Assembly (NCBI GenBank): GCA_001643675.2
Contig: LSRY02000005.1
Coordinates: 1,612,001-1,676,000, forward strand
DNA length: 64,000 nucleotides
DNA from: Monocercomonoides exilis PA203
Taxonomy: Eukaryota > Protista > Preaxostyla
Direction: 5' to 3'
Shown here: piece by piece, positions 1 through 64,000 of the stretch
Layout of the letters: every line of letters starts with the position of its first letter
Position numbering within the stretch: position 1 is the stretch's first letter
Notes under the pieces: model-generated
Told to the model about the DNA's origin: nothing
What the model saw: only the letters and a program-made list of their open reading frames with translations
The model's database searches: none
Position numbers and translations under genes: made by a program

Positions 1-3000
1 GTGGAAAAGTTCATTTTAACAAATCATTAAAGCAAATTCTCATGATGAAACTTTTGAAAGACAAAATCAAATCCTTTTCATTTTTTCTTCACATCAATCT
101 ATCGTAATGCAGAACTGTTTTTGAAACTTGTGATTTGATTCGCTCTGTTGATTTCTCAAACAGTTGAAGACAACATTGAAATGATGAGAAAGAATAATTA
201 AAATGAAAAACAAAAAGAAATCTGTTGTTCTCATCAGCAGAGGAATTAATATGGAACATTGTCAGCTTTATTGAAAGACTTCAATGAAAGGTTTTCATCA
301 ATGAAGTTATTTGATTGGATTTATCTTCTTCCAAAAGCAATCGATTCATAATATTCAACCATGATGACCATGAAAGATGATATTGAAAGAGTGATAAACG
401 AGATTGATGCAAACAAAGCATTTGGATCATATCAGTACAGATGGTGAAAAGCCAAAGAAGAAGTATTTTCTGAAGAATAAAATTTGAAAAAAAAGATAAA
501 TTGATGAGAAATCCAACATTCATATGTTGCTTTGTTTTCTTGAAACGATAATGATAGCAAAAGAAGGATTTCAGTACTGCTCAACTCTGATTGTTCGTTT
601 TCAAAGAATACCAAAGAAAATGAATCATATAACTTGTTGCTTTCTTTATTCACACTGAACAGAAACTTCCTTATCATATGTGTTTCTCAGTTGCTCTGCC
701 TCCATACCTCCAGATACAAAAGAATAAAGAAGAATTTCTTTTTCTCCATCTCAGAAGAAACATTGCCTTGTTAGTCTCCCTTGCTTTTTTGAGTATTTTT
801 CCTTTCTTTGACAACGGATTTCACTGCCTAATGAGTTCAGAAAATAAATTGAAATTGACATCCCATCTTAAAAGTGATAATTTTGTTCTTTGATAATAAA
901 GATGATCTTCACATATTGTTTTTGTTTTCAACAAAAAGATATAACTCATTTCATGAAAAAAGAAAACGAACGTGTCTTTATCTCCATCAACAATCATCAT
1001 TTTCCATTCGTCTCATGAAAGGCTCCACTTCTTATCTGTTCATTTTCCAATTTGTTATTTAAATCTCAATCCAAGTTTGCTTTCCATTGGTCATTTCTTT
1101 CCTTTCAACCTCCTTGAGAGAAGAGAGAATAAAAAGAAAAGAGGACAAGCATTTCACATCATTGTTCCTTGATTGAATATATAGAGAAGAACAAACAGTT
1201 GTTTTTCTTTTTCAACAATGTCGTTTTCTTGTTTTCCTATTCTCTAGAGACAAATTCACTTCTAAAATCAGATTGTGCACACTCTTCAAATAATCAGAAA
1301 TTCCACATCGATCAATCTGAAACAACCTCCTTCATGAATTGTTGAATTGATTTGAAACGTACAAATGTGTTTCTTTTCGGTCTTTTTCAATTCAGTCATT
1401 TCATTTTGCTCTACACTCTTTGACATTGTTTTTGACAAATCAAATCAATTGGAATTGAAATTGCCCCACTATCATTTTATCAAACAATCAACAATGTTTT
1501 TGTGCTCCAACCTCTTTAATTGAAATGAAAACTGCATTTGAGAGACATGAATCCTGCATTGTGTAATTCTGAATGAAAGGATATGAGCGGAGTCAGCACA
1601 AAGATGGAGCACTTGAAATGACTTCAAAGTGAAAGTTTTCAATTCTTTTTTATTTTTGGCATTCTTTTCAATTCCTTTTATGATTGTGATTTTTTTTGAT
1701 AAGCTTTTCTGTGAGTTGGAGTGTTGCATGGAAATAGAGAAGAAGCAGAGAATTGAAGAGATAAATGAGGTGATGCACAAAAGGGAGAAAGAAGAGATTG
1801 TTTTTGTTATTCAGAAAGAATTGTTCAGTTTTATTGAGAAATCGATTGAAGAAAAGAAATCGATGGTGGAAAGAGCCATTCTGATACTGAAGCTAGTGGG
1901 ATATTCAACAGTGATGAGATGAATTCTGAGTGGTTGTTTTTTTGTAACTCTTCATTGAGCAGATTATTCGACAGGATAAATATCGTTGGAAAAAAGAGTG
2001 AAGAACTTCTTGTTGATCTTTGCAAATGCCCTCTTCTGCTGGACAACATGTGATCATCGAACTTCCATGAAATCGTCATGTCTTGTCTTCCGAAAGCTTG
2101 ACTGAGCAAAGAAGAAAGAAAAGCAATTCAAAAAGAAGTGGAAATGGAATTGTTGACTTTGAGTCGTTTTGGAGTGTTTGAGGAGTGAAATTGAGCTGTC
2201 ATTGCTGGTTCGGGAAACACGTTGGTGTTTTCATCAAATGGGAAACAGAAAAGAGAAATAGAGCTGTTTTTCGAGGAGATGAGATAAATCATCGAAAATG
2301 AAGAAGAACACAGAAATCTGACAAAACAAGCATTTGAATGTTCATGGCAGATTCCGTTCATCAGAAGTTTTGAAAAAGGTGGTTGCAGAAGAGATGAATT
2401 TTGTGAGAGAGGTTTCAAGAGAACTGGATGAGTTGATGAGACAGGTGGATTTGAAGATGAAAGAAGATGAGAAGGAGGAAAAGGAAGATGAATGAGATAA
2501 ATTTTTAACTTTCGTTTTTCTTGATGAAAATGAAAGATGAAGAATATTTCAAATTGAGTGAGTGTATAGTGAGTATGTGTTGAAAAGCAAGAGTGAATAA
2601 AAGCGAAACTTTTCGCATATTTCTTTCTTTTTTTCAAGGAAACAGCAAATCTCAAAGACACACATTGGGACTTTGTTTGAGGCTGTTATTGTGGACTGGA
2701 TTTCAAAGGAAATGCAGAAATCAACACAAAATGAAAAAGAAGTCCATTGTTGTTAAAATTCGGTTTGAGTTTCTTTCAAGAAGAATGAAAGAAAGAACAA
2801 ATAATGAAGAAGATGAAGCAAAAAGAAATTCTGCATTAAAAGAAGATGATTGAAAAGTGTAAAGAAGAAGCATTGGAAGATTTCATAATTGGATTGCATG
2901 ATTAGGTGATGAAAAGAATGTTTTGATTCAACTGTTTATTAGGTTTTTTATTAGGATCATCTTTTTGAACCTTTGTTTCGGAAGTATTTGTTGAAAAGTT

Positions 3001-3035
3001 CGTTCATCACTCCAACAACTTGAAAAAGAAGAAAG
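1..3035 (+). repeat. ~3 kb diverged repeat, inverted copy at 40623-43660
   Basis: Positions 1-320 align by eye with the reverse complement of 43350-43660 (e.g. aatgcagaactgtttttgaaacttg, aattaatatggaacattgtcagcttt). Similarity continues to gaaaagttcgttcatc...gaaaaagaagaaag at ~2993-3035 versus ~40623-40665. Confidence 0.9.
1690..3035 (+). pseudogene. Decayed member of an expanded helical-repeat protein family
   Basis: Fragments FDKLFCELECCMEIEKKQRIEEINEVM, IENEEEHRNLTKQAFECSWQ and REVSRELDELMRQVDLK are broken by stops and frameshifts. A paralogous relic lies at 40623-41982 (-). Confidence 0.7.
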
Positions 3036-3279
3036 AAAGAAAGAAAGAAAAAGTGATAAAAAAACAGCATCATGAATATTTCGATAGACTTTTTATGATT
3101 CATACATATTCATTCGAATGATTGTTTTTAAAAATGAAAGAACTAACATTTTCCAAAAAATCAAGAAAAAAACGTTTAAATTATTTATTGTTAATTATCA
3201 AACAGAATTGTTGAAGAAATGTCAAAATTCTTTTTGACCGATGTGTTAATTTGAATTGCGTTGAATAAAAATAATTAAA

Positions 3280-6162
3280 TCATGCTTTTAACCGACTGTG
3301 ATTTATCTTGCTTCTATCTGCAAAACAAACGTATTCACGTTCAGTTGTATCACTTTCGCTTTCTTCAACTTCATCATCTTCATCATCTTCACCTTCCTCC
3401 TCTTCTTCTTCTTCCTCTTCTTCTTCTTCAGCTTCTTCAGCTTCTTCCTCGGATTTTTCTTCATTTTCTTCTTTGCTATCGTTTCCGCTTTTTTCATTTT
3501 CTTCAAAAACATTTCTTCCTGTGTAAATTTCTTCTTCTTTTCGAGATCTTTCTTTAAAGATATTAGATGATTTCTTTGATCCAACATGCTTTGACTTCGC
3601 AGAAGACTGGAATGTAGAACTAACTGAAGATGGATTTTGAGAAGAAAGCATTTCATCAAAATTGTAATGTTCTGAATAATTAGATTGAGGTGCAAATTTA
3701 TCAGATGAAGAAGAAGGAATCTGCTTATGAGGATGTGGAGTGTCAATGCTTGTTGAGGCCTCTACGAGATGCGTCGGAAGAGGCGATGATGAGGAGAAAG
3801 ATGTCTGATGTTTTGATTCATTACTCTCAATGGACGGATTAGAACGAGAAGAAAGCTGCCTTACAGATACACACGATGTGGGGAATATTCCTTTTCCTTC
3901 TTCATCGAAACTTTCCTCGCTTTCCGTTTTTGTAGAACTTTCGCTTTCAGCATCTGCATTTGAAGCAATTTTTGAAGAATTTGATTCATCTTTTATCACA
4001 TATTTCTTTTCACTTCTACGATGATATCTCTTTTCACTTCTGCTTCTTCGTTTCGGTTCTTTCGATTCGTGCTTCTGACTCCTCTTGCTCTTCTTTTGCT
4101 TCTCTTTTCTATTTTGTGCTTTCATTTCTTTTTCAGTATTCATTTTCTCTTCCTCTAAGAGCTCCCAAAATAATTCTTCCTCGTATTTCTCCTTTTCAAG
4201 TTTTGTCATTTTATCTTTAGTTTTTGTAGACTTTGTAGATTGAAGCTCTTCTTTTCTGTTTTCATTGCGAGGCAATCTTTCACCACTTCTCGCTTTTCGT
4301 TTATGCGAAGCATTACGCGGAGCTCTTACTGACATTGGCTGGGCCTGTAGCCTTCTAAGAATTTGAAACAGTTCTCTCACGCCATATATCGTTTTTCCCT
4401 TATTCCCAAATCCGTCCTCCTTTGTTGTCTGTGCAAGATACTTTGAAGTGAATTCATCGATTTCTAAGTTTTCAGCTGTTTGTTTTTTCTCTTGTGAGAT
4501 TTTCCTGCTTCCTGACAGTTTCTGCTTTCTATTATACGTTGTTCTGCTATCAACACTATGCGACATCCGTAATCCCGCTGAATCAAAATCATTCCTGTCA
4601 TCTTCGTCAAACGAAGATGCGCTGTATCCTCTCATTGCCTGCTTCCTCCGAACTAATCGTTGATTTCTCGCCTGTTCCGCTTTGAGAAGCCTCTTTAAGT
4701 GCTTTATCTCTTCGTTCAGCCGAACAACGCTCTGAGGCCTTGCCTGGCTTGCAAGTCGCTTTGACAATTGCTTTTTCCTTTTGGCACTCGCAGCTTCGGC
4801 TTCGATTTTTGATTGCTCCCTTTTCCTGAAAATCCTGTTTATCTGCAGAATCAATGATGGCAGAAATGTGAACGGAAGAGAAGGGAGATTGGACAGCGGA
4901 ACTGATGCTGCGGGGAGAGGAGGCATTGAAGACGAAGAACGAGGATTGGTGAATGAAGAAGAGGATTGCGGAGTACTCGCAGAATAAGCCTGCGACTGAT
5001 CAAAAACGCTCGAAGGAAAATGGACAAGGCAATCAAGAGGCATCCAAATTGTTTCTTCGTCGTTTAAAGGAGGTATTTGTGATGATTGTGAAGTGTCTCT
5101 CTTGTTAACTCCTTTTTTATTATCACCTTTTTTGGGATCAAGTCCACGATATGATGCTTTCTTTGCTTCACGTTCTGCAATGCGTTTGCATCTTATTTCA
5201 TCAGCTTTGAACTGCTCAAATTCAATTGAAGAAGCGATGCAATACTCCTCTGTGCCTTTCTTCACTTGCTCTCCAAAATATGAATATTCAGGGAATTTTT
5301 CGAGGATTGCAATTAATCTTTGTTGAGAGCGAGAAAGAAGGCGATTCGCTAAAAGCAGCTTGGAACAATTTGTTTTCGTCTTTTCAAATTCGCAAAGTTG
5401 TTCTTTCAGATCGTCAACTTCATCTAACAAATCATCATTGTTATCCTCTTCTTCAAGTAGTTTTTTTTCAATATTCCTTTTATCATTCTCAACTGATTTC
5501 AAATCGTGTTCAAGTTGGAGAGTTTTGGCTATCAAACTTGAAATATCTTTCGCTTGTTGAGAGGAATTCGATTTTTCTTGTTGAAAAGAGGTTGTCTGAT
5601 ATCAAAAAAAAAAAAAAAAATCAGTGAAAAATATCAAATTTTTCAAAAATGAAAAATGAATGTTTTGGAAATGTTATTTGGAGTTACATACAAGATTTTC
5701 GTTCAATTGCCGCAACGCAGCGACATCTAAAACATGAGCTTGCTTTTCATCTTCAAAGTTTTGAAGATGAATTGAATTTTCATTTTTTAATTGTTGCACT
5801 GTCATTTTTTCCGTTTGTAATGATATTTCAAGATCGTGTATATGTATTTCAGCATCTTTGATCCTTTGTTGAAGTTGATCATTCGAGTTTTGAAAAAAGC
5901 GACTTGTTGTTCGAAGTTCGTCAACAGCATCATTTAACTCTTGGTTTTTCTTTGTTAGATGCTCAATCTCTGTTGAATACTTTTTGTAAATAGTATTTGC
6001 TGCACTTTTAACGTGACTTTTATATTCATTCCAAGCTTTTTGCAAATTGTTTTGGTCATCATCTTTTAAGCTACATGATCCTGAAAGCAAAATTGAAATC
6101 TCATCTTTTTCGCTTAATATAAAATTTTGAAGTGTTAACGAGTCATTAAAAAACGATTTCAT
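3280..6162 (-). CDS. Coiled-coil, charged low-complexity protein (2 exons)
   Basis: ORFs 5674-6222 and 3280-5535 share a frame and are joined by a 96-nt GTATGT...AG intron (5691-5596), giving ...NENL|TTSFQQEK...LIAK. First ATG is at 6162 (MKSFF). Heptad-like N-terminus and acidic tail. Confidence 0.75.
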
Positions 6163-6370
6163 GTAAATATCTTTTAAAAAAAGTTTAATCAATGAATATT
6201 TTCTTAAGGGTATTCTTTTCAAAATCCAAATTTTTGAGAATTTTCATCATTGTAATCTAACACTTTAATAGAGAAAAAACAAAAATTTCCGTTGAATATC
6301 AAAAAATTAATTTCTATGTATTATTTCAAACAAAATCGAAATTGATTAATTTTATTAAAAAGCAAATTGA

Positions 6371-6404
<34 letters not shown>

Positions 6405-6561
6405 ATTAACCTTCAAAAACATATAAAAATGAGTTTAAGAAGCTATTTTTCAATTAAAAATAAAATAAAATTCTAAAGTGTTTCCCTGAAGTTTTTTATT
6501 TCAAATGTTGCTCTTATAAGCAAGCAAACGAAAAGTTATAAAAAATAATATTTTGAATGCT

Positions 6562-9500
6562 TTACGAAACGACACATCCCTCAAATCCTGTTCTTCTTTT
6601 GTTTTTTGATTGGCTGATGTTATCTTTAATCTTCTTTCTCTTTGCTTCCTTCTCTTCCTGTGTCAGTGGAACACCAATCTCTCCAGGCTTCCATATCACA
6701 ACATAGCAGTCAATGCCTGAAGTGGCTATTGTCCCATCCAATGGAGACTGAACAACACAATTGACAACATTCTCATGCGCTTGCAAAATAGATACAACCG
6801 CGTCATCACTGCTTATGTTACTTTCATTTGTTTCATTTCTTTCTTTTTCTTCATTTTCTTCTTTTTTCTCTCTGTTAGTTGATTCGCTCTCTGAACGAAA
6901 ATGACTTTTGCCATTTGTGAATGGATAATGATGTGGGCTTCTAAGAATATCAGATGAATAATTCTCATTTGATGTTAAAGAAGAAACCTGCTTTCCTGAA
7001 ATACTGTTTCTTCTCATTCTTGTTGCTTCACCATTAGACGTCCTTCGCATTTTAGACAAATCATACAAAACTGCCTTTGAGTCATCGCTTCCAATTGCCA
7101 CAATATTTGGCGACAGAGGGAAAAAGAAAACGTTCTTTATTGTATCATAGCTAATATGTGAAGATAACAGTAAAGGAGGCGAAAAGCGCTTTTGCCTCAG
7201 ATTTATGTACGTGCATTCAAAATTCTGAGCACATCGGACTTTCTTTGGAACAAAAGAGGCAGAATGACTCGAAGCACCAACAGATGCTTTCGACGCAGAG
7301 GAACGAAAGGAGGAAAAAGAAGCAGTTGATGGCTCTAAAATCGTTCGCACTCTGCTGTGAGGTTTAAAGTCCGCAGGCTCAGACACTGTTACCACCCGTT
7401 CATTGGCACTTTGAATCACAGGCACTTCTTCTGCATCCTCTTCATCTGGAACAGGACTTTCTTGTCCGTCTGTGCTTTCAAAAAGCGTGTGAGTGTTAGC
7501 ATCAGCAGGAGGTTGTTCCAGAAGGCTTGGAGTTTCGCTGCTTCTATCATTGTTAGCTTCCTTCTCAGAGTCAGTTCTCTCTTCGGTATTTCTTTGCTCC
7601 GCTTCTATTTCTTCACTACTCGCCCTTCTACCTCTTTCATCAGATTCTTCAAAAGCGACGTTGCTCAAATGCTCTGTCTCGCCGTGAGCAATCAGAGGAT
7701 CACCTATTTCTCTATCAGCTGCCTCTTCGTGGTGCTCGCTATCATTTGCTCCAAAATCATAAAAGTCAAAATAATCCCACGGAACATTATCAGGATTGAA
7801 ATGGAGATCTTCAACTTCTGGAGGAAAAATTGGGAAATGTATTTCATTTTCAAGCTCGTCCAACGAACTTTCCTCATCAAGATCAGAATCCATTTCGAAT
7901 AAAAAGCTGTCGAAATGATCTGGCATCTCAATTTCCATATCTCCCATTCCTTCTGTCATCATCACGTCCTCTTCATCCGCAAACATATGATAAGGAAAAA
8001 CTGCCTCTGACGCTCTATCAGAAGATTCATCACTAGTAGGCTCTTCAATGTTTTGCTGCAGCCACATATCAACTTTTCTTTGCTGCTTTCGTCTGAGTTT
8101 TTGTGCGCGTTCAAAGATCGGAGAAGAGCGCCTGATAACCCAGGAAAGTGCTGAAGATGAAAAAGACTTCTGAGTCTTTGGTGTTGTAGCTTCTGCTGCT
8201 GATGAAGATGAAGAAGAAGAGAATGAAGGAAATGAAGAACATGAAGAAGACGATGAATTTGCTTCAAAGCAGCTTGTCAGTGTATCTATCAATGCAAGCG
8301 AAGATGCATATCCTTCATGACAGCATCCAGTGTTGTTTTCGTCTCTCGAGAAAGGCAAGCGCAAAGGAAGAGCCTGCGACCATTTGGGTGAAGTTCCTCG
8401 AATTCTGTCGTTGTCTCTTAAAAGAGAAGGATACGAGAATGCAAAAGACAGGGACGGGTCTGATTTCAATTGAGTTGATAAACTATTATATTTTGGGGAT
8501 AATTCGATTTTATTTAATTCTTTAATTTGATCACAATCTGTTGAACTTTCTGAAGCTTCAGTAGAAATCGGTAAAAGACTTTCATAAAAATGCAAAGTTT
8601 CGTCTTCTTGACAATCTTTTATATCAAGCAGATCAGAATCAGAATTATCAAAAGCCAGCATCGCATGAGAACCAGAAATGCACAAACTTTTAACAACAGG
8701 CTTGTTGAAGCGAAATCTAGAACTGGAAGAATTACCGACGAAATCTGAAAAAGTTCTGGTGTTCTTATCTCCGGCATCCGAATGACAGTTACAATCTTCA
8801 TTCAAAGCAGCGCATTTTGCATCTGTCTCATTTTCCTCTGCGCTTGCAATTATTTCTACTTCCTTTTCCGCTTCCTTTGAGTGCCTCGCATCGGCTACAG
8901 ACTCTTCTCTGTTGCGCAGAATGTTCTGCTCCACATCAAACACGAAGATGCCGTTGCTGTGCGACTGAACAGCGATCTTCGTGCCTGTTGGATCAAACGC
9001 ACAGCCTGTCATATCAGATTTGACCAAATCGTTCAGACATCCTCCGTCAGCAAGCGAAGCGAATGAAGAATCTTCATTGGAATTGCCACCATCGTCGCTG
9101 CTATCGTCAGTTTCGCTGTTGTTAGTGTCTTGTTCCCAAGCCTCATCTCCATCGCAATTAGCATCATTCTCCGAATCTTCAAAGAATAGTTCGTTTCTTA
9201 TTCTCTTCCTCTTCCAAGTTCCGTTTTTATTGTTTTTGTTGTTTTTTTTTTTTTTATTCTTTTTTTTCACGTTCACAGGCAAGTTCACAGCGATTCTCCC
9301 TTCTTTCTCCTGCCGAAATGCGTCGTTGCTGTTCCAGAACATGTTCACAACAGACAGCTCTGGCCGGTGGTCAACAATCATCCGGAGGTCGAATAGCTGC
9401 ACCGTCCCGCCGCCACACGCTACAGCAAACGTGGTGCCGTTTGGGTGGATATCCACAGAATGCAGCATCCGCCGCTCGTCAAGCTCAAAAGTCGAGAAAT

Positions 9501-10905
9501 AACTTCTGGCCGGATGCATAAGTGGGGAAGAAGAAGACGACGACGATGAGGAGGAGAAAGAAGGCAATGAAGAAGAAGAAGATGATGATGATGATGATGG
9601 TGATGGTGATGATGATGATGATGATGATGATTGTGAAGGTGTTAAAGAAGTTGTGGTTGGCTTTGAAGTTGTAACATCAGAAGTTGCATTATGCATATCT
9701 ACGAATTCATCATTGCTAATTCGAGAGAATCGTTCTTCCGTTGCAGAAGGGCTGATTTCATATAATCTATCTTTTTCGTCACAACTTTGAATATCACTTT
9801 CTGACAATTCGTCTTCATCAAAATAATCATCTAAATCGTTGTCATCTTCGTCGTTGAAGTCTTCTTCTCGAGAAATCAAATCAACATGTGGACGAAGGCT
9901 TGAGAATGTGTTGCTTGCTTTTTCTCTCCGTGACCTAGATGGCCTTTGCGCATGTGCTTGCCCGTCAGCAGAAGAATCTGCTTTCTCGTTTGTCTTCTTT
10001 GCCTTCTTTGCCTTATTTCGCTTACGTATCACGCAGGCATCCATAAAATCGTTAAGGTTCATTTTATCTCCAAACTGAAGAACAAGTGAAGAGTTATATC
10101 CTTCAAAAGCATCTTCAGCAAGCCATTGTGTTGATAACGGAATCTGACTGTTGCATTTGTTCCGATACCATTTCTTCCATTCTTTTCGTCCGGCAAATCC
10201 CAGTGATGATTTAAAAGTACTTCCTCTTAAAGCATTTATGCGAAAACGAGTTGATCTGAATCCTCCTCCATCTGCTTGGGATAAAAAATGTTTGCCTTTT
10301 GCAACAAAAGGAGCACGTTTCGTCGTAGGACGAGTAATTGTTCCTGGGTAATGCATTCGAGTGTCAAACAGTCGAACAGTGCCATCGAATGAGCATGACA
10401 TAAAACAGTCTGGCTGCATTTGATTTACGCACAAAGACATAACTTTCCTTCGATGATGCGTAAAATATGTTCCATAGTTTTGTTCAATACTGTGATGAAT
10501 GATAAAAGAATCATTTCCACCTGATAAAAGATCATTTGGACTTTTATGAGGAAAAAACGAAAGTGAAAAAACATTGGTTGAATGACCATAAACTGTCGAC
10601 AAGCAATCCCCTGAATGATAGTTCCATAGCTTTGTAGTGGAGTCATCTGATCCAGTTGCTTTAATATCATCATTCAAAAGTTACACTTAATTAAAAAATG
10701 ATGAAATCAAACCGAGTATGTATTTGTGCTTATGAAATGCAAGTGCATTAACGCATTCGCGATGTCCTTTTAATTTTACAATCGGCTCAAGTGAATCAGT
10801 GTACGAGCTTGTCGAAAAAATACGTGAAAATTCTCGAAATTGCTTTTGCTGGCTAAAAGAACTGAATGAGTGTATTTTCTTGTTTTCTTGGTAAGTTGAA
10901 TTCAT
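6562..10905 (-). CDS. WD40-repeat protein, DCAF8/WDTC1-like, with C-terminal CaaX (CVVS)
   Basis: WD repeats LKGHRECVNALAF..ATGSDDSTTKLW, FMSCSFDGTVRLFDTR and AHENVVNCV..ATSGIDCYVVIWKP. A 54-nt GT-AG intron (10712-10659) restores ILATGSDD. The protein ends in CVVS*. Confidence 0.8.
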
Positions 10906-10993
10906 TTAAACAGATAATAAGCGGCTTCAATGTAGTTAACTTCACAGTGATTATCTTTTGATAACTTGATCATAATATAGCCATAAGAAAATT

Positions 10994-12929
10994 ATGTTAT
11001 TATTTTTAGTTTTTTTATTTTTCTTTTTACTGCAATCATTTTGCACTAATTGGGCTATTGTAGTTGCTGGCTCTTATGGATATCGAAATTATAGGCATGT
11101 AAATGTATTTTGTTATACAATTGCAATTAATTGTTTTTAAAGGCATCAAAGTGATGTTTTTCATGCTTATCAGGTGCTTCTTGAGAGAGGGTTCGATGAT
11201 GACCATATCATCATGATGGCAGTTTGAAATATATTTTTGATTCTGCTTTGTTAATTTTTCTAAAAGTATGACGATGTTGTAACAGCATCTGAGAACAAAT
11301 TCCCTGGAATGATGTTCAATGCGCCAGATGGTCAAAATAACTATCCAGTATTCTTATGCGATATATGTAACTCATTTTTCTATTTATCTTAAAATTTTAG
11401 GGTGCTGAAAAAATCGATTATAGAGGAAGAGATTGCACTGCAAAAAATTTTCTTGCAGCACTTTCTGGGGATGAAGAAACAGCTTCGGGACCTGTTCTAC
11501 ACAGCACCTCTGTAGACAATATTTTTCTGTTTTATAGCGATCATGGGACTCCTGGAATTCTCACATTTCCTTCTGTGTGCTCAGTTTTTTCATTATAAAA
11601 TTTTAATTACAGATCATTCAATAATTAAACTTAAAACTAGGGAAGTTATCTGCATGCCAAAGATTTTATTGATACTATCGTTAACATGTCAAAGCTTAAT
11701 AAATTTAAAAAGATGCTTATTTACATTGAGGCATGCTACTCTGGATCAATGTTTGAAGATCTGCTCCCATCAAACATTGGAGTTTTTGCTATGACGGCTG
11801 CAAACGGAGAGGAGAACAGTTGGGCAACATATTGTGGAGTGCCATCTTTTGAGACGACATGCCTTGGAGATGAGCTTGCATGCGCATGGATGGAGCATAC
11901 GGAATCAGTGGATATTCATACAACTCATGTCAAAGAGCAAACAAACCTTGTGAAAGAATCGGTAACAAAAAGTCATGTTTGCTTCTTTGGAGATGAAAGA
12001 GTGCTGGATGACATGCTGAGCGATTATCAGCATGCTCTTTCTGGCTTAATACCAGACTCATTTTTACATTTCATTATCAAAGAAAAGGAGAAAAAATACA
12101 CTTCAGCATCTTCTCATTCTAACACTTCTCCAGCACATTCAACTTCTTCAAATCCCCTCACTCAAGACAATTCGCAAGTGATCCGCAAGCAGAGTGGAGT
12201 AAAAACTCCTCCTTTGCACGCGGATCATTCCTTTTCTCTTCATTCTCAATATTTCGGTTTGTTATCCCTCTTTTTTTTTTGAAAAATTTTTGAACACTGA
12301 GTTTTATTAATTTATTTTTTTTTTCTTCTTTAAAAAAAACAAAATTTAATGATAATTTCGAAAATGTCTTTGCTTCCATATTTTTTGAAACCATATCAGA
12401 ATCCACACCACAAGGAATGTCTCATTACACACTTCTTCGAAGAGCAGCACAACAAAGCAACGACCCATCAGTTAAAGCATCTCTTCAGAAGGAGGAAGAG
12501 GCAATGGAACTGGCATCCAACAGAACTTCTCTTCTTCTTTCGTTCTTTGAGCAGCAGCTGAAGAAGAAATTGAACGCAAATACTTCGAATACTACAAATG
12601 TTTTCAATGTGAAATGTTTTTTGGGGGGGAATAACACAAATGGCGAAGCTAATAGCGAAGTGCTGAAACTTGTAGAGCATTCTGAACGAGCGAATGATGT
12701 TGAAAAATACAAAATGTTGCTTGATCTTTACACAGCCAGCTGCGGACCTCCAGACGATTACAGTTTGATTCCTCACTTCAAAATAATGGCAAATGCTGTG
12801 AATGCGAAGCTTGTTGAAGAAGAAGAAGATGTGGTTTCATTTGGAATGTTCTTGAACTCACGTATGTGCAACAATAGAAAAAGAAATGAAGAAAAATTTG
12901 CGGAAAATGTTCATGAAAAGAGTGGTTGA
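10994..12929 (+). CDS. Legumain / asparaginyl endopeptidase (peptidase C13), 6 exons
   Basis: Hydrophobic signal peptide, then NWAIVVAGSYGYRNYRHQSDV, IDYRG, FYSDHG (catalytic His) and YIEACYSGSMF (catalytic Cys). Five short introns restore the frame; the first is 11095-11142. Confidence 0.92.
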
Positions 12930-13589
12930 ACAATAAACAGGGAAATTGAAAAGAATAAAAGACAAATGAAGGAAATTCGAAAGATGTTGGGAAAAATTGC
13001 AAGGTGCCTAAATTGAATGATTGGAATTATGAAAATTATCTGAGGAGAAAAAAAAAAGAGGTTTGTATCGAAAATACGAAAATTTTTTGAAATCAGTTTT
13101 GAACACCTTTTGAAATTAAAAAGTTGCTTGTGGTAGTTTATTCTTTTGGAAAAAAGAGTGGTCTTTACTTTGGAGATTTGTTTTTTTATGATATTTGTGT
13201 TGCTTATTTCATGTTCTTTGTTTTTCAAGAGAGTTTTTCAAAAAAAAAATTTTTTTTTCTCATACAAAAATATGTTAAACAAAAATATAAAATAAAAAAC
13301 GGAAGTTTCAAATGAACAAAAATAAATAAAAAGTCGAAAAGTGCTTCAATTTTTCTTTTCATCAATTAATATATATTATCTTTTAAAATCACATCTTATT
13401 CAAACGAAATAACAAAAACAATCTTTCTGTTTCAAATAACAAAGGCACTGAAATAGATATTTGCATATAAGGTACTCTGGCATAAGGCCACTTAAAGTGT
13501 GCCATCGCATTTAAAAACGAGCTTTGTGAAAATGCTAAATGTTTTCAAGTGAACTTTCATCAACACTCTTAGGTGATGATAATATGTTT

Positions 13590-13590
13590 T

Positions 13591-13625
<35 letters not shown>

Positions 13626-13645
13626 TTCATTTATTTATTTATTTA
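13590..13645. repeat. (TTTA)n microsatellite
   Basis: Read directly from the sequence. Confidence 0.85.
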
Positions 13646-13799
13646 ACTTTTTTTGTGTTTTATTTCTCAAAAACAGCTGTTTCCTTATAGAAATTATGAG
13701 GGTCATAATTTTTCTTTTGACCTTTTTTATATCAAGACCTTTTTTTGTTTAGTCATTATCTTTTCCCACAATTTCACATAAAATAAGAATTTTTAGTAT

Positions 13800-13970
13800 A
13801 TATATAGGGCAAAATATTTCACTTCAGGCATTTTCATTGAAAAATAATGCATTTTCGATTAACTTTTTTATATCAAAAAGCACAATATAAATGGGTCATT
13901 TTTTTGACATTCGTGAAATATTGGTAAAGTGGGTGATTTTTTTTGATATCATAAAAAATTCCGATGTTTG
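13800..13970. repeat. Dispersed non-coding repeat, inverted copy at ~33955-34310
   Basis: caaaatatttcacttcaggcattttcattgaaa and gggtgatttttttgatatcataaaaaa match the reverse complements of ~34270-34302 and ~33962-33990. Confidence 0.7.
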
Positions 13971-16038
13971 ATCATATAAATTTTTCATTAAGGGTGAGGT
14001 TGATAAGAGAATTTTTATTTGAAATTACATGAAAATATAATTTAATATATTGTTATAATTAATTATTTGTTGATTTTAATTTGTTTCCAATTGTTTTTAT
14101 TACTTATTTTCAAAAAAACATTATTTCAAAAAAAAAATATCGAAAATTCAATGAATAGAACAAAACAAATGTTCACTGGTTTGTTAAACATAAAAACTAT
14201 AATAACAATACGTAATCAATCAAGTTTTAATATAAAAATTAGTTTTATGATGTTATTGCAAAGATATTTATAAATTGATTTTGAAGATCTTAAAACATTT
14301 ACTGAAAATGAACAATTTTCAAAAATTAACATCGAAAAAGATAATAGTTAAACAAGGTATTTTTCAGATATACAACAGTTTATAATGAATTATTATTAAG
14401 AAACAATTAATTCTTAGGAGAAGTTATCTAAATTTATTGATCAAACAAAGTTTAAAAACTAACTAAGAAAATTTAAAAAAAATGAGAAGAAATACGAAAA
14501 TTTCTGCTTTTTTCACTTAAAAATGTTTTGCTTAACAGCAATTCTCTTTTATTCTCCATCATCCACCTCTTAGGCATAGCCTTGCTTGAAAGCTGAGTTT
14601 ATCTTTTATCGGGCTGTTCATTTTCCATGCAGTCTCTGCAAACACTCCTTTCGTTTGCGATGATTGATAAAAAAGAAGTGGGCGTGCTCATTTATGCAAC
14701 ACCATCTCCGCTGTCTCCTTGCCTGGCCTGTTTCTCGGCATCTCTTCTTTATCCACTTTTACAGTACTTGTATCCTTTTAATTCATTTTCGCTTTGTTCG
14801 CTGATTCTTCACTCATGGCAGTTTTCCCGTCTGCCCTGACCGACTCAACTGCTTTGAGGCAACATGAACCAGAATCTAGAACATTATTAAGACGAGAATG
14901 TGCAAACAAGGCCACATTTCGCTCTTATGCAAGGGGCCAGCTCTTATGTGAAATGCTGAGAGCGAATGTGCAATGGAATGTGCTGTTGAGACGTGTGTGT
15001 TCACCATCTATGTGAGCGATATGTCGACCGAAGGAGACGACCTCTTTATAGACTGCATCCACTCCGCTAAAGCTCCTCCAATCCTTGTCTCCGTTCTCAA
15101 CATCCGCATAGCCTTGAACGACGCCTTCCGAGGAAAGTACCTCTTTCTCCGGAGCTCCTATATCCCAGCCTAAATCGATGAGTCCCTCTTTTCCATTGAG
15201 TTCACCCAACCTTCTCTTGCTGTGAGAACATCCATCTGAAGCTCTGACTCCTCTCACACCGAGCCATACCTCGACTTAAACATCCTGCCTTTCATCACTT
15301 TTCTTCCGCACCCACCGGATATTCCTCTTCAAAGACACAGGCTCCTCTGTCAAGCTATGCTACTCCCCGCTTGGCCTCTATTTCTCCTTCTCCGCAATTT
15401 TTATCCATATCTTCCTCCAAAATTGCCTATCCAATATTCGAATTTGGTTTAACTCGAACAATCGTGTTTTTGTTCACTTTGCATTTTCCCGCTCGCTGAT
15501 ATTGCATTAAACAACAACTGCATCCGCATCTCATTCCACTCCTCATTTCACTCCTCTTTCCACTCCTCTTTCCACTTCTCCTTCCACTCCTCCTTCGCTT
15601 CAATCAACTTCTAAATCTTTTGCTTTTTCGACGGATTCCTCCAGACATCTTTCAGAATCTTTTCTCTCTCGCTTCAATTTCTTCTTCAGCACTTCACAGC
15701 CTTGCATATTCTTGACGTTGGATTTGGCAACTCCGTTTAAAATCTCACGCTATTAATCTTTCCATTGAAACAGACAGCACTATTCTTCTTATTCTGGATA
15801 AAATTTGTTAGATAGCTCCTTCAGATTGATGCACTCCTTCTTCACCACCATACAACTCTCTTGGATCTGCAGTTGCACACATGAAAACAACTGTGAGCTC
15901 CCCTACAACTGCCTTTCCGTTTGGAATTACCACTCCACCCACAGCAACCTCATCTGCTCTGATGCCGGTGGACTCAACATCGCTTTCATGTATCCACTTG
16001 TAACATATGCACAGTTGTTCAGCACAATTCACTGTCAC

Positions 16039-19000
16039 TCAAATACATCGCCTATGGTCCGGATGTTCCTGCTTCCAAGCATTTTCAGATTGCAAAATAT
16101 CTTCTTCCCAAGAACAGCACTTAAAAAAAGCCGCAAGAATGTAAATATTTGAGCAAAAAGAGAAAAAGAGGGGTTGGAAATGTTCTGTGCTCAGAGCGAC
16201 TTCAGTAAGAGCTAATAAGAGTCTGTTACAGAAGATGAAGGAGTTGGTGGCTTCGCAGGAGTTCCAACAAGAATAGAAGGGGCTGACAATTGTGTGTGTG
16301 GGAACAATTAAAGGAGGAGTAGCAAAGGTTGAGGAGGCTGTGATGTTTTGAGTGTGCAGCTGGGCAGATGAGAGTGTGTTGTCGAACGAGTAAAATGTCT
16401 GCTGCTGTTCATCATCATTTTCATCACCTCCTTCTTCTCTTCCCCTGTCCTTCCTCCTCCTATCTATTACAGCCTGTGGAAGCCTTGTGTCTAATGCATC
16501 AATTTGTGATGTACAAAACTCGTCTTTCTCCTTCTTCTTCGTCTTCGCCTTTGGCTCTTCCTGCTGTCTCCCTTTCCTCTGCTCTGCGCTCAATTTGCTT
16601 CTGAAATCCGCCTTCCTTGCCTCATCCATTTGAACTTGAACTTCTCTCTCTTCGCTTCTTGGCGGTATCATAAAGCGAGCAGATGAACGTAATGTGCCTG
16701 TCAGCTCCTTCCCTCTTCCACCACCATTTCTCGTGATATGCCCATTCACCTCATTCACCTTATTTAGCACAGCCGGAGCGCGGAAGCCGTACCAAGTGCT
16801 GAAGCAGAGCGGAATACGCCTCTGGGGAATAAGAAAACAGTTCAAATGCACATTCAGCGAAGCCACAGAATGCATTGATGGTGGTGATGATGATGATAAG
16901 AATAAAGAAAAAGGAGGAGGCGATGGTGGAGAAGAAGCTGATGATGAATGGAACACAATAAAGCAGAAAACAACGATTTCAAAGCGTGAAGAGGACGAGG
17001 AATGAGAGAAAGAAGGAGCGGAGGGTTGCTGAAATCCTGAAGCAAATTCCAAAGAAGACACAGAATCAGAAGAAGTCGACAATTTCTTATCAGGTTGCAG
17101 AGGTTTAGATGAAATCTTCATTACTCTTAAGGTATCCATTGCATCGTCTGTATCATACTGAGCAAAGCAGCAGAAGCCAAAGTGATAACACAATTCAGCC
17201 AGCGCTATGCGATGGTGCGTGTCCAGAGGAGAAGTTGCAACTGTTGAAATGTTCAAAGCATGCCAGACACAGGGAGGTGGAGTTGATGGCGTATCGTCAG
17301 TGGGGTTGGGAAAGAAGAAGAAAAAGAAGAAAAAGAAGAAGAAGAAGAAGAAGAAGAAGAAGAAGAAGAAGAATGTGAAGACGAAGAGGAAGAAGAAGAA
17401 GAAGAAGAAGAAGAAGAAGATGATGATGATGATGAAGGAAATGGAATTATTTCTTTCTGTTGTGAGGAGGAAGAAGATGATGACAAAGTTTATGAAATGT
17501 GTGTTTGATTGTGTTCACAAAACATTGGAGAAGAAGAAGAAGAGAAAGATTGTGAAGAGTAAGAAGAGGAAGAAGAAGAAGATGATGATGATGAGGAACT
17601 CTAATATTGTCGCATAGAAAAAGAGAAGGTCGAACTAAATTCTTTCCCATCAGAAACATAAACAATTATAAAACCAGCTCTTCTTGCGCCGCACATCACG
17701 CAACTTCCATTTTCTCCCACACCTTTGACTTCCCTCATCTAATTTTTATTACCATTTCCAACTTCCTCTTTCTCCTCTTCTTTTTCTTCCGTGATTGCGT
17801 TCACAATTCTAAACAAATGTTCATCCAACACATTCACCAAACCAGAAGAACAACCTTCTTTCACTTGAGATGTGCTTGGTTTATTAATTCTTGCTGAAAT
17901 TGCACAAAAAGCCGAAAAATTTGGATTTTTCTTATTGTTCAGCAACTGAGTTGTCACATCCAGTGATTTTTAATCAACGCACTGAGAATCTGCATCAGAT
18001 CTTTGTGGCTTATTACAATGGGTTTGTGTTTTCTTCTTTCTCTTCTTCTTCCTCTTCTTCTTTAATTCATTTCATCTATCCTTTTGATGAAAAAAAGTTT
18101 GGTCTCTTTCTTTCACTTCTTTTCCTTTCTTTTCAACTTTTCCACTTTCAACATTCATCTCTCCTTCTCTCTCATTCTCAATCTCGTTATTTTCCATTCC
18201 TATGTTACAATCAAATCCATCAACTACGTTAATTTCAGCCTCCTCTTTTTCTGTATTCATTCTGCTATTGACTTCATCCATTCCTCCTTCTGAAGTCTCT
18301 TTCTCACTCTTCACATTTTCCGCATCTTTTTCCATTTCATTCTTCTCCTTAACCTCCAACCCACATCAGCAATCGCGCCCCATCTCCAATTGTGAATCCT
18401 TTGTGATTAACAGATTGTCTTCTTCCACTCTTTTCCGTCCTTCTGAATCGCTTTCAACGACCAGATCATTTCACACGTTTGCATTATCTCCCACATTGCT
18501 GTTTCGCACAGTACCACAGCAGCTGTAGTTAACTGAATTATTCTCATTTTGCCAATTTTAATAAGATCCAGCAGCGGTAGTCTAAATAACTTGAACAGCA
18601 TGAGGAAGAAATTCAGAAGATTTCTCAAGTGAAATGCACGATCCTCACACAACCGCCGTTGATTCTTCAAGGTGTTTCAGGAAAAAGATGAAGAGAAAGA
18701 TGATGAATTTCATCGAACGGTCACAATGTCCAGCCAGCCTTCAAATTCGTGAACTTTGTTAAGGAACTGGAGGTGCTCAATGCTGTTAAACACACATCGC
18801 TGTGAGTGCTCAGAGTTTCACCAATATCTCAGAAGGTCCGGCCAGATCTTTTTCTTTTTTTGAAGCCTTGACGAATTCACAAAGAACGGATAAAGGATAT
18901 TCGCATAAGACAAGAGCATCCGAACATTGCTGGTTTTTTTTCAGCGCGTGTGGAAGACACTTTTTAAGTGCACCCTAGGCTTCCAGCGAGTGTTGCTTTG

Positions 19001-19689
19001 AAGAGTGGTAGAGAAGCGTGATCAACATCGATAAGAAGACAGAGAGAGAAGGCAAGCTGCTGCTGCAGTGAGGAGGAATAGAAGTAGGAGGAGGATGCAG
19101 AACCGGGCTCCGAGGAAATAGTAAATGCTGTTAATAATAATGATGCAAAAGGCAACGCATATAATGCTGTTGTATTCTCTTCCGATGTTTGAGCGAGCAA
19201 CTCATCGAGCGATTCAGGGCTTTCATGACATGCAAACAGCACAGCCAACTCTCAGTCTTGCAGATTGGAAAATTCGGCAATGAGCTTGCTGACTGTTGTC
19301 TCATCGCTTCTCTTTTCGAATCTACAACTTAATATAATTCTTTTGCGGGGCTCTGAAGAAATGACAGAGGGCTCCGTGTCAGTCAGGCAAGGCTCATTTG
19401 AAACAGCACGTTGTATCGCAGCCATTTCGTCATATGGGCTCATTAACACTCTTTCGTGATCGTAGAAATTGTCGACCCTATCAGAAATCGCGTATGAACA
19501 CAAACTTGATTTGAGTGCAAAATATACAGTTTGTCTTTCGAATTCTGCTTTTCCCTTTTCCGACTGAGAAAAATCAGCGCGCTTTATTTCGCTTTGCAAG
19601 AAGCACACCGTCTCCAGCAGCTGCCCTTCCAGTAAAATTTCCTTTGACGCTTTTCTCTTTGGATTGAGCCTCCTGTCGTACGCAGACAT
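16039..19689 (-). pseudogene. Fragmented gene relic(s), product unknown
   Basis: Consecutive minus-strand ORF pieces. 19689-19252 and 19248-18964 are in one frame separated by a TGA. Further pieces lie at 18359-18072 and 17256-16039. No recognisable motif. Confidence 0.4.
17310..17432. repeat. (GAA)n/(GAT)n trinucleotide microsatellite
   Basis: Read directly from the sequence. Confidence 0.85.
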
Positions 19690-20707
19690 GCCTATAGCCT
19701 CTGCGGTTTTTGAGTATGCTCCCTTAAAAAATGTTGGAATAAAAAAATTGTAAAAAGAAAGTTGCGATGGAGCTGTGCTTGTAATACATGTCCTTTTCCA
19801 ACAGCGGAAGCGTCTTGCACATCTAATCTCACTTTGATGAAGAGAAAAATATCAAAGATGACAAAAACGACGATGAAAAAGAATAAGAGGAGGAGGAGGA
19901 AAAAGACAATGAAACAGATGAAGAACAATGTTATTTCATTGCTCTTTGAATTCTATCAGATCCAGTTGATTTTGGTGTTCTGGCGAGCTTCACTTGAATT
20001 TGCATGATCACGCTTGTATTATCTTCTCTTTTTCGTATGTGATCTCTAGAAACTTCTTTATGATCTTGTGGATGTTTAGTGTTTCACATAAACCATGATA
20101 CTTGCCATTGCTTTCGGTTCAGTGAATTTTTGAATCAGCCAACTCCTTCGAGCCTGATGAATGATGATTGGATGGAGAAGCATTTACAGAAGAATTGAAA
20201 GCGATTCTCATGTTGATAATTTGGGGTTGGTTGTTGTTGTTGTTTATGATAATCAAGGAATATGAAATGCCATTTGAACAACAAACTATACTAAAAGAAA
20301 AAGCAGCTTTCTCAGAAAGATGTTCCATTGAACTCATTGAAATAATTCACACCTTTTTTCAAAAAAAAAGATAAATGCTGAACTGTTTTCAAAAAAAAAC
20401 AAATAAAAATAGAAATTGAGATAATCCGAAAATGAATTGTTCAAATGATAAAAAAAATCGGAGTGAATACACGAAAAAAAGCACACTTCTTGTATATTTT
20501 GCAAGCTTACAATATATTTCTTTAACTGTCAAATCAAATATTCATCAATTGTATGCAATATCGACAAATTGATTATTTTTCTTCATTATACATATAAATT
20601 TTTTATTAATTGACATGATCATGGCGTTCTGGGCATTTCATTTTTTTGCTCGAAACAGCTTAAAATGATATTTTCAGCTTATAAAGAACAGAAAAAGTGA
20701 CTTTCTT

Positions 20708-20846
20708 TGTTGACCAAAATGCACAAATAATTTGGTTTTTTTATGATCATTAATTTTGGAAATGTGATTTTTGTTTGTATATTATTCATTTCATTTGTGA
20801 ATATTATTGCTTTATTAATGCTTACAAGTCATCAGAAAATAGTTTT
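20708..20846 (+). repeat. Left TIR, perfect 139-bp core
   Basis: Exact reverse complement of 26158-26296 (tgttgaccaaaatgcac...cagaaaatagtttt). Diverged homology continues on both sides. Confidence 0.95.
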
Positions 20847-21674
20847 GAAATTTTTATTGTTTTAATTCGGGAAAAAAAATTGTTTTTTTATTTTTCATTG
20901 AATATTCACTTCATATCAGAAAAATATCATTGAAAAATTAAACACTCAAAAATGTTTTGTTTTTGAATGAACATGTTTATAATTATTGTTCTATTCAAAA
21001 TATAACTGTTTTGATATCAATATCTTCATTGTCAAAGAACAACAACGGTTGATGAATATTTAGTGATGAGAAAAACAAAAAATAAATGCATTGCTAATTA
21101 GATAACAATCATAAAACAATAGAACACATAAATAACTATAGAACTTCATGATGTTAATCATCTTAAAAATAGAAAATAATGTTTAAGTTTCTTTTCTTGT
21201 TGCATCACATTCAAAGGAAAATATTTTTACCATATCGACAGCAAAACATTTCCCGATTGTCAATTCAATATCAATTCATATGAACAATAAAAGATTCAAT
21301 AAAAAGCATAACTATATCAACAAATACATGGTATCATAGTCAATTCAAAACACAAAAGAATACAAATACTTTAGGTACAAAAACAAACTTGACTGTTGAC
21401 CCTTTGTTTTCCACCCACTCTCCCCTTTCTGATATTACTCTTGTCCTAACTCAGAAAGATCATATTCAACAGAGAAAAAAGGCAGACACAGTGATGAAAC
21501 ATCACTTCACACTCTCAGCTATTCTCCTTTCCTAAAATGTAATCCAAAAATCATTGAAACTCTTCACAACACCCATCAAAAAATGAATCTCTATCTAGAC
21601 ATATATAAATAAATTTCGGGACTATTACCAAGTGAAAATAGGGACATTATAGGGACAGAAACAGTAAGAAAACA

Positions 21675-21820
21675 ATCGGATTCTAACTGTTGTGTACCTG
21701 GGAGGCTGTTCGTCGTATCCAGGTCCGGATAAAGCAGCCCGAAGGCTGCAATATCTAATACGAACAGTCATGTCCAGCACCCTTCCGATAGAGTGCCAGC
21801 TAAGCATACACAACAACCAG
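21675..21820. ncRNA. Candidate structured RNA (multi-way junction with two pseudoknots), identity unknown
   Basis: Complementary pairs: 21688-21696/21807-21815; 21697-21701/21719-21723; 21706-21713/21760-21767; 21734-21739/21744-21749 (C-UUCG-G loop on the - strand); 21777-21783/21790-21796; 21675-21680/21784-21789. GC-rich island in AT-rich DNA. Confidence 0.6.
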
Positions 21821-21824
21821 TTTC

Positions 21825-24800
21825 TTAATTAGGGACACCATTAATACAATTTTGAGATTCATTTAAAGATGAAGAGTCAAGAAGAAGATCAAATCTTCTT
21901 GAAAGAAGATCTTGAGAAGATTGAGAAAGAAGAGAAGAGTTAGATGATGTGATATCAGAGTGAAACGACTTTCTTGAACGTTGAACTTTTTCTTTCATTG
22001 TTGAAGATTCGAGGGCAACCAGAGAGCGTTGAGGAAGATATCCAACAGCAGATGCGCAGACAAACGAGCCCTTGCGCTCAAAGAATAAGTAGTCCTTCAT
22101 GTGAGGGACTGACAGAGATGGCCATGAAATTTGTTGAGACGGTACGTACTCTTCAAAGTACCTCTCATGTACACACTCCTTGATAGATGATGACGATGGG
22201 GAGTTGTTTGATGAGGATGATTCAAAAATATACAATTGCGAAGATGATGAAACAGATGATGAAACATTCGTATTGTTTTCGAAGAAGTTGATTAAGTCAT
22301 GAAGTGTAGTGATGTGTTCAGAAGATAGATTATTGTCGATAGCATTCACTAATGCACCAAATTCACTATCACAAATATTCTTTCCGTGGTGCTCAGTGAA
22401 GAAGTTGAGTTGAGTGTTTTTCTTTTTAAGAAGTTTTGATTGTTTTGAGAGGATGAAGTGAAGAAGGAAGCGATTTCGGTTGTGTGGACCTGAATCGCAG
22501 AAGAACTTAAAAGTGTGAGTGTCTGAGAAGAAGTGTCTTTTGATCACAGATTCCAGACACTCAATAACAAATCTGTGATCATTTGAGAGGCAGTCGGAGA
22601 AGAAGTTGAATGTTCTTTTTATTTGTTGATTATTTATTTTTTGAAGAGAGATGATTGTGAATTGAGAAACCTGTTGATAATTGAAGAATTCCTGTTGAAG
22701 TTGATTTTTTCTGATGGGGAGTTTCCATTTTTCTTTAAAGTCGAAGACGAAGACTGCTTCTCCCTCTTTCAGATTGTCTACAGTCGATTGATAGTGTTTT
22801 CGTTGCATTTCTGCAACAAGACGATGTTGACGAAGAAGTTTGAGTGTATGAAACTCAGCAGAAGAAAGTCCATTTTTGTTTTGTGAAGATTTCAGTTTGT
22901 TCTCCAAATAGTTCAACTTCTCACACATTCCACAAAGATCGGTTCGTCTTTTCGCTTTTGAGAAGTTTGAAGTAAGTTTATAAAAGTGAGATAATGAAAC
23001 TTTGATATTCGTTTCATCTGTAAACTCTTTCCACAATTTGGTTTTGGGCATGAAGATTAATCTCTTTTCATTCGGAGAAAAGATGCCCGTTTTCTTTCTT
23101 TTTTCTTTCAGTGCTTCCAATCCATATGAAGATGTGATTGAAGAAGTTAATTGAGGAATAGAAGTTGTTCGATGAGGTGGAGTGATAAATGATGATGATG
23201 GAGTTGTGTCTGTGTTTGTGTTGTTATTATTTAAATATTGAGAAGAGGAGGAAGAAATAGAGGAACCACCAAATTGAATAGTTGGATGTGTTGATAGTGA
23301 GTTTTCTTTAACGTAGAATGAAAGTGAAGGAGTGTAACCCTGTGCACAAAGATCCTTCCATGATGAATTCCAATTATCTTTATCAAATTCAGAAACACTT
23401 TCATCGTTACAAGAAATCCACGTCTTGCTCAATCCTTTCTTTCTTTCCACAACAGCAATGTAATGACCGTTGCTATTATCAAACTGTTTATGAAGGATTT
23501 GTCCAATTAAGTGATAGGATGTTGTTTCTCTATTTTGGTCGCGAAATGAAGTTTTATTTTCACTTGAAAAACCTTTGCAAAATGAACGTTTGTTCGATCT
23601 GTCAGCCTCAATAAGAAGTGTTTGAGATGGCGGAGAACAAGCAGGATCAGTGCATTCATGAGAGAGGACTAGAACCTCTGGAAATAATGTCATTTCCTCC
23701 CACCGAGCTGTGCAGCATTTTTCTTTGCACTCCTGACAATAGACGCTGTTTTTTCCGTCCAATATTTCAGTTGAAAATAGAGAAGATAAACCTTTATGAG
23801 TAGATGATGAATTGATGATTACGTTGTTTTCGATTTCATCGATTTGTGATGTGAGTTTTTGACATTTGACGCATTTCCTGTGTGAAACTATAACCGGATT
23901 AAAACTATCATGCTTTAATAATCCGTCTTTTTCAAATAGTTTTTGAAGATTGTTGAAAGCATCTGACACATTCTGCTGCTGTTTGCTTCGGTACCCACAA
24001 AAGTCTTCCCATTTACTAACAACTGATTGGATCCATGAATGCACTTTTGTTCCATCTTTGAGGATTTGATTGCAAATACTCATCATTTGAAATGATAATG
24101 TTTGTTTTGAGCGTGTTTTTGAAATGATTGATGGTTTTTGTGAAGTGATTGAAGAAAAACACTGAAGAAGAGAGGCAAGATAACATGTGTTGCCTAAATT
24201 GATTAATCCTTTAAAACAAGTGTTTGTTATGTTTGTTAAGTTTTGTGAATGTGATGAAGGAAATGGAGATGTTAACGGATTAGAAGGATGAAGATTCATT
24301 GTGTTGTTATTTGAAATGTTTTTTAATGATCTATTATTGTTTGTTAATTCGTTTTGATTTGATTGAGGTGATTGTGATGGAGTAATTGAAATGTCATTAT
24401 TTTTTGGAAATGTTGAGAGAAGATTTTGAAATGCCAGTGGAGGAATAAGAGTGGGAGAAGTGGCATATTCAATCAATTGACCACTAACCCAAATATTTTC
24501 GTTGTTAACAGATGAAATTGCTTTATCTGTTGGAAAAGAATTGACTGCTTCTTTTCTTTTAATTTTTATCGAAGAGGAAGATGAATGAGGAGTGGAGGAA
24601 GAGGAGGAAGAAGAGGAAGAGGAGGAAGAGGAGGAAGAGGAAGAAAAAAAGGGAGAAGAAGAAGAAGATAAAGAAGAATGAGACGAGTGAGAAGAGCGGG
24701 AAGAGTGTCTGGAATGATGAGAATCTCTCACAGGAGTTTGAGTAGCAGAGGCAAAAGGAAGAGGCGGAGGAGTGGAAGAAGAAGAAGAAAAAGAAAAAGT

Positions 24801-25964
24801 AGAAGAAGAGGAGGAGGAGGAGGAAGAGGAAGAGGAGGAGGAGGAAGAAGAAGAAGAAGGAGATGAAGGAGATGAAGAAGAAGAGGAGGAAGAGGAGGAA
24901 GAGGAGGAAGAAGGGGAAGAAGAGGAAGAAGGGGAAGAAGAGGAAGAAGAGGAAGACGATGATGACTTTGGAGTTTTTTGTTTTATTAATTTATGCAATG
25001 GTATTGGTGACGGAGAAGTTCGACTGTGATGAAGTGAATTATTTTGTTTGCTTTTTGTTGTCCTTCTTTCAACCCGAAGTGGAGTACTAATAGGATCGTT
25101 CACCAGATAAGATGGGATATAATTTTTAAAAGAAGGTTTTGCAGATGGATAAACATCAGCATTGTTGATTGAAGGAAAAAATTTTTTTAATGACGAAGAT
25201 TGTTTTTTGTTTGAATTATTTTTTTCCGTAATAATAATATCATCCCATGCAGATTCCTCAACGAAAAGTGCGTAATCAGGAACTTTTCTTGGTTTTTTCT
25301 TGGACGATTGCAATGACGTTGATGCTTCAGTGGAATGGGCCAACATCCAATTGTTGCCCTTTTCCCAATCTTGTTCATTGAGACCTTGAAAAAAAAATAA
25401 AAAATAAATAAATGAAAAAATAAAAAAACAGTAAAAAAAGAAATTATAATAAAATTTTATACAAACCACTTTTGCATGATGGTGGGTGAGGCAATTGTGC
25501 TGGTATTAAAAATCCTTGGTTTTTTGAAAGAGTCTGTTTTGCATAATTATACTTTCCTTCAGTGATGTCGAATCCATATTCCAAAAGTTCAGATAATGAT
25601 GCATTACGCGTCAGTGCTTGAAGGATCATAGTTTGCGTGTGCAATTGTGCGTGCTTGTACACAACAGAGAGATCTTTAAGAAGTATTTCGTAATATTCTA
25701 AGTTTTCATAAAATTAAAAAAATAAATATTAATTTGAAATAAATATTATTAGAGAAAAATATAAGTTATTTTCAATCAAAAAATTTTTAAGTTGAAACCA
25801 TTCAAGGATTTCAGTAAATCATTAATTACTGACGATGATTTTCTGTAGTTGTAAAAAAGATAGACAAGCAATGAATCAACGTCATCTCCACCGATGCGTT
25901 GAATTTCTTTCCACAGAACGTTGCATCGTGAATTTAGAGTTGACTCTTGATTTGAAAATGACAT
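21825..25964 (-). CDS. DDD transposase (Sola-like) with inserted USP/peptidase C19 domain; 3 exons, 1318 aa
   Basis: Exons 25964-25799, 25697-25467 and 25384-21825 splice in frame at GT-AG sites. USP motifs: GLINLGNTCYLASLLQC, CVKC/CQEC, GHYIA, WISCNDESV. Transposase motifs: RRTDLCGMC, FDFKE, FCDSGPH, FFTEHHGKNICDSEFG (41 aa between D2 and D3). Confidence 0.85.
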
Positions 25965-26157
25965 TTTAGTGATTATCACAATTTATTATGGAATTATAAT
26001 CAATTTATAAAAGTTTAACAGCTCAACAATTATTGTTTTAATTGAATTTTCAATATAAAACTTTCGATAAACAATAACAAATATAAATAATTTTGCTCAA
26101 ATGAGAAATTTATGTTTCAGATTTAATAAAAATCTCAAATTGAACGATTAAAATAAT

Positions 26158-26296
26158 AAAACTATTTTCTGATGACTTGTAAGCATTAATAAAGCAATAA
26201 TATTCACAAATGAAATGAATAATATACAAACAAAAATCACATTTCCAAAATTAATGATCATAAAAAAACCAAATTATTTGTGCATTTTGGTCAACA
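26158..26296 (-). repeat. Right TIR, perfect 139-bp core
   Basis: Exact reverse complement of 20708-20846. Confidence 0.95.
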
Positions 26297-28494
26297 TTGA
26301 AAGTGGTTTTTTCTATGCTTAATGAGCTGATAGTTTAATATAATGATGTTTTGAGCAAAAAATTGAAATGCCAAAAACGCCATGATCTTTTCAATTAATA
26401 AAATTTTTTGAAAGAATATAAGATAAATCAATTTTCAAATATTTCGTTCAGTTGATGAATATTGCCTTTGTAATTTAATATGAAAGTTTTGCAATTGAAT
26501 TGCCAATAATCTTCACAAGCATCATCTTCGTATTCTTATTTTTCCTTTCGATTTTTTATTTTTTAATTTTTTCCCGCAATTTTCGTCATGGTTGTAATAA
26601 TGTCTTTTTTGTATAAGTTTCATTTGTTGCATAATAGTTTTTTCATCTTCGCAATAGGAGATGATGCAGAAGATGGAGCTGCTTGAATAGATCAAAACCA
26701 AAGACACGAGATCATCGAACAGCAGTTCATCGAACTCGTGAATTTGATGAAATGTTTGAAACAGGTTCTTCCAGAGAATAATGCTATGAGGGTACTGAAG
26801 AAATGAAAAAAGAGGAGCAGGAGGAAGGTAATGGAACAGGTTTGGGAAAACGAGGAAGTGGAAGGAGCAACAGAAATAGAGATTGAGAACGAAAAAGAGG
26901 GGCAGAAAAGAAAAGAAAAGAAACAGAAAAATTTCACAAAGGCACAGATGGCTGAGGAGGCTAAATGGAAGGATGGAGCAAAAGGATTTATCATTAATTC
27001 CAGTCACAAATCGTATTCAGCTGAAGTAGATGCGATTTGAGGAAACAAAGGATAAAAACTTGGACAAGATCTGCCATCTGCAATCGCTCCTGAAGGAGAA
27101 GAAGAATGAGGAACAAGGAATAAGAGTCCTGAGGAAAGGAGGAGAGGAATGGTGTCAAGAGTGTCTGTGGTTTAAAGGATATTTGACAAGCGGGACGAGG
27201 CAGATGACAAAGAGGAGAAGGCCAACATCTTCCATAAACACTTTATGTGAAGAATACTCAGCATGTTAACTGCGTTATCTCTTCTCTTGTGCTTGCCCCA
27301 CCGCCTTTGTCTGATCCTCAGCATGCTATGAACTTGTTCATTAGGCTGCAGCAGGAGAAGCCGAAGAGGATACTTCAGGCGAACATCGAGTGCTTGCTGT
27401 TTTTTTTGTGTGCGGTGCAGGAAGTGGACACGAACCTATTCTATGCGCTGAACAAGAACTGAATTGTTTGCGACTGCATACTCACTGTCGATGAGAAGTG
27501 AACGACAAACGACCAACTCATTTTAGGTGAGGACTCCTTTGCAAAGTTCTCTAACCTGAACGGTTTTCCGCACAGCCTGAGAAGATGCAACAGAAGAGAA
27601 TGTGGATGCTTCGTGGATTGAATATGAGTCACAACACGCAGACCAGTTAATGATGAATGTGGCAGAAGCAGAAGAGGAAGAGGAAGCAATGGAAGCATCA
27701 GATGGATAAGTCTGTCTGTTCTTGATTTGAAGCTGTTTGTGTCGAGCGGAGCAGATATGCTTGCGAAGAAGAAGATCATCAAACCGAAGGGGATTGCAAA
27801 AGAAAAAAAGACATAATTTATATCACAGGAGGAGTTTAATGAAGAGTCGAAGTTGAGTGAGCGCAGAGCATCAAGATTTGCAAGAACAGAAAGTGAATAC
27901 AGCAATTATCGTGGAAATTGAGTTTTTCCATTCAATGTTGCCAAATTTCTCGAAGAAGAGATAAGTCAGGAAAGCGGAGATGGTGAAGGAGGCGGAGGAA
28001 ATTCTTAACTCAGCGAGAGAAAAGAAAAGAGTTCCAGACGGATCGACTTTTGCAATGGAGAAGATCTGAAGCGATGTGGTGTGAGTTGAATTTTTCTTTT
28101 AATAATAACAAAAAATTATTGTGTATTTATTTTTTAATGTATTTTTGAATTTTTGAAATTTTCAGAACTTTTTTCCATCATTTATTATGAACTTCCTCAT
28201 TTTCTTGTGAGTTGATCGAATCGGTCATTTTATGAACGCGCTTATTTGCAATCTTCATTGAATTTCTTGCTTGAACTGCTTCCGCATAAAAATCATTGGA
28301 CGTTTAATCAATCAACTCTGTTGTGAATCACACAAACAATCTCCATTAAACTCTGTGTGAGGCACGATGAAGGCACAATTCCTCATTTAATAATGTTTGT
28401 CATATTTTTATCTTATTGTTTTCATTGTTTTTATCATATTTCTTGTTTTTATTTTTTTAACTTTTCAAACCCTCATTTTAATTTTTTCAATTAA

Positions 28495-31400
28495 TTGATA
28501 CGTAAACATATGAACCACCTCTTTTCATGTTTTTTATACAGCTTCTTTTTCTTTGATTGGGCGACGCGTCTCTTCCACAGTCGCTTCACATCATTTCTAT
28601 CATCATTGGAGTCAGAGCTGATGAAAAAGACTGAACCAGGAACCCTCTTCTGCTCATTTGGCTTCTACTATTGTCTCTGTGTTGCAGCTGACTGTTCATT
28701 CCACATGAAACGAGAATTCCTCTTCTCACAGACCACTAAACATTTCTTCTCTTCGTCATCAATGCCTTCTTCTTCTTCTTCCTTCTCAAATCAGTTATAC
28801 ACAAACAGCTTTGTGGTTTCCATGATCGAATAAGTCATGTGCGCTTCTCAAAATGCAGGAATTATCTTCTCTTTCCAATAAAAGTTCTCCTCTTTCAATG
28901 TCACTCCTTATCTTCTGACAATGACACTCCATTCAAACACCACAGATCTCCTTCTCTTCCTCTCTTCTTTCTCACTTTTCCTCAATAAATGATTTCAGCT
29001 TCCATCAAATGCTCTCTTTCCTCAAATATCCTCGACAGATAGAACATTTTTTTTTGTGAAACATCACAAGCACAAATATAGCTGCCACGAGCCATCAATT
29101 TGTGGATTTTTACAGATCTTCAACATCTTCCAACTCATCCCAACGTTCTTCTTCTTTTGCAAGAACCTCCTTTCACCAAAATGACATCAATGAACAGATC
29201 GCTCAATTCTTCCCATCGTATTCATATGTTTTCACGCCTGAAGCGCATTCCTTAATCAATAACGTCGTCTCTTCCTTCCTCTCTCCAAACTTTGCACCAC
29301 CGCTGCTGGGCGTTTCAAGCACAGGTATTTATTAACAAAAAGACAATAGACAGAAAAATGGAGTGTTTTGTATCATTTATTTTATATTGCTAACAGCAGC
29401 GTCGGATGATGAGTTGAAGAAATTATTGTTCCCAAATGAGAAATTCATTAATGATATGGAGGTTATTTAGAGAAAGAAGGAGGAAGAGAGAAGGAGAGAG
29501 AAAAAGTGAAAAAGAAGGAAGAGAAATTGAAAAGACTGAAGATGAAGACAAAGAGATGTGGAGCAATGCAGATGAAATATCAACACTTTCTTCTTCAGCC
29601 TCTTCTTCTACGCCAAATTCTGTTCTGAAGCTGCTCTTGCATCAAATCATCGCTTCTGCCACTCCTTAGCTCCAATCAGCGAAAACGAGAGCCTTCGGCA
29701 TTTGGTTGCAGATTATTCCAATGACAGACGATTTGACAGAAGAATGTGTGTTTCCGGTGTGCGAATGTTTATGAGATAGAAACAGACAAATGAAACAGAA
29801 CAGGCATCGTCATTGAAATAAGCATTATCATTGACATCAATACAGAAATCATCATCATCATCATATTTTTCTTCATCTTCCTCTTCATCCGAACAGTCAG
29901 AAGTGAATTCTTCACAAGAAAGAGCTGAAAAAGCAGAAATCGACGAAATTATCGAAGACTTCAAAAGAAAACATGCGCCACGTCTGCCTCTTCCTGTGAT
30001 CCTTCCGCCACAAGAAGCTACCCTTCAGAATCCATCTTATGTGCCTCGAAGACAAAGACAGAGAAAAAGCAATCAAAATTCGACACAAACCTTTTTGATT
30101 CATTCAATTGCTTGCGTTGGCACATCAACAGGCACATCTTCTTCTTCATTGCCGAATGAATCTTTTCTTTCTCTTCCTTAATCATCTCCTTCTCCCTCTC
30201 CTTCATCTTCATCTTACTCATCTTCATCTTCATCATCCCCATCTTCTCCAGCAGTAACTGACCTCTCTCTCCACCCCAAACCGCCTCATCGTTCTGAAAT
30301 TGCTATGGCGCGCCGCATAAGAGCAATGCATCCCCTCCTCCGCCGACGCTATCTCAATCGCTGTGCACAAGTGGCTGCTGCTTCTGGCGTTTCACGTTCT
30401 TCTTCTTCTTCTTCTTCTTCTTCTTCTTCTTCTTCTTCTTCTTCTTCTTCTTCTTCCTCGTTGCTTCGCTCTTCTAGAAACAGATTTCTAACAAGCGAAG
30501 AGCAGCAGATGAGGAGGATGAGGCAGCAGTTCGGAAGAAGAAGGAAAAGACAATATTTTGTTCTTTCACAAGATGTGTTTGAGGCACTGCTGCTGTTTGC
30601 CGAGTTTCGGATGGTGGAGCGGTATTAGGAGAATCTGGAGAAAAGGAAGAGAGAAAGTGAGAGAGCGAAGGAACGAGAGAAGAGAGAAGAGAAGGATAAG
30701 AGAACTGATTAAGATGAGAAAGGCATTGAAATCTACAAATGATGAAAATAACTATGATGATCAAAATGAAAATAAATTAAAAACAGAAGAAAACGAGAGT
30801 TTATCATTGACTGGAAGAGAATCTTTGAAAAAAATGAAGAAAAATGAAGATAGTGAATGCCTTTCCGACAGCTCCATTTGGGAGATGAAGAAGAGTGAAG
30901 AGATAACACACAAACAGAGAGAAAAACAGTATTTGATTTAGCGGTATTTCCAAGCACTTGAGCTTCAACGTGATTCTGCTGTGAATGAGGTGCTTTTGAT
31001 GGTCAGACCAAACCTGCTGTTTTCTCCAGCACCGATTGATGAATCGATTAAAAGACCAGAAATGAGTGTGAATGCTGCAAAAAGTGAGGGAGATGGAAAA
31101 GAAGGTGAGAAAGAAGAGAACGAAGTGAATAATTCTTAGAATGAAAATGGAAACAAGGAAGAAGAGAAAGGATATGAAGATAACACGAAAGATGATGATA
31201 AAGAAGTGATTTTAGAGGATTCAATGAACAACCCCAAAGAAGCTGCTTCAGAAGCAAAGATAATCAAACAGAAGCAGAAAAGAATACAAACACCAAAGAA
31301 TCAATTAGAAATTGCAGAAAAGACGAAATACATTCCAATGAGCCAAAGCCCGAGCCTCTTTCATAGCAAAAGCAGCAAAAACAACTCCCTCTCCTCCATC

Positions 31401-32671
31401 TTCACATTCTCCAAAGCCAAAACAATATTCTTCAGAAAGAGGAGCCTTTGGAACGATACACTTCACGCGAGGGAAGCGAATGGACGGAGGATGGAGATGG
31501 AGAGAGGAGATGTTGGTGCAGCAACAATGCTACTGTCACCTGCTGTTGGAGGAGGAGGGGGAGAAGGGGTTAAGTTGGGTGTTATGGGAATGAAGAATTT
31601 GAACAAAGAAGTGACAAGGGAGATGCAAGATGAGTTTCAGAATGAGAAAGGGAAAGTGGAAGATGAAGAGGCGAAGATCACGTTTTATTCATTGAAATCA
31701 GATGATCAGAGAGAATAACTGCTTCGGCTGATGAAACAACAGGAAATACAAAAAAAGAGGAATGAGAAAGAAGAGCGGGAGATCAGGAAAATGGAGAAAA
31801 TGACAAGAATTTGTTAAGCAGAATCCAAGGAATGCTTCAACCACACCTTGAGACAGTCACACAGATCAACCAGAAGGAGAACAAAATTGTCAGCGCGGAG
31901 CAGCAAGAGGCGAAAGAAAGCCAAACGCCATTTTTGACAAGAGAGCGGAAATTGGACTGCATGCTGAATGATTTAGCGAATTCTGACTTTGTAGATTTGA
32001 GCGATGAACTGGATGTGCCCTGACGCTATGCGCGAATCAAAAGTGAAGAAAACGGGCAATTTGTGTGGAAGATGCGAAAAGTGCCTGTGTTTGCAGTTGT
32101 CGATACGAGGCCGACAAGAACTCGGTTGGATCTGATGAGCGCGCTGAAGAGCGGGCTGAGGCAGAACCGAGCGGAGTTGAGAAGAGGAAGAGGAATGAGA
32201 ACCTTCAGTCAGAAAAATGGACCTGGGAGAAGAGATGTCCTGTCAAAACTCTTTTCGTCGATGTCGTTCTCAAAATTTGAGTCTTTCTTCACGTTGAAGA
32301 AGAATTCAATGGAGATGGATTTGATGAAGAAATACACTGCTCTCAATTTGGTAGCGCCTTTTGATTCAGCTGCTGATTTTGCTGCAAAAACAAATATTTC
32401 TCTTCATCTTCTTTCTCATTTTACTTCATCACTTGTCAATTCGTCCTTGTTAATTAACATTCAACAGCAATCTTCTCCTTCTCTGAGAACATCTCTATCT
32501 CCTTCACAGCAATACCACGCTAAACTTTCATCTTCTGCTAGTCCTGCAGCTCCTGGCTCTCTTTCTCTACTCTCACTTCCTGCTCTATCTTCGTCTCCTT
32601 CTCTTTCATTCAGCTACCGTCAAATTCATCATCAGGCCTCTTCTTTCATTCCTATTCAGAAGCACAGATAA
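28495..32671 (+). pseudogene. Decayed Ser-rich large gene, product unknown
   Basis: Chain of plus-strand ORF fragments (29102, 29831, 30305, 30558, 31206, 31811, 32063) with coding-like composition, interrupted by stops and frameshifts. Confidence 0.4.
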
Positions 32672-34330
32672 TTATTTATTCTGAAATAGAATTTCAACCA
32701 ACCTAACACGTCAATGAAATGAATAATTTTGATCTGGAATATCCGATCAAAATACATTCATCAAAGGAAGGAGATCGAATCTGACTTTTTCATTTGGAAG
32801 ATGAAGCATTTGAAGTGAAAAGAAAAAGTATTGAAGCAATTTTTGTTTGAAATGGATGGGTTCCAAAATAGCCTTCTGCAGATTACGCAACAGCGAAACC
32901 ACAGTGAATTGTTGGAAATGAAACGATAAGGGAGAGCAATTTTGAGGAAAAGGCTTATTTGAAGAGAAATTATATGAGATTCTTGCTCTAATATGATACG
33001 AACAAGTTGAAATCGGAAAGGTGAAGAAAATATAATCTGAAGAAAATTGTCTGATATATATGAATATCTTTCTTTTGAAGATACGACAGCAATGAATCTT
33101 TTTTCATGAGCTTAATTTGTAGTTGATGGAGAAGAAAAATTAGATGAGGGAATGACGAAGAAATATTTCTATGTGAGCTGATGTTGTACCTCTCGAAACA
33201 CAAGTGATGATGAGTTCTTCAGTTGAAAAGAAGATGAAATCTCAAGAATTTTTCAATGATATGAAAAACGAAAGAATTAATTTGAGGATCAGATAAAGTT
33301 CATCGTTATCAATGATTTTTGTATCAACTTCGCTGAAGGTCAGTATGTGAAGAGGAACAAATGTTGAGGAAAGGAGGGTGAGGGAGGCGTCTTGGAGGAG
33401 GGAAATGAAGCCGTTGAGGGCATACTCGATAATGGAGCAAGTGTTTTGCTTTGTTTAACCACAGCCATCAGCATCGGCTCCATTGTTTGCTCCAATTTTA
33501 TTCAGTGTAATGTGAGGGAACAAGCTTATGAATTTGGGTTAATCCAATATTCCACTAAATCTGTTTATGTTTGATGAAGCTGCTGAACCGAATAAAAGGA
33601 AAGGAAATTTGTTAGCTGTTCATAGACGAAAAGAAAAAAGAGAAATAACTATTATTTATAAATTGGTTTCAATAATTTTGTTTTCTTTTCGTTTTTTCTG
33701 TTCTTATTTTTAATTTTTTCTTTTCAATGTTTTGTTTTTCCAGTTTAGAAATATCTATTTTCCTTTTAAAGATTGATTTTTCATTTTTTTTTTGAAACTT
33801 GATCAAAAAACTCTTCTTGATGAAAAAAGGTATGTTTTTTTGTTCTTATGAATAAAACAAATATATTTTACAGAAATAAAAGCAAAATACTTGCAAAAAA
33901 TCAATTTGACTCTTTGATCAATAAATACCACAATAGATTTTATTTTTTCGATTTTTGATCTTTTTTTATGATTTCAAAAAAAATCACCCAAGTTTATGTT
34001 TTCATTTCTACGATGCCTGTTAACAGATAAGAAAATCAAAAATTTTTTGAAATCTGATAAAGTTTAAAATGTTGTAAGCGATAAAATTGAGACACTTTTA
34101 ACATTATTACACTTTAGCAGATTTCAAAATAAATAAGATTCTCAAATCCTAAAACTGGACCTGTTGATATCACAACACAGTGTTATGTGATATCACAAAT
34201 ATTACAAAAAATTAACCCATTTCATTCATATTTTTTTGATCATTAAAAGTTCATCTTATGTGCATAATATTTCAATTAAAATGCCTGAAGTCAAATATTT
34301 TGTCTCATATGAATTCAATTGAAAAAAATA

Positions 34331-36954
34331 CAGTGGGTGCTTAACCCGATCTAAGTGCAAAACCATATCCTAAACAAAGAATAAAAAGCAGTATTTTCAA
34401 AATGAAAAAAGAATATCAACTGGATATTCCAAACTGTGCTCACTGTTTTATTGGAAAGAAACTATTAGTCCATTAACGATGAGCTTGAATGTCAAAAACG
34501 ATTCATTAACTGAAAATCAAAAACTTATGTAAGTTTCATATTTCAATACATGAAGCAATAAAAAGTGTTTGAACGTTTTTGCATATTATCAATTAGTTAT
34601 CAAGTTCATTAATCCGAGTCATTTGCATTTTTTTGACTTTCCTTGCATCTAAAAAGCTTATATTTCTTGTTGATCAAACCCATAATGAATAATCAAATGC
34701 ATGGAAGTAACTCCTTTACAGTTACATGGAGAACCTGCAGCAAGTTAATATCGAGCTTTTGAGTCACCTATAAAAAAAATATTTGCCATTAAACAAAATT
34801 TTTATGTTAAATGGCAAACTGCTGTTGAAGATAAAGCTATATCAAAATGTGCTTGGCTTCGAGCAAAAAAGGCAGAAAAGGAAGGAAGAGAAATCGGACG
34901 AGAGGGACACACTTTTATAATTACAAACAATCAGCTTGAAACAATTGAGAATCAAATGTTGGCTCTTTTGTCGGAGCAAGCTACTGTTCGTGTAGGAGAT
35001 ATTCAATCGATGGAATGTGATTGTTTTGTTGTTTTTTTTTCGAATCTATTATCACATTTTAGTGTGTTGATTTGCTTAAAAAAAGTTCAGATGCTGATCA
35101 GGAGCCGATAAAATCAACAAAAAGTGTGCCTATAAACTGCTTAAAAGGAGTAACGTACTTCATGAGGCTGTTTACAGACAAATGGAAATAAAGAAAATTG
35201 AAGCACAAACACCCGACAAAGTGAGAGCTTGGTTCATTGAATTATCATCTCTCATTTCGGAGCATAATATCAGTTCTTGTGATATTTACAATATTGATGA
35301 ATCATCTTTGTCAATTTATGAAACAACTTCAAAACTTGTAGTTTGCCTCAAAGGACAAAATTCACCTGCTCCTCCATCACCTCTAAAAGTGACTAATTCA
35401 ACTTTGTGCATGTGTATTTGTGCTGATGGTTCATCATTACCCAGCTATCTTCTTTGGCCTTCGAAAGATCTTCCTTCAGAATTTTCTTCTCTTTCCTATT
35501 TCAACATCCACTTCATTTCAGCTTCTTCTGGATGGATCACAAAAGATGTATTGAAATCCATCATGTTGAATTACTGGTTTCCTCTTATCATCAATAAATC
35601 AAAACCATCTCAAACACACAAAGCTCTTCTGCTAATGGACAACCACCGAACACATTTCGATGAGGACATATCAAACATTGCAAAAGAAAAATGAATTCTT
35701 CAAAAATTCTCCCCTCCAAACATGACGCATCTTCTTCAACCATTCGATTCGTGTGTGTTTTCTCAGTTGAAAAATACTCTTTCCAACAAGTTTTGTAACC
35801 TAACACGTTTTCAATAAGCAGTTACAGATCTTCATTAGCAGAAGCACTTCCTGATGCAGTTGCAGCTGCATCAGCTCCATCAACCATTCGATCCTCTTTT
35901 ATCAAAACTGGTGTTTGGTCTGTGATAACAGCTCATGTGTTGGAAGGAATAGCAGGATCTCCCCAAACAGATAGCAACGCAGAATCTTCGTCGTGCGAAA
36001 CAACTACTCAATGGAAAGAAAAACTTTTTTATAGAATTTTCTCCGAAATAGGAAACACGAAAAAATGAAAATCAACAAGAAAGAAATTACGAGTCTTCCA
36101 AAAAAGAGCAATCTTCATCCATCGACACATCTTCTTCATCTTCTCAGACGCAAGCAAATTTGAAAGGATTGGATGGACATTCAGAAGACAAAAAAACAAT
36201 AAACAAAAAATCACTTGATGAATTAGAGGATCAAATAAAGCATGCATTGAATCATTTGCATTATCTTCAAGAGCAATAAGAACAAGCAAAAATTACAAAA
36301 AACATGACAAAAGATAAAAAATGTTCACCAAAACATTCCAGAAAAGAATTTTGGATCCTGACAGAAGAAAACGAACAGAAACAGATTCGTGAAAAGATTG
36401 CAAGGAGCAGAAAAAAGATCCGCATTCGCAATGATGATAACGAAGACACTGTCAAAAAAGCTCACAAAGTTAAGGAAGAAAAATTCTTGAAGCCTCTGAG
36501 ATTGCTTTCACCTGTTTGTTACAAGAAAGAAAAGAAAATCAGAGAAAAAAATTATGAAAAATTGAAAATTTCGAAATAATATTTTCGAAAAACGTTCATA
36601 ACAATTTTCTCATAATGAGAGTTACCTTTGCTGAGCTTATTTTTATCTTATTCCTTTCATTCCATCTTTTCAAAGCATGCAAAAGAAACAGAAAAAACAA
36701 CAGAGGAATCTTTGACAAGTTTTTATTCAAAAAATTGAATTTCAAAAGGAAATTGCAACGGATTTGTGAATTTTGTTTAATTTGATTGAAGACTTTTGAA
36801 ATACCATGAGTATCAAGTTTTGCATGAAAAAGTCATTTTGCAAGAAATCAAGCCAATCAATACCAAAAAATGAAAGTTTCAGTCAAACAAGTGATTCAGA
36901 AAAGTTAGGAAAAAGGATCGGGTTTTGCACTCGGATCGGGTTAAGCACCCACTG
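34331..36954 (+). mobile_element. pogo/Fot1-like (Tc1-mariner superfamily) DNA transposon, 2624 bp, decayed
   Basis: 34-bp TIRs cagtgggtgcttaacccgatc(ta/cg)agtgcaaaacc at 34331-34364 and 36921-36954 (32/34 match). TA on the left flank and TT on the right. Internal DDE_1-type transposase relic. Confidence 0.9.
34811..36579 (+). pseudogene. pogo-like DDE_1 transposase pseudogene
   Basis: YNIDES, CICADG, SSGWIT and LLLMDNHRTH, then a TGA at 35692, then THLLQPFD and further stops. Confidence 0.85.
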
Positions 36955-37157
36955 TTAACACATTTTGAAACAAACCTAATTTCGCATGGGGGGAGAAGGG
37001 GTGTTGAGCCCCTTCATTGAACTTCTGTGTGGAATTGGAAGGTTACATGGGGCATCAAACCTTCAGTTTGTCAAAAATGTTATTTTTCAAAATTTTTTCA
37101 TTTCATTTCAATAAAAAAATAAAAAATTATTATGATCTAAAAAATATAATTAAAAGA

Positions 37158-38612
37158 ATGAAAATATCTACAAAAACAAAATTGAAAAATGGTCAGAAAA
37201 AACTGCATCGCTCAATGACTTCGCTCAAGAACAAGAAATTTCACAGTCAGCCGGAGCGAATGGTTCACATCATTGTAGATGGAGTTGTTTGCATAACGGA
37301 TACTATTAATTCAAAAGAATTTTGTCGTACTGGAATAAAGAACGCAGTTAGAGCGCTGAGAAAAGGAATGCTTGTTGGAAAAGTGGGCAGACCTGCAGCA
37401 GGAGTGGGAGAAAAGGAGCAAAGAGTATTAGACATTATTCACATTGAGGCGAAGACTGGTACATGTTTGTCTTTAAACAAACAAGAGAATTTGTATGTTT
37501 TATTTTTATTTGCATGTTTTAATCATTTGTTTTTCTGATGGAAAAAGTTTTTGATGAAAACGAAGATGAATATGCACCATTTACCGAAGTTTCAATGTAT
37601 ACGACATATGGACTTGTCAAGCATCATCCTGAGCTGATGACTGGAGCGCTGAAGAATTTGGACATCAACAGACTGGCTGTTTCGTGCAGAAGTGTTTTAA
37701 AACCCAAGTCTAAAACAATCGACGAGCTGCATGAAAAATACAGTTTCAATCCAGCTTTTATTATAAGTATCGACGAATCTTCAACGTGCGTTCTTACAGA
37801 TTCAAAACAGCTTGTTGTGCACACAGCAGACACAAAAGCAGGTTTTACGAAAGGAACCACCAAGAATGATTAATTCAACATTCGTGGCAGCTGTTGCAGC
37901 GGATGGATATGCCTTTCCTTCTGTCATTATGTGGCCAAGTGCAAAGCTGCCAGAAGAGCTGAAAAGACTGTGATCCCCAACGCTGGAAATATGGGCAAAT
38001 GAAAGCAGCTGGATGGAAAACGTGTGCCTTGAAAGGGATGCTCTCACAGTTCTTCTTCTTTCTATCATCAAAAGAAGAAAGCGCATGTCACTTGAAAACG
38101 AACACATTCTTCTCCTTCTTGATTCGCATGCATCTCGTGCAGATCCATCGATCTGGCGAGAATTCCAAAAACAACAAGTCGACGTTTTAACCTTCGTGCC
38201 ACACAGCACACACCTCTGTCAACCACTGGACAGAGGAGTGTTTGCTGTGTTCAAATCTGAATTGACAAATAGATTTGAGGCTCCATCTTTTTCTTCATCT
38301 TCCTCCAAACGAGCAGCAATTTCCGACGCCCTGCCTCAAGCCATCCACACTGTATAATCTCCTTCTGTTATTCAGAAAGTTTATGTCTGCAGTGGTGTTC
38401 TTCACAATTCTTCTGGGCCAGTTCTTTTGAAACTGCCAGAATCTTCAATTTACCCTCTTCCATCCAGAAGAAATTGATTCAACTTTTATGGAAAAGTGAT
38501 AACCGACGAAAATCTTTTAGAGAAATGGGAAACCCATTTGAAAATGAATATTGAAAGGAAAAATGAAATGGATGAAAAGGAGAAAGATGAAGAGAAGACT
38601 GTTGCAGATGAT
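37158..38612 (+). pseudogene. Second pogo-like DD35D transposase pseudogene
   Basis: ISIDESS, AVAADG, NESSWME and LLLLDSHASR-x-PHSTHLCQPLDRGVF (35 aa between D2 and D3). Frameshift near 37860 and an in-frame TGA near 37971. TIRs were not identified. Confidence 0.85.
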
Positions 38613-40622
38613 AAGAAAAAAATAAAAAGTTGATTTCTTCTTGTTTAAACGATGGTTCTGTCAATTAAAAGAAAGATAATTCATTAAATTGAACCGAAGG
38701 AAAAAGGAAAGTTTTCAGAGGAATTAATTCTGATTTTGTTTTCATTTAATCATGTTGATTTTTGAACGTTTTGCACTTCATTTTTTAAAGTCAGAATAAA
38801 GAAAAAGTGTCAAGATAAAATAATAACCCTAAATGAAATTTTCGACAAGTTGTTTTTGAAACAATAAAATACCATTTAAAGGTTATATAATTAGTTTTAA
38901 AGGGCTATTTGTGAATGTTAGGGTTGATAATTAATCAATTTGAGTATTTTTATAAAAGTTTGAAAAAAGTATCGAAAAACTATAGATTTGAATAAAAAAC
39001 CATTCAATCATTTTTCGTTTTGATCAATAGGTTATTGTTTTCATAATGTATTTACAATATGTAAACATTGCATTTTTTTTTTTAGCTATTTATTCATGGG
39101 TTTAACGAAAAAATTAGGTTCTCCAAAACTGGCCTCTTGCCGGTCATCTCCAACAGTCTCTTCCAAGTTTCTCCCCAAGTTGCAATGGAAGGAGTATCTT
39201 CATCTGTATATTTGTACCAAGCTTCTGCATTGCTCTTTGTGGGAAATTCCACACATATAAGGAATGACAACATCAAATGGCAGTGATGGATCCTTTTAAA
39301 CATTCTCTCGAGGAAATGTTTCAATCGACAGAAAAAGAAACTTTTGCTGTTCCAGCTTCATTCTCGTCATATGTCGTACACTTTTCTTCTCCCTCCTCCT
39401 TCCAGGGCATGCGAATGACTGGATCATCATCTTTCACTGCTGTTATACACCAACAGCAATTGAAAAATCCAGCTATGGATGCACAATCTGCTCAAGAAAG
39501 CATTGACAAAACGGCTTGTTCCAATGCAAATCAAATACATTATGTTCACGGGGTTCCCTCAAACTCTGCAATTCATTTTAAAAGCTCTCTCACTTTCATC
39601 AATTCGTAAATCTCAATTTCTTTAAACCTTTTTGAAATTATCGTGAGAGATAAAGAAAACATCCCTTTCTTTTTCTCCAATGCACATATATTATTATCGT
39701 TCTTGAAGCTGAACAAAGAGATTGATTAATCACCTTCATCTGCGTTTCTCCCGAAAATATTACCATCTTTTTTCCTGCTGTTCCAATCGCTCCTTCCATC
39801 TTCTTCTCCACTCTTTTTCAAATATTTCTCCTTCACTTTCAGCTCACAATTTCTTTTCAGGAACATTATTCACTTACAGAACAAACACCACGTGAGTGTC
39901 TTTTTCAGTGCTGTAAAATCCATGACAAGGACAAGAACTGGAAGTTTGAGTGGATGATGAAGATATGGCCGAAGTTGATATTTGCGAAAACAGATAGCGA
40001 AAAGGAATCAAATTTGAAAATCTGCATTCCATCCTGCTCTGTACACAGTGTGTCAGCTTAAAGTCTTTCTTTTCTTCTGAACTTTGATCAAATTCGACAT
40101 ACACATTTTTCTAAGTTCCAAAAAAATTATGGTCCTATCTCTCTTGCCATTGTCATTCTTCCAACATGGATGCACAGGTGATAAAACCCTATTGCAGCAA
40201 GCACATTAATATTCATCTTCTGGGTTATGTTTTCCAAAGCAGCTTCTTTCATATTTGCATCATTTGTAAATTGCAGCTCGAACAGAAAACGGTTTTTCTC
40301 TTCACAACTCTGGAGAAATTATTTATTCCATTTCATGTGAAATGTTTCCATTTCTGCTCTGTTGAAGCTTTTTTGTGGGAAGTTTTTTGTTTCACCGAAT
40401 ATCACATTTCGTTTAGCTGTTAATGATAATTCATGAGTCAAAAATATAAAAAAAATGAAAGCACATAATTTATTCTTTTCCTTTTGCTATCAGGAACGAT
40501 TTTTTGTTCTTAATAAAACTTCATAAGTTTTGATATTCGAGTCAATGAACAAGCCAGATGGGTTTCTTTGACTTTTTCCTTTTTTAATATGATTAAGGTT
40601 TTCTTTTTTGTTTTTGTTTTGA

Positions 40623-43600
40623 CTTTCTTCTTTTTCCAGTCGACAGTGAGATGAACGAACTTTTCATCAAACATTCTCTACACAAAGGCTTGGAAAAGAC
40701 ACACAAGTTATTTTGCATGAAACCATTGAATCAAAATATCCTCTTAATCTGTCAATCGAGTCATCTAATTATGAAATCTTGAAATCCTTCTTCTATCAGC
40801 TTTTCAGCTATCTCTTTTTTCACTGCCTTTCTTTTTGCTTCATCAGCTTCATTATCTGCCTTTTCTGAAAAGAAGATTGAAAGAATTCCGAATAATGTTC
40901 ACGACAACAACAAACTTCTTTGTCATTCAGTCGTGATTTCTGCATTTCCTATGATATCCAGTCCGCAACGTTGCCTTTCAACAAAGCTTCAATGCTTAAG
41001 TCTCTAATTATTGCAGTTTCTATTACAAAAAGTGAGAAACTTGTCTAATGATTCACTTTTATTCACTCCTGCTTTTCAGCACTGTCTTGTCATGCTTGTT
41101 GTGAACTTGATGTTTTCTTCATCTTTCATTTTCATCAAGAAAAATGGAAGTTTCGAATTGATCCCATTCATCTTCCTTTTCTTTTCCTTCTTTGTCATCT
41201 TCTTTCTTATTCAAATCCACCTTCCTCATCGCCTCATCCAGTTCTCTTGAAACCACTCTCACAAAATTCAGCTCATCTGCAACCCCCTTTTTCAAAACTT
41301 CTGATGAACTGAAACTGCCATGAACATTCAAATGTTTGTTTTGTCAGATTTCTGTGTTCTTCTTCATTTTCAATGATTTCTTTCATCTCCTCAAAAAACA
41401 GCTCTTTTTCTCTTTTCTGTTTCCAATTTGATGAAAACACCAACGTGTTTCCCATACCAACAAAGACAACACAATTTCACTTTTCAAACACTCCAAAACG
41501 ATTCAAAATCAACAACTCCATTTCCACTTCTTTTTGAATTGCTTCTCTTTCTTCATTGCTCGATCATGATTTTGAAAGACAAGACATGTTGATTTCATGA
41601 AAGTTCAATTTGCACAAGCTGTCAGGGAGAAGAGGGCATTTACAAAGATCAACAAGAAGTTCTTCACTCTTTTTTCCAACGATATTCATCCTGTCGAATA
41701 ATCTGCTCAATGAAGAGTTACAAAAAAACAAGCACTCAGAATTCTTCTCATCACTGATTAATATCCATCATGCTTCATCAGGTGAAAGGCTTTTTTTACC
41801 ATCGATTTCTTTTCTCCAATCGATTTGTTAATTGAATTGAACAATTCTATCTGCAAAACAAAAACAATCTCTTCTTCTTCCATTTTGTGCATCACCTCAT
41901 TTATCTCTTCAATTCTCTGCTTCTTCTCTATTTCTGTGTAATACTCCAATTCAGAGAAAATCTCATCAAAAAAGAATCGCAATCATTGAAGGAATTGAAA
42001 AGAATGCCAAAAATAAAAAATACTTGAAAACATGTCCTTTGAAGTCATTTTTTGTGATCAATCTCAAGATTGACTATCTTCACACCATTTCATTCAGAAT
42101 AATGCAAGGTGGAATTCAAGTTTTTTAAAAAACTGTTTGTCAACCAAATAAAGAGATATGAATCCAAAACGTTGTTGATTGTTTGACAAAATGAAAGGGG
42201 GACAATTTCAATTTCAATTGATTTGATTTGTGAAAAACAATGGAAAAGAGAGCAGAGTGAAATGAAATGACTCGGCTGAAAAAGACCAGAAAAGAAACAC
42301 ATTCGTTCATTTCGTATCAAATCAACAATAATTCAAAAAGAGGTTGTTTTGAATTGATCAAAGAGGAATTTCTGATTCTTCGAAGAGAATGCACAACCTG
42401 ATTTAAAAAGTGGATTTGTCTCAAGAGAATTGGAAAACAAGAAAACAACATTGTCGAAAAAGGAAAACAATTGTTTGTTTATTCTCGATATATTCAATCA
42501 AGGTTCAATGATAAATGATAATAGAACTCTTTTTTAATACTATTCACTTCAGCTTAAAGAGGTTGAAAGGAAAGAAATGAACAAAGAAAGGCAAACTTTG
42601 AATTATTAAAAAAAATATATTGGAAAACGAACAGATAAGAAGAAGAGCCTTTCATGAGATGAATGGAAAAGAAAAGTTGTTGAATGAGACAATAACATAT
42701 TAATTATCTTTCATCAAGAGGTGAGAAATATCTTTTTTGCTGAGAACAAAAACAATTTGAGAAGTTGAGCTTTTTTTCAAAGAACAAATCCACACACTTG
42801 AGATGGAACGTTAATTCCAATCAACTTGTTGAAGTCGTCCAACAGTGAAATCCAGTGAAAAAGAAAGGAAAAATACTCAAAAAAGCAAAAAAGACAAACA
42901 AAGGAATGTTTCTTCACATATGGAGAAAAAAATTTCTAATTTATTCTTTTTCATCTGGAGGAATGGAGGCTGACCAACTAAGATACACACATGAAGAAAC
43001 AGTTTCAATACAAAGTGAATGAAGAAGTCAACAAGAAATATGATCCATTCATTATAGAATTATATGGAAAGAAATAATAGAAGTTAAGCAGTCCTGAAAT
43101 CCTTCTTTTGAAATCGTTATCATTGCATCAAAACAATGCAACTTTTGAATGTTGGACATCTCATCAATTTATCTTTTTTATTTTTTCTGTGTTCAGAAAA
43201 TGCAAATTCTTTTGCTTCTCACTATCTGGGCTGAAATGATACAAGTGCCTTGTCTGTATCTTTTTATTCTGTCACTTTACCAATATCATCTTTCACAGTC
43301 ACAGCTGTTGAATTTGATGAATCGATTGCTATTGGTAGTTGCTTAATCCATCAAACAACTTCATTGATGAAAACCTTTCATTGAAGCCTTTCATCAAAGC
43401 TGACAATGTTCCATATTAATTTCTCTGCTGAGAACAACAGATTTCTTTTCATTTTTCATTTTGATTATTCCTTCTCATCATTTTCATGTTGCCTTCAACT
43501 GTTTGAGATATTAACAGAGTTTATCAAATCTCAAGTTTCAAAAACAGTTCTGCATTGTGATTGATTGATGTGAAGGGAAAAATGAAAAGGAGATGATTTT

Positions 43601-43660
43601 GTCTCAAAAGTTTCATCAAGGGCATTTCTTTCAACTCCTTTTGAAAATGAACTTTTTCAC
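40623..43660 (-). repeat. Inverted copy of the 1-3035 repeat, including the helical-family pseudogene (40623-41982)
   Basis: Same decayed peptides on the minus strand (FSELEYYTEIEKKQRIEEINEVMHK, IENEEEHRNLTKQTFECSWQ). Confidence 0.9.
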
Positions 43661-43990
43661 AAAAAACAAGAATAGTTGCAATTGGATTTCAACACTAACT
43701 TCATTTTGACAATAAAATAAATCTGTTAACGTTTTTTATTCGACGAATAAAACAAAACTCAATAAATAATAATTTGTCATTAATTTTTTCAATAATTCAC
43801 AAATTGCTCTTTTTAAAAGTGATAAACAAAACAAACAATATTTATTCTATAATCAAAATTTTAAAATGATCATATTGAGAATATATCAGATTCATTTTCA
43901 GATGTTTCAAAATAAATAATTTTAAATGGAAAATATAAATATATTGGGCGCAGGAATTTTTATTTTCAGTTTTTTCTTTCATCTTCATCC

Positions 43991-46900
43991 ATGGCGAGGT
44001 TCTCCACCAGCGCGAAAGTTGCATTCAATATTGTCGCTCTGATATTGGTTGTTGTCAATTGCTGCAATACCTCTGTTATTGCTGAAAAACAAAATCAACG
44101 AGAAACGAATTTGGAGATGCCAGAAAGCGCGATCAGCGTTGAAAACAGCAGCAACAAATACTACAATAAAAAAGGCATAGGTGCAGCAAAAGTCATATTC
44201 TCACCAGGTGATCGTGTCAATTGTGCCCGAACAAATGTGAATATCATCAATGCCTCGTTGTGTGTGAGCGATCTCGCCATGGAACCTCTTGGTGGCTGTG
44301 CATTCCTTTCTGCACAACATCACTCGTCATGCACCATTTTCTCCTCCACCTGCAAGATCCACGCAGATGCCAGCCACCCACTTTTCCTCTCTTCCCACAG
44401 CTCCCTTTCTCTCACCAACTTCTCCCTCTTCATCCCTCAACCAGCCATCCTCTCCTTCCCCCTCTTCTCCATCCCAAACAATCTCCTCCCAGATGCACAC
44501 TCTCCAATCCCAACCTCCTTCTCCATCTCCCACTCCTCTTTCTCTTCTTTCATCTCCCTCCACAATTCCTTCCTTTTTTCTCCTTCATCATCCTCTTCTT
44601 CTTCCCTTCTCCATCGCCATCTCCAAATCCATCTCAGTCTCCATCTCTCGGACACACTCTTCACAAACATCACCACTGCACCACAATCCACACACACCAT
44701 TCCTGCCAAACCCACACACACACACAACTCATTTACCACCACCACAAACACAAACACAAACACAATACCCTTCTTCTCTCTTCATTCCTCTCTCTCCATC
44801 CACTCAACCATTTTCTTCCACACTCACAACCCCATCGATGGTGCCATCCTCCCCGACCTCAACAGCCCAACAACTTCTCTTTCTGCCTTCAACGCCTCTT
44901 TTCTCCACCAAACACGCTCTTCAGCCAATGCTGCTGTGGTGCATGTTGGAACTGAAACTCAAAGAGCGAAACCTGGAAGATTGACTTCATTCGATGTTAA
45001 CAGCCATCGCTTTGAATGGTGCGAATGGAATGATTCAAATGGTGGTAGTGATTGGGGTGGAGCTCTTAAAGTGAATCGCACGAATGCAAATCTCACAATC
45101 ACTTCTTGTTCATTCAACAAATGCTCAACTTACGGGGAAGCAGGAGCATTATACTGTGGGCAACTATTGAAATTAAACATTGAAAAATCCAACTTCACAA
45201 GCTGCTCAGCTGCTCATGGAGGAGCTGCGAGATTAGATAATCCACAATCATCTTCTGTTTGGACATTTTCAGAAAACAGAGTGGAAAATTGTTCAATATC
45301 AGGTTGGTGTGGAACTGGCTGGTATTTTGCTCTAAATAATAATCAGTTAAATTTTCAATTCTCGTTTTCCAAATGCAAGTGCATCTCAAATTCTGGTGGA
45401 GATTCTGCTGGTTCTCTCACATTTCATTCACCTCCACAAAGTAAACCAGAGAAATTTTTGGTTAATGATTGCCAATTCATAAGCAACAAATTGATAAGTT
45501 CATCAACTTCATGGGGAGGTGCTGCGCTGTGTTGCACAGCAACTTTTTCCTGGATGAGCGGAAATAAATTCATCACATTCTGCTTCTTCGATGGCAACAC
45601 TGCCAAAAATGGCAGGGGAAGCGATGTGTTCTTCAATGGCAATTCAATCACCCAATCTCCATTCGAAAATTGCGTCTCAACAACTCCATCTTTAAGAGTC
45701 TGGAATCAAGGAACAGCTGATAATGAGACTTTCAACAGCTGGCTCCCTCTCGTCGCCCAGAACAAAGTCGTTGCCAACAATGGAACTGATGCTGATGTCT
45801 GTGGCAGACAAGGACGGACCCCATGCGCCACTATCGAGTACGCCCTCGATGGCTTTGCTCTCATGCAAGATGCATCTCTCACACTCCTCAGCTCAACATT
45901 TGTCCCAAATCAAACACTCACATTCATCGCTTCTAGCATCAAAATCACTGGAATAGGAACAGATGCCACCACCATTGCCTCCAGTGGCATTCCCCAACCA
46001 CCAAACTTACATTCACAGTCATCACAATCAACATCATCATTTTCTTCATTTTCGTCAACAGCATCTTCTTCTTCACCAGATCCATCTGCCTCGTCTGCCC
46101 TCTTCCAACAGACTCAGGGCTCCCTCACAGTCTCTGCCCTCGCCATCGCCCACAACTCCACAAATCAAATCACCCCCATCCTCTTCCACCTCTCCGGTAA
46201 CTCCCATTCCCTCAAACTCAACACAACCATCATCACCGGAACAACCCCATCTTCATCATCAACCACAACCCCCCTCTTCTTCCTCACTGCTGGCTCCCTC
46301 GCCCTCAACCACACAGCAATCACCAGTCTCGCCCTCAACAGCCAAAGCATCTTCCATCTCACCTCCCTCACAGCACCCCTCACCCTCAACTCCTCCAACA
46401 TCACCCACATCACCTCCACCGCCACTCCCACCAGCTGTGTCCTCTCCTCTGCCACCTCCCCTGCCCTCTCCCTCTCCCTCACCAACTGCACCATCACCAA
46501 CATCGACTCAGCTCCACAAAATCAACAGACTGCCACCAATGGAGGATGCATCTCATTCGCCTCATCTGCACCTGCCAACACATTTTCAGTGAGTGACACA
46601 GCCTTCTCCACCTGCTCTGTGAGCGAGGATACAAGTTCTGGAGGAAGAGGAGGTGCACTCATGATCGAGTTCAACCAAGGCTCACAAGTGTCAGAATCCT
46701 CCTTTTCCATCACCAATATCGTGTTTTCAGAGAACAAGGCCAGCGTTGGAAGAGATATGTATTTTGTGTGTGAATCACTTGTCGCTTCTGTGAAAGAGCC
46801 CTTTTTCGCCTTCATGAGAAGCATCACTGAAAAAGACAACTCAGTTGTTGGGCATGATAGAACTCAAATGTTTAGCGATTGGGATGTGAACCTGTTTGTG

Positions 46901-49900
46901 TTTTTGGATGGGTATTTTTCTGACACGATATATGTGGATGGAACATCTGGAGTGGAGGAAGTGTATTGTGGGTTGGAAAAGGCTCCATGTTTGAATGTGA
47001 ATTATGGGATGGGGCGTTTGAAGAGATCACAGAATATAAAACAGGAGATTATTCTATGTGCAAATTCATCTTTAAATGGATGCTTGGATGTTGGAGGAAT
47101 GAACGTGAAAGCAAAATCCGAGACAATTGTGGGTGTTGAATGCAAAAGGGAAGTGAGTGGCTCTGAAGACTGTATTCTGAAATCAACATTGGAGACAGAA
47201 ATTCAGTTCATCGGGATTATTGTTCCATCAAGATTTAATAGAGCAATCACATCGGTGATCGAATCAACCACTCAAAATGGAGAATTGCACATAAAGAATT
47301 GTGCAATCAGTGTGATTGGAGGAAAGGGAAGCACAATTGGATTTTCCTTGATCAGATCAACGGGAAAGATGGTTGAGCTGGACTCTGTCACGATTTCAGA
47401 TGTGAAATCATCAGTTGCGCTGTTTTCAATTTCTCCTTCATCAGGAAATATGAATGAAGACGAATTCAGAGTGAAACTGTTGAATTGCACAATGGAAGCA
47501 TGCAGTTTGGATAACACCTCATTTGATGGATCTCCATTGATGATATCTTCTTCCGTTTTGTTTGAAAGCAGCAACTTTTCGAATATTGAGAACAAAGACA
47601 GTGAAAAAGGAGGTGTTGCAAAAGTGACATTGCAAGGGAATGAAGAATTGGTGATGAAATCAACAAATGCATCATCTTGCTCACTTTCATCGAGCAATGG
47701 AAAAGGTGGGTTTTTGTTTTTGGATTGTCAGAGTTGCTTGAATGAAAAACCATTTATTTTTGATGCAGGAATTACTTTTGAAAACAACAAAGCAGCCATT
47801 GGAAAGAATGTGTTTATTTTGGGAAAGAATTTGAATAGTTCTGTCACAAATGATTCATTCAACTTTGATTATTCCTCAATGATAAATGATAAAACTCTGT
47901 TTGTTGGAAGTGACAACTTTCATTCAAACAAAGATTTGTTCTTGTTTCTGATTCCATTCAGCTCAACTGAGATATTTATCTCATCTGAAGGATTTGATGT
48001 TGCACGATGTGGAAGTGAAGAAGAGCCATGCTTCACAATGTGGAAAGGGATGGAAAACATGAACGATGGAGAAGGAAATAAAACAATACAAATATCTGGA
48101 TCAACCGTGGTTCAAGATTCATTCAATGTGTCCAGTTATCAGATCAAAAAGAGTGTGAAGATGGGAGAAGAAGATGCAAAAGCGAAATTGAATTTTGAAA
48201 AGGCAATTGGAAGCCAACTGGAATATTTCATGGGAAATGATGTTCATCTTGAATTGACGAATATCCAACTGCAATTGTCGTCTGGATTTGACAACTCATC
48301 CAAAGCTGTTATTTCAAACAACGCTGGTGAGTTGGAAATAACTGGATGCTCATTCCATTCAGAAGCAGAAGTGAACAATGGATTTGAATGTGTATTTGTG
48401 GATGTGATTGGAGGAACTGTGGAAGTGAATGATTTGTCGATTGAATCATGCAATGTTGGAAACAGTATTTTTGTTATTCACGATGATGGAGTTTCTTGCC
48501 ATTTTGTGAATATTCATGTGAAATCGTTGAATGAAAGTGGAGGATGCATTTTATCAATCAAGAAATCTGAAGCAGGGTTGAAGATAAATGAAGGAAGTGA
48601 AGGAGGGATAAACCTTCAAATTGACAAATCATCATTTTCAGGAGTGAAGAGAAGTGACAATGGAGCGAGCATTTTGGAATCAAAGAGTGAGAATAAGATT
48701 TGTTTGGTTATCAATGAGAGCAACATCACAGAAGGCAAAGCAGAATTGGGTGAAAAAGGAGGAGCCATATTCTTCACATTGGGTGCATCTGGATCAATGA
48801 AGATGATTGAATCAACAATCAGTCATTGCAGCTGCAACAACAGCACAGGAAGAGGTGGAGGAGTATATTTGGCAACAGAGGAAAGAGGGTTTCTCAATTT
48901 CACATTTGTGGGAATGAAATTCAGTGCGAACACAGCTAAAGTGGGGAATGATATTTTCATCGAATGTTTTAATATCACATCTCAGATAAATGAAAGGCAA
49001 TTTCAGCTTGATCTTCGAGAGGGACATTATTCACGAATTAATGCGATTTATGGAATTGATTGTTGTGAACACAAAGAAGATACAGATCTGATTGATTTTG
49101 TGACGATCCATCAGAGTGACACAATTATTGTGAGCAGTGTGAATGGATCAAACGATAGGCAATGTGGAACAAGCACGCTTCCATGCCATTCGATTGATTA
49201 TGGACTGATGCATCTGACTTCTGATTTCATAAGTCAGATGTTCATTGTTGAGGAGAGTGTGATTTGTGAAGAGATAAATCTGGAGGAGATGAGTTTGAAT
49301 TCGAAGAGCAGAGAGATGTGCAAAGTTGAAGTGAAATCAGGGATTGAAAGAATGAGAGAGACATTGGTAACAACAACAGGAGAAGTCTCGTTGTTAAGAG
49401 TGAATTTTGTATTTGATTCAAATTTCATTTCTTCACATGAATCGCTGATATCACCAGAAGGAGGAATTCTTGAAATTATGAATTGTTCTTTTACATCAAA
49501 ACAATTAGCAGAAGAAGGAAATGTGGCTTTTACGAGCATTCCATTTCATCTTTTAAATATGGAAAAAGGAGAATTACAACTTATGGAATGCAAAGTGAAT
49601 AATCTCATTCTTCATAAATCTGCATTATCTCTTTCATCACCACTTCCATCAACAATTGATTCATTAACGATTTGCAATTCAACAATTAAAACTTCTCTTA
49701 TTGAGATTTATGAATGTGAACAATTGAATATGGAGAAGTTTCATTCTGAAAATATCACAGTTGAAGGAAATGATGAATCATTGATATCTTGCTTTTCAAT
49801 GAAAAAGACGATGCAATTGACAAATTGCACAATAGATGGAGTTAGTTCACAGGCAACAAAAGGAAAATTGATGAAAGTGGAGGATTGTCTGGATGTGAAA

Positions 49901-52003
49901 ATGGACAGTTGCATTTTTGATGGGAATTCAAAGGAAGGAAATGGGCAGCTTTTCAATGAGGGAGAAGAGATGTGCAGATGGGATGGATCTCTTGTGAATA
50001 TTGCAAGGAGTTCTGTGATGATGAAAGATACAACATTATCAAATTCAGCGGAAGGAGGAATTACAATGAGCGGAGGTGAAATGACTATTGGTGATGGAAG
50101 ATTTGAGAACAATAATCCAACTTTTGAAGGATATCCATCGCTGAGAAGAAATATCATCTGTTCAGATTCTGGAACGTTGAATGTGATGAGTTTGAAGGGA
50201 GGAGATGGATTGAAGGATGGCTCATCATTGTGGATGTTGAATGATGGGTGCAGTTTTGAAGGGATTGTTTCTGAGAGGGATTCATCATTCTTCATTCCTG
50301 TTCTGGAAAGTGTGGAAGCAAAAGAAATAACAGATAGAATGAAGCTGATATTCAAAGGGATGCTTCTTGTTCCATGCAATCTGTCATTCTCAGTTGTGAA
50401 GAGGAAAGGAGAAGAGAAAGAGATTGAAAAATATGATTTTGATGGAAATGGGTTTTTATCAGAAACAGAAGTTGAAGGAAGTGTGGCAAAGGATCTAATC
50501 AGCAATTGTGGAGATGAAATCGAGGTGAGCGTGTGCATTCTGTTTGGGAATGCAGAATCGCCTTCATCAACAAATTCAATCATTCTGAAGAACAGAAGCG
50601 AGATTGAGCCAAAAGGAGATGAAAGAAATGTTGAAGGAGGAAAAGAAGGAAAATCGATATGGCCTCTAATTGTTGTTATATTGGCTGTGTTGTTCTTGAT
50701 TGCGATGATAATCTCCATTGTTGTTACAATTCGATGGAGAAGAGCAAAGAATGAGAATAAAGATCTGAGAGAGATTGTGAATGACTCTGTGAAAAAGGAT
50801 CCGAAACTGATTGAGATGGTGACAATGGAGATGTCACCTGAAGAGCAGTGGAGGAGAGCAGAGAGAGAAGCAGAGAAGAAAAACGAAGAAAGGATAAAGA
50901 AAAGAATAAATGGAAAGGAGATGGTGCATTCAGAATCTGAAGAGTATCTTCTGTCTGAGAGTGGTTCAACTGAATATATATTGGGAAAAGATTCAAACAA
51001 GATTCCTGATTGGGCATTGGAAAAGATTGATGAGAAGGAAGAAGAAGAGACAAGAAAGAGAACACCATCACCATCAATTTCATCCAATTGTTCAACTGAT
51101 TCAGACTCAACGTTTGTTCGATCGGAGAGTCTGTGTCCCACCACCTCATCCATGTCTAATCTGGTGGATGCGATGGCTTGCTCGTCTCCTCATGAGAAAT
51201 TGATTGTGGATTTGAGGGATTCGCTGTTCATGCTTCTTCATGGAAGGAATGAGAAGAAAGAGATGGCGATTGGTTCCTTGAAGGAGAGAGAAGTGACAGC
51301 TGCCCAAATCCTGTTCTGGGTGGCTAATCTCGCACTCCACTCATTTGATGAAATGGAAAATCCACTTCAGTCACTTTCCAATCTCAGCCCACACATTGTT
51401 CTGTTCTCTGAGCATATGGTGATCTGCATTGCGATGCATTCAGACTGTTCTTCTGATGATAGTTCAGATTCATCGTCGATCTCTTCATCAACAGTTGTGA
51501 CATCTGCAAGTGATGATGAAGATTCTCTGCCTTCATCGGCTTTTGAGGATGACGAGGACAATCGATATGAGTGCATGCGGTGGAAGGCGCCGGAGCTGCT
51601 GATGAACAAAAAGATGGGAGCGACAAAGGAGTCGGTTGTGTTCTCGATTGGGATGATGCTGTGGGAGTGTCTGACGCTGCAGATCCCGTTTGGGGAGTAT
51701 GAAGGGGAAGTGGCAGGGAAGAAGATAGCGAGTGGGGAGAGGCCGAATCTGAAGCTGGTGAGAGACTCAGACTATGAAGAGTTTGTGGAATCGCTGCTGT
51801 GGTACGACTGGCAGAAGCGGCTATCGCTGGAGGGGGTGAAGAAAGAGCTGCTGGGGCACATGCCTGCAGGAGCTGTGATGTTCACTGCATCAGACGCCAT
51901 AAGCCTCGAGGAGTCGGAAAACGAGGAGAAAAGGAGCACAGTCGAGATAAACTCACGTGCTCGTGAGGAGGCGGAGCGTTTGTTGAAGGAGATGACAGCT
52001 TAA
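43991..52003 (+). CDS. Large type-I membrane surface protein: beta-helix-like ectodomain, TM helix, degenerate kinase-like C-terminus
   Basis: Intronless 2670-aa ORF with an N-terminal hydrophobic segment, GGA-type repeats, repeated CG-x4-PC modules and TM IWPLIVVILAVLFLIAMIISIVVTI. The C-terminal RWKAPE..VFSIGMMLWECLTLQIPF lacks recognisable HRD/DFG motifs. Confidence 0.85.
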   Translation: MARFSTSAKVAFNIVALILVVVNCCNTSVIAEKQNQRETNLEMPESAISVENSSNKYYNKKGIGAAKVIFSPGDRVNCARTNVNIINASLCVSDLAMEPLGGCAFLSAQHHSSCTIFSSTCKIHADASHPLFLSSHSSLSLTNFSLFIPQPAILSFPLFSIPNNLLPDAHSPIPTSFSISHSSFSSFISLHNSFLFSPSSSSSSSLLHRHLQIHLSLHLSDTLFTNITTAPQSTHTIPAKPTHTHNSFTTTTNTNTNTIPFFSLHSSLSIHSTIFFHTHNPIDGAILPDLNSPTTSLSAFNASFLHQTRSSANAAVVHVGTETQRAKPGRLTSFDVNSHRFEWCEWNDSNGGSDWGGALKVNRTNANLTITSCSFNKCSTYGEAGALYCGQLLKLNIEKSNFTSCSAAHGGAARLDNPQSSSVWTFSENRVENCSISGWCGTGWYFALNNNQLNFQFSFSKCKCISNSGGDSAGSLTFHSPPQSKPEKFLVNDCQFISNKLISSSTSWGGAALCCTATFSWMSGNKFITFCFFDGNTAKNGRGSDVFFNGNSITQSPFENCVSTTPSLRVWNQGTADNETFNSWLPLVAQNKVVANNGTDADVCGRQGRTPCATIEYALDGFALMQDASLTLLSSTFVPNQTLTFIASSIKITGIGTDATTIASSGIPQPPNLHSQSSQSTSSFSSFSSTASSSSPDPSASSALFQQTQGSLTVSALAIAHNSTNQITPILFHLSGNSHSLKLNTTIITGTTPSSSSTTTPLFFLTAGSLALNHTAITSLALNSQSIFHLTSLTAPLTLNSSNITHITSTATPTSCVLSSATSPALSLSLTNCTITNIDSAPQNQQTATNGGCISFASSAPANTFSVSDTAFSTCSVSEDTSSGGRGGALMIEFNQGSQVSESSFSITNIVFSENKASVGRDMYFVCESLVASVKEPFFAFMRSITEKDNSVVGHDRTQMFSDWDVNLFVFLDGYFSDTIYVDGTSGVEEVYCGLEKAPCLNVNYGMGRLKRSQNIKQEIILCANSSLNGCLDVGGMNVKAKSETIVGVECKREVSGSEDCILKSTLETEIQFIGIIVPSRFNRAITSVIESTTQNGELHIKNCAISVIGGKGSTIGFSLIRSTGKMVELDSVTISDVKSSVALFSISPSSGNMNEDEFRVKLLNCTMEACSLDNTSFDGSPLMISSSVLFESSNFSNIENKDSEKGGVAKVTLQGNEELVMKSTNASSCSLSSSNGKGGFLFLDCQSCLNEKPFIFDAGITFENNKAAIGKNVFILGKNLNSSVTNDSFNFDYSSMINDKTLFVGSDNFHSNKDLFLFLIPFSSTEIFISSEGFDVARCGSEEEPCFTMWKGMENMNDGEGNKTIQISGSTVVQDSFNVSSYQIKKSVKMGEEDAKAKLNFEKAIGSQLEYFMGNDVHLELTNIQLQLSSGFDNSSKAVISNNAGELEITGCSFHSEAEVNNGFECVFVDVIGGTVEVNDLSIESCNVGNSIFVIHDDGVSCHFVNIHVKSLNESGGCILSIKKSEAGLKINEGSEGGINLQIDKSSFSGVKRSDNGASILESKSENKICLVINESNITEGKAELGEKGGAIFFTLGASGSMKMIESTISHCSCNNSTGRGGGVYLATEERGFLNFTFVGMKFSANTAKVGNDIFIECFNITSQINERQFQLDLREGHYSRINAIYGIDCCEHKEDTDLIDFVTIHQSDTIIVSSVNGSNDRQCGTSTLPCHSIDYGLMHLTSDFISQMFIVEESVICEEINLEEMSLNSKSREMCKVEVKSGIERMRETLVTTTGEVSLLRVNFVFDSNFISSHESLISPEGGILEIMNCSFTSKQLAEEGNVAFTSIPFHLLNMEKGELQLMECKVNNLILHKSALSLSSPLPSTIDSLTICNSTIKTSLIEIYECEQLNMEKFHSENITVEGNDESLISCFSMKKTMQLTNCTIDGVSSQATKGKLMKVEDCLDVKMDSCIFDGNSKEGNGQLFNEGEEMCRWDGSLVNIARSSVMMKDTTLSNSAEGGITMSGGEMTIGDGRFENNNPTFEGYPSLRRNIICSDSGTLNVMSLKGGDGLKDGSSLWMLNDGCSFEGIVSERDSSFFIPVLESVEAKEITDRMKLIFKGMLLVPCNLSFSVVKRKGEEKEIEKYDFDGNGFLSETEVEGSVAKDLISNCGDEIEVSVCILFGNAESPSSTNSIILKNRSEIEPKGDERNVEGGKEGKSIWPLIVVILAVLFLIAMIISIVVTIRWRRAKNENKDLREIVNDSVKKDPKLIEMVTMEMSPEEQWRRAEREAEKKNEERIKKRINGKEMVHSESEEYLLSESGSTEYILGKDSNKIPDWALEKIDEKEEEETRKRTPSPSISSNCSTDSDSTFVRSESLCPTTSSMSNLVDAMACSSPHEKLIVDLRDSLFMLLHGRNEKKEMAIGSLKEREVTAAQILFWVANLALHSFDEMENPLQSLSNLSPHIVLFSEHMVICIAMHSDCSSDDSSDSSSISSSTVVTSASDDEDSLPSSAFEDDEDNRYECMRWKAPELLMNKKMGATKESVVFSIGMMLWECLTLQIPFGEYEGEVAGKKIASGERPNLKLVRDSDYEEFVESLLWYDWQKRLSLEGVKKELLGHMPAGAVMFTASDAISLEESENEEKRSTVEINSRAREEAERLLKEMTA

Positions 52004-52960
52004 TAGACTTACCGTTGCAAAAACTGTTGTGCATGCAATAATCCATAAATCTCAAAGAAGAATTGAACGGTAGTGCCTGACAGAGAAAGGGAAATTTTTT
52101 TGTTTGGAAAAGTTAAAACATTGATGGAAAATGGCGAATATGTGAAAGAAAGAAAAGACAGAGAGAAATTGCGAAAAATGTTCAAATGTATTTATTAAAT
52201 TATTTGTTTTTTGTAATTGTTGGTATTTCGTTCGTTTGTTTTTGTCTTATTTCAAACAGATTCAAAGCAAAACAGTTGATTCTGAGAGATTCTTGATGTT
52301 GATTTTTGTTTCTTCTGTGTCAACGGTACTCAAAAAAAGAAATATTGCAAGGCAACAATTGACACACAGATATTAGAAAATCAAATCTTTCGGAGTATCT
52401 TTTGGGTGCATTTGAATTCTTCGAAAAAAAAAATTATAACATTATTTGAAAGATTATAATTTATTTGAATAGGGTTAATTGTATTCAGAAAAACGGAACA
52501 TTAAAAATTCGCAAACATAATTCAAAGAAAGTCCAAAATCTGATTCATTTAAGAAAAAAGGACGATTCCCTTCCATTATTATCTTTTTAACTTCAATAAA
52601 ATGGAAACAAAACCTAAATTGAGTTTTTATTTCCATTTCAGTGAAGTTTCGAAGGAGGAACAGAAATTTGATCAAAATATGAAATTCGTATTTCGTTTGA
52701 AAAAACAACAAAAAAAAGTTTTCAAAAAATTGTTGTGCATTATAATTCCAAGTTAATATTTTTCCATTGAAACAAAAAAAACAAATCAATTATTTTTGTA
52801 ACTCAAATCATCACCCTCATGACAAAAAATAGAGAAATTTATTTCGTTTCGAATAATCTTCCAAAAAAAGCAAAATGTTTGATTTCATTTGGGTTATTGT
52901 TTTTGAAATCATAATTTAATTCGGGGCGTTGATTTTTCAAAATTATTAAGTACTACTATA

Positions 52961-53014
52961 TAATGCGAGTAATTAAACCCACATTTAAAAATGTGGCCCA
53001 AATTACTCACATTA
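52961..53014. repeat. 54-bp imperfect palindrome
   Basis: taatgcgagtaatt-aaac-ccacattt-aa-aaatgtgg-ccca-aattactcacatta. Confidence 0.8.
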
Positions 53015-53235
53015 CGGCTCCAAATAACATCAAACAAGAAAATTCATAAATTTCAACTTAAATAAAGCATAAATATTTGAAAAATGAGGTGTTTTTTCAC
53101 ATACTTTAGTGCGATCTAAAATATTTACTGTTTTAAATTATTTCAGTTCATTTTTTTAATTCATAATAAAATTGTCAGTTCATGTTTTTTCTTTTTGAAA
53201 TAAAAGCAAATTTGAAATATGCATGTTCATATTAA

Positions 53236-53307
53236 GCTTTCATAACTTAAGGGTAATACCATGGCCTTTCATAATTAAGGTCAAGGGTTCAATACCCGTT
53301 AGAGGCG
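53236..53307 (+). pseudogene. Degenerate tRNA-Met(CAT)-like sequence
   Basis: 72 nt long. Acceptor GCTTTCA/TAGAGGC (6 of 7 pairs including G-U), TTCATAA loop, AGGTC variable region, T arm AAGGG-TTCAATA-CCCGT. The D and anticodon stems no longer pair. Confidence 0.55.
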
Positions 53308-53791
53308 ACAAATTTTCAAACATTTGTCAAATCAAATAAATCATGCCTCTTTGCGATATATGAGACAGAGTTTCTCATAGCTGCGCTGCAGTCAAATTCG
53401 CAGTGAATTTAGAACTCAAAATCAAAATCTAATTCACAATAATAAATGAAAAGTGCTTAATGAAAAGTGCTTAATGACAATCAAAATTAAACAATAAATA
53501 ATTAATCGATATCGATAATTAAAATCAATCAATCAATAATAATAATTATTGAAATCAAATCAATCACAAAAGAAAATCCCAAATATTGAAAAATTTCCAA
53601 AACTTTCAATTCTACTAAAAAATTAAATAGGACCCTTTTTCGTATTTATTATCAATAAATTATATTCATGTTTTTTTGTTATTTAATAAAATAAGGTTGT
53701 TATTAAAAATGTGTAAAAAAAATGTGATTGAAAATAGAAATTATTAGTTTAAAAAATAATTTATATATTTTTTAATTCATTTTAAAATTCA

Positions 53792-54055
53792 ATGGGAAGA
53801 AAAAAGTTATATGCATCAGAAGAAGAAGCAAAAGCAAAACAACTGCAGCAAATAAGAAAAAGTCAAGAAAGATACAAATTACAAAATGAGTTTTTCAAAA
53901 AGCATTCACACGCAATTCAACAAGCAGTCATAAAAATGCTCTCAAAAAACATGTTCGAAAGTGAAGACACTTTAAAAGAGGTCCAAACTATTCTCAATAA
54001 TGCTAAATATATTTCTATTGAAGAGGCTTATAGTAAATATTGTGATGAACAGTAA
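53792..54055 (+). CDS. Small basic viral protein
   Basis: 87-aa ORF starting MGRKKLYASEEEAK, with a basic helical N-terminus. Confidence 0.65.
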   Translation: MGRKKLYASEEEAKAKQLQQIRKSQERYKLQNEFFKKHSHAIQQAVIKMLSKNMFESEDTLKEVQTILNNAKYISIEEAYSKYCDEQ

Positions 54056-54087
54056 TGAATAAATATATTTTTATCTTCTTTAAAAAG

Positions 54088-54435
54088 ATGTCAAAAACAG
54101 CTAAAACTATTAAAAAAGAATTACCAGATATAACAATAATTGAACCTTTTTCACCTGATATAAAAACATTTGAAACAGTTCAGGAGTTTAAAGAGTATCT
54201 AACAGATAATGAAGAAGAGATGAATAAGCTATCAACATGTAAACTCAATAAGCAATATCACATAGAAGGATATAGAATCACCAAACTCAATAACAAGATA
54301 TCACTAAAGAAATCTTCAAATAACTACTTGTCGAAAAATTTATCGAACGATTCTGAAATTATTGATGCAATCAATATTCTGTCAAAACAAATGGAAATCG
54401 TTGTAGAAACTCTGAAAAATAATAGACTGCTTTAA
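54088..54435 (+). CDS. Hypothetical viral protein
   Basis: ATG 54088 follows the shared TTTTTATCTT motif. Its stop overlaps the ATPase stop at TTAA 54432-54435. Confidence 0.7.
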   Translation: MSKTAKTIKKELPDITIIEPFSPDIKTFETVQEFKEYLTDNEEEMNKLSTCKLNKQYHIEGYRITKLNNKISLKKSSNNYLSKNLSNDSEIIDAINILSKQMEIVVETLKNNRLL

Positions 54436-55334
54436 AGGTGTCGAACGTATCTTACGTTTAAAGACGTTCTGTTGTCTTCTTTTTTAGCATAAATAATGGT
54501 CTTTATTTTTGTACCATCGTCATCATATGAGAAGTGCATGATGTCTCTTCTGCTTAAATTTTTGTAGCCTTCCCATAGAGCATCACGATCTTGATAAGTC
54601 TGCAGCTGATAATATACATAATTGAACTTCAATTTGGAGAATCCTCCAAATATCCACAGAGTATCCAAATTAGCTTTCACTTCCGAGCATATTCCTTTTG
54701 GATCTTGTAAGCATAAGAAGTATGTGATCATAGGCTGTCTATTCTCAAACAGTAATCTAAATATCCCATCTTTCTTTTTAAACATCTCCATGCAATCATC
54801 AAATAAAACTGCTGTGTGATGAACAGGTTGAGAAAAGTCATCTATATGCAGTGTCTCTAATACAGCATTCACAACTGATTCATCCTGTTGTTTTCTATTG
54901 TAAATGTCACGATATAGTTCTTTGGCATTACTGATATCAGTTAGTGTTTTTAAAGCTTCATTATATCTCACTTGCACAATTGGAAATTCAATAAATTTCT
55001 TCATCCTTTCAAATGTCTGATCACTACTCTTATCAGACACATACACAAATAATGAATAGCCTCCAAAATGCAGTTCAGGAGTGACATCATATTCTTGATA
55101 TAATTCATCTAATGCACTCACTTTAGCTAGTTCTTTCAAAACACTATATGTTTTTCCACTTCCTCTTCCTCCGACAAGCAAATTAACAGAATTGCGTTTG
55201 AAAAACAGATCTGGATGTATATCTGATTGAATCTCATGTGTGATATCTAATTCTGCCTCCCTGTTTCTTCTATTCACGATTGTTTCTAAGGATCTCGAAT
55301 TGATTTCTTTCAGAAGAATCAGTCCGCTTTTCAT
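54432..55334 (-). CDS. A32/FtsK-HerA-like DNA packaging ATPase
   Basis: Walker A LLVGGRGSGKT, Walker B AVLFDD, Arg-finger/Gln-sensor region ENRQPMITYFLCLQD; 300 aa. Confidence 0.85.
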   Translation of the reverse strand: MKSGLILLKEINSRSLETIVNRRNREAELDITHEIQSDIHPDLFFKRNSVNLLVGGRGSGKTYSVLKELAKVSALDELYQEYDVTPELHFGGYSLFVYVSDKSSDQTFERMKKFIEFPIVQVRYNEALKTLTDISNAKELYRDIYNRKQQDESVVNAVLETLHIDDFSQPVHHTAVLFDDCMEMFKKKDGIFRLLFENRQPMITYFLCLQDPKGICSEVKANLDTLWIFGGFSKLKFNYVYYQLQTYQDRDALWEGYKNLSRRDIMHFSYDDDGTKIKTIIYAKKEDNRTSLNVRYVRHL

Positions 55335-55398
55335 AATGATAATAATTTAGTATTTTAATCTGATTAAAACATTTTTATCTTGTATAAAAGAACTATTG

Positions 55399-56400
55399 AT
55401 GTTTAACAATCGAAATCTGCTTGAGTTACCAAAAAAAGGAATTTCACTATTTTCATCAGATCCCACCAATAGAAAAAAGTCACATGCAGGTGGTCCTAAA
55501 GCAAAACTTGGAATGGATGAATTGAAACATATTGTACTTGATCAACAACAGGAAATACGATATATTAAAGATCTGATGAGTGAACAGTCAGGGAAAAACT
55601 ATCTGAAACGAAATAAACTTTGGAAAGAAGGAAAAGATTGGAGTTTCGATTCAATAGATCATGATAACAACCCTGATACTCCCGATAAGATCATTTGGAA
55701 AACTCCTAATAACGATATATATGCTGTTGATGGATATACAACAGGAAATGAGCGCAAGAGAAGAAAACTTATGCGTAATTATATTGATAAATATCCAAAC
55801 TTGAATGACAGACGTGAGAACAAATATGTTGATTATTTGAAGAATCTTCATAAAGGACAAGTTGACAGAATGGATATTGATTTCAAAAAGAGAGTAGTTT
55901 CACAGATCCTTGAGAAGTTTCAATTAAGTTTCAACACAAGTGATGAGGTGAGAAAATTATGTGAAAATAAGAAATTCACCTACAGTCAGCATCTTACAAA
56001 AATTAATTCTGTAATATACAGACAGTGTTTGATTCATGATATGATGATGGCTATCAATCCAAATATCGGTATTTACAATATGTTTATCGATAAAGAAAAT
56101 GTGATATCAAAGCACAGGAAGTATTGGAAAGCATTCTACTCTCGATTAACTGATGATGATTTCGATGTTCTCATAAAAAGATATGCTCCAACAACGATTC
56201 AAGTTGCAAAAATGATATTCACTTCTCAAAATCCTTTGACGAATTTTGTGCCATTAATAAATACAAATCCTGATCTTCAGAATCCTTTTATAGAAATATT
56301 TATCAAATTTAATCAAGGCACAAGTTCATCGTCAGCTTCTTCGTCTTTTTTATCTTCAGCGATTTCTGACAAGATGGATATCGAAGAAGAACAATTTTAA
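55399..56400 (+). CDS. Hypothetical viral protein (333 aa)
   Basis: Long intact ORF divergent from the ATPase. No motif recognised. Confidence 0.7.
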   Translation: MFNNRNLLELPKKGISLFSSDPTNRKKSHAGGPKAKLGMDELKHIVLDQQQEIRYIKDLMSEQSGKNYLKRNKLWKEGKDWSFDSIDHDNNPDTPDKIIWKTPNNDIYAVDGYTTGNERKRRKLMRNYIDKYPNLNDRRENKYVDYLKNLHKGQVDRMDIDFKKRVVSQILEKFQLSFNTSDEVRKLCENKKFTYSQHLTKINSVIYRQCLIHDMMMAINPNIGIYNMFIDKENVISKHRKYWKAFYSRLTDDDFDVLIKRYAPTTIQVAKMIFTSQNPLTNFVPLINTNPDLQNPFIEIFIKFNQGTSSSSASSSFLSSAISDKMDIEEEQF

Positions 56401-56480
56401 ACAAATAATAAATACAAAAATAAATAATAACATTTATAAAGTTAAAAATATTTTTGTGGATTTTATTAATAGTTTTATTT

Positions 56481-56834
56481 TTATAGTTGAACTCTTCTGT
56501 TAAGCAATCCTTGCTTTAGAATATCTGATGTACTCGATGTTGCTCGATTCATTCCTCCTGATCTGATTAATGCTCCTGAATCATTTGAATTTTGGAGATC
56601 GTAAGAGATGTTTCTGCTTCTGTTTCCAAGAGCATTATCAGCAAAATCACTCACTGTATTCACAACGTTATTAATGAGTTTTCCAGGACCGGGAAGGAAT
56701 GGTGATACAGTATTCAATACAGGTCGAACAAGAGGCTTCACTACCTTATCGTTTACCCATTTAATACCATTTTTCACAGTATTAAATGTATTCGAGAAAA
56801 AATTTTTCATTTTGTTCCAAATTCCAGCTGACAT
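56481..56834 (-). CDS. Putative virion protein with N-terminal amphipathic helix (adenovirus protein VI-like)
   Basis: MSAGIWNKMKNFFSNTFNTVKNGIKWVNDKVVKP; basic C-terminus; adjacent to the capsid gene. Confidence 0.55.
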   Translation of the reverse strand: MSAGIWNKMKNFFSNTFNTVKNGIKWVNDKVVKPLVRPVLNTVSPFLPGPGKLINNVVNTVSDFADNALGNRSRNISYDLQNSNDSGALIRSGGMNRATSSTSDILKQGLLNRRVQL

Positions 56835-56892
56835 ATTTTGATAGCGATAAAAAATTATATTCTTCAAGTTTTTATCTTCTATTAAATACGAA

Positions 56893-58653
56893 ATGTCAAA
56901 TCTGCATGTTACAAAAGCACTTGGGTTACAGCCTGTTGGAAATATTGAGGCTGCATTAAAAACTTATTCAAAAATGACTGCAATCAACGATGGAAGACAC
57001 TATTATTCAATTTCAGAATCTATTCCTGATGAAAAACTTCCTTTGGATTACACTCATGAAATAAACATATCTATGACTAACGCAAATGTTGATGTCACAC
57101 AAATTCATGATTCATTTATTACTACAGTCATTACTGCAAGAATCAATTTCTCTCATGATCTTGTTACACGCGATAATGAGATCTCACAAGCAGGAAAGAA
57201 ACTGCTTGAGTCTCAATTTATGTTCATCGGACTGAGATCAGGATCAAATATTATCTCAGATTATTGTGTTGTTCATGGAGAAGATAAGATTATTGATTCG
57301 ACTCGTCAGCCCAACGCAACTATTGAATCATTTATATATAACACGATCAAGCCAAAAACTGAAAAAGATAATCGAAAACATATACACTCTTTATATGATA
57401 ATGTGCACAAATATGATAATTCTGCTTGTGGAGTCTACGTTCCGATAACACTAATTAAAGCAGGATCTTATCTTGATATTGATATTCCAATATCCATTCC
57501 TCTTGATGATATTCTTCTGTTTTCAGGATTTATTGATTATCCTAATCGTTTATTCGGAAATTTGAAACTGAAATACACCATAAAACCTGAAGCACTTGTT
57601 TACTGTCGAGTATCTCCAAAAATGTCCATGATCAAAACTGTAGGAAAACGAAGAAACTACTTCAAATCTTCACAAGGACAAAACTACGATAGCATAATGA
57701 AGATGATCCTTACTACTCCTGATTCATGTTTTGAGTATGCAAAGAAGTTCACACAAATAAACTGTCCTTCACGTCAGTTTGTATTCAATTATGACTTAAC
57801 TGCTGAAGGAACTGTTGATGGATTCAATTATGAAACTATTATTCCTGAATTTACTCCCACAGTCACATTCTGCCAGACGAAAGACTGTAAGATCTCTATT
57901 GCGGGTTATAGTGTGTCTTCTCAATGCTTAACTAATCTTATTGAATACTTCTCTTCTCATCCATTTGTTGTTCCTTCACAAAGAATTGAGACAAAAAGAT
58001 TAGGAAGTGCTCCTACTCCTTCAGGATTTCAACAGTGCCATGACAACTTATGCTTTAATCATGTAATGTCAACAGTTACTCTGTTCCAAAAAGATACTCG
58101 TCATTGGACTACATTTGACAACCCTCAATATAAAGAGCTCCAACTCTACATAGGTGATAGACGATTCCCTGAAAAGCCTTTAAATACTACAGATGCAACG
58201 TTTTTCCAGATGATGCTTAATGCTTCAGATCTTGATTCTTTATTCCCTGCTACTGAGGAGTACGAAGAGAGTCTCACAAGTGTCAAAAATAATGCTTCTG
58301 AAGTCTTCTTTCCAACTACTGATGATACATCATTCATGTTCACAACACAGTGTGAGAGAAGTGGTGGAACTGGAATCTGTTTTGATGGAATTCACACTGG
58401 AAATACTCCTGTTTCTGTTGAACTCAGAGAAACTCCCATATACAGTGGAGAAACAGATACTTATTACAACGTTAGAGATGATCTTTCTCAAACTGCAAGA
58501 CATCCTCCTGCTCCTCTATTCAACATGGTTCAACAATCATTTTGGATTTTTAGTCTTAAAGATGGATTAAACGTTCAATATGTTAAAGATCACACTGCAG
58601 AAGATGTGTTAAGAGCGTTAGGATATACTCCAACTGGAGAATTAGAAGAATAA
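56893..58653 (+). CDS. Probable major capsid protein (double jelly-roll)
   Basis: 586 aa with beta-strand-like alternating hydrophobic patterns (IDIPISIPL, LKLKYTI, LQLYIGDRRFP), located between the packaging ATPase and a penton-sized gene. The fold is inferred. Confidence 0.65.
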   Translation: MSNLHVTKALGLQPVGNIEAALKTYSKMTAINDGRHYYSISESIPDEKLPLDYTHEINISMTNANVDVTQIHDSFITTVITARINFSHDLVTRDNEISQAGKKLLESQFMFIGLRSGSNIISDYCVVHGEDKIIDSTRQPNATIESFIYNTIKPKTEKDNRKHIHSLYDNVHKYDNSACGVYVPITLIKAGSYLDIDIPISIPLDDILLFSGFIDYPNRLFGNLKLKYTIKPEALVYCRVSPKMSMIKTVGKRRNYFKSSQGQNYDSIMKMILTTPDSCFEYAKKFTQINCPSRQFVFNYDLTAEGTVDGFNYETIIPEFTPTVTFCQTKDCKISIAGYSVSSQCLTNLIEYFSSHPFVVPSQRIETKRLGSAPTPSGFQQCHDNLCFNHVMSTVTLFQKDTRHWTTFDNPQYKELQLYIGDRRFPEKPLNTTDATFFQMMLNASDLDSLFPATEEYEESLTSVKNNASEVFFPTTDDTSFMFTTQCERSGGTGICFDGIHTGNTPVSVELRETPIYSGETDTYYNVRDDLSQTARHPPAPLFNMVQQSFWIFSLKDGLNVQYVKDHTAEDVLRALGYTPTGELEE

Positions 58654-58897
58654 ACCAACCAATTATATATTTTTTTATTTTTATCAATAATGAAATAGTC
58701 AATCATTACAAATACATAAATGTTATTTGAAATAGTCCTTTGCACAACATTAATAATATCAACAATTGCCCAAACATTTCAGTGTTTATTATTAACAGCA
58801 GCAATAAAAAATGAAGATCCTCCAAGACTTCCAACACCTGAATCGATGTATGTTTAATTTCATTTTTGAAATGCTTTGTGATTTTAATTTTCAGTAA

Positions 58898-59413
58898 ATG
58901 AGTGAACATGAAGTGCTTCGGGGACTAAGTCCCCTCGAGGATCATAGATCCGTTCCAGCTAAGGCTGCTCGGCAGACCTTGACCCTTCGGGATATTTCGT
59001 CGAGAATAGATATAAATTATGATATCAGTGTGCCTGTTAAAAGATATCACTCAACATCAACTTTAATCACTAATCTTCCAAAAGCGTTTATTAATTCAAA
59101 ACGAAAAAGATATTTTCATGTTATATGGTGTAAACTGATTCGAAAAATTGAATTAAACAACAGTGAATCTTCAAGTTTAATTAATACTATTGCACTTGAA
59201 AAGCCTAAACACATTTCATTACATGGGGATTTCATTCATGAAGATAAAGATAATGATTCACTCGTTAGGTATTGTAATGAATTTCAAGAGAGAGATAAAT
59301 ATCAGCAGTTCTTTCAACAAGATAACTTCAGAGTTTGGTTCAAAAATTTTGATGAAACTCCTTTGGATATGTCTAATGTCAAATTCGTAATGAAATACAT
59401 GTTGGAATATTAA
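58898..59413 (+). CDS. Probable minor capsid (penton) protein
   Basis: 171 aa directly after the putative MCP. C-terminal FRVWFKNFDETPLD...FVMKYMLEY resembles the last strands of single jelly-roll minor capsid proteins. Confidence 0.5.
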   Translation: MSEHEVLRGLSPLEDHRSVPAKAARQTLTLRDISSRIDINYDISVPVKRYHSTSTLITNLPKAFINSKRKRYFHVIWCKLIRKIELNNSESSSLINTIALEKPKHISLHGDFIHEDKDNDSLVRYCNEFQERDKYQQFFQQDNFRVWFKNFDETPLDMSNVKFVMKYMLEY

Positions 59414-59495
59414 ATATAAAATATATCAAAACGGTTTTCTTAATTTATTCCAATATTAGTAATATTTTTTCATTTTAGTAAATATTTTTACTCCT

Positions 59496-59981
59496 ATGAA
59501 AATGAACAACGTTGACAAGCAAATTTTAACTGCTAATAATGAAGTATTTTCACTAGGGACTTACAACGGATTATCAGTTATTATTAGAGAAAAGGATAAG
59601 TTCATTAACGCAACAAAAATGTATTTAGCTATTAATGAAAAAAAGAAGTTCAGCAGGATTCGTGATAGTAAATCTTGGGAAGAATATATTGATGAATTTA
59701 AGCGTGTATATAATTACAACTCTAATAACAGTAATGAATATGAATATGAATTGAAAAAAGGATATGATAAACAAACAAGAGGAACTTATATAGATCCTAA
59801 ACTTATAAATTATATAGCTATATGGGCATCTCCTAAGTATGCACTATCTGTTGGAAAACTTATGAACATAATTAATCAACGCACACAAATAACAGGAGAA
59901 TCATTTGATTCAGTTAAAGATAGTTTAATTGAAGAACAGCAAAAAATAATCGATGAACTTAAATCTAAAATTGATCAATAA
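59496..59981 (+). CDS. KilA-N domain protein
   Basis: YNGLSVIIREKDKFINATKM, RGTYIDPKL and IAIWASPKYA, followed by a coiled-coil tail. Confidence 0.88.
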   Translation: MKMNNVDKQILTANNEVFSLGTYNGLSVIIREKDKFINATKMYLAINEKKKFSRIRDSKSWEEYIDEFKRVYNYNSNNSNEYEYELKKGYDKQTRGTYIDPKLINYIAIWASPKYALSVGKLMNIINQRTQITGESFDSVKDSLIEEQQKIIDELKSKIDQ

Positions 59982-60113
59982 AAAATGAATAGATAATATA
60001 TTTTTATTTATATTCGAAAAAAACACTTATGATTAACTTTACTTATGTCTAATACTCAAGGCTTCAAAAATTAGCGTCAATTTTATTTTTTCGAATTTTT
60101 AATTACTATAAAA

Positions 60114-60818
60114 ATGAGTAATAAAAATACTATTGGATTTTGTACCAATGCTATGTGTAAATGCACAGCTGATATTGTAGAAATCATAGATGAGAACTTT
60201 ATTGTTATCGATTACAGTCAACTACACTTGATATTTTCAGTCAAGGATCAAATGTTTAACGCTTCAAAACTTATAACAAGTATTTCATCATCTGAAATGA
60301 ATACTTGGAACAGAAGCAAAAGTGGACAGTTGTTTAGAAAGAGATTTCCACAATACTTTCGTGAGATAACTACGAAAGAGTTAAAAGGAACAGATATCAA
60401 CAGATTAGCAGGAACTTATATGGATCCTTCGATGCTATTTGTTATAGTATCATGGTGTAATCCAATGCTTGGATATTTCTTAGCAAATGGCATCTGTGAT
60501 GAATGTAAAAACGATGCAGCAGGATATGTTTATGTAGTACAACCTGAAGAATATTTTGATACTGACATTTATAAAATTGGTAGAACTTGGAATCCGAAGC
60601 AGAGATACAACAATTATGGAAAGAAAATTAGAGTAATTCGAGAAGTTAAAGTATCAAATATGTATGCGTGTGAGTCAGACATCATATCTGAATTAGAGGA
60701 ATATAATTTAAAACCTTTAAAAGGAAAAGAATATTATCAAGTGGAAGATATCGATGATGATTTGTTATATCATTTTGATGAGAACGCAAGCAGATACAAA
60801 ATTAAAAAAGATCAATAA
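60114..60818 (+). CDS. KilA-N-like plus T5orf172 (GIY-YIG-like) domain protein
   Basis: MFNASKL...GTYMDP...VSWCNP, then GYVYVV...YKIGRTWNPKQR...E...GKEYY. Confidence 0.82.
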   Translation: MSNKNTIGFCTNAMCKCTADIVEIIDENFIVIDYSQLHLIFSVKDQMFNASKLITSISSSEMNTWNRSKSGQLFRKRFPQYFREITTKELKGTDINRLAGTYMDPSMLFVIVSWCNPMLGYFLANGICDECKNDAAGYVYVVQPEEYFDTDIYKIGRTWNPKQRYNNYGKKIRVIREVKVSNMYACESDIISELEEYNLKPLKGKEYYQVEDIDDDLLYHFDENASRYKIKKDQ

Positions 60819-60961
60819 AGTTTGAATAATATATTTTTATTTCATACATGAAATACACTTATGATTCACCAAAGTAATATCAATAAATGATACCCCTGAA
60901 GGGATAGAGATTCTTCAAATCAATATCAAATCCATCGAAATGTTAGCCAAAAATAATCCGG

Positions 60962-61144
60962 AGCAAGTGACTTTATCTGTCTTGCTCCAGCTTGCTCCAT
61001 GTCGATTTTATATATAAGAAGTACTGATTTCAGTCTCAATATTGATCAATCTTGCATTAAAAACTGTATAAGACCGGAGCAAGTGGAGCGGAGCAAGTTA
61101 TCAAATCGTTATCTCTAAAAATAGCGGCCATACGGACATATTGG
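60962..61144 (+). repeat. Inverted repeat left of the primase-helicase gene
   Basis: Exact reverse complement of 63818-64000 over 183 bp. Confidence 0.97.
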
Positions 61145-61217
61145 TCATTATTATAAGAAAACAAGAAAATAAGCTTAATTTCAAAAAATAACTTTTTTTA
61201 TTTCCACAAAAAGACAT

Positions 61218-63806
61218 ATGCAAAACTTTATGGACATAAACTCAAAACTGTTAAGAAAAAATCCTGCATTAATGGTTAATGAAGATCCAGAAATTGAAGA
61301 GATGTTTGTTCAAGAAGAACAGAAACGGAGAATAAGAAAAGAAATGATGAAAAAGAAGACAATCGGTGAAAGAATAAAAGGATATCAGAAACCATTATAT
61401 AATTACAAGAAAGTGTCTCGAGAATTCAAGAACAAAACTGCTGATGAAACAGTTAATGAAACAGGACAGAACACTGGACATTATATTGATATTAGCAAAA
61501 TTGATAATCTTGCTGTTGTCGATATCGACATCAATAAAGCAGTTGACGAAGAAAGAAAAGAGAGAATCAGACAATCAATTCTTTTGAGATTGCCAGAAAA
61601 TGTCGGATTAGTGCAGACAGGAAATGGTGGATTGCACATATACTGTGACAGAGATGAATATCCATTAAAGACTGATTCACAAACAAAAGCATATAAGTGT
61701 TCTGATTATGATATTGATGTGTTTGCTTGTGTTAATGGAAATCGACGGTGTCTTGTTCAAGCTGATACAGAAATAATAAAGTACACAGAAGAAGAGAACA
61801 AGTATGCAACAATATATATTCCTGAGAAATTGATAAAGAAAGCAGAAGAAGAGAGTGATTTTACTGGTCGATATGATGATTCTGCAATCAATCAATTCAT
61901 CGAACAAGCTGAGACCAGAATACGTGAAAGAGTCAAAGGAGATTCTAAAGTGATAAAAAAATATATTGACTTGAATAACTACCTTGCTAAATCGAATCTT
62001 TCATCGTTGGAAGACATTCTGAATATATTTGGTATTGATATTCGATATGATTCATCAAATGACGATACAAACATACATCTAACAGCTGATGGACTATGCT
62101 CAATGCCGAAAGAGTTTGCTGAAGTGCTTGTTTGTGGACTAACAAATGTTACAATACATAGTTATTGTCATTTCAGTATCGATAGAGAATTATCGTTGTT
62201 CCCGTTGTTTTGTGCCATTAACAGTCTCATTAATATTGAATCAGTACAAGATGAAGACATCGATGCATACTATCAAGAGATAAAAAGCAATAATATATTA
62301 ACAGCTAATGCTGATATGAATTGGGATCGAACACGAGAGAAATGTTCGAATAAGAAATCAACACCTTATGCTTTACAGAAGATCGTCAAGATCTGGTGTC
62401 CAGAATTTTATCAAAACACTGTTGTTCCTGAGATTAGGAAAATGAAACTAATGAAAACTCCAATTATAAAAGAAGTTATTGAATATGAGAAATGCACAGA
62501 AACATATAACTATTTAATTAGGAATGTAACGAAGATGTCAATACAAGATATAAAACAACATCTATTACGAACATTTGCAAAACTTGTCAAAGGAACTGAC
62601 GTTATTGCTCGAATGGAAACCAATATTTATTTCGTAAGAGATGCTGAATGGTTTGAGAATCAATTGAAACGTTTTATCATTCCATACGGTGTATCAACTA
62701 TCACATTAAAACAATTATTCGTCGAGCAATTCAAAAACTTCACTGTATATGATGAGGTTGCTCCTGTCTCAGATTTACCAAACATTTTCAACACATTCAG
62801 AATGAGAGATCCAACAGTATATCTGAATAATGAAGTCAAAACGATGATTGATTTTCTGAAAACTACATATGCTGATGAAGTTGCTTTCTATTTCGATCTT
62901 GGACGAGATCAATGGAGATTTAGAAACAATTATAAGTGAACAAAAATATCATTGGGATATTATGGTGAAAAGGGTGGAGAAGGAAAAGGTTTTCTTACTA
63001 CATTAAGGACAAAAGTGTACGGCAATGAATTCTCATCTGTTAATGTTAGATTCAGTCAATTAGGAAAAGAGCAAACAAAATCTCTTCTTGCAAATAAATT
63101 ACAGATTCAATTCGACGAGCTTCCACGTATAAAGGATGGAAAAGTTGTTGTTGAAGACTTCAAAATCCTTGATAATGACATGCTGTCAACAAGATCGATG
63201 GCAAGAGATGATGAAAACATAACTCTCTATTTCGATTGTGATTTCTCAACTAATAATTCATCATTTGCTGGGATATATAGTGATGAAGCAGTGCGAAGAC
63301 GTTTGTATCCCATCGAAAGAATACTTTCGACAAGAGAAGATGCGGTGGAGATGTGGAAACAATTGTGGAGTTGGATTAAGAATGAAGATTTCATCCACTC
63401 TTATATCAAATACATAAGAGAATCAGAAGATATTGAAAAGAATACAACATTCAAACCATATACCAAATTCACAATGCCAGTTTTCTTTAACAGAATACAA
63501 CAATCATATGAAGACTCTTTCGATATATGGTTAGAAGAATTCACTGAAGAACAATATAATAAAAATCTTTCCTATGAAAGAAAAGCAGATGGTATCAAGG
63601 GATTTAATGCAATTGATTTATTCAAGAACTACACAAAATATTGTTCTCTGAACAAACTTCCATCGACAATGAACAAAATTGGAACATTTAATGAAAGACT
63701 CAAAAGAATTTACGAGTATGACATCAATACAATAATGTGTTCAGATGGAGTCAAACGAAGATTAACATATATTGTCATGAAAGAAGATGAAAACATTAAT
63801 CAATAA
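61218..63806 (+). CDS. Prim-pol (AEP) plus SF3/D5-like helicase, interrupted by one in-frame TGA (62937-62939)
   Basis: Prim-pol motifs LAVVDID and VQTGNGGLHIY. The same frame continues NNYK*TKISLGYYGEKGGEGKG (Walker A), IQFDE (B), FSTNN (C) and AVRRR (Arg finger). Confidence 0.88.
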
Positions 63807-63817
63807 AACATCAGTGT

Positions 63818-64000
63818 CCAATATGTCCGTATGGCCGCTATTTTTAGAGATAACGATTTGATAACTTGCTCCGCTCCACTTGCTCCGGTCTTATACAGTT
63901 TTTAATGCAAGATTGATCAATATTGAGACTGAAATCAGTACTTCTTATATATAAAATCGACATGGAGCAAGCTGGAGCAAGACAGATAAAGTCACTTGCT
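63818..64000 (-). repeat. Inverted repeat right of the primase-helicase gene (truncated by the window end)
   Basis: Exact reverse complement of 60962-61144. It begins 12 bp after the helicase stop. Confidence 0.97.

What the first reader, a model, noticed from the sequence alone, without database searches (positions are those of the whole stretch)
53792..64000. Nearly intact endogenous Polinton-like virus with a prim-pol/SF3 helicase replication gene
Seen: ten compact intronless genes. Known: a packaging ATPase with major and minor jelly-roll capsids is the morphogenesis module of Polintons, PLVs and virophages, and KilA-N genes are common in such elements. No protein-primed PolB, retroviral-type integrase, tyrosine recombinase or maturation protease appears in the visible 10 kb. 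Inference: a little-described virus lineage of anaerobic protists that may replicate via prim-pol/helicase and internal origins rather than protein priming.
Basis: partly seen in the sequence, partly recalled or inferred. Interest (0 to 1): 0.8.

Follow-up and report, generated by a model that had tools for sequence, protein, structure and literature searches.

The report
Decayed protist virus, swapped helicase cassette
This is a broken, integrated copy of a small DNA virus in a gut protist, from a lineage already counted in this species; its replication gene sits alone between two mirror-image repeats that likely serve as replication origins, and it has likely swapped its helicase half with another viral lineage.

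Summary
The ten genes are real. The 586-aa protein folds like a double jelly-roll capsid protein, and the replication gene joins an AEP primase-polymerase to an SF3 helicase. The host is Monocercomonoides exilis, judged by 97-99% identical named paralogues. The lineage is not new: Bellas 2023 defined a 'Metamonada' capsid group and counted six capsid genes in this species, and AEP-SF3 replication is common in Polinton-like viruses. The copy is less intact than claimed: an in-frame TGA (62937) cuts the replication gene before Walker A, is present in the DNA and is specific to this copy. (1) Identical inverted repeats of at least 183 bp, carrying GGAGCAAG iterons, enclose only the replication gene and do not match the element's left end. 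(2) The primase half is 83% identical (C-terminal part) to that of a sibling copy, but the helicase half belongs to another clade (AU p 1.6e-6), with a DNA breakpoint at 62457. Best reading: a decaying Metamonada-group PLV with a recombining origin-boxed replication module. Minor capsid, integrase, pPolB and termini are unresolved, since sequence beyond 64000 was unavailable.

The parts
52961..53014 (.). Imperfect DNA hairpin near the probable left end of the element (boundary near 52950, uncertain)
   Evidence: 26-nt arms, 81% complementary; z -6.5 against 20 shuffles, but a window inside the ATPase gene scores -6.7, so this is not unique. A paralogous contig stops matching after 52951 (X1 record 2).
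53792..54055 (+). 87-aa ORF, unassigned
   Evidence: no Pfam or PHROG hit below E 0.02
54055..54435 (+). 126-aa ORF, unassigned
   Evidence: best PHROG hit E 0.003, unknown function
54432..55334 (-). P-loop ATPase, likely the A32-like packaging ATPase
   Evidence: Walker A and B visible in the sequence; PHROG terminase large subunit E 1.7e-5; 4 paralogues in M. exilis at 83-97%. The A32 motif reading is recalled; no A32 profile hit.
55399..56400 (+). 333-aa orphan ORF
   Evidence: No Pfam hit; phrog_9615, unknown function, E 6.5e-4
56481..56834 (-). 117-aa basic, amphipathic-helix protein; possibly a membrane-active virion protein (inferred)
   Evidence: Hydrophobic moment 0.36-0.55 over residues 7-66 (no control run); membrane-active genes are described in adintoviruses (PMC8502044); no homology shown
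56893..58653 (+). Double jelly-roll major capsid protein, Metamonada group
   Evidence: AF2 model pLDDT 56; Foldseek PDB best E 7.6e-8, all 30 rows shown are DJR capsid or scaffold structures; VIA Z 12.8, rmsd 5.2, 286 aligned to PBCV-1 capsid, top 13 rows all DJR; 37 of 42 homologues named Streblomastix strix
58898..59413 (+). 171-aa ORF, putative minor capsid protein (by position and size only); carries in-frame hairpin-rich insertions at 58917-58993
   Evidence: No Pfam, PHROG or homologue hit; other copies lack a net 36 or 69 nt here
59496..59981 (+). KilA-N protein; absent from some other copies
   Evidence: PF04383 E 2.4e-22; contig joints 59475/59476 to 60998/60890 skip it
60114..60818 (+). 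KilA-N + T5orf172 (GIY-YIG-type) protein, seen only in this copy, just outside the left repeat
   Evidence: one contig with 0 differences covers most of it in each of 4 runs, at the lowest depth of the stretch
60962..61144 (+). Left arm of inverted repeat (probably from 60944), with five GGAGCAAG iterons around an AT-rich core; predicted origin
   Evidence: 183/183 identity to the right arm; iterons at 60960, 60981, 60991, 61076, 61090; 9 of the window's 11 matches lie in the two arms, chance mean 1.56
61218..63806 (+). AEP primase-polymerase + SF3 helicase gene, 862 codons, broken by TGA at 62937-62939; chimeric, breakpoint near 62457
   Evidence: AEP: VIA Z 7.5 to NrS-1 (rmsd 4.0, 138 aligned), pRN1 ORF904 (4.5, 148) and 3m1m (4.0, 149), top 6 rows AEP; Foldseek top 10 all prim-pols but E 0.006-0.07. 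SF3: PF19263 28.6 bits, cut-off 27.6. Chimera.
63818..64000 (-). Right arm of inverted repeat, cut by the window end

Best explanation
This is a decaying integrated copy of a Polinton-like virus of the Metamonada capsid group, whose functional ancestor likely replicated with an AEP primase-polymerase/SF3 helicase predicted to load at the iteron-bearing inverted repeats that enclose its own gene, and whose replication module likely changes by recombination between co-resident elements. Shown: DJR capsid fold, AEP fold, SF3 profile, repeat anatomy, copy-specific stop, discordant ancestry of the primase and helicase halves. Inferred: the iterons bind the replicase, the AT-rich core melts, and the AEP primes without a terminal protein; the ATPase packages DNA; an integrase lies beyond 64000 or acts in trans; the neighbouring T5orf172 nuclease may drive module exchange.
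For: Capsid. Group: 37 of 42 homologues from S. strix; Bellas places S. strix MCPs in the Metamonada group and lists 6 MCPs in one cluster for M. exilis, matching about six loci on five contigs in the MCP and ATPase clusters. Origin anatomy: five iterons per arm in both orientations around a 15-30% GC core; the arms do not match the element's left end. Swap: identity to MONOS_9167 is 83% over residues 290-413, then 21% over 414-573; contigs of that sibling type stop matching at 62457 in 3 of 4 runs. The helicase half finds 25 relatives among 1.84 billion representatives, 6 at E<=1e-30; it groups with them at 98/94 away from the helicases of its five closest primase relatives; holding it with those five is rejected, p-AU 1.6e-6. 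MONOS_9167 follows an ATPase and MCP by consecutive locus tags on one contig, so the same capsid module occurs with two helicase types. Decay: at 62937 other copies read C while about one copy's depth keeps T in 3 of 4 runs; 5 of 5 closest relatives that span the site have K or R there; the other 5 of 6 MCP cluster members are fragments.
Against: Nothing beyond 64000 could be read, so a pPolB and integrase there are not excluded. The origin function is inferred from anatomy only. AEP scores are moderate (Z 7.5; Foldseek E above 0.001). The MCP model is weak in its second half (251 residues below pLDDT 50). The minor capsid and the A32 class of the ATPase are unproven. All four runs are one sample and may be the assembly's own source, and contig depth is not a copy number. 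The other copies with this helicase carry a +1 base after 62466 (X2 184 of 267 depth), so no intact copy of the chimeric gene was seen. The AU test group was named after an earlier tree had been seen.
Confidence: 0.6

Rival explanations
1. The repeat-boxed primase-helicase is a separate mobile replicon (a small capsid-less element with its own terminal repeats) that inserted into the virus and may have replaced its replication gene.
For: The arms enclose one gene and nothing else. Left flanks differ between copies, and the repeat unit is found truncated or tandemly repeated (joints 59475-60998, 59476-60890, 61152-60890). M. exilis holds at least 7 more related primase-helicase proteins, most on other contigs, while only one MCP cluster was found in it. 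Barth 2024 describes repeat-flanked D5-like helicases beside T5orf172 genes.
Against: Depth over this helicase type (X2 about 240-310) is not above that over the MCP (about 290-500), so no sign of spread outside the virus, though depth is a weak measure. No transposase or terminal protein inside the arms. The flanks of the other primase-helicase genes were not seen.
Confidence: 0.2
2. The arms are recombination sites: a tyrosine recombinase encoded further right would invert the segment, switching expression or amplifying a circular genome as in the yeast 2-micron plasmid (analogy recalled).
For: The arms are identical over 183 bases while copies differ by 1-6% in coding parts, which fits recent duplication or continued homogenisation. 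Barth proposes inverted repeats act as both origin and recombinase substrate.
Against: No recombinase seen in the window; contigs of 31-letter words cannot show orientation across a 200-bp repeat; no inverted form was observed.
Confidence: 0.1
3. A standard Maverick-Polinton with pPolB and rve integrase to the right of the window, in which the primase-helicase is an accessory gene.
For: Only about 11 kb is visible and such elements are 15-30 kb. Joints suggest a further gene beyond one arm in some copy (60066/60087 to 60944 on opposite strands, new ATG frame after 60100).
Against: In the sibling copy the gene model after the MCP is again a primase-helicase; AEP-SF3 usually substitutes for pPolB.
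Confidence: 0.1

Closest known systems
Metamonada MCP group of endogenous viruses (Bellas et al. 2023, PMC10120064)
   Same: MCP family shared with Streblomastix strix (30-42% identity); six MCP hits reported for M. exilis; intronless compact genes
   Different: The passages read give no gene content for oxymonad elements; the repeat-boxed replication gene and helicase swap are not mentioned there. Their gene maps are pictures that I could not see.
PLVs with AEP-SF3 replication modules (bioRxiv 10.64898/2026.06.19.733378)
   Same: AEP fused to SF3 helicase; replication module switching under one capsid type
   Different: Here the switch is inside the gene, between near-identical copies in one genome; Metamonada elements remain ungrouped in that framework
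Mobile D5-like helicases and replicon replacement model (Barth et al. 2024, PMC11296320)
   Same: Helicase flanked by repeats; T5orf172 gene adjacent but outside the repeats; recombination signs; repeats proposed as origins
   Different: Protist host; the gene has a primase domain; repeats are on both sides and internal rather than at the element's end; no tyrosine recombinase seen
Phage NrS-1 polymerase and plasmid pRN1 ORF904 (primase-polymerase-helicase replicases)
   Same: Best structural matches of the primase domain; the sibling helicase type matches NrS-1 helicase at E 5e-25
   Different: Prokaryotic replicons; this copy's helicase is a divergent subfamily with no PDB sequence hit
Maverick-Polintons (pPolB + rve integrase + terminal inverted repeats)
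   Same: DJR MCP and P-loop ATPase, integrated state
   Different: No pPolB, rve or protease in the visible 11 kb

Membership tests
Polinton-like virus | Double jelly-roll major capsid protein | tested here: met
Polinton-like virus | Minor capsid protein (single jelly-roll) | tested here: inconclusive
   58898-59413 has no profile or homologue hit; not folded
Polinton-like virus | A32-like packaging ATPase | tested here: inconclusive
   P-loop motifs and PHROG terminase hit E 1.7e-5; no A32 profile or PDB hit
Polinton-like virus | Replication gene: pPolB or polymerase/primase-helicase fusion | tested here: met
   AEP fold and SF3 profile; broken by TGA in this copy
Polinton-like virus | Integration gene (tyrosine recombinase or rve) | not testable with these tools
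   None in the window; no genome held for the sequence beyond 64000
Polinton-like virus | 15-30 kb length with terminal repeats | not testable with these tools
   Right end outside the window; left end near 52950 uncertain
Metamonada MCP group (Bellas 2023) | MCP clusters with S. strix MCPs | tested here: met
   37 of 42 homologues are S. strix, E down to 5e-123; motifs shared by eye with KAA6394011.1 as printed in Table S3; their own cluster was not rebuilt
Maverick-Polinton | Protein-primed PolB | tested here: inconclusive
   Absent from 52000-64000; downstream unseen
Maverick-Polinton | rve integrase | tested here: inconclusive
   Absent from 52000-64000; downstream unseen
Mobile D5-like helicase module (Barth 2024) | SF3/D5-like helicase flanked by repeats | tested here: met
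Mobile D5-like helicase module (Barth 2024) | T5orf172 gene adjacent, outside the repeats | tested here: met
   60114-60818, 143 nt from the aligned arm; seen in this copy only
Mobile D5-like helicase module (Barth 2024) | Independent mobility (empty sites, new insertion sites) | tested here: inconclusive
   Variable flanks and a domain swap, but no copy outside the virus shown
Transpoviron | Superfamily 1 helicase (feature recalled) | tested here: not met
   The helicase is SF3 type, PF19263

The most novel reading that the evidence does not exclude
The 3-kb unit of two iteron-bearing inverted repeats and one primase-polymerase-helicase gene is a minimal self-replicating mobile replicon of anaerobic protists that moves between capsid-bearing viruses, swaps helicase domains, and also persists without a capsid; the additional primase-helicase family in this genome would be its free-standing relative. 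This would be a replicon replacement caught in progress.
Probability: 0.2. Interest if true: 0.75.

Novelty: new variant of a known kind. Interest (0 to 1): 0.42.

Why it matters
Metamonada PLVs are still unplaced in current frameworks, and I found no text description of oxymonad element anatomy. This locus gives a defined candidate origin (iterons plus AT core) paired with its replicase, and a dated-by-identity example of helicase domain exchange between sibling copies, which makes the proposed replicon-turnover model testable in a culturable protist. The virus itself, and primase-helicase replication in PLVs, are not new.

Tried and rejected
No whole genome held, so termini, target-site duplication and downstream genes were not seen. 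Related loci: none in viral contigs with four queries, none in genome contigs, two short contigs without useful context in metagenome contigs. A tRNA-like stretch at 53255-53310 was not supported by ARAGORN or Rfam. Sequencing error or programmed readthrough at 62937 rejected in favour of a copy-specific nonsense change. Simple decay as the cause of the odd helicase rejected: it has a conserved family of relatives. The repeat arms as the whole element's terminal repeats rejected: no match to the left end. GC-rich perfect hairpins are not enriched in the element (2 of 10 entries, one site). No RNA holder listed. Extrachromosomal amplification: contig depth gave no hint of it, but contigs cannot test this. 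Earlier findings of this scan: nothing returned. The species' genome paper has 0 hits for 'virus' or 'viral' in its main text and its supplements did not hold the gene ids sought.
Full report
Observation. The region 53792-64000 holds ten compact frames, downstream of a 2670-aa host kinase-family gene. GC over the element is 31% and GC3 20-30%, against 42% for both in that host gene. Named proteins 97-99% identical to the capsid gene come from Monocercomonoides exilis, so the host is this oxymonad. No genome was held; nothing beyond 64000 was read.

Capsid module. An AlphaFold model of 56893-58653 from 39 sequences has mean pLDDT 56. All 30 Foldseek PDB rows shown are double jelly-roll capsid or scaffold structures, best E 7.6e-8; the viral library agrees, best E 3.6e-9; in the wide structural search the top 13 rows are all DJR proteins, best Z 12.8, rmsd 5.2, 286 aligned. 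The ATPase has Walker A and B motifs and a PHROG terminase hit but no A32 profile hit. The putative minor capsid gene has no hit of any kind and was not folded. KilA-N and KilA-N/T5orf172 genes are clear.

Replication gene. 61218-63806 is one frame with one TGA at 62937, just before Walker A. The first 413 residues fold like an AEP: the top six rows are AEPs, Z 7.5 for NrS-1, pRN1 ORF904 and 3m1m, and the top ten Foldseek rows are prim-pols though none reaches E 0.001. The part after the stop passes the Pfam cut-off for PF19263. Contigs of four runs (one sample, possibly the assembly's source) show C at 62937 in other copies, with about one copy's depth left for T in X2, X3 and X4. The stop is thus real and specific to this copy. 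Other copies of this type have an extra base after 62466, so no intact version was seen. The MCP also carries changes at two conserved columns, yet it is the only full-length one of six cluster members. This is the best preserved copy seen, and it is decaying.

Inverted repeats. 60962-61144 equals the reverse complement of 63818-64000 at 183 of 183 bases, and the pair encloses only the replication gene. The left arm carries five GGAGCAAG iterons in both orientations around an AT-rich core; 9 of the 11 matches in the window lie in the arms, against 1.56 expected in all (the two arms are not independent). The arms do not resemble the element's left end. Joints show that some copies run from just after the minor-capsid candidate straight into the repeat, lacking both KilA-N genes; that the unit is tandemly repeated in one copy; and that in some copy an arm is followed by a promoter-like stretch and a new frame, which suggests the repeats are internal. 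That anatomy is what an origin looks like (established knowledge of iteron origins, recalled); function is inferred.

Helicase swap. Against MONOS_9167, which by consecutive locus tags follows an ATPase and MCP in a sibling copy, identity is 62% over the AEP part and 83% over residues 290-413, then 21%. Contigs of that type stop matching at 62457 in three of four runs. The primase tree makes the two sisters at 100/99. A search of 1.84 billion representatives with the helicase half gave 25 relatives, the ten looked up all from metagenome or run assemblies. In the helicase tree (21 rows; P0044 left out as too short) this protein joins them at 98/94, apart from the helicases of its primase relatives at 100/98; forcing it with those five is rejected, p-AU 1.6e-6 (group named). 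Three full-length relatives of this helicase have N-terminal parts that did not match this primase. The gene is a recent chimera.

Mechanism. Most likely (0.6) the active ancestor used the primase-polymerase-helicase at the repeats, needed no protein primer, and packaged DNA with the ATPase into the DJR capsid; modules were exchanged by recombination among co-resident elements, perhaps aided by the T5orf172 nuclease. Rivals: an independent mobile replicon (0.2), an invertible segment (0.1), a Maverick with pPolB further right (0.1).

Comparison with print. PMC10120064 (passages; supplement searches and parts) defines the Metamonada group, lists six MCP hits for M. exilis and five mapped loci. 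The spreadsheet is cut, so coordinates (Table S5) and transcriptome hits (Table S6) for this species were not seen, and the maps are pictures; that this locus is among the six is likely, not shown, and those files may already show its gene content. bioRxiv 10.64898/2026.06.19.733378 (passages and section 9; supplements not seen) calls AEP-SF3 modules and module switches common and leaves Metamonada elements ungrouped. PMC11296320 (passages, section 8, first part of section 9) proposes repeats as origins and mobile repeat-flanked helicases beside T5orf172. PMC8767320 (passages and supplement search) has no hit for 'virus' or 'viral' in its main text. PMC8502044 (passages) covers membrane-active virion genes. 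Other papers were seen as listings only; none of these searches returned a description of this element's repeats, within a library that lacks most subscription papers.

Verdict. A real, already counted kind of endogenous virus, with an undescribed replication-module layout and a well-supported domain swap. New variant of a known kind; interest 0.42.

Noticed in passing
window 58917-58993: In-frame, hairpin-rich insertions in the putative minor capsid gene (other copies lack a net 36 or 69 nt); sibling ATPases P0070, P0071 and P0072 also carry 12-25 extra residues near their ends. Possibly small palindromic inserts that keep the frame.
   Followed up: partly
proteins P0046, P0047, P0056-P0060: A second primase-helicase family in M. 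exilis with at least 7 proteins, about 30% identical to this one, with an NrS-1-type helicase; no second MCP family was found to go with it.
   Followed up: partly
window 62466: Other copies of this helicase type have one extra base close to the primase/helicase border and the swap point; shared defect or a natural split gene is undecided.
   Followed up: partly
window 53255-53425: Cluster of short hairpins with a tRNA-like look; not called by ARAGORN or Rfam.
   Followed up: partly
window 81-2492 and 41173-43581: A 2.4-kb inverted duplication at about 73-91% identity, probably a dispersed host repeat.
   Followed up: no
window 20596-20861 and 26143-26408: 266-nt inverted repeat (89%) flanking 5.3 kb that contains a frame with a ubiquitin hydrolase domain.
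   Followed up: partly
window 35098-35691: DDE_1 transposase fragment, E 8e-8.
   Followed up: partly
proteins P0052, P0054: MCP fragments occur twice on one contig in mirrored accession order, suggesting an inverted duplication of one element.
   Followed up: no
window 52589-52648: 60-nt imperfect palindrome in the spacer left of the element.
   Followed up: no

Follow-up and report, generated by a model that had tools for sequence, protein, structure and literature searches.

The window analysed here, a stretch of 64,000 nucleotides of Monocercomonoides exilis DNA, carries an endogenous Polinton-like virus of the Metamonada group, with a replicase gene between two inverted arms at its right-hand edge (Table 1). 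We found that the major capsid protein (MCP) falls in clusters that are commonest in Preaxostyla and Parabasalia and gives TM scores of 0.55-0.74 against capsid models. Its cluster-mates are M. exilis proteins of 97-99% identity, and 38 of the 42 matches, as counted from the match table, are named Streblomastix. The P-loop ATPase is probably the packaging ATPase, judging from its sequence. A family search with the 171-aa ORF gave no match; its position, the one clue to its role, makes a minor capsid protein possible. The T5orf172 domain in the KilA-N gene beside the left arm was matched at E 2.3e-9, and nuclease activity is predicted for it.

Table 1. Viral features in the window, with the evidence for each
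Feature	Position	Strand	Evidence or detail
Probable left end of the virus; strong palindrome immediately inward	52952..53014	.	Contig loose ends; folding against shuffles
P-loop ATPase (GGRGSGKT)	54432..55334	-	Terminase-like family profile, E 1.7e-5
Double jelly-roll major capsid protein, 586 aa, Metamonada group	56893..58653	+	Clusters, capsid models, homologues
171-aa ORF after the MCP	58898..59413	+	Position only
KilA-N gene	59496..59981	+	Profile match
KilA-N + T5orf172 (GIY-YIG-type nuclease family) gene abutting the left arm	60114..60818	+	Profile match; single-copy depth
Left arm, perfect part	60962..61144	+	Self-comparison; outer edge from run contigs
Outer iteron block	60960..60998	.	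GGAGCAAG at 60960(+), 60981(-), 60991(-)
AT-rich core, 74 bp, GC 0.26	61000..61073	.	Between the iteron blocks
Inner iteron block	61074..61098	+	GGAGCAAG at 61076 and 61090, GGAGC between
Replicase: AEP prim-pol, helical region, SF3/D5-like helicase, predicted winged helix	61218..63806	+	Profile and structure model
Right arm, up to the window end	63818..64000	-	Self-comparison and run contigs

The window was compared with contigs of four runs (X1-X4), all from one sample that is possibly the source of the assembly itself. Contig depth serves as a rough guide only and gives no copy number, and the contigs are blind to gene orientation because a 186-bp repeat is too long to phase across. A contig joint that skips 59477-60889 reveals one sister copy lacking both KilA-N genes. 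Together with the single-copy depth of the KilA-N/T5orf172 gene, this indicates that 59477-60889 is a variable accessory slot beside the replicase cassette. Loose contig ends with differing flanks before 52952 mark the probable left end of the virus. About 10 bp inside it lies an imperfect palindrome (52961-53014; z -5.25, equalled by 0 of 200 shuffles), which could be an attachment or terminal structure. This probable left end has no GGAGCAAG, the repeat found in the arms, and no similarity to the arms, indicating that the arms are not the ordinary outer repeats of the virus. A doubling of depth at the left end, a possible sign of an outer terminal inverted repeat, was seen in X1 and X2 but not in X3 or X4, so no claim is made of it. 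None of the 11 ORFs of the virus that were scanned here matched a recombinase family, and no tRNA was found in the 64 kb of the window.

The flanking host DNA has features of its own. At 52401-52801 the depth was about 2300-2800 in X1 and X2, not in X3 or X4, and this segment, close to where the virus is inserted, may be a host repeat of high copy number. A host ORF of 2670 aa (43991-52003), ending about 950 bp before the virus, encodes a large predicted surface protein with a C-terminus that looks kinase-like by eye. Two stretches of host DNA, at about 81-2492 and at 41173-43581, are diverged, inverted copies of one another over about 2.4 kb, in pieces that are 73-91% complementary and lie about 39-43 kb apart.

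The two arms are identical in inverted orientation over 183 of 183 bp (60962-61144 against 63818-64000), the right arm meeting the window end. This recomputation agrees with the sequence-only reading, which had described such a repeat hugging a primase-helicase gene, had placed the capsid module outside it, and had allowed that it might be longer than the window reveals. On the last two points as well the result is the same: within the window all capsid-module genes lie outside the arms, on the left side, and run contigs extend the arm identity as far as about 60959, for some 186 bp in all, the outer edge being fuzzy and lying near 60944. Since a double-depth piece starts at 60959 in X2, X3 and X4, the identity is probably about 3 bases longer than the window shows. 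The left arm ends 73 bp upstream of the replicase ATG at 61218, as had been reported, and the right arm begins 11 bp downstream of the stop codon, which ends at 63806, rather than the 12 bp given earlier. According to the ORF listing, the replicase frame is the only one between the arms. No further arm match below E 0.6 was found within the 64-kb window.

In each arm GGAGCAAG occurs five times, distributed over two GC-rich blocks that enclose an AT-rich core, with GC contents of 0.52 in the outer block, 0.26 in the core and 0.64 in the inner block. Five copies in a 201-bp arm were reached by none of 2000 shuffles, and 156 control windows of the virus held at most three. The outer iteron block folds as a hairpin (z -2.8, with 3 of 200 shuffles as good), the whole arm folds no better than its shuffles (z -0.5), and no significant hairpin was found in block 60885-60915. 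By its composition the AT-rich core is a candidate unwinding element. Passages of PMC4234260 place the pRN1 origin just 3' of its replicase gene and describe the P4 alpha winged helix as binding origin repeats. The iteron and AT-core anatomy, taken with these related replicases, suggests that the arms are likely copies of a replication origin.

On the evidence of a profile match (DUF5906) and a structure model, the enclosed gene is a non-pPolB replicase, an AEP-SF3 fusion. Its prim-pol domain spans about aa 47-277 and the predicted winged helix about aa 759-862. The model, with a mean pLDDT of 63, aligned to the pRN1 ORF904 prim-pol (Z 9.8, rmsd 3.6, 154 aligned), to the NrS-1 prim-pol (Z 8.3) and to the NrS-1 SF3 helicase (Z 8.1, rmsd 4.2, 146 aligned). 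Residues 759-862, a region over which a separate C-terminal model was poor, aligned to the C-terminal region of ORC2, which we take to be a winged helix, at a Z of 6.6 in the ambiguous range (rmsd 4.9, 89 aligned). A Foldseek search with the replicase model gave no match at E <= 0.001, its best-ranked rows being prim-pol proteins. The reading frame is interrupted by an in-frame TGA at 62937-62939, which the sequence-only reading does not mention; the relatives read through this position unbroken. Contigs of three runs stop exactly at 62936, just before this TGA, and the stop is consistent with a copy-specific substitution.

Sister copies of the virus differ from one another in their arms at 12 or more positions. 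At 61100 and 61102 the arms of other copies carry different letters, and the letters of the window occur at about twice the single-copy depth (175.6 of 968.6 in X2; 9.3 of 42.3 in X4). As these letters are common to the two arms of the window only, they indicate that its arms were homogenised after the split from the sister lineages. A recent insertion may contribute to the perfect arm identity. Among the rows listed, third codon positions account for 8 of 9 variable sites in the MCP, 5 of 10 in the ATPase and 2 of 4 in the replicase, counts based on 40 of the 575 variable-site rows together with the arm-region rows listed. The predominance of third-position differences in the MCP suggests that the copies diverged when the virus was active, a pattern less clear in the ATPase and the replicase.

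The contigs also give a view of how the arms are connected in sister copies, among the arm-region loose ends and pieces listed, beyond which there are a further 25 and 170 respectively. At least two contig types reach the 3' end of the gene from the arm, indicating that several sister copies have arms at both ends. One arm variant of single-copy depth parts from the window at 61148 and continues into another leader; it is a candidate arm of the other replicase (MONOS_9167 type) described below. In one or two sister copies the outer edge of the arm is joined to a viral-type promoter and an ORF pointing away, and joints from 60066/60087 to 60944 on opposite strands were present in X2, X3 and X4. 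Most simply, the arm-to-promoter joints represent the virus continuing past the right arm; they could also represent an alternative left flank. 

Several smaller rearrangements were noted among the copies. A truncated arm piece (60998-61095, with 8 differences in 98) is followed by no fewer than 243 letters of unrelated DNA; X1, X2 and X4 have loose ends listed here, and X3 the piece itself. One contig links the inner end of the arm to the left-flank block, perhaps through a tandem duplication. A spacer present in sister copies was not found in the window. Identical capsid fragments (KAH7822621/22 and KAH7822630/31, which are MONOS_12454/12455 c1 and c2) lie on a single contig in mirrored order, separated by seven accessions, and are probably a head-to-head virus duplication.

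Capsid fragments at sister loci are 97-99% identical to the MCP of the window. By accession order, such fragments adjoin two further replicases, MONOS_12453, which is 92% identical to the window replicase over 341 aa, and MONOS_9167, which is 54% identical to it and has a capsid neighbour 98-99% identical to that of the window. The front half of MONOS_9167 matches the window replicase at 102/151, 47/96 and 100/120 residues, and after residue 410, on the helicase side, at 41 of 188 (22%). Its helicase half is closer to environmental proteins, with up to 104 of 201 residues identical to P0017, and the helicase part of the window replicase has separate relatives at 42-54%. Because this swap point lies within the gene and not at an arm, an exchange bounded by the arms is something that we infer rather than see. 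Enclosure of MONOS_9167 by arms of the window type is putative, its locus being known from accession order.

Relatives outside M. exilis were few. In viral contigs we found nothing close for the replicase (three weak loci), the arm motif, the MCP or the helicase subfamily, and a scan of prokaryotes gave three weak loci. A metagenome scan returned four loci, among them L004, a close relative that is whole, and L005, a partial one. No inverted pair of at least 30 bp was present in L001, L004, L005 or L007, four of the ten loci, and in L004, for which alone among whole close relatives there was DNA, none lay within the 488 bp upstream of the replicase. The 201 bp right after this replicase (2877-3077), at the contig end, hold six GGGACA repeats in both orientations, a result reached by 0 of 2000 shuffles. 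As the repeats lie only on the 3' side, with no inverted copy upstream, a 3' origin may be ancestral and the second arm derived, and the double-arm architecture may be local. L004 also has a divergent 142-aa ORF upstream, with no Pfam match.

Could the repeat be an artefact, either an assembly fold-back or the junction of the ordinary terminal repeats of two elements? The sequence-only reading had named both as weak points of its own claim, and some room for them is left by a repeat that reaches the window edge and by runs that may come from the assembly's own sample. However, the contigs join the arm to the 5' leader of the gene as well as to its 3' end (loose ends listed for X1, X2 and X4), and the junction of left flank and arm is present as a unique, single-depth contig in all four runs. 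Arm pieces that match the window type exactly are covered about twice as deeply as their single-copy neighbour in X2 (158.9 and 175.6 against 73.7-83.9), X3 (12.1 against 5.2-6.2) and X4 (9.2 against 4.2-4.6). The two inner junctions and the nearly doubled arm depth rule out a fold-back, and the arm is unlike the probable left end of the virus near 52952, which argues against a junction of ordinary ends; an artefact of either kind is thus largely refuted and highly improbable. It is also very unlikely that the arms are a lineage-specific accident, in which a lone 3' origin gave rise to an inverted second copy, the two staying identical passively and having no role in swapping, the mosaicism being due to ordinary recombination. 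Such an accident would accord with the 3'-only repeats of L004, with the intragenic breakpoint and with the commonness of replicase mosaicism in these viruses, but not with the retention of arms at both gene ends in several sister copies or with the occupation of the gene's upstream region by the left arm.

Two more active roles for the arms were weighed. In a programmed flip-flop, also among the options of the sequence-only reading, the arms would be recombination sites for inversion of the replicase segment, so that the genome would exist as two isomers, possibly as a means of amplifying copy number. A perfect inverted pair with concerted evolution is expected from repeated inversion, and the viral-type promoter and ORF at the outer arm edge of one or two sisters would fit a segment with unique viral DNA to either side of it. 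We nevertheless regard a flip-flop as quite unlikely, given the lack of a recombinase family among the viral ORFs scanned and the resemblance of the arms to iteron arrays around an AT core, not to a short palindromic crossover site. The alternative of an autonomous or captured one-gene replicon, bounded by terminal inverted repeats, self-priming, inserted into a capsid-encoding virus and able to exist alone, draws on a gene that is self-sufficient in principle (prim-pol and helicase) and on arms that sit tight to it and are homogenised as terminal repeats are. One arm piece adjoins unrelated DNA, and many full-length relatives lie on contigs of 2.5-5.4 kb, a weak point since most contigs are short. 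Depth speaks against it: in X2, long replicase pieces (208-233) remain below capsid pieces (279-361), and at 61117 the arms of X2 and X4 add up to about 6-7 times the single depth, as expected for 3-4 cassettes, so that the depths fit one cassette per virus and not an amplified free element. Both other annotated replicases found adjoin capsid genes, no transposase lies between the arms, the outer edge lacks a sharp boundary, and comparison across copies gave no evident target duplication. This nested replicon, one of the options offered by the sequence-only reading, is accordingly unlikely.

We favour, with a probability of about 0.55, an origin-bracketed replication cassette that related viruses likely exchange, either as a whole or partially. 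A swappable cassette with its own origins had been proposed before, and that proposal is borne out in part by the iterons and AT core, the concerted arms and the near-identical capsids beside different replicases. From these observations and the modelled domain folds we infer origin function, protein binding and a role of the arms as swap points. The predicted C-terminal winged helix would bind the GGAGCAAG repeats, the helicase would unwind the AT-rich core between the GGAGCAAG blocks, and the prim-pol domain would prime and then copy. Arm-arm recombination or copying during viral replication would maintain arm identity, and arms common to co-resident viruses would offer homologous edges for replicase swaps between them; inversion of the gene may arise as a by-product. 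A bolder version is doubtful, in which a single prim-pol-helicase gene flanked by two origins of its own forms a minimal, self-priming and mobile replicon that inverts, replicates itself and, with no integrase, passes from one capsid module to another. If it were true, the virus would have a genome with two inverted repeats and an active means of changing its replication machinery. Autonomous mobility of replication modules is called speculative in a 2026 preprint. The replication modules of Polinton-like viruses and virophages are in constant turnover. The present locus combines defined cis elements (arms, repeats and AT core) with a matching predicted DNA-binding domain, and one genome holds sister copies in which the capsid is nearly unchanged and the helicase half is different. 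These properties make the swap hypothesis behind the origin-bracketed cassette testable.

The yeast 2-micron plasmid, the herpesvirus US segment and plastome inverted repeats are known cases in which a pair of homogenised inverted repeats encloses a unique segment. The window has a homogenised inverted pair like theirs, with much shorter arms, and it shows no recombinase, circular form or second isomer. Transposons of the terminal-inverted-repeat type carry a transposase between their repeats, in contrast to arms that enclose a replicase frame only, and transpovirons carry pPolB and a DDE transposase, in contrast to a cassette of one AEP-SF3 gene. 

Closer parallels exist among replicases. As described in passages of PMC4234260, pRN1 ORF904, NrS-1 and P4 alpha resemble the window in having a prim-pol, an SF3 helicase, a C-terminal winged helix and an origin beside the gene; these systems are prokaryotic, pRN1 has one downstream stem-loop without iterons, and the P4 primase is of the Toprim type. 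The 'end module' of Polinton-like viruses, consisting of a primase-helicase, a tyrosine recombinase and inverted repeats, comes with a model of its turnover (Barth et al. 2024, PMC11296320, in part). It is similar to the window in the inverted repeats by the primase-helicase, proposed as an origin, and in its association with T5orf172. Its repeats are taken to be the element ends and lie on one side of the gene, whereas those of the window lie on both sides and are unlike the probable left end. Bellas et al. 2023 list six MCPs for M. exilis, so its viruses were already catalogued, and their Metamonada (MMN) group has an MCP family common to Streblomastix and the window virus; the passages of that paper (PMC10120064) contain no internal inverted repeat, its gene maps being images. 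Switches of replication module are described as common in parts of 10.64898/2026.06.19.733378. The portions of PMC12220804 and PMC8767320 add nothing on internal repeats, and in the main text of the latter 'virus' and 'viral' never occur. No published description of the locus was found in the literature searched, which covered text outside figures and preprint supplements.

The nearest known systems are in Polisuviricotina, where the main text of Barth, Ha and Aylward (bioRxiv 10.64898/2026.10.13.758929), which has no mention of Monocercomonoides, already reports repeat-bracketed replicase modules and swaps of helicase domains. Those modules and the window have in common repeats that are distinct from the outer ends and enclose the replicase while leaving the capsid module outside, an AEP-SF3 replicase with no adjacent integrase, helicase-domain swaps and an endonuclease gene nearby. 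On present evidence, then, the locus is not a new kind of system. The cases reported there are from genomes with two replicase classes, and the window has no second one. What distinguishes the window from the modules as described there is that one gene stands alone between perfect, iteron-bearing arms, that these arms evolve in concert, and that the swap is found among sister copies in one genome.
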